DNA of 64,000 bases from Rhizodiscina lignyota (GCA_010015805.1 ML978122.1:2266453-2330452); one strand, 5' to 3'. Numbered from the stretch's first letter, positions 1-64,000 are shown. The notes: generated by a model from the sequence alone, not told the origin. Made by a program: numbers and translations.

Positions 1-1361
1 ATTGGGATTGTGTTCTGGTCTTCCGCCCTGTCCATGGCTCCACACATGTGAAATTGCTATAGTCCGCTCCGACACAGTACAGTAGTGCAGTTCCGTGTCC
101 GTAGAGACAACGCACACGGCTCGAGCTCCTTGGATATTGAGGTATGAAGCCCTGTTCCAATAAAGCCTTGCACAACGTCCTGGCCCCGGACAAAGAATAT
201 CATGAGCTGACTGATCGACGATTACAGCTCCTTTGAAGCGCTTGCAGTGCTCAGGAGACTTGCCATCGCACTGCCCACTCCCTGGCAACAGGCATCTTGC
301 AGGACGACTGCCAAAGACATCGCTAAAACGGGCGTGAAAGCGTCTGAAGTCAAACGTGACGGCCGATCGTTCCGTGCACACCAATCGAAAGGCCCAGGTG
401 CACATATAATCCGGTATGTGTTGAGTCTTTCCATGCTGAGTCCGCTCATTCGCAAATACGGCTCTTGAAATTGGTGTTCCTCGCATTGCCAAATCAGTAT
501 TCCATACAGAGATATAACCATTGTCCAAGTAAATGCGCAGGGCATTCCTGTTACACAACACCGTTATATCGTGGTTCTATGACATAAGTTTATCGACCTG
601 TTGAAGTATTGAAGTACTCACCAGAAAAAAAGCATTGTGATTCTTTGCCAAGATGACCACAGGAAGGCTTGTGCAATGAAGATGAATTGCTTATGGTTCT
701 CATCACAAGGTTCTTTTGATAGCAGGATCATCTCTTCTAGCAAGTCTGCTGTTGTATCGCCCAACCGTCGGAGTCTGCCGGGAAATGGGGCGGTTTCACT
801 TCCATCAGCTAAGATCAACGCAAGCCGCAAGATATTGGAATTGAAATCGACAGAAACAGTCAGATTTGCCCATGTTTCGTGAACTGTCGAGTTATTTGAG
901 ACCTGCTTCTTGAAGTAGTGCTTTGGTAAAGAATGTAAAGGAGTTTGGCACAATTCCAACCGAAACTCAACCGGATCGTGTGGAAGTCTTGCAAGTATTC
1001 CTTCTGCTCTCGCCACAAGTGCATCGGTCTCAGCTTCATCACGTTTCTCGACAAAAACACAACTAACGAGTTTTGTGTATACTTGGTCGAGTCCATGGAA
1101 ATGGCCTTGAGAATCTGCAGCCGCCGTGACGAGATCAGCACAATACTGCCCGATTGAGACGTATTCATCCTCAGAGGCGTGACCGATCCCACCATAGTAG
1201 ATACGTTTCCCATCCTTGTACTGCACAGACCCATGACAGTCGAGTCTAGACTTATCAGGTGATGGGGACAGGTTTGAGCTGTGGTGTTTCCAGATGCGTG
1301 TCAACCGCTTTCTTAAAGTTTCAGCATCAGATTGAGCGTAGACATCTTCTATGTACGACAT
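1..1361 (-). CDS. HET-domain (heterokaryon incompatibility-like) protein, 5' part; runs off the window start
   Basis: ATG at 1361 (MSYIEDVY), intron about 621-548 (GTGAGT...CAG). Spliced exon 2 stays open to position 1 and ends IAISHVWSHGQGGRPE, the typical start of the HET (PF06985) domain. Confidence 0.7.
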
Positions 1362-1830
1362 GTGATATATCGACTGGAAATTTGGCACTGTGCGAAGGAC
1401 ACGAGTAAAATATATGTGATGTCTTGTGGAGGGTGTATACAAAGGAAAGGAACGCAGTTACTCTATGCATAAGGGGTGAGTGGCGTTTCGGATACGATAT
1501 CCTAGAGCGCTCTAGGTAACTGGAATTCTACCGAGATTTGTCCATGAATCGCAAGAAAATGGAGAGAATTGTCGACGTCTTCCAATCGATCACAAGACTA
1601 CCGATGGTGCCTCTGAAATTCATCGAACACTAACTGCGCAGTCACTATTCGGAGCTCAAAGAGAGCCATTTCCTCTGGGAATCTGATCCTACTTGGGAAA
1701 AGCTTCTAGTCGCACAGTTCATAAGCCGAAGCCTGATTTGTATCGCGCTGCAAATTGCGATTATCTAACATACCAACCCAAGCTGAAAAGAAACATAGAA
1801 GTCAAACTTTTGGCTATTTCCCCTACTAGA

Positions 1831-3463
1831 TTATTGCATTTCGATACGTTGCTGACTCGTAAGCTCGTCATACCAACGCACTCGCTCCTGGATAATCTTG
1901 TCCAACAGCTCGACCGGGTCGTACTCCTTATAGCTCTCCTTCATCTTCTCTGCATTCTGTTTGTAGCTCGGATTCGACAGGATCTCATCTACAGAAGCCG
2001 CAACCGCGTCGGGCTCCACGGAGAGTGAATGATGGAATATACCCACTCCCGTGTATCTTGCTATCGTGCCCGTTTCGACTTTGTCTTCCAGCGCGCCGAT
2101 GAGCACCATGGGGACGCCGTTTTGCAAAGCATGTTGGACGGTTCCGTAACCGCCGCTGCTGACTAGGATGTCGACCTGGGAGAAGTGTAAGCAATCAGCT
2201 GTCACCATGGCACTGTCGAACGGCATACATAAGGTAACAGCAGATCCATCGGAATAAACGTAGTTACTTTTGCGTTCTCTGGGATGTCAAAATTCTTCTT
2301 CAAATCCTCAACCTCTCCGCTGACTAACGCGACAACGACGAGCACGTCGTCCCTGCCTCTCAAGCCGTTCATCGTTGGAACGAGCACGTTCTCCATCGAA
2401 TAATCCAAGCTGCTGCGCGAGACAGCGACGATTTTCTTGCCCTGCTTTTTCGCATCCAGCACCTCGTCCCACCAAGGCGGTAGCTCTCTCTCCCGCGCGC
2501 CGACTAACTTCGGCATGCCAATGTGATGCATATTTGGCCGGTCGTCGCTGCGCGGAAAGTCGAAGTCCCGGATACTTAGTAGGCAGAGGACGTCTGAGAG
2601 TATTTGGTTGATGCACAGGCAAGGTTTCGGTGGTGGCTGTCTTGTATCCAGACTGCTCATTGCCTCTACAGCGATCTCATACCATCCTTTAATTATTGGG
2701 TTGTCGTCAAGCTCTTGCCATGCTTTGAAGTGTATTTCTCGTGCGTTCAGACTAGTGTCTGGGAGTAGTCCTGAATTGAACGGCACTGGAACAGATCCGT
2801 GAGCATGATTTTAGATGACATCGAAATGGAGCACGTACTGGTATCGTTGCTTGGATATGCTATCGGGACCGGACTGATCGAGATCGTAGTATGCGGTCTC
2901 ACACCAGGTGCCCCAAGAAACAAAGGTGTCGAAGCACCAACAATCGTATCATGCACAAAGACAGCGCGAACATCGTTAACCTGCCTCAGGGCAGCCTGCA
3001 GCGAGCGGAAATATCGCGGGGTGGCACCCCAGATGACGCTTCCCAAGCCGAAAATTGAGAACTCTGGCGATTCTGGATCCATAGTCATCAGCTTCTCCAT
3101 TTCGGTGTCGGATAAAAAGTATCCTGGTGTAGTTGGGGAGCCCTGTAACTCCACGAAAGTTGCGCCGATTTGTTCGATTTGGTCGCGGAAAAGAGGGCCG
3201 CCTATGAAGTGCACTGGATAGCCTAGCTGGATGAGGCCATCTGCGATTGGGAGGAACTTCTCCATATGTGACCACAACGCCACGGCGGCGATGATGATTG
3301 GCGGCTTTCCATTGGTAGAGTTTGCTACGATAGAAGTGGGCCTATTACTGAGGAGACTCTGTGCCCAGTCCTGAAGTTGGCATTCAACTGAACAAAAAAA
3401 GAGCGTGAGTATGGGCAAAACTCTAAGGAAGAGGAGGTTCCGACATGATACGAAAGACAACAT
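1831..3463 (-). CDS. UDP-glycosyltransferase (GT1 family)
   Basis: Three ORF pieces joined by introns (about 2838-2786 and 2228-2176). N-terminal SHMEKFLPIADGL..GYPV; C-terminal UDP-sugar motif FIPMDLLLPY-VDILVSSGGYGTVQHALQNGVPMV...EDK. Confidence 0.85.
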
Positions 3464-3719
3464 TTTGAGGGACGTCTAAACTATTCACTGCCAAACGAAA
3501 GATAGAGAGATGAGCCCTTTTCAATATTTACTAAATGCGATCCAACTTATACAAGACGCATCTTGTCTGATCCAAAAAGTGAAATGCGGCGCGTTGCCCG
3601 ACTTAGGGACGTTACACAAAGATTCCAATTATTGAAGATGTCGTAAGAAGCTGAGAACGCAAATGATCTAGACAGTTAGAGATAGGCATCTTCAGCCACT
3701 CAGAGTCTGGGTAGAATCC

Positions 3720-3766
3720 TGCGATAACTTGCGATAACTTGCGATAACTTGCGATAACTTGCGATA
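3720..3766. repeat. Tandem 10-nt repeat (GCGATAACTT) x4.5
   Basis: Directly visible perfect tandem copies between the divergent UGT and RPB8 genes. Confidence 0.9.
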
Positions 3767-4218
3767 CAACGATTAGTGAAATGGCAATAATGCTGATATC
3801 TCTTTGCCCAAAGGACTCCCGGAGTCATAGCCTCTAGAACTTGGCCCTTTATGTATTGTACCAACTGCTAGTAGAAAGCATAGGTCAGTAAGACGGAAGG
3901 CCTGTGGCCTTGAGGGGAGGAGAAAAGAGGAAATGTTAAGCTACCGGCCGTACTCCGTAGGGCTGGATTCGGCTTGGTGGCTTGCATGCCAAGCCTTGCC
4001 CGGGCTTCTCCACAAAAAATTGCAGCTCTTGTCGATGCGACAACTGCCACCAAATTCCAGAAGCCGACACTCGCGAATTGGGGAGAGTTGTCCTGCGCCG
4101 CAACTAGAGAACAATCTACGCCCAAAAATCTTCTTGCCCACAGTCCGTATTGCGCATTGTGTGCACCGCAATCCAGCGCTCCCCTTCTTCCACCGCGACT
4201 CACTCCTCTACCGCGACC

Positions 4219-4740
4219 ATGTCGGACTCCACTCTCTTCGAATCAACCTTCCAAATCAACTCGGTCAATCCCGGCCGTTACGACCGTGTCGTACGCATCT
4301 CAGCCACCAGCTTAGAGTCCGACTCAACCTCTTCCATCACGCTCACACTCGACATAAATTCCGAGCTCTACCAGCTCACGGTTGGCGAAAAGGTCGATGT
4401 ATGTCTGGCATCAACACTGAATCTCGATGGGAGCAAAGATAGCGATCAGCGAGGCTTCAGAGACGTGAGCAGGAGTGGCCCTGCCGCGAGCTTGGACACA
4501 ACCCAGACGCTTGCGGATTCCTTCGACTACGTGATGTTTGGAAAAGTGTATAGGTTCGACGAGGGCGAGGGAGAGAACATGTGGGTAGTCTTGATATCGA
4601 TGATATCGATAATGGATATACTGATTTTATGCAGAAAGATGTATGCCAGCTTCGGAGGGCTGTTGCTCTTCATTGAGGGACCCTACAAACGACTCACACC
4701 ATTGAGGATCGACTACCTCTACCTGCTCATGAAGAAATGA
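4219..4740 (+). CDS. RPB8: RNA polymerases I/II/III shared subunit RPABC3
   Basis: MSDSTLFE...YDRVVRI...LTLDINSELY...LADSFDYVMFGKVYRF...YASFGGLLL; one intron about 4582-4634. Confidence 0.95.
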   Translation: MSDSTLFESTFQINSVNPGRYDRVVRISATSLESDSTSSITLTLDINSELYQLTVGEKVDVCLASTLNLDGSKDSDQRGFRDVSRSGPAASLDTTQTLADSFDYVMFGKVYRFDEGEGENMWVVLISMISIMDILILCRKMYASFGGLLLFIEGPYKRLTPLRIDYLYLLMKK

Positions 4741-4970
4741 TGTTGGTCATCACATATCCCGAAATAACGAACTCATCGATTCAATCGATTCGAACAAAAG
4801 ATAACTGAGCTCCCAAATGGCTGGCTACCTGAAGAGCACAGCCAGCACGGGGATGAGATTGAGCTCCGCTGAAATGGGCACCGAAATGATGAACTGGTTG
4901 GGTTAAGACGCGAGCACTCTACGTTTTGGGGTATCTAAAGCGAGGACGCTGCTTTTGTTGGTCTCTTCTT

Positions 4971-5975
4971 CTAAGCCAACGGAAACTCAAGTCGTCTATG
5001 CAACCGCGTAGTGATCTCGAGATAGTCCCTCTCGTCTTCCACAGTTATGAGACCATGTCGAATCAAGAAATCCAGTATGACTAGAGCACAATTCGGCTTG
5101 AACTCTCTCTTTCCAAGTGCTTCTCTGACCTCACTCACGCTCCAGTGATAAAACTCTTCTACCTCATCGTCATTTGGTTTCGGTACCACACTCCCATCGC
5201 TCGGCAGCTCCAGGTCATAAACGTTCTGGCACTCTGGCTGGAACAGTCCAGTCTCCCCGCCCGCCGTCGCATTCCGAATATAAAAGTACGTGACCGTGCC
5301 GCACTGCTTTGCCTTCGACCGCACAAGCTCCTCAGGTAATGAAGCCTCCTCATCACACTCCCTCACCAGACTCTCAAAGAAGCCTTCACCGGTTGCTGTC
5401 CCACCGGCCACAGTGTTGTCCAACATGCCTCCATATGTCTGCTTCGTCCTTGCTCTGCGTGGCACCCAGATCTTGTATTCGTCCTTCCCGTCTGCGCCAG
5501 TGGTTCTCGTGTACGCCGTCAAGTGCACCCCATACGTGACAATTCCAAAGAGCGGTGCAGCGCAGCGCTCCATGCTGAACAACAGCTCTTTCTTTTTACT
5601 TGCCCCTGAAGGCGGCCCGTATACCGGGTATAACTCGTTGCGCCATTTTTCCAGCACTTTAAAATGCCCCGTCATTCGCATCGCTTCCGTCGTCCGTGCT
5701 ACAACATCGCTGCGCGCTGCCTCGTTCGATCCCGAAATCAAGGTTATTGTGCGCGGGATGGACTCATCGTCAACTTCCCAGTCTGGAAGATTATGCAGGA
5801 CTGCAGCTACGTCGGGTAGGATGTAGCCAAGTGTAGTCTCTGGGTGCGCCGCAACGCGAAGGTGGTAGAGCGTGGTGGTGTAAGCATGGTAGGCTTGCGG
5901 TGAGGTCGTGGGGTGGGGAAAAGAATCACATTCGTTTATGAGGTCGAGATTGGATGCTGGTGGATTTGAAGCCAT
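4971..5975 (-). CDS. Nudix hydrolase (thiamine pyrophosphokinase-related, YJR142W/NUDT20-like)
   Basis: WRNELYPVY, ERCAAPLFGIVTYGVH, WVPRRARTKQTYGGMLDNTVAGG, Nudix box GEGFFESLVRECDEEASL, FKPNC. Confidence 0.85.
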   Translation of the reverse strand: MASNPPASNLDLINECDSFPHPTTSPQAYHAYTTTLYHLRVAAHPETTLGYILPDVAAVLHNLPDWEVDDESIPRTITLISGSNEAARSDVVARTTEAMRMTGHFKVLEKWRNELYPVYGPPSGASKKKELLFSMERCAAPLFGIVTYGVHLTAYTRTTGADGKDEYKIWVPRRARTKQTYGGMLDNTVAGGTATGEGFFESLVRECDEEASLPEELVRSKAKQCGTVTYFYIRNATAGGETGLFQPECQNVYDLELPSDGSVVPKPNDDEVEEFYHWSVSEVREALGKREFKPNCALVILDFLIRHGLITVEDERDYLEITTRLHRRLEFPLA

Positions 5976-6538
5976 TCTGAATATTCTACTCAGCTGTGAT
6001 TGGAACAATATACCGAGATAATATGTCAATTGAGTGGAGTGAGAGGTTGTGGTGATTTGAGACTCGAGGTAAGCTTCAAATTTCAGGGGTCTGGAACCCC
6101 CGCCGACGTCAGCGGGGCTTTCGGACATCAATCTTGAGCATTTTCCTATATTGTGTTTGCCTGCTGAATGGGACTAATTTGATGAAATCGTCGTTGAAGT
6201 GTTAAGATTAAGCTTAATATGTCTACGTCAATGCAAACACACTTCGTGTTTTGTTCAGGGGGTTTTAAACCGATCTTTGGGTGTTGATACAAACCAATTG
6301 CAGCAGCACAGTTCAATGTGATATGTAAGACAACTCTTTCTCCTTTAACCAATTTTTTTCATTTCTCGTTTGACAATATTATATCTCTTGCTTTATTGCC
6401 TAAGAGTTCTATTAAAGGGAAAAACAAACAGATAAATACTTCGAGAATTACAGTCTATTAAACTGAATTCGGATGTCACATATTTCCGTCATCTTTTGTC
6501 CTCCATGTCATATACTGAGCACAGAGCGTTAACCGAAT

Positions 6539-7313
6539 CTAGCGTGAATTTCCAACCGAATCAGCGCCACATTTATAGTACGCCAATGCCGCAGCAGCAG
6601 CAGCAGAGAAAGCCCACGGGATAAGTAGCCACCTCGCTATCTTCTCAACCCAACAGCGCGCTCCAAACTCAGGGAACGACACCTCCGATACGTCGGTAAG
6701 ATCGCAGCTCCATGTCTCTAGGTCGAATGTGCCGCCACTGTATTTATTATTTGGGCCCCAGCTGCCGTTGAAGCTAGAATCGTCCGCAGTATAATAAGTA
6801 TACGTAGGATCGAAGTGGGCTGACGCATTGTGGACGCCGTATATGGATCCAAGGCAGGCAATGAAGAGTATGGCCAGAATTAAAGCGAGAAGAAAGAAGC
6901 CGAGAGGAGATATGAAGTGCACCGGTAAGTCCTTCAACAGCATCAGAACGACGTGGAGTTCAGCACAAACACAAAAAGTGTTAAGAGGCCGGAAGACGTA
7001 CCAATCCAGTTCTGAATACTTTCGCTAGCCAATTAACGAATGTTACTACATATAAACCCAAAATGATTCCCGCAATGGCCACCACAAATATGTTCGGCCA
7101 ATTATAGAAGTTTAATGGGAGGACGGCAAGCTGATCTTTCGGGGAAGACCCATATTCTGGGCCCATGTATGGGATCGAACTCGTTAAAGCTCCAGAGTTT
7201 TGCGAAACATATTGGGTCGTGGAGACTTTGAGTCCAAACTCGGTGATTGTGAGGATGCAAGTCGCGGTCAGGCTGACAACAAGATAAATCTGAAGTAACT
7301 TTGTGGACATCAT
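6539..7313 (-). CDS. Hypothetical multi-pass membrane protein
   Basis: Two hydrophobic ORFs joined by a probable intron (about 7000-6944); four hydrophobic segments and a TFDLETWSC...C motif seen in fungal membrane proteins. Confidence 0.6.
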
Positions 7314-7571
7314 TCCGAGACAAATGGATAGAAGGAAAGGTTAAAGAGGTAGTTGTGAAGATTTTTGTTCATTCAAGCCCAGGGGAATATTGTACGTGAA
7401 AATACGGGGGATGAGCTGTGCCGCATGAAATCAGCCTCGGCGGATTTCACCTGCACAATATGCGGCAGTAGATGAAAGAAGAATCTCTGTAAAGAGACTT
7501 ATCGGATCGAAACAGTTCGTAATTTTTGCAGTATATCGTCCGAAATCTCGCGCGCAAGGACCAGAGCCTCG

Positions 7572-8116
7572 TCAGCGGTGTGTTACCCAGGCCTGAAAGA
7601 ACTTCAATTTGGGCACTTCCTTTTCGTTATTCTCTATTTCCACTCTTGCTGCGAAATGCGCCTGCTCATCCCTACCGTCCTTGAACTTTTCTGTCAGCAT
7701 TCCAAGCATCATGAACTCCTTACCCTCTTCGTCATGAGGGAAGAGCTTTAGAACGTCGTGCTTGGAGCTGTTAAGCCTTGCCCATCTTTTGGCGCGAGAT
7801 TGGCCGAGCTCTATCATTGGACCACATCCTGTTAGTGAAAGTATTCGAGATGTAAGGAGTCCAAGGCCAAGAATGGAAATGCGCCGAAGGGGCTTCTCTG
7901 CATACCATCCTTGCCACTGTATGTTGCCAAAGGCGTCTTGCAGACTCCATCAGGCAGGAACAGCGCTGCGATCTCCTGGCCATTTTTGTTGCTATCGTCA
8001 GTTGGAGTATCAATGAGACGGAAAAATTCATTGAGGACATCGAGATGGGAGGATGGTATTTTGGGTGACGCTGCAGCATAGACAGTGTCTGGGTAGGCAG
8101 TATAGGAAGAGCCCAT
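7572..8116 (-). CDS. Small SnoaL/NTF2-like fold protein
   Basis: Two exons (donor GTATGC about 7905). FFRLID...IAALFLPDG...HDVLKLF...FAARVEI...LKFFQAW pattern resembles SnoaL-like proteins. Confidence 0.55.
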
Positions 8117-9137
8117 CACGATGATAGTGAGGATTGAAGGTGTTTAGATAAGTTAATAGAAGTTACGAAAACGCTGATGAGAGTGAAAAGTCTGAGACTT
8201 GTTACCCGGATTAACACTTTCAAGAAATTACCTCCTAGTTCTGAGTCGGGAGACATGTCCGGCTGACATTCAGGGTCGGAGACATAACTATTTTTGAGAA
8301 ACCTACAGCTTTGAGTATAGACGAAATGACGAATATGCTTTTTTGCTAAAAGTTGACGTTCCGTAAGTAAAGTAAGATGCAAGGCCACGTTTGGTCGGCC
8401 GAATGTTCCACCACGGTGAAGACCGTCTTCCAGACACAGAAAGTGCAGGTGTTTGGAAACATAGTAATAACCATGTCATCTCCAGAACAAGCTCACCGAT
8501 TGAGCCTCAAACATGACGAATCATTTGCGCGTTCGAATGGGCAATCTGTACCTTTCGGTCAGGGTTCGCGGAAGACGGGATGGTCCTGGAAGTTAGTCAA
8601 GTTGAAGCGTATTCTTATAGGCTGCGGTAACCTATAAGCAACCGGATGCCGACTGTGTTGTCAAAAGCATACAGCAACGGAAAGAAGAAAGTGGAAGTGG
8701 GTGAGTCGGTAAGTGGTGATGAGATCTACATACATAGCTCCTCATCTTCGACACGTCGAAGGATCAGAGGGCATTCTTCGTGTCGCACAGACGCTTTTGA
8801 AATGTACAGAGCCGGGCATAGGAATCTAAGAAATTGAACTCTTAATGTTACCAAGGTAAAGAAACTCTTCTGCTGCTTGGGCTGTAGTACAGTACAACTA
8901 TTGGAGAAACCAACTCAATTCCGCTCCTCGGCTGGAACTACCCTGCCAAGCCGCCGTTGCGCATGCCTGGCGCAACCCAGTCCAGCTCCCCAACCTTGTT
9001 ACCCCAGATTTCTCACTCCAGCCTCAGGTCAGTAAATACATGCACATCATGGACGCTTCTGAGGACTACCTCCTACTTCCCGACAGATGACCCACTAGCT
9101 CCACGAAAGGCGGCATCCCGGGGCGATCATTCGCTCT

Positions 9138-11575
9138 ATGTCGTATACGATGACTCCGAAGGAGAGCGACCAGTCCTTCATCGATCGAATAGCTCGCTTC
9201 CGCACACAGCCATTAGAGTTCTTGCGAGAGATATCATTGCACGTCAGCGGCACAGGATGGCGGAGCTACGACCACATCATCGGACAGCCCGTGTTCTACC
9301 AGGGGTTTTCGGAGAAGATGAAGAACAATGTGATGGTACATCCAAACCTGCAGGCCAAGATTGCGGAACTTGCGCAGAAGCGGGTTGCGGTCGAGGACAA
9401 TGATGGCTTGTTTGGGACTGGACTTGATCACAGAGTGAAGATGGATCGTAGAAGGAGGGATATCGAGAAGAGCCTAAGAGAAGTGAGCGAGGACCTGCTG
9501 GATAAAATGATCTGCAAGATGGAGAGCAAGCGCTTTATTCGCGGGGCATACTGGCTTGTCACGCAATTGATGCTGAGGATATATAATCAAGGCATTCATG
9601 TCTCGAGCGAGGAAGTCATTCGATTACGAGAAGTGGCAGAACAAGCCGCGAAGAAGAAGCAGAGCATCATCTTTCTGCCTTGTCATCGGAGCCACATCGA
9701 CTACGTCTCGCTTCAAGTCATTTGCTACAGATTGGGCATGACTCTGCCCACAGTGGTCGCGGGAGACAACTTGAACTTTCCCGTTGTTGGACCGTTCTTG
9801 CAGCACGCAGGCGCGATGTGGATACGAAGAAGCTTCGGAGATGACCAACTCTATACGACCATTGTTCAGTCTTACATGGACACGCTACTAGCGAATGGAT
9901 TCAACGTAGAATGTTTCATCGAGGGGGGAAGATCACGGACTGGGAAACTTCTGTCGCCGAAGTTTGGTATTCTAGGGTTCTTCATGGATAGTATCTACTC
10001 GGGAAGAGTCGAAGACGCCCTAGTCTGCCCCGTGAGCACGCAGTACGACAAGGTCCTGGAAGTAGATTCGTATGTCAGCGAGCTCCTCGGCCAGCCGAAG
10101 AGAAAGGAGAATCTGGGTGATTTCCTCTCCTCTTCCTCGCTTTTGTCGCTGAAGCTAGGTCGTGTCGATGTAAGATTCCATGAGCCATGGAGCTTGCGGC
10201 AGTTCATCGATGAGCAGCATGCGAGATTCACCAAGATGCCGCCACAAATCAACGAAAGCGACGAGCACCTCGATGAAAGAGTCCGACTATTGAGGACCTT
10301 TGGATACAGGGTCTTAAAGGAGATCAATGATGTCTCTGTCGTCATGCCTACCGCGTTAATTGGCACCGTACTTCTGACTTTGAGAGGCCGAGGCGTCGGC
10401 AAGTCAGAGCTGATACGACGAGTCGAATGGCTGAGTGAACGTGTCAAGAGTAGAGGTGGTCGTGTGGCGCATCTTGCCGGTACCGAAACGTCCGTCGTCG
10501 TCGAGCGAGGTCTGCAAGTCCTTGGGCCAAATTTGGTCGGCGTGCAACAAGGCTTGGCGGAGGAGACATACTATGCAGTGGACCGATTTCAGCTCTCCTT
10601 CTATCGGAACATGACCATCCACCTGTTCGTATTGGAAGCGCTCGTTTCTGCTGGCATGTATATCAACGTCAAGCAGGGTGGCGGACCGGAGCAACAGAGG
10701 ATATCCTACGAAGACCTGAGAGCACAAGTATCTTTCCTTTCGCGCCTTTTCCGTGGCGAGTTCATCTTCCCAACAGAAGGACTAGAAGTCAATTTAAGCC
10801 AAACACTGAAGATTCTGGAGCAAGACAACGTCATCAAAGTTGTTTACACCTCGACGGACCCTACGAAGGTCGACTATGTCACGCTGAGCGACTTTGAGCG
10901 AGAGAGTGGGCGGGAGAATTACGATTTCTACTGCTTCCTGATATGGCCTTTCGTTGAGGCAAGCTGGCTCGGTGCTATTTCGCTAATGATGCTGACACCA
11001 CCGCTGGGCCGGGAGCCGGCTCGGTTGGAACTGAATAAGGTGCAAAATCAAGCACAACTTGTAAGGCAAACTTCGCTTTTATTCTTGACGTGTGTTACTA
11101 AAAGCAGCAGTTCGGAAAGACACTGTATTACCAAGGCGACCTATCGTACATCGAGGCAGTCAACAAAGAGACTCTCAAAAACGCATATCAACGCTTTGAA
11201 GACGAGGGTATCATTATCGTGACAAAGTCTCGTGACAAGAAGATTCCCGTTACAGTGCGCCTTGCGGATGAATGGACACCACCACGAGATCCCGAGTCAG
11301 GTCGACTGCTTGCGAGAGGGAAGCTTTGGGAGTTCGCAGACATGATCAGCCAGAGTCGACGAGAGGGAAAGAATAGGAGAGATGGGGCTACGGTGAAGAC
11401 GAGAGTGTTAGGCCTAGCTGATAAAGTAGGCCAGGCACTGTTTGATGATGCTGCCACAGCTGCACAGCCACCGCCGCACGAGGATAGCAAGACCGTGGAG
11501 AGGCCTGTTTCTCCAACGGCGGGTAAGGCGAAGCGGCGCCGAAGGGGAATAATGCAGAGCAGGTCGCGATTGTAG
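9138..11575 (+). CDS. Glycerol-3-phosphate/dihydroxyacetone-phosphate acyltransferase (GPAT/GNPAT family)
   Basis: PlsC motifs HRSHIDY (HxxxxD), GAMWIRR, FIEGGRSRTG; intron 11061-11110 joins the last exon. Confidence 0.9.
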
Positions 11576-12329
11576 ATACCAGGTCTAATATATATTGAAT
11601 TGACCTTCCAGAGGGGCTTTCGATTATGCCGAAGAGTACTAAAGTTCCTTATACTTATACTAGCACCCATTGGCTTCGTCAGAGATCAGCTGTTTATTGG
11701 CCCGTTCGTCTATCTATAGATTCCTAGGCCCGGCAATCATGATCGAAGGATCAATGCATAAAGTTTTCCCCATGTGCCCTCATGTCCTTACTGACAACCT
11801 TTGAAGGTCGAAAGCTTGGCGAATTCGACGTCATGCCGCAGTTTTAACCCGAACCCGAACAAGAACCCAAAGCCAAACTTGACGACGATCACACTACAAT
11901 ATGCAGTCGCTGACACAAAATTCCTCCGTGTACGACGGGAGGCGTCAGAATGGAGCCAATCTCTTGCGAAGACCACGAAGGACGGCGCGCAGCCGTCATG
12001 TTAACCTTACTCACTACTAAGAAATGTCCTACATCATGATCTTGCTTTTTTCTTGAGGCTGATGGGATCGCAGCCTTGGCTCCCATATTCTTCGAAGCGG
12101 AGTAAAGCCCAATCCGGCCATTTCGTTTAGATAGGCTGTTTTGATTCAGCTCTCCAGCAAGATGACGCAGATATTTGGAGGAAGGAATTAATATTGCACA
12201 ATCGCCCGATCACATCAATCGTTGATGAGGCTCTGCAGACGGTATGTAAGGTAATAGTCAACCGGAACGGGTTTTCTCTAACTATTATACTGTTTTGCTC
12301 TATTTCCCTTCAACTCTATTGCGGAAGCC

Positions 12330-13902
12330 ATGGCGTTCCCAAAAGTCTTTCGTGGCAGAGCTTCGTTTGCAGCACTGGTTACTCTTCTTGCTGTGGCGAC
12401 TGCCTCTCCAGTTGCTTTACCGGCACAACCGCAAGATCCTCCAGGTCAAGGTCTCACCTGGCAAGTCCAAGGAAATAACCCAGGCGAAATTAATTGCGAG
12501 ACTGATCGCTCGTCTGACTGTGAGTTGTTTAGTCGACATTGCAGTCATTGACTCTACTAATGCACTTCCGCCTCTAGATTATGGCCTCGGAGTACGACTT
12601 GGAATCTACATGGCCTGGCTTACAGGCTGGATCGCCAACAATTGGGTCCCTGAAGAGATTGCTGGCGCCATGGACACGAATGCAATATTCCTCTTTGCAC
12701 TGGTTATTGCTGTGGTCCGATGCACAAGCACAGATTTGGTCTCTCAAATGGACGGTGTGATGCTCATGCATCTCGCTGGCGGAACGATATTTAGCGTTAT
12801 TAGTATCTGGGGATACCGGACCTGCTGGTACACGAAAGAGGGACCGAGAGGAATCGCCAACTTTGGCGGCTTCGGAACGCATTTGCGACTGTTGCTCTGC
12901 ATGGCGGTCAGCACCTACGGCCTGTGGTTCTGGTATTTCGGCATGGCGGGATCGCTTAAGAGTGGAACTGGTGCTTGCCAAGTGACGTGGACATTCTTCT
13001 TCGCTAAACTTCGAGCTGACGGTGGCATTCGAAAATGGTACATTTTCAAGTACGTCGTGTGCTTGATCTACTTCGGCATCATGACCGCAGTATCAATCAT
13101 CGGACCCATCTCCAGGATCATGAAGATGGCTTGGCTTGCGAGGTACAAGTTCTTCCGCACATCCTCGAGGTTGAAGTATGCCACCGGCTATACTTATGGC
13201 GAGTAAGTCTATCCTCCCTGCTTGACAGGATGTCGTCAAGCTAATTCATGAAGGCTGCGCGGGATTTTTGCTGTCCTTCGTTTCACAAACTTCTTCTGGA
13301 TCATCTTTTCTATGGTTACGTGCGAATTCACACTCAACTATAACCATGTCCAATCCGTCTTGGGAGAAAACGGTCGCATATTTTTCCCTTCTCAGCTCAT
13401 TCCACTGGTCATAGGCGCCAGTAGTTTGATCCGTGTGGTGTATATTGGTCTTGAGGAGTGGCGGGCTCCCGGAGACCATAGGCCATCACTTGAAGAGGCA
13501 CCCACCGAACCAAGGAGGCCGAATCCGTTACCAAGGAGAAGAGACCTCTTCAAACTCTTTGCACCCACGAGCGCCGACGAGAGAGCGTCAAGTCCTATTA
13601 CCGAAGACGGGGCGTTGTTACATTTCGAGAACAGTGACGTCGACGAGGAAATGATCGGGAAGCCACGGTGGTGCAGGTATCTCGTCTCTTACCTGCCATG
13701 GCTCCAGGCTGCTATCCAGTGGTGGAGGATTCGCAATGAGCCGGAGAATCCAACCGCAGACTCAAGACAACTTGAGCACGCCCACGAACCTCGTCTTCCT
13801 TCTGACCTTGAGAAGGCAACTGAAAGGCGCAGGGAGACGTGGAGTAGTGATGATACTCTCACTGCGGTCGATCGGCATAAGAGCTTGAACGATGTGTTAT
13901 GA
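12330..13902 (+). CDS. Hypothetical membrane protein with N-terminal signal peptide
   Basis: Signal-like N-terminus (FAALVTLLAVATASP), then DYGLGVRLGIY and several TM segments; introns about 12520-12577 and 13203-13252. Confidence 0.65.
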
Positions 13903-14378
13903 TCAACTCGATCGAGCAAAGCCGGACAGTGCTGGACTTCTGCACTTCTATTTGTGATACCCAATTTGTTTATCCAACGTTGTGAGCGCTCGACATGATT
14001 GATATTGTTCCGCAGCATATGCGACGGAGTAATGGGACACAAGAATTCTGTGATATTTCAATGGTTGAACTGTTAGCGATGCGTAATGCTTTATGACAGT
14101 TATGTGGAAAGTCTTTGAATAGTCAGGGCGGGGTGAGGGTGGCTTCTGTTGTGCTTGAATGTATGGCTGAGGAATAGTTTGAATGGAAGGAAAGGCTTTT
14201 TGAACTTGGTGAATTGTTCAATAAAACCTCGGATACTTCAACACGGGTGCTGTGCTTTGGATAAGTCTCCGCACGCGCCAGCCTTGGCACCAATCTAGTT
14301 CATCGCAACTTCGAAAGCTCTGTAGACATGAAATCTTCATCAATTGCACCAAACATGCCAGTGGAATACCTTTGTCGT

Positions 14379-15054
14379 ATGCTACGGCATACAACCCTCT
14401 CACCTACCTCATCGATCGTCTCTCGCCATGTTCTCTCCCATCCTCCTCCACGTATCCGACATTTCTCAAGCTCCCGACCCTCGAACGCGACCTTGATGCA
14501 AGTTCTACGCGGCTGCCGCAAACCGCAACCTGCGCGCAAGAAAGTCTCCCCCTCACTAGCCTACCGACCTGAGATGAAGGGTGTGTGCTTGAAGGTGGGC
14601 ACGACAAGACCTAAGAAGCCGAATTCTGGAGAGAGGAAGATTGCGAGGGTGCGATTGAGCAGTGGGAAAATCGTCACGGCGTATATTCCCGGAGAAGGTG
14701 CGTACAGGTCTCAAAACTACACAATCTGCTCGCGTACGGCGATTCTATAATTGTATAGACATACAATTTAGGGTATACTACGATTGAGTTGGGGAATGTA
14801 CTGATTTGGGGCATTGGCAGGGCACAACGTTCAACAACATTCAGTGGTTCTGGTTCGAGGAGGACGCGCACAGGATTGTCCAGGCGTGAAGTATCACTTA
14901 GTCAGAGGGGCAATGGATCTGGTAAGCCTGGATTGATGCCTGGAGCTGAAGTTCCAGGGGCGTTCAATTTGTAGCTGACCGGTCACAGGGCGCCGTCGCG
15001 AATCGAAGAACATCGAGGTCCAAATATGGCACGAAAAAGCCGAAGACATCATAA
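14379..15054 (+). CDS. MRPS12: Mitochondrial ribosomal protein S12
   Basis: Arg/Ser-rich presequence, [58 protein letters not shown]; two introns. Confidence 0.93.
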
Positions 15055-17043
15055 AATGCGTGATAATATTCCTTGGAGCTTCATTTCCCCGGGGTTCGAG
15101 AGCGGCGAAAGATACCGAATAGCAAGGATGGGTTTTTCGTCCATCAATACAGAGTGTGCACGCCAAAGATGTGCCTTGGTGAATGCTGTCCAGGCATATT
15201 CAATCAAGGCTTCAGAGATACTCTCGCTTATCCTGAAGTGAAATGGCTTATCACGTAGCGTCACTGTTGACGTCGTGGGCAACACGATGTCATCCTCGAG
15301 CCAGGCCAGAGATATTTGCCTACAACCTTGGACGCGACAGAGAATATCTGTTTGGCGATGACGGTTCCAGCGCTGTGCCACTGTTGTAATTACTGTTACA
15401 AAAATAGTACGAAACAATTATCTAAATGATGGGGGACAACTCAATCCCACGCTCGGTCTCCGCCTCGCTCCGAACCTTGATTCGAGATCTTCTGCTGAAG
15501 AATGTTGCGTAATGTCTGTCGTACCGACTCGTACCGATTATCGGATGTACATGTCTTACTTTAGTCTTTAATAGAAGTGGGTCGGTTTGAAGTCAACGTC
15601 GAAAAACTAGGTACGTCACTTCTCCCACTCCCACTCCATTTTCCTTGGCATTTATTAGGACTTTGCCTCAAACTAGATTTCACGACAACGGCAAGGTAAA
15701 AATTAAAAACAATTACTTCCTATAAGACTTTTAAAGGTAATTTATAATAGAACATTTTTTTAAATTAAGTTTTCAAAATTTTTTGTGAGTGTAATTCTAT
15801 AGGCTTTAGAAGATGAGGTATCATAGTGCGAAACGGATACCCGCGGTATCGACAATGGGGGCTATACATTAGGATCGAGACATCATCTTCTAGACTGGGT
15901 TGTTCGCTGGACCAAATTCCTCCGTATGACAGCCTATTCATATATTAAGAACAGACTCGTGATGGTGTCTCACAACGCTCTGACAGAGGCCGAGCCGAAT
16001 GCTGGCATACATAGCCATTATTGCACTCCTCTTGCAGAGAATACTGCATTCGATCTGTTGAAGAAGTTCTGACAACAGACAACTGTTTGCCGGCACGAGA
16101 ATAGAGTGAACAGCTTAGCTCATCATTCAACATGTGGGATCTGAAACCAGCCACCTTCTTTCTCACCAGACTACTTCCAAGAATCTGGTAGGTAATTAGC
16201 GGGGATGAATCGCGTCGAAGATGTCCGGTCGCCATCCCACAGTGTATCCGAGTAATCTCACACAACAGATAGTCACGACTCTTTCACATCCCACCACAAA
16301 GTGTTGCAAAGGAGCAGCTTCTAAGCTTCGTGGCTCGCCCCGGGGCGATTCTTGATCGAGGCAAGCTTTGCGCTCGTGTTCTTCATCTCCGGCGCCGTGT
16401 CCTACCCCAGGATTGGGCGATCTGCACTGCATTAGCACGCAGCTGCTAAAAATAAGCGCCACGCGAGATGGGACCTCATCCCTTCTTCCAATCGAACCTT
16501 TTTCCCTGCCCACATCTTCCACGAACCAGGAATTGCCGTCGACCGCCGGCATGCTCACAGCTGGCATGGCTGGGCAGAAGTCTTCCTGCCAGGGACACCG
16601 GCAACCGACCCGGGCGATTCCCAGAAGCTTGCCCTTTTCCCAGCGGAGAGGCAATATATTCTGTCGATCTAAGTTGCTTTCTACTGGCTAGAGAGTGCCG
16701 TAAGGGATACGAAGCGATCATAGCTGTAAGCTGAGTCGCTTTTTTCATTACAATCCTTATCCCGCGTGTCTGCGCTCTGCTGTGGAACTGCGGCTCTCCT
16801 TTTGTAGGGCTCTCGAGCGAAGCATGACGACGCTGTGAATTAGAGGGGCTCGTATTCACCACGTAGGGCATTAAATGATTAAACAGCAAAAGAGCATCAT
16901 AGCGCGGCGGAGACGAGACGGAACTGTATAAGAGGATGCGCCTTCCACGCCAAGCGAGCTTTTAGTTCTGTCTGCTAGAGTACATAATTCTCCGACATCT
17001 GTCTCTTTAGTCTACAAGTCATTCGCTATCGCAAATTCTCACG

Positions 17044-17470
17044 ATGATCTTCAACGTTGCTTTCGGTGCTGCTGCACTGCTCGTCAGGTAAAAATCTTCT
17101 CTCAAAGACGTTGCACAGGAATTAACATGTACATGCAGTGGCGCCCTTGCCGCAGAGAGCTGCGAGACATGCTACACCAAGACCGTTACCGCGACTGGTG
17201 TCTTCAAGTGTCCTGTTGAGCCGAGCTGCCCGCCTCTCGTCGCCGACTGCATCTTAGTGGAGACCACATACGTCCCGGATAAGGTCTGCCCTACAACTGC
17301 AACCGTCCCGCCATGCAAGACGACTTGCCAGACTGGCTGTGCTACATCCGTATGCATCTCCCCATTCTTTAAGTCGCTGAATAACGCTAACATGCTTCCG
17401 ACAGACTATGACCGTCGTCGACAGGACTGACAAGTGCGTTCCCACTGGCAAGCCGAGCGGCGGTTATTGA
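17044..17470 (+). CDS. Small secreted Cys/Thr-rich protein, paralog A (missed by ORF track)
   Basis: MIFNVAFGAAALLVS|GALAAESCETCYTKTVTATGVFKCPVEPSCPPLVADCILVETTYVPDKVCPTTATVPPCKTTCQTGCATS|TMTVVDRTDKCVPTGKPSGGY*; introns 17088-17138 and 17350-17404. Confidence 0.8.
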
Positions 17471-17663
17471 ACGAGTCAGTCAACTGGCACGGCTCGGAGT
17501 CGCCGTGGGCTTCGGAGTCCTAATTTCCGATGCCTTTCTCCTTATTTTAGTGTATATAATCGGTCAGGGAGCCCTCTCCTCCCTTAGCCCTCTCAATCCT
17601 TTAATTCACAAGCTTTCTAAGCCTTTTCGAGAATGCTCACTAATTTCAACGATTTAATGTGAG

Positions 17664-17971
17664 ATTCGTTCGATAGCGGTTGCTTCACCGCTACCATCAC
17701 GCCTCCCATTACTTGCCCCCTGGAACCAGTTTCTGCTACGTTGCACTGTTCCGAGGCCCCAGTTGGCCCAGTCTGCCCGGACATCAAGGACGTTACCGTC
17801 ACCCGCCCTCCACACAACCCCTAGTATGCAGCATTCCTTCTCCACTGTTCCCCCAACATGCTAACAGAAGCACTCAGCTGCCCGAATACCCCGACTGTTA
17901 CCGCCAAGGCAACTTGCCCCAACGACTGCGGTTGCCCTGCCATTCCTACCATTACGGTGACTGCCAAATAA
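17664..17971 (+). CDS. Orphan Cys/Thr-rich exon pair, probable alternative 3' end of paralog A
   Basis: SGCFTATITPPITCP...VTVTRPPHNPY|CPNTPTVTAKATCPNDCGCPAIPTITVTAK*; own intron about 17824-17877; no in-frame start; homologous to the second module of paralog C. Confidence 0.6.
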
Positions 17972-18441
17972 GTGAGGGACATCGAAAGGATCTAGACTGA
18001 ATATGGGAGCACGAGCCACTTTCTCTTTCGTACTTTTGAGGACTTTTAGGGACCATATAAAAGAATGATGAAGAAAATGTACAAGTAGTTGCATTAGCTA
18101 GGCGCTTTTTCTTTCTTTGCAAACTTTTCCCGGAGTGTATTGATACCCTGAAATGATCAGTCGCTTCTATACGAGTCTGTGCGACGGGAGCGTGCTGTTC
18201 TTCGACCTGCCGTATCCTGAACATAAATTCCCTTGGATCTTGTTACACATCATACGAAGTGGAAGACGTGCCTTTTACCTACTTGGGAGAATCAGCTTAT
18301 ACCTTCAGGCCTGGTGCCAACAATGCTCGCCACGGTATAAAGAGCTTGTGGATGCCAGAGCCCGAAATGCAGTCTCATAGATAACTCGACGACTTTCTGC
18401 TCAAGTCATCCTCATTCGGAGTGGTTACAAGCGCAATCAAT

Positions 18442-18793
18442 ATGCTCCTCCCTCAGATTTTCATTGCAGCGACGGCGCTATTTTCGAGGTAGCACAACCC
18501 TCCCTCTGTTTGGATACAGCTAACATTGACACAGCGTACTCGCTGACTGCTCAACCTGCCACGTCCAAACAGTTACCGACACACGTGTGCACCCGTGCCC
18601 GCGTGTAAGATGTGGCTGTATCGTGGAGTCTGATTGCGAAAGAGTTATCACGTCGTACGTTCCGAGCAGTGTGTGCTCAACAACGACCATCGCGTCTCCA
18701 TGCCCCGGCTGTCAATGTGGCTGCAAACAAAGCACTACGACGATAACAGTGGACGATATATGCGTGCCAACTCCAGATCCAACAGGCGACTAG
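18442..18793 (+). CDS. Small secreted Cys/Thr-rich protein, paralog B
   Basis: MLLPQIFIAATALFSS|VLADCSTCHVQTVT...YVPSSVCSTTTIASPCPGCQCGCKQSTTTITVDDICVPTPDPTGD*; phase-2 intron 18489-18534, same position as in A and C. Confidence 0.8.
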
Positions 18794-19598
18794 CACGATT
18801 CCGTCGGTTGATGATCAGTATCGAGCAATATGAGATTACGAATGAGCTACAATTGGTGGTTGATATGAAAATGGAAGACAGATGCAGAGTTCGAGGTGCT
18901 TAGTCTTGGGGATACATATAGTTTGATAGATTCTGGAGACAGTTACAGAACGGATTTTAACTTGTGCTCCATAACTAGTTATATTGTCATTCTGATTGAA
19001 AGAGTCTAATGGTACTAGATGGTGACATTTCGCGGGTTGGTGGAAGCCATACAAGTGGACTCTGCGTATGCTCGAGCTTATCCTCCACATCCCTTTTTCT
19101 TCTTCAAAATTACTTGATGTTCGACTTGTAAAAATTTGCTTGCATTGACTATTCAAATGAAATTTCCTAATTAGGACCAAGTATTCCCTTACTGACATCA
19201 ATCTCGGCTCTTCGGGTGGCGCTCCTACTGTCTGCCCTACAAACACGAGACCACGTTACGCAACAAACGAAGATGTTCGCCTGTCGAGACACTTAGGCGC
19301 ATGTTCTGGAGCGGGCTTCGTAAAGCTCGTAATGTGGGGTAGCACTGAACACGGGAAGCTGAACGTCACCCCCTAAATAGCAAGAATGGCGTTGAGCTGC
19401 TGTGATTGGCGTGAACACCTCATCGAATGGCCAGCGCAATCTCCTGCATAAGGTTATTTTAGCACCAGCTGATCTGCTGTGAAGAAAATTGCTTAAATGT
19501 GAGTCAAGCCATACGGATCCCACGGCCTCTCACTTTAAGTCAAAACCCGTTCTGCAATTTGGCTACACAAAGAACTGTGCGGCTACCAAACGTTGAAC

Positions 19599-20416
19599 AT
19601 GCTTTCTCTCAAGTTCTTCGTCGTTGCTCTGACGCTCTTCTTGAGGTAAGAATCACTATCTTACTTGTCAATGCAAAGAGTAGATTTCGAGGCTGTGATT
19701 CTAGTTGAACGCGATCTAAAGCACTTTTCATTGAGTTTTCAAAGTGCTCCTTCTCTCTCGAAGCACAACTCTGGACTACGAGAAGCGTTCCACTTGTCTT
19801 TGCGCTCAACTACTTCGTCGACCTAGAGAATGAATTTGACGCTTTGACTGACTCTACACAGCGTCTTCGTCGAGGGGTACGGATATGGCGGTCCCAACTG
19901 TTCTACCTGTCAGCCCGTAACTGTTACGAGTCCTATACTCTTCTGCCCGGCCGAGAAATGCACTGGTCCGATTGCGCAATGCATCTTGCTGAAAAGCACC
20001 ATTGTCCCCAGCGCAACTTGTAGCTATTCCACAGTTACGGTCCCAGGCACGTGCCCGGGCTGCCAGCACGGCTGCCGCACAGAGGTCAGCAGCGCCGTAT
20101 TGAATAACGGGTTCATGCTAACCAGGCGCAGACCAGGACCATCAGCACGACAGGCTGCGTCCCACCTTCGCCAACTACGCCGTGTTTCGTCGCCACGACT
20201 ACGCTGGATGAAATCCTTCACTGCCCGTTCATCCCAGCGCCGACCACATCGTGTCCATCTCCTTGCTCAGTCACGAGGACGGTCACCCGACCAACGCCAA
20301 ATGTTTACTGCCCGGACACTTATACCGTCACGATCACCCCAACCTGTCCCACGGATGGGTGCTCGGCGCTGTGTCCCACGGTGACGACGACCGTGACACA
20401 GCTTGGCCAGTCTTGA
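19599..20416 (+). CDS. Secreted Cys/Thr-rich protein, paralog C (two modules)
   Basis: MLSLKFFVVALTLFLS|VFVEG..CSTCQPVTVT..CILLKSTIVPSATC..TCPGCQHGCRTE|TRTISTTGCVPP..PCFVATTT..VTRPTPNVYCPDT..CPTDGC..CPTVTTTVT; introns about 19646-19861 and 20084-20131. Confidence 0.78.
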
Positions 20417-20706
20417 AGTGCGATGCTACGAGGCAGGTGAAGAGCATCGTATGTAGTTTTGAGGAATGCCCTCGAAAATAACAATCTTGTCTGAGCTCGG
20501 ATTTCGAATGCCATAGCTAGTCTCGACGATTAAGGTAGAAATCCTGATCAAAGAACATCGAATGCGATCATTGGTGCTGCATGTCTTCGGAGCGTGTAAA
20601 AGCATTTGGGCATATGCTTTTAGCGATGGCCTTATTTGCTATGAAGAGCAGAACTCGTTGCTCGCACTAGCGTACAGCTATCATCGAGGACTTCTTAGCG
20701 GACTTC

Positions 20707-21798
20707 TCAAAATATCTTGCTCAGAACCCTCTTGACCTCCTCGGGCTGTTCTACGCGTTTTTCTTTTGCCTTCTTCAATTTGACCTCGCTCTGCCTGAAA
20801 TGCCTCTTGAATTCTTTGCCTTTCTTTTTGACGGGCTCATCCTCACCATCGACCTCGTGCTCGGGCTGTGCCTCTTCAATGCCATTCTCCACATCACCCC
20901 TTCCTTCTCTCTCCTTCCTCTTTGCCTCCATTCCCTCTAACATCTTCGCCCTCTCGACATTCTCCACGAACATTTTCTGCTCCATCGTACTCTGCGCCAC
21001 GCCTGCCATGACCTTCGCTGCACGCTCCGCGTTTTCATTCTTCCGCTCTTCCTGTAGCTCGCGCCACTTCTTGCCCTTCAAGTATTTCAAATTCCATACA
21101 TCGTCATGATACCAACCGCCTTTCTTGCCCCCAATGATTTGCCCATTCAGCATCTCGACGACCATCTTGGCATCTCGCTTGCGTATGAACTCCACCCACC
21201 CGTCTGTGAAGTTGCGCTTGCGATTGCCCCCCGACTTGAGGCGGGATGAGCGCGCCGTGGAGTCTTCGGGTTGAAGGAAGATGCGATTTATGGCACCGTA
21301 AGGAGAGAGGAGGGTTCGGATCGTGGAGGGCTTCATGAACGGTGGGACGCGGGAGATGTAGACTACGCCAGACTTCTTCTCTTCTTTGGCTGTGAGGCCA
21401 GCATGTTTCTTAGGTAGTGCGATTGGATCTTCTGACGGGAGCGGTGGGAGGCCAAATTCAGCGTCGTCTTCAGGGATCTTCGATTGCGCGGATTGTGTGG
21501 CTTCAGAAGGTAGAGGTGGAAGACCGTATTCCGCATCGTCGTAGATCTCGTCACCAGATTCGTCCGCATCGTCTAGCACTTTGGACAGAGCAGCGCCGCC
21601 AATTAAAGCCTTGCGATGTTGGTCTTCAGAGACTCCTTCGCTTTCGTCTTCAGAATCACTGTTAACTTCCCTTCTCTTCGAAGCTCTGCTTCCTACGGCT
21701 CGTCCTCTGCTGTCTTCCAGCGCGTCTGAGTCGTATCCGGCATCATCATCATCACTTGCCTCGGCTTCTAGCCATTCGTTTCGTTTTCGTGTCGCCAT
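20707..21798 (-). CDS. ESF2: Pre-rRNA-processing protein Esf2/ABT1
   Basis: SGVVYISRVPPFMKP, FTDGWVEF, LNGQIIGGKKGGWYHDDVWNLKYLKG; acidic N-terminus; ends VLSKIF. Confidence 0.93.
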   Translation of the reverse strand: MATRKRNEWLEAEASDDDDAGYDSDALEDSRGRAVGSRASKRREVNSDSEDESEGVSEDQHRKALIGGAALSKVLDDADESGDEIYDDAEYGLPPLPSEATQSAQSKIPEDDAEFGLPPLPSEDPIALPKKHAGLTAKEEKKSGVVYISRVPPFMKPSTIRTLLSPYGAINRIFLQPEDSTARSSRLKSGGNRKRNFTDGWVEFIRKRDAKMVVEMLNGQIIGGKKGGWYHDDVWNLKYLKGKKWRELQEERKNENAERAAKVMAGVAQSTMEQKMFVENVERAKMLEGMEAKRKEREGRGDVENGIEEAQPEHEVDGEDEPVKKKGKEFKRHFRQSEVKLKKAKEKRVEQPEEVKRVLSKIF

Positions 21799-22418
21799 GC
21801 TCTTTTAACGTGGCCGAGTGGGATGACGCCAGTGGTGATAAATTTGGCGTAGAAATTGTTCTGCGCGAGTCATGTCGAGATTTCCGAGCACGCTAGTCTG
21901 CCCTCAGCGTCGGTGTTTTATTCAAGGCTTGGCATTCTCTTTCGTCTCATCCCTTATCGAAGACGACCTTCAAAATCCTCAAAATTGACCCTACCTTGAA
22001 TGCATCCAACGACGCCTTTGAGCTTTGTAGGAGTAGGGTAGCTTCTCAACATGACCGTGTCATTTCCAATTTCAAAGTGCCTTGTTTCGAAAATAGCTGC
22101 TGTATGGCATATCGATCTTCCATTTCGAGCATCTTGAACAGTAAAATAGCCATAGACACCACATTTGAGCATAACCCGACCAAGACCCATTTCCTCCTCT
22201 AAGCCCGAGCTTACGGCCATTCAGCTTGAGCTGTGCCCAAGCTGCCCTGAGCTGTGGCGGTGCTGGTCTAAGTTCCCTCTACTAAGTCTAAGCTTACTCC
22301 AAGTAAGTTTAAGTTTAAGTACTAACTATATTCTCACCGCCACCGTCTATAGCGTTCGCAAGTGTGTGCAGCATCATTATTACCCTATCGAGCAGCTCCC
22401 GAAGACGACAAGGACGTA

Positions 22419-24040
22419 TCATATCGAGAGCCCGAGGAGCTGTATCAACCATACCAGCACATACAAGATCAATTGCGTCCGCCTTTCTCCGGTCGATAGC
22501 TCCTCCCGCGTAACCCTCTGCGCATTTGCCAAAATCGAATTCTCTTCCTTCCCTATCTGGCGTTTCAGCTCTTCGTTCTTCGTCACGATCATCACGTCTT
22601 GCTCTAGATCCAGCCTCGATGATCGCTCGCCGTAGTTGTAGGACCCGATTATCGTTATGGAAGGATCGTCTTCCTCGGGCTCAGTGATCCAGAGGCCTTT
22701 TGCATGGTACGTCCATCCACCGGGCTTATCGCCTCGTCCTCTGGACCACTCAAGGAGCTGGACTTGCTGCTGGCGGCCATTATCTTCCACGCTCTTTAGG
22801 AAACGACGGGCTTGTGGTGTGAATGCTGCAGGGATATATCCAGTCAGACCTGCAGTCCCATAAAACGAGGTCGCTTCTGGCGCGCCCGTGACCATCTGGC
22901 CTTGACTAGCAGGTGTGGAGAGCAATGCAACACTCATGGAAGGAGTTGGATTGAAGTATGGGGTCGACAGTGTCCACCGTACACCTTCAAACAGCTTGCT
23001 CCCCATAGCCGATAAAACGATGCCGATAGTACGCTGCTCAGTCGACACATCTGGACCAAGGAGGGGGGCGAACTGGGCGAGAGGGTACACGATTGTGTCA
23101 GTCCCGCTAATTTCATCCGAGCAAGCTCGCTTCTCGTTCAAGTCCCTGCGGATGAGAGGGGAAAGCACCTTTCGCGCAATTTTCATAAAATCCCTCGCAT
23201 CTTCCAGAGGACTCGTGCAGTGGTTTGTGGTTGGCCATTGCAGCGCGTATGTGTGTTCAGCCGAAGAGTCTGGAGTTAATAAGAGGCTGAACCCGCACAA
23301 GGCCTTGTGGATACTTTCCAGGTAATCTGTCACCTCTCGGGATGCGAGGTGGTAATATCGGTCCTGCGGTCCGTGAAGTACTCATGAGACAGGTTTGCGC
23401 TTAATGGATATTAGGTGTCGATTACCTTTTCTTCGAAATTGTGCACAACTTACCCGGAAACAATCACTTCGTCGTCGACTCCGTAAATCTTCGTATGTTG
23501 CAAGCCGAATCCTTCATTCATTCGTTGAGGGACAATCCATTTCCAGACGCCTCTCAGATTCGGCGTACGATAAAGCCTCACTTCCACCCTCTTAAGTCCG
23601 AATTCCTCTGCTAATGGAACTAGCATCGCGGCGGGGTTCTTGTCCTTTGTGTCCCCCCCTATTTCCGCAAAGAACTCCCCACCGTCTTGATGGCGCAGAT
23701 GGTCCGATCGAGTACCGCGTAAAGCATCCATGAGGATTGAGATCTTCAGGTTCGGGTTGGCGAGGAGGGATTCGCGGATTGCGGCTCTCTATACCCCAGT
23801 CAATGTGCGGATACACTCACAGAGTCTGACCTCGACCGAACGGATTATTACCAATTCAAACGCGTCCTTCGAAATGTACATGCTGGAAAGAAATATCCGG
23901 GTCTTGGCCCCTCGGATCATCGTCACGAGCTTGTTGTAGAAGTCTTGTGGGGTGCCGATGGCATCGATTTGTTCTCCATTCAGATCAAAACGCGGTAGGA
24001 ATGCGTCCAACTTATCTGTTAGGGCACTGCTATTCATCAT
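22419..24040 (-). pseudogene. PGS1-like phosphatidylglycerophosphate synthase (PLD superfamily) with a 1-nt frameshift (pseudogene or assembly error)
   Basis: PQDFY..RIFLSSMYI, MDALRGTR, GLQHTKIYGVDDEVIVSG|ANLSHEYFTDR, YHAKGLW, IIGSYNYGERS..LDLE. Expected DR-QDRYY reads GAC CG CAG GAC near 23367, one base short. Confidence 0.75.
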
Positions 24041-24716
24041 CTTTGCGATTGTTATTTGCAATAATGATCTCGTGGAGCTGCTCAAGGGATTGATTGAGGG
24101 ACCACAGGGGGTTGAATCTGCTTTGGTTGTCTGCTTTCTCTCTTATACGCATTGCCTATCTTTTCTCTTTAATACTTTCCTTGCATAGCGCTGAATGTCC
24201 TGTCAACTCGCCCAATTTTTCTAAAATTGGCTCCCGTGCGCGGCTAAACTACGCAGCTACCATTAGGTAGTCTTACCAATCCATATCGGTACATCGACAC
24301 ATGAAGGTGAGTGTGGCGCCATTAGGCAGGCTAGCTATACACAGTTTAATGCTACTCTAGAGCGTTCGACCCTTTGGCAGTCGTATCATAGCTTGTTGGG
24401 CTTATGATAAGCTTAGAATGCGCCACATTTGCGAAAGGCTGCAGAAGATGCACGTACTCTATGGACTCCTCCGACATTGGCGCTGTCTATCTCAACGACT
24501 AGCAGCAACGGATAATGTGAAATGGGCAAAGAACATTCCACACTTTTGGAACGCTGCTGGCTTCACCACTGCAACCTCTCTCTATTCTCGGCGAAAGGAT
24601 AAGACGCAATTCGAGTCTCTTTGTCACGCACACAAAATGCAGGATCCAAGCAAGTTTACATACTTAATAGGATAAGAAAACAAAACAGAAAACTACATGA
24701 TCGTAGGGGTGTCCTC

Positions 24717-25730
24717 TTAGGATCTCCTCCATGCCAAGGCATACATCTCCGCGATAGCGCCAAAACCTCTCAGAACGCCAATCAGCACTGCAACATGCCA
24801 CAAATTGTGACTGCCACCCAAGTAATCAAACCACCCAGGTAGTTGCGACTCCGGGAATCTTGCAGCATAAATAGCTGCACCAATGGCTATCGGTGTGAAA
24901 ATCCGCATTAGCGGTCTGTAGAATTCAGCCGCGGCTGAGAGCCCTTCAGCACACATCATATGGATTGATGGAAGAACAAATCCCTGAAGACATAACATTC
25001 CAAAGAAAAGAACTCGGATCCACCTTCTCGTCACGGGTAGTCGCGACGTGTCGATCTTGATCAGTGCGAGATCATGGCGGCGGAACAGAGAGGTCCAAGG
25101 CAGTACAAGACCAATGAGTCCGCCTAGAAGAGAAGGGATCATGTAGACACATTGCCAGAATGGCTGAGTGTAGAAGGCCGCGTACTGCGTGACGACCATC
25201 GAAGCCGTCACGATGAGCGATATTCCCATCATATCAACCGAGGCGAAAGCGCTCATGGACTTCAAGTCTGCGGTGCTTTTCGCCGTGTGCCAGACGACAC
25301 TGCACAGCAAGCATACTGCAGCCGCCGAAATGTATAACCCTGCGACGTAGACATCGACAGCACCACGCTGGCCTTGGAAGCTGGCTTGTGGAAAAAGGAA
25401 AATGCTGAAAAGGATTACGAGAATAACACCAAGAGCATGCGACCAGATGTTGAATGATTCGTTTGAAAGGTGGAAAAAAGACATTGCCGTATCGCGCTTC
25501 GTATTCGTGAAGCGATAGCCGCGGAGAATGGAATGATTGATCTTCCACGGCTCAGGAAGGTCCGCAAGGTCGATCAAGCCATGCTGATCTGCAAGCTTGA
25601 TGGCTTTCGCAATGGACTGTTCAAGGTCGGGGTCGTTATAATCGATGTCTTTGCCGGCTAGCCTCATCTTTGGTACTGTGCCAGTCAGGCTTATCGACTT
25701 GGTGAATCGGAATGATGCTGCTGGTACCAT
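24717..25730 (-). CDS. PAQR/haemolysin-III family protein (Izh3-like)
   Basis: LPEPWKIN..ILRGYRF, NESFNIWSH, SVVWHT, D..GI, RFPE...PGWFDYLGGSHNLWH; seven TM segments. Confidence 0.9.
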   Translation of the reverse strand: MVPAASFRFTKSISLTGTVPKMRLAGKDIDYNDPDLEQSIAKAIKLADQHGLIDLADLPEPWKINHSILRGYRFTNTKRDTAMSFFHLSNESFNIWSHALGVILVILFSIFLFPQASFQGQRGAVDVYVAGLYISAAAVCLLCSVVWHTAKSTADLKSMSAFASVDMMGISLIVTASMVVTQYAAFYTQPFWQCVYMIPSLLGGLIGLVLPWTSLFRRHDLALIKIDTSRLPVTRRWIRVLFFGMLCLQGFVLPSIHMMCAEGLSAAAEFYRPLMRIFTPIAIGAAIYAARFPESQLPGWFDYLGGSHNLWHVAVLIGVLRGFGAIAEMYALAWRRS

Positions 25731-27065
25731 TTGTCTTCTCCATTACAGGCTTGGCTTCGAAAGACATCTCTTTGGTTGGAGTTCTTTGGGTAACGGGCAT
25801 GCCTTGGCAGGACGATAGCCACAGATTCCAGTAGCGGGCGATGAAGGAAGACCCCATGAAGTCTTCCAGCTGAAGCCGGAGCAAGTCTTCCATGCTTTCG
25901 TACTAGTAGCTATACTAACGATGCGAAATACGTAAGTTCGAACGAGATCAATTTGAAAGCGGCCGTAGGTGAAATGAGATGGGCAGGAAAGCTAAAAACA
26001 GCGAGATAAACGTATATTGTTCGTTTGTGCCATCAACCGGAGCCTCACTCACGATGTAGCACGTGCGAGTATGAGTGAAAATAACTTCAAAGGTCAGCAG
26101 AATTCTGAGCAAAGATCTTAGTTGTTATCCTTTTCGTTTTTCCGGCGGAGGTGCGGCGCGGTGAGGTTCGCCGAGGTTCAGTATATAATAATCAAACAAA
26201 CAGTTCTCTCGACAAAGGTCAGAACCTTAAAAAAAAGGTTCAGTCGTTTAGCTGACTGAGACAACTAAGCCGTTATGAGGTAGAAAATTAGAAGAAATAG
26301 GTGTTACACTTTAGTACGCGCTACGTCACGCGTGTAAGACTAAGATCTACTATGGATGTATCCGTGCGCTACGGCCGTGCTAGTTCTCTGAAGGTTATCA
26401 TGTCGTGCCCACTCTCTGAACCTTCGAAAAGAAATAGTATATTCCAATATTAAAATCCCGATAAATGGATGATAAACATAGTAATCAGTCGGGTCGTTTG
26501 TGGCGCATCAAACTACCGAAACAGTCACGTCGTGCATATAAATGAATTTAGCCGATCAACTGGACTATTTCAGTTCTCATTGAGGAATTGCCTTTTCGAG
26601 CTGGATACGATGTGAGAACGGGCCACATCTCACCCAGACTCTCTTCAGCTCTCACGTCTCTCGCGTGCCTCGCTACTCCAAACCGCAAGCAGCCTTGATA
26701 TAGCTCGCTCAAATTTGATCGAAATGTACCTTCGGTCGGCTCTCGTCTTCGAAGAGGTTAGTAGCCAGACCTGAGCCGTCAAGGACAAGCCTACGCCTCT
26801 TTGCGAAAGTCCGCGTCGGCCAGCCGCCAAAAGCCATACAGCCAGAGTCGCTAGTAGCAATTCTGTTCTTCCATGATCTTGCTTTTGGCTTAACAGATAT
26901 TAATAACAGAGGTGCAGGTCTAGCCTGTGGTTCTTGAAAATGTATACAAAGTTATTCTGTCGTAGCAGGATGTTCTCGAAACTTTCAAAGAGGTATGACA
27001 ATGTTTATTTTATGATCCAAAGAAGACGCTCCAACTTTAAACAAGGGGAGAAAACAGAAGCAGAC

Positions 27066-28110
27066 CTATCCAGCTTTGACCTTCCCATTGGAAATGTCTC
27101 CCTTTCTCCAGATTCCTACGAACCACACCCAGCTCTCCCATATCAGGGTGACGGTTGATACGACTTCAACGATACTAATCCAAACCGGCACACTAGGCGC
27201 ATCGTATAATCCATCATTTAATGGCGCAATCTCACCAAGTTGCTCCACAAGTGGCGAGTTCGACAAAAGGACTCCCACTGGCGCAGCTCTTGCAGCGGCT
27301 GCAAAGTCCCATGTCATGTTGAAGGTGATTATGGGCCCATAGACCAAGCGCAAAGCACCCCAACCCACAAGAACGAGACGAGACATGAATTTGTCGAGCG
27401 CGACGTTGCTATTGCCACTCCATTTAAGGAGCCGTTGAATGTTGATGCAGAGATTGGACATCTCCATGAAGAGATACTGGCGAGCGTAATAATGCACTGC
27501 TGGACGCTGAAAGGAGACATTGTAAGCCTTCAAATGAACGATATGAACACGAACGGCAACATACGAAAAATAGTGCAACGGAAGTCGACGTAACCAGGCC
27601 GTGGATCTTCATCGGTGCGCTGTGGTCCTCCCAGTTCACTAAAGTCTCCAGAAAATGCCAGACCAAGTAACCCAACGCATACGCCATGGCTTTGGCCGTA
27701 TCATCCTCATATCTGCAGATGCGGTCTTGCCAAGTTACGGCCAGCTCTCTTTGGGAGAAAAGATTCAAACGAAGAGCGAAGTACGTAGCGATGGAAGACT
27801 GTATCATCGATATGCTGACACGAAGAAACCTTCTGCGATGGATACCGACGAGCTTAGGATATGTTGCTGGCGCGAGGAGGCATGCAAGACTTGGGATGAT
27901 AAGGGAGTAAAGTGCTTGGTAGAGGGCCATCATTGAGAGTACCCGGTATGCGTGGAGATGAAAGACATGAAGGGTGAAATTCTCGGCCCAGAACTGCTGC
28001 GGATTTGATGCTGGCGACAGAGAAACATTGCTTGCCATTGGAGGTCCGAAAGGGCTTGTAAACGCTGCCAATCTCGGCTGAATAGCCGCTTCTGCACGCG
28101 AGGATGCCAT
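27066..28110 (-). CDS. TLC (TRAM/LAG1/CLN8) domain membrane protein, TMEM56/Tda4-like
   Basis: SMIQS, WQDRICRY, ALGYLVWH, IHG, then after an intron (about 27564-27507) RP..HYY...LFMEMSNL.INI, RLVYGP, WF..I. Confidence 0.8.
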
Positions 28111-28633
28111 TGAGAGTCGGTAACTGCGTCAAGAAGAGTGGTAAGTTGTTGACTTCAGTGGTCTGGTCACCTCAGAGCTCAAGTACTGTGCTCTGCTACT
28201 TAATTCCCGTCAATGCAAGCGTTGGCATTGAGCTCCAGATTTAGACCCTACTATGATCTCATCTCATCTGGCTCTGGATTTCGTGCCTGACAGTTGGCAC
28301 TATATATGGCTATTTCTGTATTCTCTGAGCTGATACAGAGTACGCTAAAGCATAAGCTGATTTAATTCTAACGTTTCTCCGCATTTGAGCTTTATTAGGC
28401 ACAGCACAATGCCGCGGGTTGACGGAGCTGATTAGCATTATGCAGAACTCGTTCAAATGTGTATTGAGCTAGTGTAACTTAAGCGTTCATAATGGAATAT
28501 CTTAACTAATACGGAGTTTAGTGACGGATGAAAGTTGATATGTGAGCAGAAGCTGTACAGGATACGTTTATGAGGTAGATTTTAAGCAGATGGTGAATTA
28601 ATGGGCGAGAGACAAAAGCAACAAATCGCGCTA

Positions 28634-30463
28634 TTAAGCAGAAGGTGCCCACTTTCCCTCTACCGGCTGAAGTTTCAGATGTAACCTGCCCTTGATGGTT
28701 CGCACATATGAGAGCATGTTCAGCGGAGTAGGTAGAGTGTACCGCAATTCGCGGTGTCCATCCACCAGTTCCAGCTCGAACGCTCCCACCAAACCGACCA
28801 AGAAGATTTTTCCTTCATTCATGGCATATTCTCTCCCAACGCAGCTTCTGGGTCCATGCGAAAAGGGCATGAAGCTCGTCTTGTCAGTTGCGCCACCTCT
28901 GCCAGAGATGTCGTCAATCCACCGCTCTGGGCGGAACTCTTGAGCATCCTCACCCCACACGTCTTCGCGTCGGTGGATAGAACGGACCGGCGCCAACAGC
29001 TCCTCGCCCGCGAGAACATGCATATTCCCGATGTCGGCATCGCGGACAGCAATCCGAGGTATCGAGCGGGCTGCCGGTTCGAGACGAAGGACCTCCGAGA
29101 ATACTGCGTTCAGGTATGTCATCGAGCGAAGGTGATTTGGTGTGAGTTCGATTGCCGGATCCGGGATGTAATTGTAGATCTCTTCCCGCAATTTTCTTTG
29201 AACTGAAAGATTGGATGCAAGATAATGTAACGCGAAGGTCATCGTGCTCGTAAGGGTGTGGGATCTGTGGGTGAAATTAGATACGCAACAGCCTTATGGG
29301 GTAATCAACGTACGAGGCGGTGATCATAGTGATGATATGTCCATCGATTTCATCGGACGACTGGGAACCATTGAAGACAGTGTCAAGGAAGTCGGGCATC
29401 GCATCGGTATCTTCCACTTGTCCTGCTTCATTCCGCTTCAATTGTCTTTTCGTTCTCACTTTACGGGAAAACTCGAACAAACATTTTTTACCAAATTCCT
29501 GCATCTTTATTTCTGCGATTGGCAACTTGTAGATCCAGTGAAATGGCAGGAAAGTGACGAGGAGTCGATGGCACACAAATTCAAGTAGAGATGAGCCTTC
29601 TGTCTGAGAGAGGTGCAAATGAAGGAGATCAGACTTTTCGCCGCCGTCCGCAAGTAGTCCACAGTCATAGTCGAAAAGTGATTCGCCCGAGACGTCTGTG
29701 ATGAATCGATAGGTCCAGCTTGACAGTTCTATAACAGAAGACTGAGTGGTAGTGGCATGGAGCCGCCTCATGAGCTGAGAATTGAGAAGCTGGGTTTTGG
29801 ACCACGAAACAGCCACAAGCTTGCTGTAGAACTTGGAAGCCAAGCTTCTGACGATCATTCTTCTTTTTTCCTATTTTCACATCGTCAGTGAACAGTTCTC
29901 TATTACGCGGATCTATATATCGGCTTACTCTGTGCAACTGGCCATTGTATGTAAATATGGAGTGCGGCGAGATATACTCGAGTGAAACAATGAACCACAA
30001 CGGCTTCTGAAACGCTGCATATTTTGAAACTAGATACTCATTGACATCTTTCCTATCTGCGATACCGAAACGCCCAAGGCTTAGGGACTTTAACATGCGT
30101 GAAAGCCTCTGAAAGCTGCCCGGGCTCTCGGGTGTCATGTCCCAGCTCCGAACATCGACTCCCAGGCGCAGGAGAATGTTACGGATCGACTGATTCAACA
30201 CTTTTGGCTTCTGTATCTATAGATTCTGTGAGCTGTAAAGAATTATAAATGCGGGAGATGGTACCCACCAGATCGCTAAAAAGCTTTCCGAATCCAAGGA
30301 TAAGTATGAGAAGATATCGACGCGGGTACAGTGCATATAAGGCGTAAGTCGCAAGTATGAAAATAATACATCGTACAAACAGAACAAAGACTACAGATTG
30401 CTGTGAGAATGTAGAGTTTGAAGAATGATCATGTAGATCACTGAAGCCCGGTTGTGAAGTCAT
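28634..30463 (-). CDS. Cytochrome P450
   Basis: N-terminal TM anchor; three introns restore one frame; EVLR (ExxR), FRPERW, heme motif FSHGPRSCVG. Confidence 0.9.
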
Positions 30464-31347
30464 AATAGGAAATATGAGAGGCGGTCAAAGGAAAAGCGAA
30501 CAACATTGCAGTAATTGAAAACTCAGGCTGTATATGTCGGGATACTCTCAGGTCGCAGTTCTGACGATGGACTGGCCGTCTCTCACAACGCTGGAGTCCG
30601 GGCTAGTCAGATATTCATGGATAACGTGAGTGCTGCAGTAACCACCACCATATCGAGAGAGTGTATTCCCGCTGAATTCCCTAAAATATCCACAATCCAA
30701 TGTCGACCATCGTAGATTCCGCTCTTGTTGAGTTCGAACAAGCGTTGATATAAGCAGGGCTATGCATGTGTATCATAAGCAGCTCCTGCACGATAGCTTC
30801 TGACGTGACACCAGGACAAAACCAGAATACGGTGAAAATTGCGTTATTATGCAGAAGCTAGTAGGGGGCCCTGGCTTAGCGCTCATACAGATTGACTACA
30901 CCCAAATTCTTCGCTGGACCTCGGTCTTGTCAGAGCAAATCGTCGCCTCGGAAACACTCACTTATTCCGCCATACTCTAAGAGTGTTGGCAGTTACGCTC
31001 TTCCCGCTAATTCGCCACTCTTTCGAATTAAACTCAGGATGCAGACTGGTTGTAGTCCATACAAAGCGGTCCACAAGAAAGAGTAATGGAGCTGACACGT
31101 CGATGGCGCTGCGATTATTCGGGGATGGAGCTCACGCCCCAATTGCTCCCCTCTCACTTACTGCCACCGTATTGTATCCCAATCGACCGAAATAGAACCC
31201 CCGAATAGGTCATATGCGCATGTCTAAGTATGTAGCGTAGACCCGAAAGTAGGGCATTACAATCCGAGGTGACTTCCATATCGTTGTCTAATCTTCGCCC
31301 TTATTCATTTTACTCTTTTCTGATGTTTGCGATTTCCCATTGATGCA

Positions 31348-33403
31348 ATGGCGCATATACGGAGAGACTTTCACAGCACTAACGCCCCTTACGGAACATA
31401 CTTCGACCATGGATTCTGGTCATCGGAGACATTGCAAGAGAACATGCTGCTTGAGCTGCCGGAGGCTAGGAAGCAACAAGATAGTGCAAGCACGCTCGCT
31501 AGCGATGACAATGACAGCCTCTCCTTGAAGAAGACGAAACCGACGAATATCTATTTGTCCGGATGGAGGCTCTACGCTGCGATCGCAGGGTTCGTCTCCA
31601 CTTGCGTTTATCCTCTACCAATTCATTCTAAAGTAACGAGGGGTTGCAGGTCAATGCTGAGCGTCTCAATGATCTCTATGGAGGCTACTATAGTTGGAGC
31701 CTCAATCGTACCGATAACCACAGATCTTCAGCACTTTGATATTAGCAGCTGGATCTTCTCGGGATATCTGTTGACTTTCGCCAGTTAGACTTCCTAGGTC
31801 TCCGCAAGAATGACTGAGTCTCTAACGATTCTTCTCATAGGCTTCCTGCTCATCTTCGCTAGAATGAGCGACATCTTCGGCCGAAAGCTCGTTCTGCTCG
31901 TCTGTCTGGCAGTTTTCTCACTCTTCTCGCTCGGCTGCGGTTACTCTCAGACGATGATACAACTTATTATATGCCGTGCTTTCCAAGGCATAGGAGGATC
32001 GGGAGTTTATGCGGTTAACCTCACGATGACTCCCGAACTGACAGCGCCGAAGCATATCGCTTGGGTGATCAGTTTAAACTCTGGAGCAAGCCTGCTGATG
32101 TTGATTCTCGGCCTTGTGTTCGGCGGCTTGATCAGCACACATACAACATGGAGGTGGATCTTCTGGTGCATGTCCGTCTATCGTTAGCATCGGGGAAATG
32201 GGTATTTGCTGACTTTACTGTCAGGGCTCCAGCTGGCCTCATCTCGATTGCGTTACTATACATCGCCATACCGAATTCGTTCCCCAATCTAGGTACAACA
32301 GAGACGCCGAGCCAAATGAGTATTCATCCTTTGGGCTTGTGGTCAAGAAGATCGAGAGACTTCTGGCGTAAATTTGACATAATTGGCTCTCTTCTCCTTC
32401 TTTCGACGTCGGTCATGTTTCTCTTTGCGATAGAAGAGGGCAGCAACGACAAGTTCGGATGGAGCAGCGCACCCATTATAACAGGATTCTCTGTTACCGG
32501 GGTCTCTGTGCTTGCCCTCATATGGTATGAGAGGATGCTATCGCGCCAACACGAGGAGAGAAGGACGGAAAGAGAGCCACTGTTAGCAACAACTTTGTTC
32601 AGGGCTCGGCCTGTGGTTTTTATTTTGCTGTGAGTGCTCCGACTCTGCCTAAACATTGCGAGGTAGGGCTCATCAGGTCTCGTCCCATTAGTTTCGCCTT
32701 CCTGACTGGCCTCCCATTCTACACTCTCCTCTTCACTTTGCCAGAGCGATTTCAGATTGTCAACTTCGAGACACCAGTCAATTCCGCAGTCCGTCTCCTA
32801 CCTTTCGTGGCGTTCATTCCTTTCCAGGGCACCATCACGTATCTCACTCTCCGGTTTCAGATTCCAGTGTTGATAATCCTATTTATTAGCGCATCGCTTT
32901 TCCTCGTAGGCGTTGCTGGACTCACAACAGCACCAAAAACATTTAGTACCGGACACTACGTGCTCCAAGCGGTCGCAGGCCTGGGAATTGGTCCATGTCT
33001 TAGCATAGCACTTTCGTACACCACCAACCTCATCCGCAGGAAGAATCCAGATGCCCTCGCTGTCGCAATGGGCCTATTCCTCCAAGCAAGAACCTTGGGC
33101 GGTGCGGTAGGATCTGCACTGACTGCGGTCATCTTGAAGCAGAAGGTCAACCATTACATATCTAACGCCGGACTGGATCCCAAAGCTGTGGAGATCCTCA
33201 GGTATACGCCAACGCTGATAAATACTTTCGGTGACGAGCAGAAAAACCAGGCTTCGAAACTGTATAGCGACATATTCTCGATCGATCTTAAGATGGCTGC
33301 GGGCGCAACAGGATTGGCATTACTAGCACTTTTCGGCTGCTATGAGAAGAAGTGGGCACGAAACGGAAGGAAGGCGAATGCGGAACTCTACGATGAAGAA
33401 TAA
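31348..33403 (+). CDS. MFS multidrug transporter (DHA2/EmrB-QacA type)
   Basis: SWIFSGYLLT, ARMSDIFGRK, ICRAFQGIGGSG, GGLISTHTTWRWIF, RTLGGAVG; four introns. Confidence 0.9.
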
Positions 33404-33810
33404 TACTCTGTGGAGCAGCCTCCTTAAGTTATCTTAATTTTCTACATGCATGAGACGTCATTCATCTCCGCATGACACTGCCAAATTGTCGAACGTGTTT
33501 CTGCCACCACACAGTGGATGTGGCCTGCATGAGGAATGAGAACGTCAGTGTTTGCGTAAGGGAAACTCGCCATGTGTTAAGACTTAGTCCAGTTTACAAC
33601 AGTAGTTTGCTTCCCGCAACCAGGGGGAATATACAATACGGCGATCAAGGGGGCCACATTAACAGTTTGGCAACTCAGAATCATTTTGCTTGAGCAGAAC
33701 TTTCTATTGAGCATCAAAAGTGTGCAGTGTCATACTTAGACCATGGTCGCACTTCCTTCATATCGTCATCGCCGGCATCTTTATCATCCCAAAGCTCCGT
33801 ATCACTAAGC

Positions 33811-34787
33811 TCATGATGGGCTAAGAAATGCGCCCACAGCCTTCACAGTCTCTTCGAACTTGGCTCCGTCAATCAAAATGACATGGCCGGAAGGCTTCAC
33901 GCCCATTTCCTGGAACGCTCTTTTCGAATCCGACGTTCCCTCATCCTTCTTTGTATAATCGAAATTGCCCCACAACATCGCATGCTTCTGTAGCACCTCG
34001 TCCTCTGGGTGGAAGTAGAACGTCTCTCCCCCCTCACTCTTGCTACCCTTCTGCTTTTTTTTCTTCGCAGGCCGGTCGTCTTCTGCGTCGAGCTTTGACT
34101 CTACCTCAGTGTATGTCTTCGACAAGATGAGATAGTGCGTAAAATTGTACGGCTCTTTCTCTTCCAATGCCCAAGAGATTTCTTCGAGAAGCATGTTATA
34201 CATTGGAGGTACGATTTCAGCAGGCATATTGATGAAACGCTCCGTCAGGATAAGGCCAACTTGTGCGCTGGACGAAGAGGAAAACAGCTGAGAGAGTTGT
34301 GAAAGCGAAGGATGCGTGGAGGATTTGGAGAGAAGGTAAGATGTGAGGTCTTTGATGACTTGCTTCTCCTATGGGTGCATTAGCGCAAATAGCAGATCGC
34401 CAATTCGCATCAGACAAACCCTGTGTTCGTGCAAGTTCAATACCGTCAGGAACGCAAACGGATCTGACTCATTTCCATCAGTCTTGACTGTCGAACCCAG
34501 CAGTGGCTGCGATAATATCAGGTCTACGAGCGCGGAAAGGTCGAATAATTGAGCGTCCACGTCGAAGAGCTGGCGTAGCAGGGTCTTCAGCCCATGGAAA
34601 TCGACGTCAGGCTGCGGGTCGAACCATTCGAAGTCGACATCGAGCATGTCCATGTCCTGCACTTGGGCTTAATTCAGCGTCCTGGATTGAGGTGGGCACA
34701 GGAGAGACAGACCTCATCACTGCCAGAGTCGTCTTCGTCGTCCTTCTGGCGAGTGGCATCCGCCTCTGGGTGTTTTCTCTTTGCCAT
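33811..34787 (-). CDS. BCP1: Protein Bcp1 (BCCIP), 60S biogenesis
   Basis: [62 protein letters not shown]; two introns. Confidence 0.93.
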
Positions 34788-35246
34788 AATCAGATGGACC
34801 AGTGATGGAACGAGCCGAAGAATCTACAGTAGTCCTCAAATAGAGTTGAGTTCTTCTTACGGCGGAGCGGAATAAAACCGAGACCGTGGAAATTTTTGAT
34901 GCACGGACCAACCTCACAAATTCCTAAAGTGGAGAAATCGTTGAAGAGTCACAAGAAAACAAATTATTTGGTTTCTCACTACCTTCTCCCAATTGAGGCG
35001 TTGATCGTCATAAAATCCACCGACAGACTCGAAATACTGGATTAACAAAGCGACGCTCATTTGAAACTCCATTCATCTGCATGCTTTTGCACCAAGTCCA
35101 AAACTTTGAGTGAAGTTCTTTCCGGGTTGTAACGAAAGTTCGCAACCATTTCAACGAACGGAAGGCTCCACTCAAACAGTTGTACACAGTTTGAGAACTC
35201 TATAGTTTCTGCTCCGCACTTTCCCACTTCTCTACAAATCCTCAAT

Positions 35247-36845
35247 ATGGCTGCGCCCAAAGCCGCGTACGACACGGTACTCATCCTGGACTTTGGATCA
35301 CAATATACACAACTCATCGCTCGAAAGCTGAGAGAGCTTCAAGTATATTGCGAGATCCACCCCTACAACCATGTCCCTAAGCTTGAATTCACTCCAATTG
35401 GCGTCATTTTCTCAGGTGGTCCCGCCTCCGTCTACGACGAAGATGCTCCGCATGTCGACGCATCGGTGTTCGAGCTCGGCGTGCCCATCCTTGGCATCTG
35501 CTATGGACTCCAGGAGATGGCGTGGCACTACGATAACAAGAACGTCGCAGCTGGGGACAAGAAAGAGTATGGAAGTGCCATCCTGCAAGTTCAGCGCTTC
35601 AAGGGCCAAATTACAGACGAACTCTTCAAGGACCTCGATGACTCAATGAAAGTATGGATGTCACACGGTGATAAGCTTGCGAAACTCCCATCATCATTCG
35701 TCACTATCGCTACGACATCTAACTCGCCATTTGCTGGCATAGCGCATTCGGAGAAACCATTCTATGGAATTCAGTTCCATCCCGAAGTCACCCACACCCC
35801 ATCAGGCGTTCAACTCCTCCGCAACTTTGCCGTCAATATCTGCAAAGCCAAGCCTGAATGGACAATGGGCAGCTTCAAGGACATTGAGGTTGAAAGAATT
35901 CGTAATTTAGTCGGGCCGAAAGGCCAAGTAATCGGCGCAGTGAGCGGAGGTGTCGACAGTACCGTTGCAGCAAAGCTCATGCACGAGGCAATCGGATCGA
36001 GATTTCACCCTGTGCTAGTGGACAATGGCCTCTTGCGCTTAGATGAGGCATCACGCGTCAAAGAACGATTCACGCGGATGATGGGAATGGATTTGACCGT
36101 GGTGGACGCATCGAAGCGTAATCTGGGGAGACTTGCCGGTGTCACGGACCCGGAGAAAAAGCGAAAAATCATTGGCAATGCATTCATTGAAATTTTTGTC
36201 GAAACCGCTAAGGAAATCGAGGCAGATGCGGCGCGGAACCCAGATGCAGGCGAGATCGAATGGTTGCTCCAAGGAACATTGTACCCAGATGTGATCGAGA
36301 GCGTCTCCTTCAAAGGCCCGAGCCATACGATCAAGACCCATCATAACGTCGGCGGCCTCCCTGAGAAGATGCAATTGAAGCTCATCGAGCCTCTACGGGA
36401 GCTATTCAAAGATGAAGTGCGCAAGCTAGGCCTCGAACTCGGCATTGATGCGGAGCTTGTTGGACGACATCCGTTCCCTGGACCAGGACTTGGTGTGAGA
36501 GTCATGGGCGGGGTAACCGAGGAGAAACTCCAGATCGCGAGACATGCGGACAACATTTTTATCAGGGAGATTAGAGCTGCGGGTATCTACAACGATATTT
36601 CGCAAGCGTATGCGGCCGTCGGAGAAGAGCGCGCAGTCGGAGTCATGGGCGACAGGAGATACTATGGTAGGATACTGTATCTGAGGGCGGTACAGACAGT
36701 TGATTTCATGACGGCAACATTTTACCGATTCAATTGGGACTTTCTGGATATGGTGAGCACGAAGATTGTTAATGAGGTTGTGGGTGTGAGTCGGGTAGTT
36801 TACGATACGACAAGTAAGCCTCCCGGAACGATTGAGATGGAGTGA
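35247..36845 (+). CDS. GUA1: GMP synthase (glutamine-hydrolysing), intronless
   Basis: LDFGSQY, GICYGLQ (catalytic Cys), [52 protein letters not shown]. Confidence 0.96.
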
Positions 36846-38058
36846 TGAAACATGAGGAAAGGGATGAAATTACGGGCAAGTCAATTCTGTTTTCTTTGAG
36901 TGCAAGAGACGACCGAACCTTAGATTCGATACAACTTAGACTTTAAAGCGCGAGCAATTGCGAAATCTACATATAGATCGAACCACGGAAACCACCATAC
37001 ACCTAGCAACACAGCGCAGTCTCGCTCGAAGAGTGTGAAGCCGCTCAAGCAGCGTGCCTACACATATCGTGCAATATTGCTGGAAGAAACTAAAGCGATG
37101 GAGAGAACGTGCCTCCACGCCTAGTGCGACGTTCCCCGAGGAGAGTGAAGGCATAAAGGAGAGCTCCATGCACGATAAAACACAAGGTCACGCGAAGATA
37201 GTGAAGTCGACGTCCCGCCTATACAGAAAACTACTTCTGCGTTATCATAAAACTGGAAAGCCTTGTAAATTTATATAGGGATTATTTATAGCCTGTTTGA
37301 GATTATCTTGAGCCATTTAGGGCATAAAGTATCCTAGCTCAAATCGGCTCATCTTCGGTTTGACTGTCTTCAACCTTGAAACCTCTGGCGCGACGCGTCG
37401 CGTCCTTCTTGCATATCACTCCATACCTGTTAGGTTCAGATCCATTTAACAGTTCATTCAGCCCTTGCACGAGCTTGAAGCACGACGATCCTACGCACTG
37501 TTCCATCATGGATACCGTGTAAACTTTGTCACAAGATATTTAGTTATGGCGTACCCTTCATCATCCAGACCCACTGTCCGCAAGACTGCGGCCGCCGTTT
37601 CTTTGGAAGGTGTAGGCTGAAGTGCAATGCAGACAGGTTTCGGCTCCGAAATTTGATATCTGTTGTGGAGTAATCCGCAACGATCGTTTAAAAGCCTTTC
37701 ATGCATCTTGGACATTTCTCACTACTGAGAAATTCTTGTGCTATTCGAATGCGTCCTGCTGGAGCGACATTTTTAACTCCTGGATGCTTTGCCCGGTCTA
37801 TGGAACTGTTTTATTTCCTCGCTAGATTTCCCATACTCCTCACATCCCATATTTTACTTTATCATAAATCAATTGGGCTCAGTTCACTAATCACGATATT
37901 TGTTTTCTGCGTTTGAGATAACGGTTACAGACTCTGCTGCGAGATGATTTGACTACTTTAACCTTTCCTCAAGCACCATATGGGAAAACAAGGACTTCGA
38001 AATTCGAGATCGACCGCTTAGGAGCAATGCTAATGCGTTTTGCGGCCAACTCTCGAAT

Positions 38059-38550
38059 CTAATAGCCTTCCTGGTCACGCTTGAAGTTGACCTCATCCGC
38101 ATTCTTCCACTGGGTCGGGTTCATCGCCATACGCTTGTAAGCTTCTTTGAACTCCAGCTCAGCTTCGGGCTTAGCGTCACGCTTCACCTTGTACCCTTCT
38201 TGGTCGCGCTTGAAGTTGACCTCGTCTGCGTTCTGCCACTGAGTCGGATTCATCGCCATGCGCTTATAAGCCTCCTCGGAGGCTTCAGGCTCAGCTTCAC
38301 GCTTAACCTTATATCCCTCCTGATCGCGCTTGAAGTTGACCTCATCTGCGTTCTGCCACTGGGTCGGATTCATCGCCATGCGCTTATAAGCTTCCTCGGG
38401 CTGGGCATCACGAACATCCAGAGCTACAACAGCGGTGTGAGCATCGTCTCTTGATAGAGATTGACGACAACTCTTACATTTCTTCTCAATCATCGGAACT
38501 GCGGCGACGAAAGCGGCAATTGCAGCAACGACGATGGCGTTCCACTTCAT
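38059..38550 (-). CDS. Secreted Kex2-processed repeat protein (KEP); candidate RiPP precursor
   Basis: Signal peptide MKWNAIVVAAIAAFVAA; probable 54-nt in-frame intron 38477-38424 (GTAAGA..GCTCAC..TAG); three KR-flanked MAMNPTQW(Q/K)NADEVNF repeats, each followed by DQEGY. Confidence 0.9.
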   Translation of the reverse strand: MKWNAIVVAAIAAFVAAVPMIEKKCKSCRQSLSRDDAHTAVVALDVRDAQPEEAYKRMAMNPTQWQNADEVNFKRDQEGYKVKREAEPEASEEAYKRMAMNPTQWQNADEVNFKRDQEGYKVKRDAKPEAELEFKEAYKRMAMNPTQWKNADEVNFKRDQEGY

Positions 38551-39248
38551 GATTGCGGTGGTTTAAAGATTGAAGTTGGTAATTGAGGTACAGATGTCGG
38601 CGAACTCTGGACTGAAAGAGCAATACCTCTTTTCGCTGACGCTGTGAGGCCTTTATAGAGCGTGATACGGTACGCCTTGAAGAACGCAAGCGATCTCCTG
38701 CCCCAGTCAACCTGGGCTTGATTGGTTCATACTGTGCGTTTGATTGTAGACGCTAGTATATCAATAACTGCTCTTCTTTCGGCAATGTCAAGTTCAAGTC
38801 TCCACCAGGACGCTGGCTATTTGCTTCCGCGGCATTGGATGAGACCGATTGCCCCAATTTGGCAATGTGACACTCAAATCCGGGTCTTCATGCAATGGGG
38901 GTCGCTCAGATACGTTGCATGTGGCGGTTGAAGTAATCCTGGATTGACGCATGTCCCTGTACAGAGTCGACTTGGATGTTTCAACCCCTCCATGTAGCCG
39001 TTACGGTGAGCTGTAATCCATGGTTTTTTTAATGCTGATGAGAGCAGGTGCGATAAGGGCGGCTGAGAGCTTTTCCTCATACGAGTGATCTTCGTCCTCG
39101 TCACATTTATCCGCGTTACAAAGCTGCAAGCGAACTTTGCTTTGTCCATGTTGTCTTGAAAGCTCATTTGTCTGCTCTTGATTCTTGAGCTCATATCCTC
39201 ATCAAAACCTCAAACTCTCAATAGCCAAGATTTTGTGGAATACGCAAA

Positions 39249-40294
39249 ATGAAGTCGTTCTTTCAGCAAATTCATCGGAAATTCTTAATCATGGAGAAAG
39301 ATTTAGAATCATATGCTCCGCTTCGGCGAGGTTCGGCATCTCTCAGCGACGAACACCTTGATGCCACCATCTATCAAAGACAACCAAAACGGCGAGAATG
39401 GCTTTGGAGAGGCTCTGCCCTATTCCTCCTCGTAACGGTCAACATCATGGTTCTATTCATAATCTTTCATTTTAACAAGCGCATGGCTCCTGCAAACAAT
39501 GAGCCTGAACCCCCAGAGTTTGGCTACGGTATGGATCACTAAAGCGATATATTCGCTTGCAATGACTAACAAGTATATAGCTCCCATTGAAGAACTTCCC
39601 ACTGTATATAGACGTTTCGATTGGTGGACAGCGTATTCCAGCGACAACACCACGGAAAGCGAAAAGTCTTGGGACGATATCAACCCGGCTCACGGCTTCA
39701 TTGCAATGGATAAGCAATGGGCAAAAGAGCACAATTGGCCGGACTCCATGTATCCTCCGGACGACAGGAACAAGAAGGTGTATCTCTTAGAGGCCTACCA
39801 TCTCCTGCATTGCTTGGTAAGAGGGCGTTGTACAGCAGTCTTCGCTTTGTACTGATTTTACTAGACTGTGACGCGGAAGACCTTTTGGCAGGCTGTGAAC
39901 GGTGAAGAGCTGTACTGGCGTCCACCACATGTTGCCCATTGTCTCGACATGCTTCGTCAAGTAAGCCACGAAGTATCACATACAAAATGAGAGTGCTAAT
40001 TCTGCAAAGTATATTGTGTGTAAAGCAGACAATACACCGCTCTTCACCTTTGGTGACAACACAGCTGGAGATGAACAGTACCGAAAGTGCAAGAGTTGGG
40101 ATGCGCTCCGCGATTATGCAACCGAAAACTCAGCGTGCTACCGTGACGTTCCAAAGGGTGTCGATCGCGACAACTTTTCATTAGGAGAACACTTCGGCTA
40201 CTGCGATGGCGGGTACGATGGTGTTATTGTTGAGGCAGATAGACGAGGCAACTGGGAGCATGGTGCTCTCCACAGAATAGACGAGGTCGCTTAA
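39249..40294 (+). CDS. DUF3328/UstYa-family oxidase #1
   Basis: N-terminal TM helix. Introns 39529-39580, 39817-39864 and 39961-40009 give WDDI, EAYHLLHCL, HVAHCLDMLRQ-YIVCKADNTPL, CKSWDAL (two HxxHC motifs). Confidence 0.9.
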
Positions 40295-42432
40295 GGGACG
40301 GGCGGTGCGGCCGCAGAGATCTCAGAAGTCCCCTGTAAGGACCCATGGGTGTGGATCGGCAGTGTGATTTGGACGCCATCGCAAGGCATGGATTGCCAGA
40401 CTTGGGAGGAGAGACAAGCTTTACTCCGTACCACTACTACTATCCGCATCGAAAAGTCAATGAGTAGAAAGACTGCCAGACATTGCTGCATGTTGGATTA
40501 GAGTTCTGACGGGAGAAGGTTACCTAGGTAGGTAATTTGGGCTAATCAAAGTCGAGCTGGATTCTACTCGCTCGCTCATATGCCTGCAATGCTGCATCAT
40601 CTCCCCGGTGAGCTTATGCCCCTTCGCTGCGACTCTACTTTGGCTACCAATTCACCGGAAGAAAGTCCTACTGGCGCCTTATGCGGATCAGCGTCACGAA
40701 GTCCCGGAAAGGCACATCGGTTAAACAGCCCGAACATTGGGCATGCCATACGGCCCCTACAGCTTGGATCAAGGCAGATCTAGTTCGAGACATGTGCTCA
40801 GTGCATACGTGCATGCTTTCGACAAATTTCCCCAGACTCAAATGATTATTGTCAACTTCTCCAGAACTTGCGAGTCAGTACTTGCGAGTTAGTACCGGGG
40901 TAGACTCTCGACATCTCGCACTGCGAGCTACATTTACCCCTTGGCCATGCTCATCAAGTATGCACTTCTTGGTGCTTGAGAGTACATCGAAGTACTGATC
41001 ATGAAGTTTTCCAGGATCCACGCTTCGCTTGAAAGGCACTTGGTGGGTCCCACGGTACGTCAGTAACATCTCTATTTAGCGAAGTCGTGCGCGATATGCA
41101 TGTAACACTCTGTCCCGTGCACACGCGAGCTGTCACGTCGTCAATGCAGGAGTTCTGAATTGAGCTCAACACTTGTAGATTCATCGAGGTCCCCACTCAA
41201 GCGGTAAGTAGCAATACCTCCTTCCGGATTGGAATACTCCAATAGCATTTGGTATTCAGTCGAAGGTGATGAATATGATCGAGACCGCCTTAAACAAAGG
41301 ATCGGGATCCAAGCAGAATCGCAGTCATCAGAATTCTCGCAGTCAACGGGAGACAGCGAATAGTCTGACTCTGTACTATGGTAGAGCTTCACACTGCAAA
41401 GCCAGAAGGTCAGCACATCAAGCTGTCTCAGAACGACTGCATCTTGATCATGACGCCTCGGGCATGCATGTAACTTCTTGCCGAACATTTGCAAAGGTGG
41501 TACAATGCTCAGAGGTGTCGTTACATCCTTGCTACATTTGTTCACGTAAGCAGCTCTCCTGGAGCAGACGCCACATCCGCCATCAGGTTATTAACCAATC
41601 GAGTTAGACTTCCGCAAGTGTCTTGCTTGCCTTCCCATGAAACATCTTCCACAGCTCAGCATGCCGACACCATCATGCGGAGTTACGGCTTCTTCAAGAT
41701 CGGGTCATGCCTGCCGCTGATGGTCAGAGCTGAACGGCCCTTGCAACTCTCGTATGTTCTCATGCCGGCCTGCTCTACCGTATCCAGTACCTGACGGACA
41801 TCGGCTTATCTTGCCATCGTCTACTGTAGAAATAAGCTCGCCAGATCAGAAGACTAGCGAGGTCCCCATCATGTCGACTCCACAGTAAGAAGGATGGGTG
41901 CATAGCTGTGACGGGCTACCCGTCCTTTCGGAAACAGGAGACTTCCATTATCGATATGGCTTTCACTCTGACAACCTATCGCATACCGAATCCAGTAGTA
42001 CCATTGCGTATCATACTGTAATGGCAGCCGAACCGAAGCTCGAAATGGGCATTGAACTCTTCTCGCCCGAGTCAAGCGTCTATGCTCTCTCTTACACCAG
42101 CAGATCTTCTGTCGATTTCCTAATCTTTATTTCGTATATACATATCACTCAGCACTTTGCTTCATACAGTGATTGAGCATTTAAACAGCCCCCAAATTTC
42201 GACGACACATCGCACGGGCGGTCCCATAGACTGGAAATATGAGCACTGCTCCATAATACATCAACAATAATCACATTCTGCCCTGCAAGCAGCATCTCAC
42301 TCCGAAACTCCAGAGTCAACGGAGACTAGTTTCAGGACGCACTTTTCCGGGGCACCGCGTGCATGGCTTTTTCCCTTCCCAACCTCTCTTGAGCGCCGCT
42401 CTAGTTCGATCTCTCAACAATCTATCACGCTC

Positions 42433-43261
42433 ATGTCTTCCGATGATGACCTTGAAGACACTCCACTGCATCCTGAGAAAGATGATCTTGAGATACCTCG
42501 GCGTTGGAGGAGGCGGATACCAGTCATAGACAGCCAAAAACTCTTTCAATACTGGACTATCTTCACAACGACGCTTTGCGTATTCCTGCTTCTGCTGCTT
42601 TATTTTCAAAGTCCCATTATCGAGTATGCCGGTGGAGGTCTGAAAGACATTAGAAATGGCTTCTATGATGCGGAGGACAGATGGGTGAAACAAGATGTTG
42701 TGCCAACACGATACCATCGCGATCTGCGATATATGACGATTGATCATGACAATGATTGGTTATGGCAAGAAGATTCAGATCCACACGCCGGATTAATCTT
42801 GATGCCCGCAAGTGATGGCTCGGACAATGCCACGGAGAGATCGATTAGCATGTAAATGCCACTCAGCAGCCTCATTCCACTTCGGAGCTAAACTGAAGCA
42901 GGTTTCACCAACTTCATTGTCTGTCATCGATGCGGAAGGCCATCCAGGAAGCGAAAGACGGGAAAGATATTGGAACCGACTACAGAGACAACACACACTG
43001 GCCGCATTGCTTTGACTATTTGCGATCGGTAAGGTTCCACAATCGGGATCTTCGAACTGTGCGCTAATGCAGGATTTGAAGAGCATTCTCTGTGCTGCCG
43101 ACGGAACTCTCGAAAGACCGACAACCGTTCCGCATCCGATCAAAGGCAAGGTCGAACTTATTGATGGATCCGATGATATCAGGTATTGTCGAGATAATAA
43201 GCCTCTGTACGAACTCTGGAGAGCTCATGGACAGTATGGGCAATTCTCAGGGATAGTTTAA
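42433..43261 (+). CDS. DUF3328/UstYa-family oxidase #2
   Basis: N-terminal TM helix. Introns about 42852-42901 and 43029-43081 give ISMFHQLHCLSSMR, HWPHCFDYLRS-SILCAADGTLE, CRD (two HxxHC motifs). Confidence 0.9.
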
Positions 43262-44062
43262 ACTGTACAAATATAAATTCAATGTTGGTACGTGATGCCG
43301 ATGAACTCGTGATCTTTCTTTTCTGATCTTTTGCAATATGTCCTTTTCTATTCTACATTTTGAACTTTCAAACCCAATTCATACGTACAGCATTCTCCGC
43401 GGCAAAAAGAGCGATGTATTCCAGGGCCCTGGCGCTGATCCCGTGGCGCTGTGGTGTTAGCGCCTGAAGGATCAGATCTAGACTTGTCGCAGACACTGCA
43501 TATGTATGCCGGAGCTGCAACTCCGGTGAAAGAAGAAAGCGAGAGGAAATTCAATTGCCAACCGGCTCTGAGAGATTCAGCAGGAGGTTGATCAGTGATC
43601 TAGACTCAAGTACATCAAGATGCGAAAGCAGAGATTCGATCTTTATTTTGGCAAATATGAAGTTCGATTTACCTCTCAAGCTATGATGGAAGCCTTACGC
43701 GAAAATCGCCTGGCAGGATAAGGTGAGTGTGGCGACGCTAGTGGCATGTTTGGCATGTCTGATCGCAATCCCAGCAAATCATCAAGCCAATCAGCGTCGT
43801 ACCGGAGATGTCTCCTTACCAGGGCGCCAGTTCTTAAATGTGGCGCGCGGGGTTCTTTCATCAGTCTTCCATCATGTGTGCCCTGAACTTGGAATAGTTT
43901 TGGAACTGAGAGCAAAGATGCTACACATGTCTTAACAGAGCACGAATGATCAATGTGGGTTGATTGATTAAGGAAGGAAGCTCTCAAGGAGAAGTGCTCG
44001 TTTATATACGGGGGAGCGCTATTTAACTAACGGCTAAGGGTGCGCACTGATCGCCTCCTGAC

Positions 44063-46681
44063 ATGTCTGGAGAATATCGATTGATTCTCCCAGCTGCAGC
44101 TGGAAGAAACCAACCAAAAAGGCCAGAAAACCCATCTAAGGGCAAGAGGATCGGGACCACCGCGGCTTGTGGGAGTTGTCGGAAGAGTAAGATCAGGGTT
44201 TGTGCCTCACGGCTACTTGCCTTTTCTCACTGACTTTTTATTCATTAGTGTTCTGGAGAAAGACCGACATGCGAAGCGTGCCGAGACAAAACCCAAGCCT
44301 GCGAATATGATACACTTCCAGGCGAATCACGAAGCGGCTCGCTTAGAGCGAAGAACGAGCGACTAGAAACTGATCTTACTACCCTGTTGGAAATTTACTG
44401 GTCTGTATTTCTGTTTTCTGTTCCTGAGAATCCTCCGAGAGATCTGACCTTCATTAGGTTTTTACAGACCAAGCCAACATCGGAGGCCGAGGGAGCTCTG
44501 GCATCCATACGCTTGGGAGCGGAACCTTCCAGAGTGCTGGAAGCCTTGCGCTCAAACCGGAACTCATCCTCTGCCCAAGATAGTTCAAACTCCGTCCTGA
44601 ATGGTGTGGACTCCTCCCCGCACGATGGCGAAATTTCCATGCAAGATATCTCAAATTCCACCCCACATCCAGGATCCTCATTTCAATCCGATCATTCCTC
44701 CCGGTCTGAATCTGCCTCTCAGACTCCCGGGTCTAAGATAACCGTCATACACGAAGGCGGAACTGCGGCTCTTTCACCGGAAGAACCCACTTTCCAAGCC
44801 ATGCTCAGGTCACCGAATACCATTATGGCACTGGAGCGCGGCGTCGAGGCATTTCACACATGCACTGGATGCATCTTCCACATCTTCGATCAGAATGAAG
44901 CTAAGGAATTGCTCTCTACCGTAATCCCGGTCATTAGAGAGGCCGGCGAGAACTGGCCACTATTGATGCTTGGAGATTCGACGCTCACTCCTTTGAAGGC
45001 TTCCTTGTGTGGAGTCAGCATTATGGCAGCAATTGGCTTACAATACACGAAAGATCCAATTCCAGCTCTGGGCTCGAACCATCGGAAAAGAATGGGACGT
45101 ATCCTTACGTAACTATTTTCTATGAGCTATCAAGGCATTTGATGGAAGCGGCCATCGAAAACAACGCCCTCGAGGCCATGAAAATATGCGCGGGCTTGAG
45201 CATGTATAACATTATTGGGCATTCGACCATAGCGTTGGCTTATACTGGTACGTCGAACCCAGCTGCACAACCCACCTTTGCTTTGGCATGAGATGTACTG
45301 ACAGTTTCAAGACATGGGCCTCAATATTGCTGTTAATATGGGTTTAAATTTCCGCCAGTCCCCTGTTGGGGTCACCCAAGAAAGATGGTTAAACCAAAAG
45401 AGGGTTGCGAGGACTCTTGTAACGTTGCGCGGGTATATATGATGCAGATGTGCACTCCTACAACAGGTGCTGACAGTTAACAGCTGGCTTGTTAGCACTC
45501 TCGGATACGTGCCACGAGATAATATTGGCTTTCGCTCTGCGGTAAGGCCAAATTTGCTGTGAGAGAGTCTGCATTACTTAACCTAATACTTCATCGTACT
45601 GCGCAGGTCCATTGGATGGCCGATCAGGAGGATCTCTCCGGTAAAGAGATTATCCAAAGGGAACTGGCAAAGGTGGTTGAGATCGAAGCCAACCTCCTTC
45701 ACACCGTAAAAAGCTTCACGAACATCTCTCCTCCAATATTTTCTTCGATCCGCGGAGACTTAGCGCGATGGTATCAACAACTACCTGACTGGATGCACTT
45801 GAGTGCACTCATTGGTCCTGATGCCGAGCCGAACCCCCTAAAGAGAACAGTATTTCTTGTACACCTCTTCTACCTCTCCGCAAACATACTTGTAGCTCGA
45901 CTCGCACAGGGAAACAAGGAGTCTCCAGCGGCGCGGTACGATATTGGAGAGGTGAGGATTGCTATCGGTGACGGCTTGCTTGCAGCACGAACAGCAGCTC
46001 GGATACTACAATTGCAGCTCGATGAACAAACGGTCTTTCAAAGGTGTTGGCTTTGCGAGTAATTGCCCCATTCCCCTAATGCAAAACAGAGCGGTAGAGC
46101 TGATTGAACAAATTTCCAGATTTACGTCGTACATGTCCTGCCTTACCCTTCTGCATAGTACCGCGCAGATGATACTACATAACTACCCTGAATCCGCCTG
46201 GCGGAAGGAGCTTCCCTATGCAAAGTCTACCCTTGACGTTCTCGAGCATTGCGGAGCTGTAGACCCGGTGGGGAAGCAATTTGCAGAGATGACGCGAGCA
46301 TATCACGACAATCTTAAAGCACAGGGGCAGGCTGACAACCAAGATATGAACCTCTCAGACGTCGCCATGCCCGATCAACTCGACCATCTCTTCACCACTC
46401 CTTCAGGTGCACCTGCGGAACTCCTCCAAATATCCCAGGAACTCCTCAAACTCATCGGCCGTCCCTTCGGACACTCGTCGAACCTGCACACCGAAGGTTC
46501 ACTCAAAGCTGGCTTTGGCTCTCAGCTCGACTGGAATACCTTTGTCACCTTACCGTTCAACAAAACTCCCTCGGACTCCATGAACAGCATGTCCCTCCTC
46601 TCGAAGGCATTCTCGAGCATGCGCTGGGGCCAGTTTGTTGGATCGTCAAGACCGCATGGATGGGCCATGGTTCCGAGTTAA
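44063..46681 (+). CDS. Zn(II)2Cys6 transcription factor with fungal TF middle-homology region; apparent frameshift near 45070
   Basis: CGSCRKSKIR|CSGERPTCEACRDKTQACEY after splicing; later LARWYQQLPDWMHL and VHLFYLSANIL; several introns. Confidence 0.8.
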
Positions 46682-47292
46682 GAGCGAGACTTGAGAGGGA
46701 AATGAGTCGGGAGCTGGAGGCATGATTAGCTCCTTGTCATCTTTTCCCCTGAAGTTTTTATTTGCTTAACTGGGTCGTGGGCTTGTTCTGTCGCTTTATA
46801 TTCCTAATGCGTCTCAAAGCTCCTGTGGCCAGAGTCAAACATTGAAGGGCGACTTTTATTCCGACCGCCTCGGGCGAGTGTATATTAGATGGAGTATTCA
46901 GATTGGGGAACAGCGTCACATATGGTATTCCTCTGCCAGAGTCTGGCAGCGAAGAGCTCATAAGGCTACGCATGCACTATTACCACATCCAATCTATCTT
47001 GCATTGCGACCTTGAGATTCCAAGTACTCTACGCTGTCCGCAGTTCTGAGGATGAAGCCGAATAGGACTTTGAAGGTCGTCCTGAGACACGCCCAAAGTT
47101 CTGGCCCACAATATTGTGAATTCCGATCGGATACGATAACCTTAAGAAGCCGCAAAATAAAAATAGAAAGGCATTTCGTCGTCAACCAATCGGAGTTCAA
47201 CAAGGACGCTATGTCTTTCAGCCACCAATCGTTCGGAGATGGGCCCCGCAGCGAGGTGCACCGCCTCGGGCCGCATAGAGGATATCCCTGTC

Positions 47293-48340
47293 ACGTGATC
47301 TACACCACCTCATGATCTACCCACAACGAAAAACTCGCATTTTTAAAAATTGAATAACTTTATTAATATACGCTTAATAGAGCTCGCTCTTAAAGTATTA
47401 AAGAGCTAAGATCCTCTTCGATATACTATAATAGCGAAACAGTATAATATCGATAAAAGTACGCTTCGCCGCTACTATTTAAACCTTACCGCCGAAAACC
47501 GTAGGTTATAAGAGAGTTATTTATTACTTATATTTTAATAAGAGAAAGATCTTATAAAATATATTTATATACTTATAGTAAGAGGTATACCTCCTATATA
47601 GTCTATAATTAAGCGGTTTACTAGTAAAATAGCTTATAAAGTACTTAGAAAGAACTAGGTATCTTACTTTATTTAATAGTATAAAAACGAGCTTAAATCT
47701 AGATATCTTATAGGCGCGGATTAAACCTATAAGAAGGTAGATAATATATATAAGTATAAGCTCTATTTTAACCTAGTAAGTAGCGCTATACTTCCTATAT
47801 TTAGAGCTAATTCTTAAAGCTTTTATCTAAAATCTAAGAATATAATATTAAACCTAAAAACACTTATAATATAGATAAGAAGGGCTTTCTCCTTAGTGTT
47901 TTACATAAGATAAAGCGTATATTCACACGTAAAGAGTAGGAGAAAGGTCGTTTACTTAGTATAGGCTAAGATAGTTTAAGAGACTAGATTACGCTTATAG
48001 GCGCTTACTATATAGATAGTACTCTAGTATAACCTATTCTAATCTACTAAGGAGCTCTAGACAATATTTAAGATACCTAGCTAGTAGATTTCGATCTTAG
48101 AGAGTATAATTACTACTTTATAGCATTACTAAGCGGCTAGACTAATAAGGACCTTATAATATAGTAGCTAACTACTGTTTTCGACCCTATAAGTAAGAAG
48201 AAATCGTGATATAGTAGAGACTAGCGGCTACTAATTATTAATAGCTATAATTTATGTCTTCGTTTATCCTTTTTAAGAAATAGGACTTCGTATAAACCTT
48301 GTTACTTCGCTTAGCTTTTCCTTATTTATACTTACTAATT
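47293..48340 (+). mobile_element. RIP-degraded pogo/Fot1-like (Tc1-mariner) DNA transposon remnant
   Basis: Abrupt AT-rich, TpA-rich, stop-riddled segment. Reverting C>T/G>A changes gives recognisable RGIPP, GKNWVS, YNMDEKGFLLG, QDGSRDWIT, GWTN, RLLIIDGH motifs of DDE_1 transposases. Confidence 0.8.
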
Positions 48341-49040
48341 TCGGGTCAAATATATCCCGCGACATTTAACTCCAATCGATTTGCTCCACTTTATTCAATC
48401 GAGAAATAAACTCCTACGACCGCTCTTTGGAAAGCGTACGTGTGTACAGCCTGAAGCTACTATCTGCCGACGAATACGAAGTCCTCTCGTCATCTCTAGC
48501 TAGCTCAATAGCTTCAAACGTATCGCGTACAGGAGATATTCCTTAGATAGGTAATACTTGTACCGCTTCAGGAAAGAGACGCTCTTACTTGAGGAACTAG
48601 ATGGACCCTCCTACGTTCATGGGACAAGAACATTTCATGCAAGAGTGAGTGACTGGACTAGAAATGATAGAATTGGTTAATTGACTGTGACGGTAGCCTC
48701 CTTCGCTGGTCAAGGGCGCCTTAGACAAGGGACCTTTTCATTCCACGTCACCCAATCGTTCAACCTGTTCGCGATAGCTATGCACAAAGACGAACACTCA
48801 GCGCGAGTCGTCCCGCTCCTTCCCTCCCAATCGCCCCCGAAGACTGCGCCGCGATAGTGCTATGATCCTTCGAAGCCCCAGATCACGTCTATACGACCCA
48901 CCTCATGCGAATCCTCGAGGATAATCACGCTTATCCGCTACCCCCCGAGTCAATAACGCGACACACATTTGGATGATGGCGTGGCCCGATTTGGCCAGTT
49001 GGGCTGCACAGAGGATTGACTTGGGTAGGATCGCTATTCG

Positions 49041-50315
49041 ATGGAGTGTGCTGCCGGTTACGGCATGCTACATGCCATTCTAGGGGCTGACGTTGATAAG
49101 AAGCCCCGTGAAGCCAGTGGCAGCTTCTATCTGCAGACCGAGGAATTCTCCTTCAGAGCGGCTTCACACTCCACTCACAGTACCACTGCAACGGCAATGC
49201 TGTCTGACTCTCTTCGCTACACACAATTCCGAGAATGGGATCCTGAGAAAGAGTATAAAAAGACGAAGCTTCATATCAAGCAAACCGATCCAGTTAGTGT
49301 TCGGACCGTTTGCGACTCTGAAGTTACTTCAAGCGGGGCTCTGAGCAGTGGAGAGGGCTTCGTTTGTGAGTTGTTCGTCTGTTGCACCTTCTGCAGCTCG
49401 CTGATCGCTTCAGTTTCCAATGAGACTACCAGGCCAGTTGACCTCTACAGGCAGCAACATGCTGCGGTCGCATGTACCACGCCAATAATGCTGAACCCAG
49501 AGCCCGTGGATGATGGGGTCTCCTTCCATAGCATGTCGGACGAGGATGACACGTACATCGCGAGTGGCACACATCACGGCTGGGCGACCTATACACCTGG
49601 AGAAATTGGAGAGGATGACCCATCAATACTCACCGGTATTATTCCAAGCCTCCCGCTTATCTGTGTTATTTCTGACCAAGATCCAGTACCTGAACACACA
49701 CCTGAACTCTTCAACGGCCATCCTTCACCACCGTCTGCTTCGACAGCTCCCGACCGGGTATGTCCCGACGGGCTCAGCGAACCTCCCCATACGAGCTCAG
49801 TGTCAGCTGCCAAAGGCACAACGCACTTGCCAAATGAAGGAAGCTCGCCCGACGATGCTATCCCGAGAGAGTGCTGCGAACACTGTATGCGAAGCAATGG
49901 TGTTCACCAGCACACATTCATACAGCAGGACATAAAAGACCTACAAGAGAGTGTCTCAAGTCGCCTTGACCACCTTGCGAAATCGGTGGCGGCATGCTTT
50001 CAGATCATGATCTCGTCATCGACTTCGGGAGCTTCGGCTAGCAGCGCTGCACTCGATGAACCACCCCAAGGACGCAGGAAGAGGAAGCGACAGCAGAGTC
50101 CTGACGAAGGTGGAATACCGGACAACAATGATGAGCAGGAGTGGGCGGTGGAGAAGATCATTACTCACAGGGACATACGTGGGCGAGGTAAGGGAAGGCG
50201 CCTGAAGCGACAGTATCTATGCCAATGGCAACATACCTGGATGGATGAGTCTGCGTGTGAAGACTTAGCAGCACTTGACGAATACGAAAGGAGGTTAAGC
50301 ACGGCCTCCAAATGA
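49041..50315 (+). CDS. Orphan protein with C-terminal chromodomain; 5' exons probably upstream and damaged
   Basis: Ends RRKRKR..EQEWAVEKIITHRDIRGRGKGRRLKRQYLCQWQHTWMDESACEDLAALDEYERR, a chromodomain pattern preceded by an NLS-like basic patch. Confidence 0.65.
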   Translation: MECAAGYGMLHAILGADVDKKPREASGSFYLQTEEFSFRAASHSTHSTTATAMLSDSLRYTQFREWDPEKEYKKTKLHIKQTDPVSVRTVCDSEVTSSGALSSGEGFVCELFVCCTFCSSLIASVSNETTRPVDLYRQQHAAVACTTPIMLNPEPVDDGVSFHSMSDEDDTYIASGTHHGWATYTPGEIGEDDPSILTGIIPSLPLICVISDQDPVPEHTPELFNGHPSPPSASTAPDRVCPDGLSEPPHTSSVSAAKGTTHLPNEGSSPDDAIPRECCEHCMRSNGVHQHTFIQQDIKDLQESVSSRLDHLAKSVAACFQIMISSSTSGASASSAALDEPPQGRRKRKRQQSPDEGGIPDNNDEQEWAVEKIITHRDIRGRGKGRRLKRQYLCQWQHTWMDESACEDLAALDEYERRLSTASK

Positions 50316-50743
50316 GAATGACCAAATCTAGAGCGCACTGGGCCACCATTGCTTTCGAAGGACTCAATCTATCGATCGCAACTGAGGGCTTTATAGTGTA
50401 CAAAATGTCGAGTACCAGGTGTCGATCGGCGACCTTGCTTTCAAATTCCAGGAGTTCTGAGTCACATGCGTGCTAGCATACTAATATATCCGTAACCAAA
50501 AGCGTCTTCGACCGGAGAAATCTCCAACCTCATCATTACCTGACCAGAGCACGTCCTTACACGTGTATCCCTTCTTCTGGTGGGCCCAATTGATAATGTT
50601 GGAGAGGTGCTGTCCGTGTAATTCCTCATTTCCAATGTTTCTACGACAGGCTTCCTTGGAATTGTCTCCAACGGCGAAATGCCGATTCCGACACCCAGCA
50701 AATTCATAACAACCTGGAACGCCAATTGAACTTATACAATAAT

Positions 50744-51679
50744 TCATCCAAACCAACCAGAATTCAGGCCTTGCGGATGGAACGGATATTGGCCCCAAAT
50801 CAGACCCTGTTCTTGATATCCGCGAGAAATGTAACTCTGTATGGTCCCAGCAACATTGTAGTATTTGACAGGAATCAGACTCTGTTCGAGGAGGTTTGAT
50901 TGTTTGACGAAGTTTGGTTGCTCGACGAAGTGTGGTTGTTCGACGAAGTTTGGTTGTTCGACGAAGTTTGGTTGTTCGACGAAGTGTGGTTGTTCGACGA
51001 AGTTTGGTTGTTCGACGAAGTTTGATTGTTCGACGAAGTGTGGTTGTTCGACGAAGCTTGGTTGTTCAAAGTCTGACTGCTCGACAGGGCTTGATTGCTC
51101 GAGGTTTGGTTCGAGGTTTGGTTGTTCGAGGTTTGATTGTTCGACGTGGCTTGATTGTTCGTCGAGGTCTGATTGTTCGATGGGGCTTGAGTGTTCAAAG
51201 TCTGACTGTTCGACAGGACTTGATTGTTCGAGGTTTGGTTGTTCGAGGTTTGATTGTTCGACGTGGCTTGATTGTTCGTCGAGGTTCAATTGACTTCTAC
51301 TGGAACCAGGCTCAATGCTCAGCGTAGAGCGATTCTGGAATATGCTTTGCTCCACCGAGGAATCCTTTGCATCTGGCATAGGAATAGCTCGTTTTTGTGC
51401 GATGCGGAACAGCGCGTCCGTATCAGAAGTGTCTTGGTCCGGGAAGAGGCCTCTCACTAGGGCGTCGAGGGCGCGATATCGAATGCTGAGAGTCTCCTGG
51501 CTGCCATAGATTCGAGTCTTCCGAGGTAGCGTAGTCTGGCAGAGTATACCAGCCTGTCTACAGGTCGTACAGCTGTCTCTATTGCGTACACACTTCACTC
51601 TTCGTGTCCTGCAATGATCGCAGCTAGCACGCGCTCGTCGCCTTTTCTCATCTGGGACTCTTCTCTGACCGGATGGCAT
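50744..51679 (-). CDS. Truncated Zn(II)2Cys6 protein with expanded EQxN tandem repeats
   Basis: SCDHCRTRRVKCVRNRDSCTTCRQAGILC, coiled dimer segment, repeat block, then an early stop with no middle-homology domain. Confidence 0.7.
   Translation of the reverse strand: MPSGQRRVPDEKRRRARASCDHCRTRRVKCVRNRDSCTTCRQAGILCQTTLPRKTRIYGSQETLSIRYRALDALVRGLFPDQDTSDTDALFRIAQKRAIPMPDAKDSSVEQSIFQNRSTLSIEPGSSRSQLNLDEQSSHVEQSNLEQPNLEQSSPVEQSDFEHSSPIEQSDLDEQSSHVEQSNLEQPNLEPNLEQSSPVEQSDFEQPSFVEQPHFVEQSNFVEQPNFVEQPHFVEQPNFVEQPNFVEQPHFVEQPNFVKQSNLLEQSLIPVKYYNVAGTIQSYISRGYQEQGLIWGQYPFHPQGLNSGWFG
50885..51290. repeat. Coding minisatellite, 15/18-nt units (e.g. TTCGTCGAACAACCAAAC on the minus strand)
   Basis: Over 20 degenerate units encoding FVEQPN/FVEQPH/EQSNL/EQSDF. 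Confidence 0.9.
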
Positions 51680-52658
51680 TGCCGCTGGAAATGCGCTTAG
51701 ACTGGAAGAAAGGAGCGTAGGTGTGCGTGAGCAAATTATGTGGCTGTTCTCGCTCTAAGCAAAGTTGAGGTGGTTAAGAGTGTGACTGACGTCTTTCTTT
51801 ATTGATTGGGATGAATGGACCTCTATATATATTCATGATTCGTATGACAAAACCAGAAAAAATGCGCCCAAGGAAGAAAGGTAACCCTGCAAAGCACAAA
51901 CTTTGGCCCCTTACCCCAGCCACCACCGTAATAACTAACCGCATACAAAATCTGTTTTCGGTTTGGTGAAATTGGCGATGAAACCCCCGTCACAGGTACA
52001 ATGTCTGGGTTACATTTACGCCTAGTCCTCTTCATTCGCACGTGTTGTTCCAGAGATGGCTAATAAGCCACAAAGGAAGAATAGGCCGTCAACTATGAGG
52101 TGTGCCACACTCGGCGGCTTTTCAAATCCACATATGTCCTTGCGAGTAAGCGGTGTCGGGGTTTGAGGCGACCGGCGTGTCATAGGAGAAGATGATATTG
52201 GGGTGGGGCTGGGTAACGAGTGATTGGTTGTTACTGGAGGCAAGTGACTAGTTGTCACATTCAGAAGAGGAAGCTTCCGTTGCCGACCCGGTTGCTATCA
52301 AGAATCAGATGGAAGCAACCAGCCTGCGGCAATGACATACCTTGCCTTGAAGCTGAAGGCGGGACGTCGAAAACGAGGAAGATGTGCTAGTAATCGAGGA
52401 AAGACTCGCTGAGTGTGCCATGGTGCGTATGACTGGACGAAAGGAAGATGTTGGATGACATGAGTAGAGTCTGTATATTTATGCGATCCACAGAGTTCTA
52501 AACTGCTGCAGAGCCGCATGTGAATGTTGGAAAATTTATGCATTGGTTGATGTGCTTTCCTTTGCGAGGCTGCATTTCTGCTATGCAGAAGCGCCGCCAC
52601 AGCGCAAAGAACCAAGCCTTTGGTATACCCAAGCATCATTTCATCGAACATGTTTGCC

Positions 52659-53304
52659 CTATCTGATTCTCTCACTCTCTGCCTCACCTAATTGGACCTC
52701 GCTATCATCGGCCAGCAAAGCAAATACTCTACATTTAACCTTTATCTCCTCCGCGAAGGGCGATAGGCTCCTAAAGAGTATCTCACTGAATTTGAAATAA
52801 AGTTCTCCATCGTCACTCGACTCGATTTTGCCCTCGATCTTGGAAGTACTGAGAAGATTGGCTGTAACTGGCGTCCCGTCCAGACGGCATGGGAGACAGA
52901 TGGCGAAGAGCTGGTTACTACCGGAACTGGCTTGACGGAAAGCTTGACGGAGAGATAGACTGAGATCTTCACCGAGAAAGACCCTTGGAGTCGGGAGCAC
53001 AATCAGGTTATGTTCGGTTGGCTGATGTATGGCGTGACTAGGCCATTCAATTCGTATCCCAGGTTTCGTACGCATCTCGAGCGTTAGCTTTCTGCAGCTT
53101 TTTAGCCTTTTACATGCATGAACAAGGAATGCATTTTCCTTACTCCTGATAAGGCGGAGGTGGTGAAGGAGGTGAAGGAGGTGGAGGTTCGTTGCTGTCT
53201 AGTCTCTTGCACTCTCGGCTTGAAGAAGCTGATGAACCAGAGCTCTTTTCCCCGATAGGCAATCGTACCCTCGACAAGACGCAGGGGGGAGCGAGTGAAT
53301 ACAT
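52659..53304 (-). CDS. Hypothetical protein with PPPPY motif
   Basis: MYSLAPP..NEPPPPSPPSPPPPYQE, intron about 53142-53092 (GTAAGG..CAG) joins in frame to KLTLEMRTKPGIRIEWP... Confidence 0.55.
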
Positions 53305-53558
53305 GGAAAAAGCTGCGAGGCGTAAGGGGCGTAAGAAGGAGGAAGAGTGCGTTTATACGCTGTTCTTTCAACCAAGGGTATTGATAGGGAGCGGTGGGAA
53401 AGCCACCCTCGCCCCCAACCGTGTTCCTCGTTTATAGATGCGATATCATTAATTTGAGCCATGCGTGTGCTAGTGACTTCCTACGATATTAGCTGCGCTC
53501 GCTACGCTAGGAAGGACAGCAGATGGTGAGGGTGACCTTGGCATTAGAGCCTGGCGAG

Positions 53559-53840
53559 ACTATTCTATTTACGATGTGGTCTAACCACACCGAAAGTAGA
53601 ATAGCCTCGGAGATTCAAGCCTCCGTCCATTTGCGATGTGGTCTAACCACACCCAAAGTAGCAACCTCGGGGGGATTGGAACCACCACCCCAGAGGCACT
53701 ATTCCATTTACGATGTGGTTTGACCACACCGAAACTTGAATAGCCTCAGGGGCTTGAACCTGCATCCTAGTGGGGACTATTCCGTTTTCGATGTGGTCTG
53801 ACCACATCAAAAGTAGAAAAGCCTCGGATTCGAACCTATC
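53559..53840. repeat. Four degenerate 62-78 nt direct repeats, each with an internal palindrome GATGTGGT-N3-ACCACA(C/T)C
   Basis: Palindromes start at 53573, 53635, 53712 and 53790; the last is a perfect GATGTGGTC-T-GACCACATC. Confidence 0.85.
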
Positions 53841-53869
53841 TCTTCGGCGAATGCGAACCATTCTCGATA

Positions 53870-55691
53870 ATGGAAAAGCGTGAGGGATTCGTGATAATCC
53901 GAAGGCTAGCATTCGACAAGTTGCGACAACACTGTGAAACCTGCACTCACTTTGATGGGAGCTCACAGTTTCCTGTTGCTATCCTGGATGACAACTTTCT
54001 GGCTGACTATCAGCACTTCACTGACAACACATTGCAGCAGCTAGAAGATATCTTGAACTCATCGCAGAAGTCGCAGCAGCATGAGCCAAATCCAACGAAG
54101 GCACAGCACACTGAACCAGAAGAGGGAGGAGAGAGGGGCGACTCGCGAGAGGTGAGGCGTTTTATGAAAAACTTTCCTGGACCGAACGTTTGGCATGAGA
54201 GACAAAAAGAACTGGAGCTGGATCCTGCGACCGAATACGAAAAGATCGTGCGAAAATTCATCACCGATGTTAGCCATACGCAGGACGCTCAGGAGCAGCA
54301 GCGGCAATCGGGGAATGAACTGGTCTTGCTGGGGCAGAGGCTAGCTCGAGTTACGGCCTCGAGGAATGACGCGTTCGCGTCCTTCAGGGCCTTGCTTTTA
54401 TTGTCATATTGCGCGTTTCTCAAGACAACGGGTGTCACTGACGGAGAGATTGTCCAATTGATTTCCACCAGCGCGGAATTGAAATTTCGCCCGTGGTCTC
54501 TTGTCAGGGGCGCGGAATGTGTGAACCGGTGTATTACTGCTTTGGTTACCGCTGGGTGGACGATCTTCAGGGCAACAGAGCTGTTCCTCATCAGTACGTA
54601 TTTAGAACCTGACCTGGATGGAAGAACTAAGTGCAGTTTAGATTCTCTTTCGCCTTCCGACCTTTCGCGGATCGCGAGCGATGCAAACTATCGATCGCTC
54701 CTTGACCATCTCATCCAGGAGACTAAATCATACAAGGACGGGAATTGGAACTGTCTAAGTCCTAGATATACGATTCCTGGCCTCCTTTGGGAAATGCTTG
54801 CATCAAGTAGTAGGGCGGCCAATTTACCATCGTATGTCATTGCATTTAGTGAATGAGATTGAGCTGACAAGAACTTTCAGGCTTAAGCAAGTATACGCTG
54901 CTTTGGGGTACGGCCGGGAAGTGCCAAGGGAAAGCATTTTCACAGTCCAAGCTGCACAAACTGAGCGTAGCTATGTCTTTATAGATTGTGAGAATACCGA
55001 TATTTACTTGATTGCATGGCTAACATATGCTCCAGATGATTCGATCACCTCCAAGCAGAGAGCGCAGTCAACCCGTCGCATAATGAGAACAGAACAAATG
55101 AACAACAGTGGGTTTGCGACACATGATGTCCGCGCTGCTAAACGACGGAGGATCTGGCAGGCTTCATCAGAGCTAGAACCGGACCCGGTCCCTCTTAGTG
55201 GTACTGGATTGGTGCAGATCAATGGAATTGCGCCACCTCATGGCACCGACGGACGAAATGCGGACGCTGTGGCTTTGGGTGAGAGCTCGAATCTACCGCC
55301 AACCATTAGACAAGGAATGCCTTGGAACGACTCAATCTCTGCGCAAAGCGCTGTGGCATTTGCACAAGGACTTCCTCCCATTGATACACTAACACCGCCG
55401 ACACGTCAATTTGCAACTTTGCCTGGGACCTTTGCGGGGATTACTTCTCATGCAGGACAAGCGTATAGCTCTGGAATAGCTATCCCACCTGCTTCCAAAG
55501 AGACAAACGTTGCACAGCTACAGCTCTCTCATTCACGGCGTCTTCCAGTCTGCGATCTCTTAAATACGACTGAGAAAACAAATGAGCTGGCTATGATCCC
55601 AGAGCAGCCAATCTTCGCCCTCACGGGTTTCATGGATTTTAATCAGGTGGGCTTTGAGCTGGACGACTTCGAGTTCTTAGATCAACTTTGA
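53870..55691 (+). CDS. Hypothetical multi-exon protein
   Basis: Long ORFs 53870-54856 and 54798-55691 with intron-like GTACGT..TAG and GTATGT..CTGAC..CAG junctions; no family recognised. Confidence 0.55.
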
Positions 55692-55735
55692 ATGTACTCG
55701 ACGCTTCCACGACTCACCGATGCTGAACGATTGGT

Positions 55736-56323
55736 TCATGTCGCCGCCCCTGTCTCTTCACCCGGATGAAGTAGGATCGCCATGTAAGGGATTGCCGAAG
55801 GGATGGTTTCAAACCAATGGGGCCCGCCCATCAAAACTGGGGAGCCAAACGGTGTTTCTATTTCGTTGCTGTTGTCATTTCTGATCACGGTATCCCAGAC
55901 ACAGAGCTTAGGCGCTTTCACTGCACTGTCGCGAGTCTGGATAAGCATAAGGATGGCGATTTGGTTGGCCTCGATATGGGCACGGCCTTTTTCATGAGAA
56001 AACACGGTCGGTTTTTCACCCGGCTTTCTCTTCCACGTTTTCCCATCTGTCCTTGTCTCTAACATGAGTTTAATTTCTTTTCCCTTTTAATGTAATTAGC
56101 GATGCTGCTATAGGAGTTGGCTTGTACGTACGTTAGCCTTTATCAATTCCTCGGCTAACTTCCTGAGCGAAGTCGCGCATTCCTCAGTGAGCTTATATTT
56201 GAACAACCACATTTCCTGTTGCTCGGTACGTTGCATGACTTTGTCCTTTAAGAGATGAGCAGTCTCGTCGACCATGCTCTCGAGAGCGGGTGTTGAGGAC
56301 AAAACTTGAACAAATGGCTCCAT
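55736..56323 (-). CDS. Hypothetical protein
   Basis: MEPFVQVLSS...LIKAN, intron (GTACGT..GCTAAT..AAG), GKEIKLMLETR...GAAT* in frame. Confidence 0.55.
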
Positions 56324-56819
56324 GATGGAGGTTGCGGTGGCGAAGGGTAAGACAAGTGTTGAAAGTTTAGAGGGGGGGGGGATATTCACATATTCAAAGC
56401 TAGAAAACATGAAGCGGAATCTTAAAGAGTCCGAGCCCAAATAGAAAAGTTGATCCGACTGTGTGTCGGAAGTGAGGGAGGGCAAGTGTCAGATGATTTA
56501 CAACGTGGCGTAGACTGAATGTGGCGTAGCATGCTGCGGAACTTCCCGTGTGGCTAGTAACCCAAAACACATGCCTTTGTTGGTTGATACATTCAAATCG
56601 ATTCCCATTGTTGAATACAATGGTTGCTTATAAAAGCAACAACATTCCATTTGATCGAGCCACTAATTCCCAGTCCCAGAGGCACTATCTCCGGAATCCA
56701 TGTACCCGGCCAACGTCACCGAAGCAGCTCTCCCACCGTCTCCATTATTCCCTTCCCTGTTGATCGACTGGCTGTTGCTCTGACTGTTGGTCGACTGGAT
56801 GGTGGTCGACGAGCTGTTC

Positions 56820-56965
56820 GGGTGGCTGCTCGACTGGCCGCCCGACTGGCCGCCCGACTGGACGCTTGACTGGACGCTTGACTGGACGCTTGACTGGACG
56901 CTTGACTGGACGCTCGACTGGCCGCTCGGCTGGACGCTCGACTGGCCGCTCGACTGGCCGCTGGT
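56820..56965. repeat. 12-nt tandem repeat (GACTGGACGCTT and variants), possibly coding Ser/Gln-rich QSSV/QSSG on the minus strand
   Basis: Directly visible; lies within minus-strand ORF 56663-56977. Confidence 0.85.
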
Positions 56966-58188
56966 CGACATGATCAAATGATAGCCTAGATGATGTTAGA
57001 TGGTGGGGACAAGTGGGGAGGGAAGTAAACTTGAACAGACTCTTTGAGAAAGACTGCGGTCAATGATATAATACTCGCAGAAGGTTGAGTGAAGAGAGCA
57101 TCGGAGGCGAACAACCGCTATATATATAGACTCTGAGAAATGAATTAATGACTTCCTATCTTCTCTCGCGGCAGAGCAATCACCGCGCTTATGCATACCA
57201 TGGCTTGCGGACATCTCAAAATGCGGCGGATTTTGTGTGAGTGGTAGAATAAGCGTTCGTCCCTGTTCGATAAACGTGTCTTCGACTCTTGCGTGCAGGA
57301 TTGCGCGCGGACGCGAAGTAGAGCATCTGACTGGCAAGGCTGGTCTCGATATTGTGTTCCCTGGTTCATCGCCGCACTACAGTATGCACCCCACGCAACA
57401 GTAGGGGCCTCACAGGAGAGAAATCAGAGAACGATTCAAGTGGGTCTCCTGCGTGTCAGTAGCGTAACATGAAGACGGGGCAATCGACTAGTACATCCCG
57501 CTCGCTCTTTAGCTGATCCTCGAGGCTAGAATATCATCTGAAACATATGCCGCTGCACTCAATTCGAATATAATTGCGGGCATCAGTGATATACGGTTAG
57601 AGCCGGGCGCCTGCGTATGGGGTAAATAAATGAGCTTCTAATATTATCATCGATGTTTGCGTCGCGATAGAGATGTATGCATTGCTCTGATTTGTTGCAC
57701 GCAAAGTTGAATCTGAGCCGCCATGTCTTTTTTGACGCAGATTGGAAATGTAGACGAATACGAGCAGTTGTTGCATAACATTCTTGTGAACGAGGTTGCC
57801 ACCTGAGACATTGGCGGTCAATGTTGGGTGGTGACATTGCGACTTACGGTTTTAAACAGCCAAGACCAGGGCAGAGCTTTTCCTGCTCTCACAGTCATGT
57901 GACCAGCGATTGAGGCCTCGGGAGAGCGTCGGGCTGATGTGCCCCACCAACGACAGGCAGCAGACGTACTTGAATATAACATCTTGAATTTTCGCAACGA
58001 CTCTCCCACATCATTACTACCCGCGACAACCCTGAGACGGCGAGTATCTTCGTCGCAGCAGACGCTCTATTCTCTAGTTGTACATCGCTAACAGTGCTTC
58101 CATGCAGATAATCATTCATCACCTCCAACTTACCTCTTGAGTACGAGCACGAGCCTAATCGCCCCTCGGTGTTTCAACGCATAGCAGC

Positions 58189-58568
58189 ATGAGCGATGCT
58201 GTTAAAATAACTGATGAGGATACTGAAGACAATGAGAAATTGCAGGACATATTCTACGAGAAAGTAGGCATATCTAAATTTCAGTCATGTCCCGGCTAAC
58301 TAGTATTAAGACCGAACGGCGTGGAGAAGTCGGAGCCTGGAATGGCCCGCATCGAGTAACCGTCCGGGGACCGTTCGATACAGCGACAGGTGTTGTTTTA
58401 AAACGTCAAGACAAGGGGTACATTACTGGCCTGAAGATCGTCTCACAGAACAATCACCAGCCTCTCGACTACTACTGGGCGAAGAGTGGGGCAGTTTTGG
58501 TAATTCTTCAACCTTCCGAAGAGTACTGTTGGATTCAAGGGGATGCGGAGGTGAAATACATTACATGA
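58189..58568 (+). CDS. Small hypothetical protein
   Basis: MSDAVKITDED...FYEK, intron 58264-58310 (GTAGGC..GCTAAC..AAG), TERRGEVGAW...VKYIT*. Confidence 0.55.
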
Positions 58569-58906
58569 CGCCTGCATTGCTTTCCTGGATACTGTACGTG
58601 GCCATAATCTTCGAACATACGAAGTGGGGGACCGTGATATACGGAAGTTGAACTGGCTGAGGAAATGATATGGTTAAACCCTCAGTCGGTGCATACGCCA
58701 GAATGATGCCGGCCGCGGCCGCCGAAAGTGTATAGGTTAAGGGGTTTGGCGGGTTGCCTGGCATCATTAACTTTCTCAGATATGTGTTACTTGCACCTTT
58801 AACCTACATTCCACACGACACCGCTTCTGCGGTGGCTCATCTTCACCCCCATTATCAGACTTAACGGCCATATCTAGCTCCCTCTTAAGATATCCTGTAT
58901 GTCTAC

Positions 58907-59404
58907 TTAGTTATATGAACTCATGGTGCGGAAACGCTTACTCTTAAGAAAAGCATGACTGTTCTCCTGCCTTGGGATTTTATCTATTGTCCTTTTCATT
59001 GCAGTACTCTCTGTGAGATTCAATGAAAACCCTTGCATTTCCAGGTACTTCGTCACATTTTGCAGGAGCCAGTCGAATTGATCGCCTGGTACCGTCATTA
59101 ATGTCGAGAAACTAAGCAAGCAAAATATTAAGCTATTAAACTCAAGAGTTTGCAATTTCGACCATCGCGCTTCGCTGGCTTCGGATCCATCAAGCAACTT
59201 TTTCAAGTTAAATGTCATTCGTCGAACTGGACGCGTTTGTTTGAGCTCTTCGATCGCAGCTCTACAGGTCTTCTGCGCGCGCAGTTGAGCCGAGATCGTC
59301 GATAATCTGTGATGTAATGCGTCTTCTTGAGTGTCATCGATATCGGTAAGTTCGAGAAGGCGTCTGCTGATATCATCCAGCTCCTTGTGAATATCGAGCG
59401 CCAT
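58907..59404 (-). CDS. Hypothetical helical protein (probably spliced further 3')
   Basis: 165-aa ORF with coiled-coil-like N-terminus; donor GTAAGC near 58941. Confidence 0.5.
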   Translation of the reverse strand: MALDIHKELDDISRRLLELTDIDDTQEDALHHRLSTISAQLRAQKTCRAAIEELKQTRPVRRMTFNLKKLLDGSEASEARWSKLQTLEFNSLIFCLLSFSTLMTVPGDQFDWLLQNVTKYLEMQGFSLNLTESTAMKRTIDKIPRQENSHAFLKSKRFRTMSSYN

Positions 59405-59684
59405 AATGATGAGGCAGGTCGTGTTCGGCGGTGGACTCTCTCATTCCAAGTTTGCGAGCTGAAAATCGATCAGCTTCAGTTCATGTACCCAGTCAGCATG
59501 TGACACGTTGCGAAGACGTCTCATCGCAACATTGGTTTTCATGCGCCACCTTTACGAGGCTACTCAAAAAGAAATTGCGCATACGTTGTCGTTAACACTG
59601 AGCATGAATAGCGGTTCGCTGATTCTGAAATCGGTTATATCGACCGCTATAACGATCATGAAGTATTAACGAGCTGTCTGAAAC

Positions 59685-59801
59685 GAAAATGCGATGGACC
59701 AACTTGCGAAGCGAAAACGCGATGGACCAACTTGCGAAGCGAAAACGCGATGGACCAACTTGCGAAGCGAAAACGCGATGGACCAACTTGCGAAGCGAAA
59801 A
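59685..59801. repeat. Four near-perfect tandem 28-nt repeats GAAAACGCGATGGACCAACTTGCGAAGC
   Basis: Copies start at 59685, 59713, 59741 and 59769, with one mismatch in the first; no spacers. Confidence 0.95.
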
Positions 59802-60244
59802 TCAGAGAGAGAATCTTGGCGCGCTCTAACCCCACAGCGCAGCGCCCTGCAGATCCTGCAATGTGGCGTTGCCAATGAATAAGTACTTGCAATTTGCCGC
59901 TCCACTCTTTGCCAAATCCAGAGATCGAAAGACCCGAAAGTCGCCTTCAAACTCGAATTGATCGGAAGGTCGATGATCATCTTTCATTGAATTACTACAC
60001 ATTTATGAGTGGAATATGTCCCTTTAGAATTGAATTTCGTTCAAATAACCTCGTCCTCTTCCGGCTCCGAAAACGCCCCTAGCATGGCATCATTCCGTAG
60101 AGAGTTAGGCGCGGCATGAAATGGCGGCCAGCTAAAGTTCGAGAGTTTTTATACCAGGCCAGTCGTTGAGACGACAGCACTTGCATTCCAGTTGGAAACC
60201 AGTTGGAAACCTACTCATCGCAGTATCTCAGTCTAAACCATCAA

Positions 60245-61255
60245 CTAAGGCTCATCTAGATCTTCAGGTACAGACCATTCACGCTCATATTCTCCCTCAT
60301 TTTCTGAATCCTTACCGTTCGGCTCGTTACTCTTGGAATCACTGCTCTCTAGATCTTCATACTCTGACCATTCGTGCTCATATCTTCCCTCGCTCTCTGG
60401 ATCCACACTATTCACCTCGGAACTCTCGGAATCACCGCTCTCTACGCCTTCCGTGGCCGTATCAGACTGCCAGGCCTCGTCAAGCTTGCCTTCTTCATCA
60501 TAAGTAGCCTTTAAGGCTTTCCTTCCTTTTTCCTCACCGAGCAATCCTAAAATGCCCTCGAACTGGTCATCATCAATATCCTCAACCCCATTTTGCTGAT
60601 ACAACGAACATGCCTCCTTACACCGCCGGAAGACGCAGCCTGTACAAGCGCCACCCCAGAGTAAGGAGTCCTTCGTATCCCCACACGACTTCCGAAAGAC
60701 TTGACGGCAGCTTCGGAATGGATGCTCCTCTGTGCCAGAGCAGTTGTTACAGGGGTCCACATCTCTGGCCCCACGAGCACACTGGCCCAACAAGCCAGAG
60801 AGACGGCCAATACGCGCTCGAGGCTCATTTTCCCTATTTTTCCATAGCTCTTTCGTAATTGGATGCTCTTGGAGGTAGTATGTAGCACCTATACAACTAT
60901 CAGTGTTCAGGAATCATATCGACAACCTAAGGCACCTACCATAATCGCTATCCTTCCAGTCAGGATTACGAACGACGTCCATCAATTCGCCGTTGTCAAC
61001 AAAGACCCTTTGATTCTGCTCGATATGCGACTTGTCTTTGTGTTCACGGAGGCGACGCTGGATTCGAGCCACGCGGCGCCTTGTCCAACGCTTTCTCGCA
61101 CCTAAGATCGCATCCACTAAGTCAGTGATTCTCTCAGAGTGTAGACATCGATAGCATTTACAAGGATTTTCGACAAGAGCTGTCTTGCAAATATCCGGCT
61201 CGAAACGATAAACACCTTGAAAGCGATTCCTGCGTGTGGATGAACGGGTCGCCAT
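60245..61255 (-). CDS. DUF3716-like Cys-cluster protein with acidic repetitive tail
   Basis: An intron (about 60939-60889) joins the ORFs; PCNNC..PFRSC..WGGACTGC....CSL matches my recollection of the DUF3716 pattern; duplicated ESEG.YE.EWS..EDL tail. Confidence 0.65.
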
Positions 61256-62676
61256 AGTGAATTGATTGATTGGTTGGAGGAAGTAGAACAGCGTTAAAGC
61301 TGAAGGCAGCCTTGGATCGGTTGAAGAAAGTGTTGACGGGGCAGAATGGTTGAAGGGCTTCGTAGGATGGGAGGTGAGAGCTTAAGTACGCAGCGCACGC
61401 TATAGTCTAGGAGACTATTGCTGATTCAAGGGCTGCTCGGCCGAGGTGCATGACTGGATCACAGCAAGCCAACGAGGCACTGCGACAATGACTAGGTTAT
61501 TGGTTTTGATTCCCTGGTCCGTTGACTATTTTAACTGCTGGTTGAGTTCGGACAGGAGATTGGGGTTTGCATCAGATACCTCCTCATGTGGACCAGCTCG
61601 CATTCGCTGTCTCTGGGGCCGATGGTGCAGGTTCGGCTGTAGAATCCTAAGCCACAATCATCCGACGAGTCTGCTAACGACGGAATGTGTTATGGGAAAA
61701 GAGCCGTTCATATCCAATCAATCTTCGAGAATGGCTCTACGGCGAGGCACATACGTCGTCTCCTGACCGCCTGAGATCCACCTGCATGAGAGTAGGAATC
61801 ATCCTCCAATTTGCACAGCCTGAGAGAATGATCAAGCTTCCAGTTAATCATGCGATGCGTCAAACTACAGGGAGCTTTTGCGCCTAAAAGAGCCCGTGGA
61901 AATCAGCGGCGCTGCGGACTGGTCCTTACAAGAAGAATATCCGTAATGCTCATTTCGCCCCATGAATCTCTCCGTCTTCTGTGGTCATGAGATGTCTACT
62001 AACAGTTCAGTGGTAACACATCTCTTAGCTCGTCCTCGTGCGAGTGTCTTCACATAACAATCAAACCTACACTTCATGGTGACTAGTTTCAATACGAATC
62101 CGTCGCGCTATCGAAAGTATCGAGGCAGAATCGCCTATGTGGGTTCGATGTTTCATCGGCGCTCCCAACAAAGCATCTTGGTCCGTATAGCCCCTGATCG
62201 AGACGGGGCAGTGTTATGGCAGCGGATGCTATTAGCAAATGAGACTTGAAAGTCAGAGGTAGACATAAGGAGGATGAGCGAGAAAAGCGCCGCCAGAGCT
62301 GTTCTCAACCACCGAGGCCCAATTGATTGGTATCTGGAGGAGAGATTGCGGCGCCACTGATCGAAGGAGCCGGCAACACCGGGCAGCGCTCCAGACGCGT
62401 TATCGTCCTATCGAATACGCCCTCAGAGTGGCATTTATGACAAAGCGCCATATGCGGCACAATTAGGATCCGTCTCACCGATCTGGCAGTGTATATAAAG
62501 GATGACTATTCCAGACTGCTCGTGCTCCTCTCATCGTTCTTGTTCTAACCCATCACCTTCTAAAGTCTTGTCGTAATCCAGCGCAGCGGACTCGGCGTAC
62601 GAATGCAACTTACCATTGTCTAATTCATTTCATCCGCTTATAAAGCAGTGTATGAGCCAATTGGACATCAGAAGCA

Positions 62677-64000
62677 ATGGATGTGATCGATCTCACTCAG
62701 GACGATCCCAAGCCGATGATGAATGAGGTGATCGATCTCACCCAGGACGATCCCAAGCCGGTGACGTGTGAGGTAATAGACCTTACGAGATATGATGCAG
62801 ATGCATCTCAGGAACAAGACCAATCCGCTCCACGTGTCAGCTCCGAGCCTGCTGAGGGCCTCGGGATCTGTTTCTTTTGCGGCAATGGCTTAAGCAATCC
62901 CAAGCACATTTCGAGCTATCGAGCATTTCGATTCGCCGTCTGTGACTGCGTAAGTGGAGTACCAAATTGATGAACCGCGATTTGAGCTTACACGGTGTCA
63001 GGAGATGCGCATAGCGTTAGTTAGCACGAAGAACGTACACTCAGTATACTATAGCACTCCTCCCCTTCAGACATCTCTCGCTTCAATCGATCCACGATAT
63101 TCGCCACTTCTTGCTCGCTGTGTGCAGGCCTGCAGTGGATGTACATTCGACGGCGCTCTGCCTGAGCTAGACGTAGAGCGCTTAATGTGTATGCACCATC
63201 GACAATGCAGCCTGCAAAGCCTGAGAACCATTCAACTTCGGAGCTCTGAGGAGGCTGGTGCGACTAGCCCGACATCAAGTTGCGAGGAGAGTGCCATGAA
63301 TGACAACATCGACGATGAGGCAAATGCTCCCGAGCAAAATTGGGTTGGTCTCGAGAGCGAGATCGACGACTTCGAGGGTTCCTCTAATGAACCTAAGGAT
63401 GAACTTGAAGATTGCGATCTGCCAGGCCTTCCCATACTCAAGCGAGCAGTCTTCAGGCTCCGAGGAGCAGACATTTCAGATGCAACGAATGTCGGCATGA
63501 AGAGGAAACGAAACGACGATATAGACGGCCATGTCAGCTGTCGTATATGTCTAGAACCTATCATTCGTTCCAACGGTCTCGCGGACGATCCTAAGGCTCT
63601 CAGGTGTGGCCACGAATTCCATTCCAGTTGCATTCGTTCATGGCTTTTAAAGGCATTGAGTTGCCCAGTTTGTCGTTGCGAACCGTTCCAGCAGGACGTA
63701 CAAGAAGCTGTCAAGAGTGAGCGGGAGCGATATCGAAACAACATCGAGGAATTCCGCAGTCTATGGGAGCAAGAGCAAGATATAGAAAACAAATGGGAGA
63801 ACGGATACAAGCGCCTAGAATCTCTCGAACAGCAGCAAGATGATCTCGAAGTTCAGCTCGAAGAGGCAAACAAATGGCTAGAATCTCTCAAACAGCGGCA
63901 GCATGATCTTGATACTGATTTTAAGGATTATCGGAACTGGGAAGACAGCCAAAACGATGCTTTGAGGGGTATTTGGAAGCGTAGACGTACCCTAATAGGT
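62677..64000 (+). CDS. Triple-SIM + RING-H2 + coiled-coil protein (runs off the window end)
   Basis: TATA at about 62492; VIDLT x3; intron 62950-63001 gives a frame open to the window end containing CRICLEP..CGHEFHSSCIRSW....CPVCR. Confidence 0.7.

Follow-up and report, generated by a model that had tools for sequence, protein, structure and literature searches.

A conserved UstYa-linked precursor family with a reduced, triplicated member in Rhizodiscina lignyota, probably a compact RiPP cluster

The 64-kb stretch of DNA from the wood fungus Rhizodiscina lignyota that we analyzed (the window) carries a cluster of four genes, which encode a repeat-containing precursor, two UstYa/DUF3328 proteins (UstYa-A and UstYa-B), and a putative Zn2Cys6 transcription factor. 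All four had been proposed in the original prediction, made from the DNA alone, and each was present where it had been placed. The features are as follows.

38059..46681, four-gene cluster within the R. lignyota 64-kb window: precursor, UstYa-A, UstYa-B, and Zn2Cys6 gene
38059..38550, minus strand, precursor NA57DRAFT_72205 (P0001): exons 38478-38550 and 38059-38423, intron 38424-38477
38311..38391, minus strand, repeat unit 1, AYKRMAMNPTQWQNADEVNFKRDQEGY: its family-conserved 14-mer is NADEVNFKRDQEGY
38191..38271, minus strand, repeat unit 2: same peptide as unit 1, encoded with synonymous differences at 7 codons
38062..38142, minus strand, repeat unit 3: differs by a single Q-to-K replacement and by 9-11 synonymous codons
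38551..39248, no strand, divergent intergenic region between precursor and UstYa-A: 698 bp, presumed shared promoter region
39249..40294, plus strand, UstYa-A NA57DRAFT_72206 (P0002): exons 39249 (or 39291)-39528, 39581-39816, 39865-39960, and 40010-40294
42433..43261, plus strand, UstYa-B, apparently unannotated: exons 42433-42851, 42902-43028, and 43073-43261, with GT..AG introns
44063..46681, plus strand, putative Zn2Cys6 transcription factor: cysteine motif after splicing, provisional 7-exon model

The unspliced precursor ORF (38059-38550, minus strand) encodes 163 aa, and removal of a canonical 54-nt intron (GTAAGA...TAG) makes its translation identical to the annotated 145-aa P0001. A 27-aa unit occurs three times in this protein, which has eight KR sites; the units are spaced by KVKR and acidic spacers, and the C terminus reads ...DQEGY-stop, so that unit 3, like most relatives, has its tyrosine immediately before the stop. 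Tandem Repeats Finder reported a 120-nt period with 89% matches. The N terminus, MKWNAIVVAAIAAFVAAVP, has a mean Kyte-Doolittle value of 2.5 over residues 4-18 and, judged by hydropathy, resembles an ER signal peptide. The anticipated secreted, KR-rich precursor with three repeats was thus confirmed, and it combines the two features that define KEPs in PMC7329392, a signal peptide (here a putative one) and KR-separated tandem repeats. Repeated motifs flanked by Kex2 KR sites, as in dikaritin-type precursors, are likewise present, with the proviso that the KR borders do not coincide with those of the conserved segment described below. Between the copies we counted 7, 9, and 11 synonymous codon differences versus 0, 1, and 1 nonsynonymous ones, which indicates that the repeat is constrained at the protein level and did not arise as a chance ORF. 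The Atlas model of the precursor has a pLDDT of 0.42, and the protein is therefore not predicted to fold.

UstYa-A lies 0.7 kb and UstYa-B 3.9 kb from the precursor. Divergent transcription of the precursor and a DUF3328 gene about 700 bp apart had been claimed; measured from the precursor start codon, the gap is 698 bp, and we presume it to be a shared promoter region. Apart from an upstream ATG, the four-exon UstYa-A model is the annotated P0002. The protein has an N-terminal transmembrane helix, and its sole confidently modeled segment is a helix at residues 34-64. UstYa-B, for which the protein database yielded no entry, has predicted introns of 50 and 44 nt and a product of 244 aa. In the PF11807 search that had been suggested as a check (cut-off 25), UstYa-A scored 95 bits and exon 2 of UstYa-B by itself 38.7 bits; exons 1 and 3 of UstYa-B gave no Pfam match, and the model outside exon 2 is weakly supported. 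Once spliced, each oxidase has two intact HxxHC motifs, as expected from the original prediction: HLLHC (39799-39813) and HVAHC (39928-39942) in UstYa-A, HQLHC (42906-42920) and HWPHC (42996-43010) in UstYa-B. The locus thus has the nearby UstYa/DUF3328 proteins with paired HxxHC motifs that characterize dikaritin-type clusters. In the transcription factor gene, removal of a predicted 51-nt intron (44198-44248) yields C-x2-C-x6-C-x6-C-x2-C-x6-C; the sequence CGSCRKSKIRCSGERPTCEACRDKTQAC, residues 36-63 of the spliced model, fits the Zn2Cys6 motif C-x2-C-x6-C-x5-12-C-x2-C-x6-8-C. An open 7-exon path through the gene gives a provisional 769 aa. Neither Fungal_trans (PF04082) nor any other Pfam family matched the four exon pieces at E up to 1, and fragmentation by introns may hide PF04082. 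No gene of this kind was seen in the related loci examined.

When 5.8 billion proteins were searched by word index, the precursor matched only itself and no named relative. A full HMMER search of 1.84 billion representatives found two unnamed environmental homologs, P0017 (three units, E 2.7e-7) and P0020 (E 8.1e-5), the further matches being two unrelated repeat proteins. Every unit of P0017, P0020, and the precursor follows the pattern A-Y..A.NP.Q...A..V.F.....GYK. In these database searches, no similarity to the characterized precursors of ustiloxin, phomopsin, asperipin-2a, victorin, or epichloecyclin was found, and the lack of a named relative supports the earlier suggestion of an undescribed RiPP. 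Three supplementary files of PMC7329392 contain neither R. lignyota nor its repeat strings, and we found no publication or described product for the cluster. In that 2020 survey, 1758 KEPs had DUF3328 genes nearby and 2560 had no homologs, so cores that resemble nothing known are to be expected at loci of this kind. Combinations of a KEP with DUF3328 have thus been catalogued by the thousand; the R. lignyota locus is one member of an uncharacterized but widespread family of probably modified peptides.

This family emerged from 26 metagenomic loci, which collapse to 12 groups at ≥90% nucleotide identity and were all chosen through relatives of UstYa-A, so that linkage was tested in one direction. 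The conserved element is the 27-residue unit, the last 14 residues of which fit S-[AP]-[DE]-x-V-[DN]-hydrophobic-x6-Y or, more fully, S-[AP]-[DE]-x-V-[DN]-hydrophobic-x3-[GR]-x-G-Y; the tyrosine is normally the last residue, followed by the stop codon. We counted 16 occurrences of the strict motif [DEGS]xV[DN][FL]x6Y in the 142 kb lying up to 3 kb from UstYa-A, spread over 12 loci and the window, and none in the remaining 282 kb. Once the loci L003 and L004 had been seen, we generalized the motif so that its hydrophobic position could also be V, I, or M; V[DN][FLIVM]x6Y-stop lies 0.7-2 kb from UstYa-A in 19 of the 26 loci and in the window, with one match farther off. In locus L001 the motif is interrupted by an intron. 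With L001 included, 20 of 26 loci and 10 of 12 groups have a small ORF that terminates in the motif at a distance of no more than about 2 kb from the gene for the oxidase. Precursor-oxidase linkage is thus conserved in other genomes; precursor homologs lying apart from DUF3328 genes, which had been named as an observation that would count against the prediction, were not the pattern found. L001 is dermatophyte-like, its UstYa-A sharing 90% identity with a protein of Trichophyton interdigitale, and it is syntenic with the R. lignyota cluster over three genes: a divergent precursor/UstYa-A pair is followed, directly downstream of UstYa-A, by an ortholog of UstYa-B (40.7% identity, 199 aa, E 1.8e-37). 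A signal-peptide-like hydrophobic N terminus was present in 8 of 8 loci with translated upstream sequence (a member of the L004 group included) and also in L001. Most precursors in the related loci are single-copy, and the R. lignyota locus is a real, reduced, triplicated member of this conserved UstYa-linked family.

The reduction concerns companion enzymes. A second UstYa (19/26), an O-methyltransferase (20/26), and a tyrosinase (16/26), which together form the classical dikaritin enzyme set, accompany the related loci; L001 additionally has an O-methyltransferase and a kexin-like protease (S8 91.7 bits, P-domain fragment 21.2 bits). Across the 64 kb of the window, Pfam searches of ORFs of at least 75-80 aa detected no tyrosinase, methyltransferase, or S8 protease, and tblastn with the relatives' tyrosinase and methyltransferase gave a best E of only 0.22. 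The window therefore falls outside the older five-gene definition of dikaritin clusters, which includes tyrosinase and methyltransferase; the later definition does not require them (both are quoted in PMC12048977). Lacking these enzymes, the R. lignyota cluster may make a simpler product than its relatives, or it may be decaying.

Taken together, the locus is probably a compact RiPP cluster that depends on UstYa enzymes, one of a conserved family of precursor-oxidase loci that occurs in several ascomycete lineages. Of the original dikaritin-type reading, the secreted KR-repeat precursor, the two UstYa proteins with paired HxxHC motifs, and the Zn2Cys6 gene held up; the KR-delimited pieces as cores did not. 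Under that proposal, Kex2 would cut at every KR, and MAMNPTQWQNADEVNF and DQEGY(KV) would be separate cores, each modified individually by the UstYa enzymes. KR is the usual cleavage site of KEP precursors (PMC7329392), and the final copy terminates exactly at DQEGY. Both internal KR sites of the unit are, moreover, kept in all three copies despite synonymous changes in their Arg codons, which is consistent with their use in R. lignyota. Against this, every homologous unit in P0017, P0020, and L001 lacks internal KR (AYDR, AYNI, and SYPE at one position; FTAA, FLAP, and LVAP at the other), the segment V-[DN]-hydrophobic-x6-Y crosses the second KR with a spacing from V[DN]-hydrophobic to Y that is fixed in 16 distinct cores, and in many relatives the surroundings of the core contain no dibasic site whatever. 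Delimitation by Kex2 therefore does not characterize the family, and we regard separate cores as unlikely.

Two further readings would leave the locus without a modified product of its own. That R. lignyota retains a productless, decaying remnant, with tyrosinase and methyltransferase lost and UstYa-B a pseudogene, would fit the absence from the window of enzymes so frequent in the related loci, the absence of UstYa-B from database proteins, and the 2.1-kb stretch without recognizable genes between UstYa-A and UstYa-B. We nevertheless consider it very unlikely, as all frames are open with canonical splice sites, purifying selection on the repeat units is strong, both HxxHC pairs are intact, and the asperipin-2a cluster, according to PMC12048977, likewise functions with no tyrosinase. 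It is just as hard to credit, and if anything harder, that the repeat protein is secreted without being modified (as a pheromone-like peptide or a small secreted protein) and that the UstYa genes serve another pathway: the adjacency is kept in 10 of 12 independent locus groups and, with the same divergent layout, in a dermatophyte-like genome, Pfam on ORFs detected neither NRPS nor PKS domains in the 64-kb window, and BCCIP and GMP synthase lie between the cluster and the P450 and MFS genes at 28-33 kb. What speaks for it is that 78% of KEPs in the 2020 survey had no nearby DUF3328 gene (PMC7329392), that UstYa enzymes also act in nonribosomal and polyketide pathways and are not RiPP-specific (PMC12048977), and that the nearest language-model neighbors of the precursor include an alpha-mating-factor cluster, at a score (0.83) below the 0.9 bar.

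The part that defines the family is a small secreted propeptide that ends in the conserved 14 residues and is encoded less than about 2 kb from an ortholog or relative of UstYa-A. Peculiar to R. lignyota are the triplication of the whole 27-residue unit with KVKR and acidic linkers in between, giving a KEP-like layout, the rise of KR dipeptides within the unit, and the reduction of the cluster to the precursor, two UstYa genes, and the Zn2Cys6 gene. We infer a route in which the precursor would enter the ER, where membrane-anchored UstYa-A and UstYa-B, with their HxxHC domains in the lumen, would oxidize the conserved C-terminal segment. The likeliest reaction, by analogy with dikaritins and epichloecyclins, would be a side-chain cross-link at the invariant tyrosine, and the product would be released by Kex2 and other proteases. 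As an internal KR falls within the conserved segment in R. lignyota, this product may be a short tyrosine-containing fragment or two cross-linked fragments.

Among known systems, asperipin-2a has the core FYYTGY, which is unrelated to that of the R. lignyota family, whose conserved unit of 14-27 residues ends at a C-terminal tyrosine. Its cluster, as described in PMC12048977, resembles the window in combining a KEP-type precursor with a UstYa-family oxidase, without tyrosinase or peptidase, and would share with it tyrosine-containing repeats as the substrate; it has one UstY gene versus two in the window. The ustiloxin cluster (ustA, ustYa, ustYb, tyrosinase ustQ, and methyltransferase ustM) shares with the window a secreted Kex2-type repeat precursor and two UstYa paralogs, as outlined in PMC7329392 and PMC10540207. 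Its enzyme set of two UstYa, tyrosinase, and methyltransferase also occurs in the relatives L008, L016, and L018, whereas the window lacks the latter two, and the ustiloxin precursor has 16 repeats versus a single core in most members of the R. lignyota family. The epichloecyclin cluster (gigA, gigB, gigC, and kexB) is, according to PMC10540207, similar in its DUF3328-dependent cyclization via a conserved tyrosine, analogous to the route proposed here, and in a precursor copy number that ranges from multi- to single-repeat between species. It includes a dedicated kexin-like protease gene, as L001 does next to its single-core precursor; in contrast to the window, which has no protease gene, it combines a single DUF3328 gene with a SET-domain methyltransferase, and the precursors are unrelated. 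In the lichen Clan R1 UstY clusters (Parmeliaceae), for which PMC12048977 reports no repeated precursor, a tyrosinase and an O-methyltransferase lie between two UstY genes. The window lacks these accessory enzymes, whereas L018, compared by published description, has the same genes in the same order.

The original prediction of a four-gene RiPP cluster at 38059-46681 stood up at the level of gene structure. All four genes were confirmed by gene models, and those of the precursor and of the first oxidase, UstYa-A, were confirmed by agreement with the public annotation as well. Their positions in the window are as follows.

38059-38550, minus strand: precursor, a 163-aa open reading frame from the ORF scan
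39249-40294, plus strand: UstYa-A, divergent from the precursor and 698 bp apart from it, PF11807 at 95 bits
42433-43261, plus strand: predicted UstYa-B, the second UstYa/DUF3328 gene, its three exons separated by two GT..AG introns (50 and 44 nt)
44063 to the stop codon at 46681: putative Zn2Cys6 gene, an open 769-aa path with canonical introns

A single database relative of the 163-aa frame was found (one match among 42 candidates), NA57DRAFT_72205, a hypothetical protein of 145 aa from R. lignyota, which belongs to the order Aulographales of the Dothideomycetes. The two are identical apart from an 18-residue gap, and the annotated protein was reproduced exactly once a canonical 54-nt intron at 38424-38477 was spliced out. 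The precursor has a hydrophobic N-terminus (mean hydropathy of 2.5 over residues 4-18); the unit AYKRMAMNPTQW(Q/K)NADEVNFKRDQEGY occurs in it three times, and KR eight times. Tandem Repeats Finder reported a period of 120 nt at 89% identity. In pairwise comparisons of the three 27-codon units, we counted 7, 9, and 11 synonymous and 0, 1, and 1 non-synonymous differences, and the spacers between the units vary in both length and sequence. The repeat is therefore under purifying selection for its protein sequence. Pfam matches of the precursor to NAC and Trp_ring were rejected as spurious, as they sum over the repeats with no single stretch passing, and the neighbors of the precursor in the Atlas, none of which reaches a score of 0.9, were treated as leads only.

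The four-exon model of UstYa-A equals the annotated NA57DRAFT_72206, apart from an upstream ATG. For UstYa-B, exon 2 by itself matched PF11807 at 38.7 bits (cut-off of 25), and exons 1 and 3 had no Pfam match. Part of exon 1 was sought in longer database proteins and found in none of five candidates, and no named relative was obtained; UstYa-B is therefore probably missing from the public annotation. Each oxidase carries two HxxHC motifs, as had been predicted. UstYa-A has orthologs of 60-66% identity in Dothideomycetes, Leotiomycetes, and Trichophyton; the genomes that carry an ortholog include those of Lophium mytilinum, Mytilinidion resinicola, Zopfia rhizophila, Clohesyomyces aquaticus, Polyplosphaeria fusca, Zasmidium cellare, Mollisia scopiformis, and Trichophyton spp. 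An AlphaFold2 model of UstYa-A built from a 10-sequence alignment had a mean pLDDT of 41.8, was confident in the transmembrane helix only, and proved too poor for use. A search of PDB sequences with the profile of UstYa-A found no match at E up to 1. In the fourth gene, the Zn2Cys6 motif is interrupted by a 51-nt intron. The 769-aa path is a provisional longest-path model, and its exon pieces gave no match in Pfam.

The position of the core peptide had to be revised. When 1.84 billion representatives were searched by full HMMER with the precursor as the query, five proteins came back at E up to 0.001: the query itself, two small environmental repeat proteins, namely P0017 with three units (E 2.7e-7) and P0020 with two or more (E 8.1e-5), and a pair of long repeat proteins, P0018 and P0019, which we took as unrelated. 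P0018 (1094 aa) repeats ...ALNPSQWQxAE..., which recalls NPTQWQNADE of the precursor unit; its spacing from the preceding tyrosine differs, and we treated the likeness as chance. All aligned units of the precursor, P0017, and P0020 have A-Y-x3-A-x-N-P-x-Q-x3-A-x2-V-x-F-x5-G-Y-K in common. Where R. lignyota has AYKR, the two homologs have AYDR or AYNI, and where it has NFKR, they have FTAA or FLAP. The KR sites inside the unit are thus specific to R. lignyota, and the proposal that the KR-delimited pieces are the cores was not borne out, as the homologous units lack an internal KR at those positions. Cutting fungal repeat precursors at KR sites on paper can misplace the core. A metagenome scan with the precursor alignment gave 130 pattern stretches, none of which was confirmed by tblastn.

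Linkage was tested in the direction from UstYa to precursor, using 26 metagenomic loci that were retrieved by scanning with UstYa-A aligned to nine named orthologs. In one locus, L001, the precursor profile gave a match, which lies on the other strand from the UstYa match at a distance of about 1.1 kb. The L001 precursor, which we spliced by eye, is a two-intron gene encoding a signal peptide, a propeptide ending in EKR, and a single unit APSYPELALNPTQVTSAEGVDLVAPRIGY, followed by the stop codon. The UstYa-A of this locus shares 90% identity with a protein of Trichophyton interdigitale. Downstream of it are a clear ortholog of UstYa-B (40.7% identity over 199 aa, E 1.8e-37) and, after that, an O-methyltransferase gene. 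The opposite flank of the precursor holds a kexin-like protease gene (S8 at 91.7 bits and a P-domain fragment at 21.2 bits), which parallels kexB of the epichloecyclin cluster.

L001, 2977-4098 and 1768-2976, minus strand: kexin-like protease, adjoining the single-core precursor (about 4720-4975, minus strand) on a dermatophyte-like contig

Weak matches of the precursor profile in the other loci all end in ...V[DN]Lx6Y. The strict pattern [DEGS]xV[DN][FL]x6Y occurred 16 times within 3 kb of UstYa-A, in 12 loci and the window (142,043 bp in six frames), and not once in the remaining 282,097 bp. In a form widened post hoc, after V or I had been seen at the hydrophobic position in some variants, V[DN][FLIVM]x6Y-stop was present 0.7-2 kb from UstYa-A in the window and in 19 of the 26 loci; one further occurrence was more than 3 kb away. 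Counting L001, a precursor ORF lies near UstYa-A in 20 of the 26 loci and in 10 of the 12 groups into which these fall at ≥90% nucleotide identity of the UstYa match. The two groups without one consist of a 1.2-kb contig and of a pair with UstYa at the contig edge. Three single loci (L007, L010, and L014) lack the motif, yet belong to positive groups, and the flank of L014 is shorter than the expected distance. The expected linkage of precursor relatives to DUF3328 genes elsewhere was thus found, in loci chosen through UstYa-A, and the pairing of precursor and UstYa is conserved in many independent genomes.

Upstream of the motif, all eight loci in which that stretch was translated encode a signal-like hydrophobic N-terminus, usually on a separate exon; the gene of L004 was also read directly. 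Together, the 16 distinct 14-mers give the consensus S-[AP]-[DE]-x-V-[DN]-[FLVI]-x3-[GR]-x-G-Y, in which V and Y are invariant. Most precursors have a single core at the extreme C-terminus. One (L016) has two cores flanked by RR and KR, another (L021) has KRR ahead of the core, and several have no dibasic site close to it. The true conserved core is this tyrosine-ended 14-mer, common to mostly single-core precursors from several fungal lineages. The corrected position decides the targets for mass spectrometry, and repeat-based surveys of Kex2-processed repeat proteins (KEPs) miss single-core precursors of this kind. The 14-residue C-terminal signature may allow the precursor to be annotated beside a widespread UstYa clade.

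A second UstYa gene was found by tblastn within about 6 kb in 19 of the 26 loci. Outside L001, these genes scored about equally against UstYa-A and UstYa-B (35-52 bits), and we therefore claim no orthology to UstYa-B for them. Of the 26 loci, 20 encode an O-methyltransferase, 16 a tyrosinase, and 14 a PF20684 membrane protein; none of these three, nor an S8 protease, was found in the full 64-kb window. For the putative Zn2Cys6 gene, tblastn (E 1e-4) gave no counterpart among the related loci, one of which, L008, carries a different Zn2Cys6 gene. The fullest sets are the following.

L018, 3374-11118: two UstYa genes, O-methyltransferase, tyrosinase, and small tyrosine-ended precursor
L016, 2914-9421: the same set
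L008, 3958-13180: the same set

In both gene content and gene order, L018 resembles the published description of the Parmeliaceae "Clan R1" clusters, whose precursor is reported as not found (PMC12048977). For the epichloecyclin family, PMC10540207 provides a precedent both for variation from multi- to single-repeat precursors and for a kexin encoded in the cluster.

UstYa/DUF3328 proteins are needed for the tyrosine side-chain macrocyclization of ustiloxins, asperipin-2a, phomopsins, and epichloecyclins, according to two papers (PMC7329392; PMC10540207). The locus has the features by which dikaritin-type clusters are currently recognized, namely a secreted precursor with KR repeats and UstYa proteins that each carry two HxxHC motifs. 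The tyrosinase and methyltransferase of the older definition are absent, as they are for asperipin-2a according to PMC12048977. A 2020 survey counted a DUF3328 gene near 1758 of 7878 KEPs and 2560 KEPs without a homolog (PMC7329392), so that loci combining the two are common; R. lignyota and the precursor repeat strings are absent from three supplementary files of that survey. We conclude that the locus is a genuine but ordinary further member of the UstYa-dependent RiPP class, raised from a sequence-only guess to a cluster supported by conserved synteny.

Peptide strings of the precursor family had no relevant match in the literature, one of them meeting surnames only. In the searchable open literature on dikaritins and UstYa (since 2022), on DUF3328, core peptides, and tyrosinase, and on Rhizodiscina RiPPs, we found neither a description nor a product of the family; chemistry in subscription journals falls outside this scope and may include an earlier description. 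Acalitide (PMC10840396) was set aside as unrelated, and a dermatophyte paper (PMC12584700) has a DUF3328 gene only as a table entry.

We propose that UstYa-A and UstYa-B would act on the precursor in the secretory pathway and modify its conserved C-terminal segment, most probably by way of the invariant tyrosine. Proteases would afterwards free the product. To the common unit, R. lignyota has added triplication, KVKR spacers, and internal KR sites. Since a cut at NFKR would split the conserved segment, the R. lignyota product could, from its sequence, be either a short tyrosine peptide or two chains held together by a cross-link.

Ustiloxin-type dikaritin rings comprise 3-4 residues. A joint reading of the data, which we put forward tentatively and consider somewhat more doubtful than probable, is that the window holds a triplicated, KR-studded offshoot of an unrecognized subclass of UstYa-dependent RiPPs. 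The usual precursor would be a propeptide of about 55-70 residues with one core and ...V-[DN]-hydrophobic-x6-Y-COOH at its end, and the fixed ten-residue spacing would suggest a tyrosine-anchored macrocycle much larger than the ustiloxin-type rings. If this reading were true, a small gene that usually escapes annotation would supply the "missing precursor" of UstY/tyrosinase/O-methyltransferase clusters in dermatophytes and lichen-forming fungi, and a Kex2 cut within the ring would give a two-chain, cross-link-held peptide in R. lignyota.

Several observations concern the surroundings of the four genes. The 2.1 kb between the UstYa genes (40295-42432) contain short ORFs only, with no Pfam match and no similarity to the related loci, and may be non-coding or hold an unrecognized gene. 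A promoter and terminator scan of this interval did no better than shuffled sequence; it rests on bacterial consensus sequences and is irrelevant for this fungus. To the left of the cluster lie the housekeeping genes for BCCIP (33814-34668) and GMP synthase (35133-36842). Further left are a cytochrome P450 gene (28637-30216, minus strand) and an MFS transporter gene (31324-33400, plus strand), which are probably outside the cluster, given the two intervening housekeeping genes. Downstream of the cluster, we noted a 428-aa open frame with a weak chromo-domain match (49029-50312, plus strand; E 0.003) and a second Zn2Cys6 gene (50747-51754, minus strand; Zn_clus at 25.7 bits).
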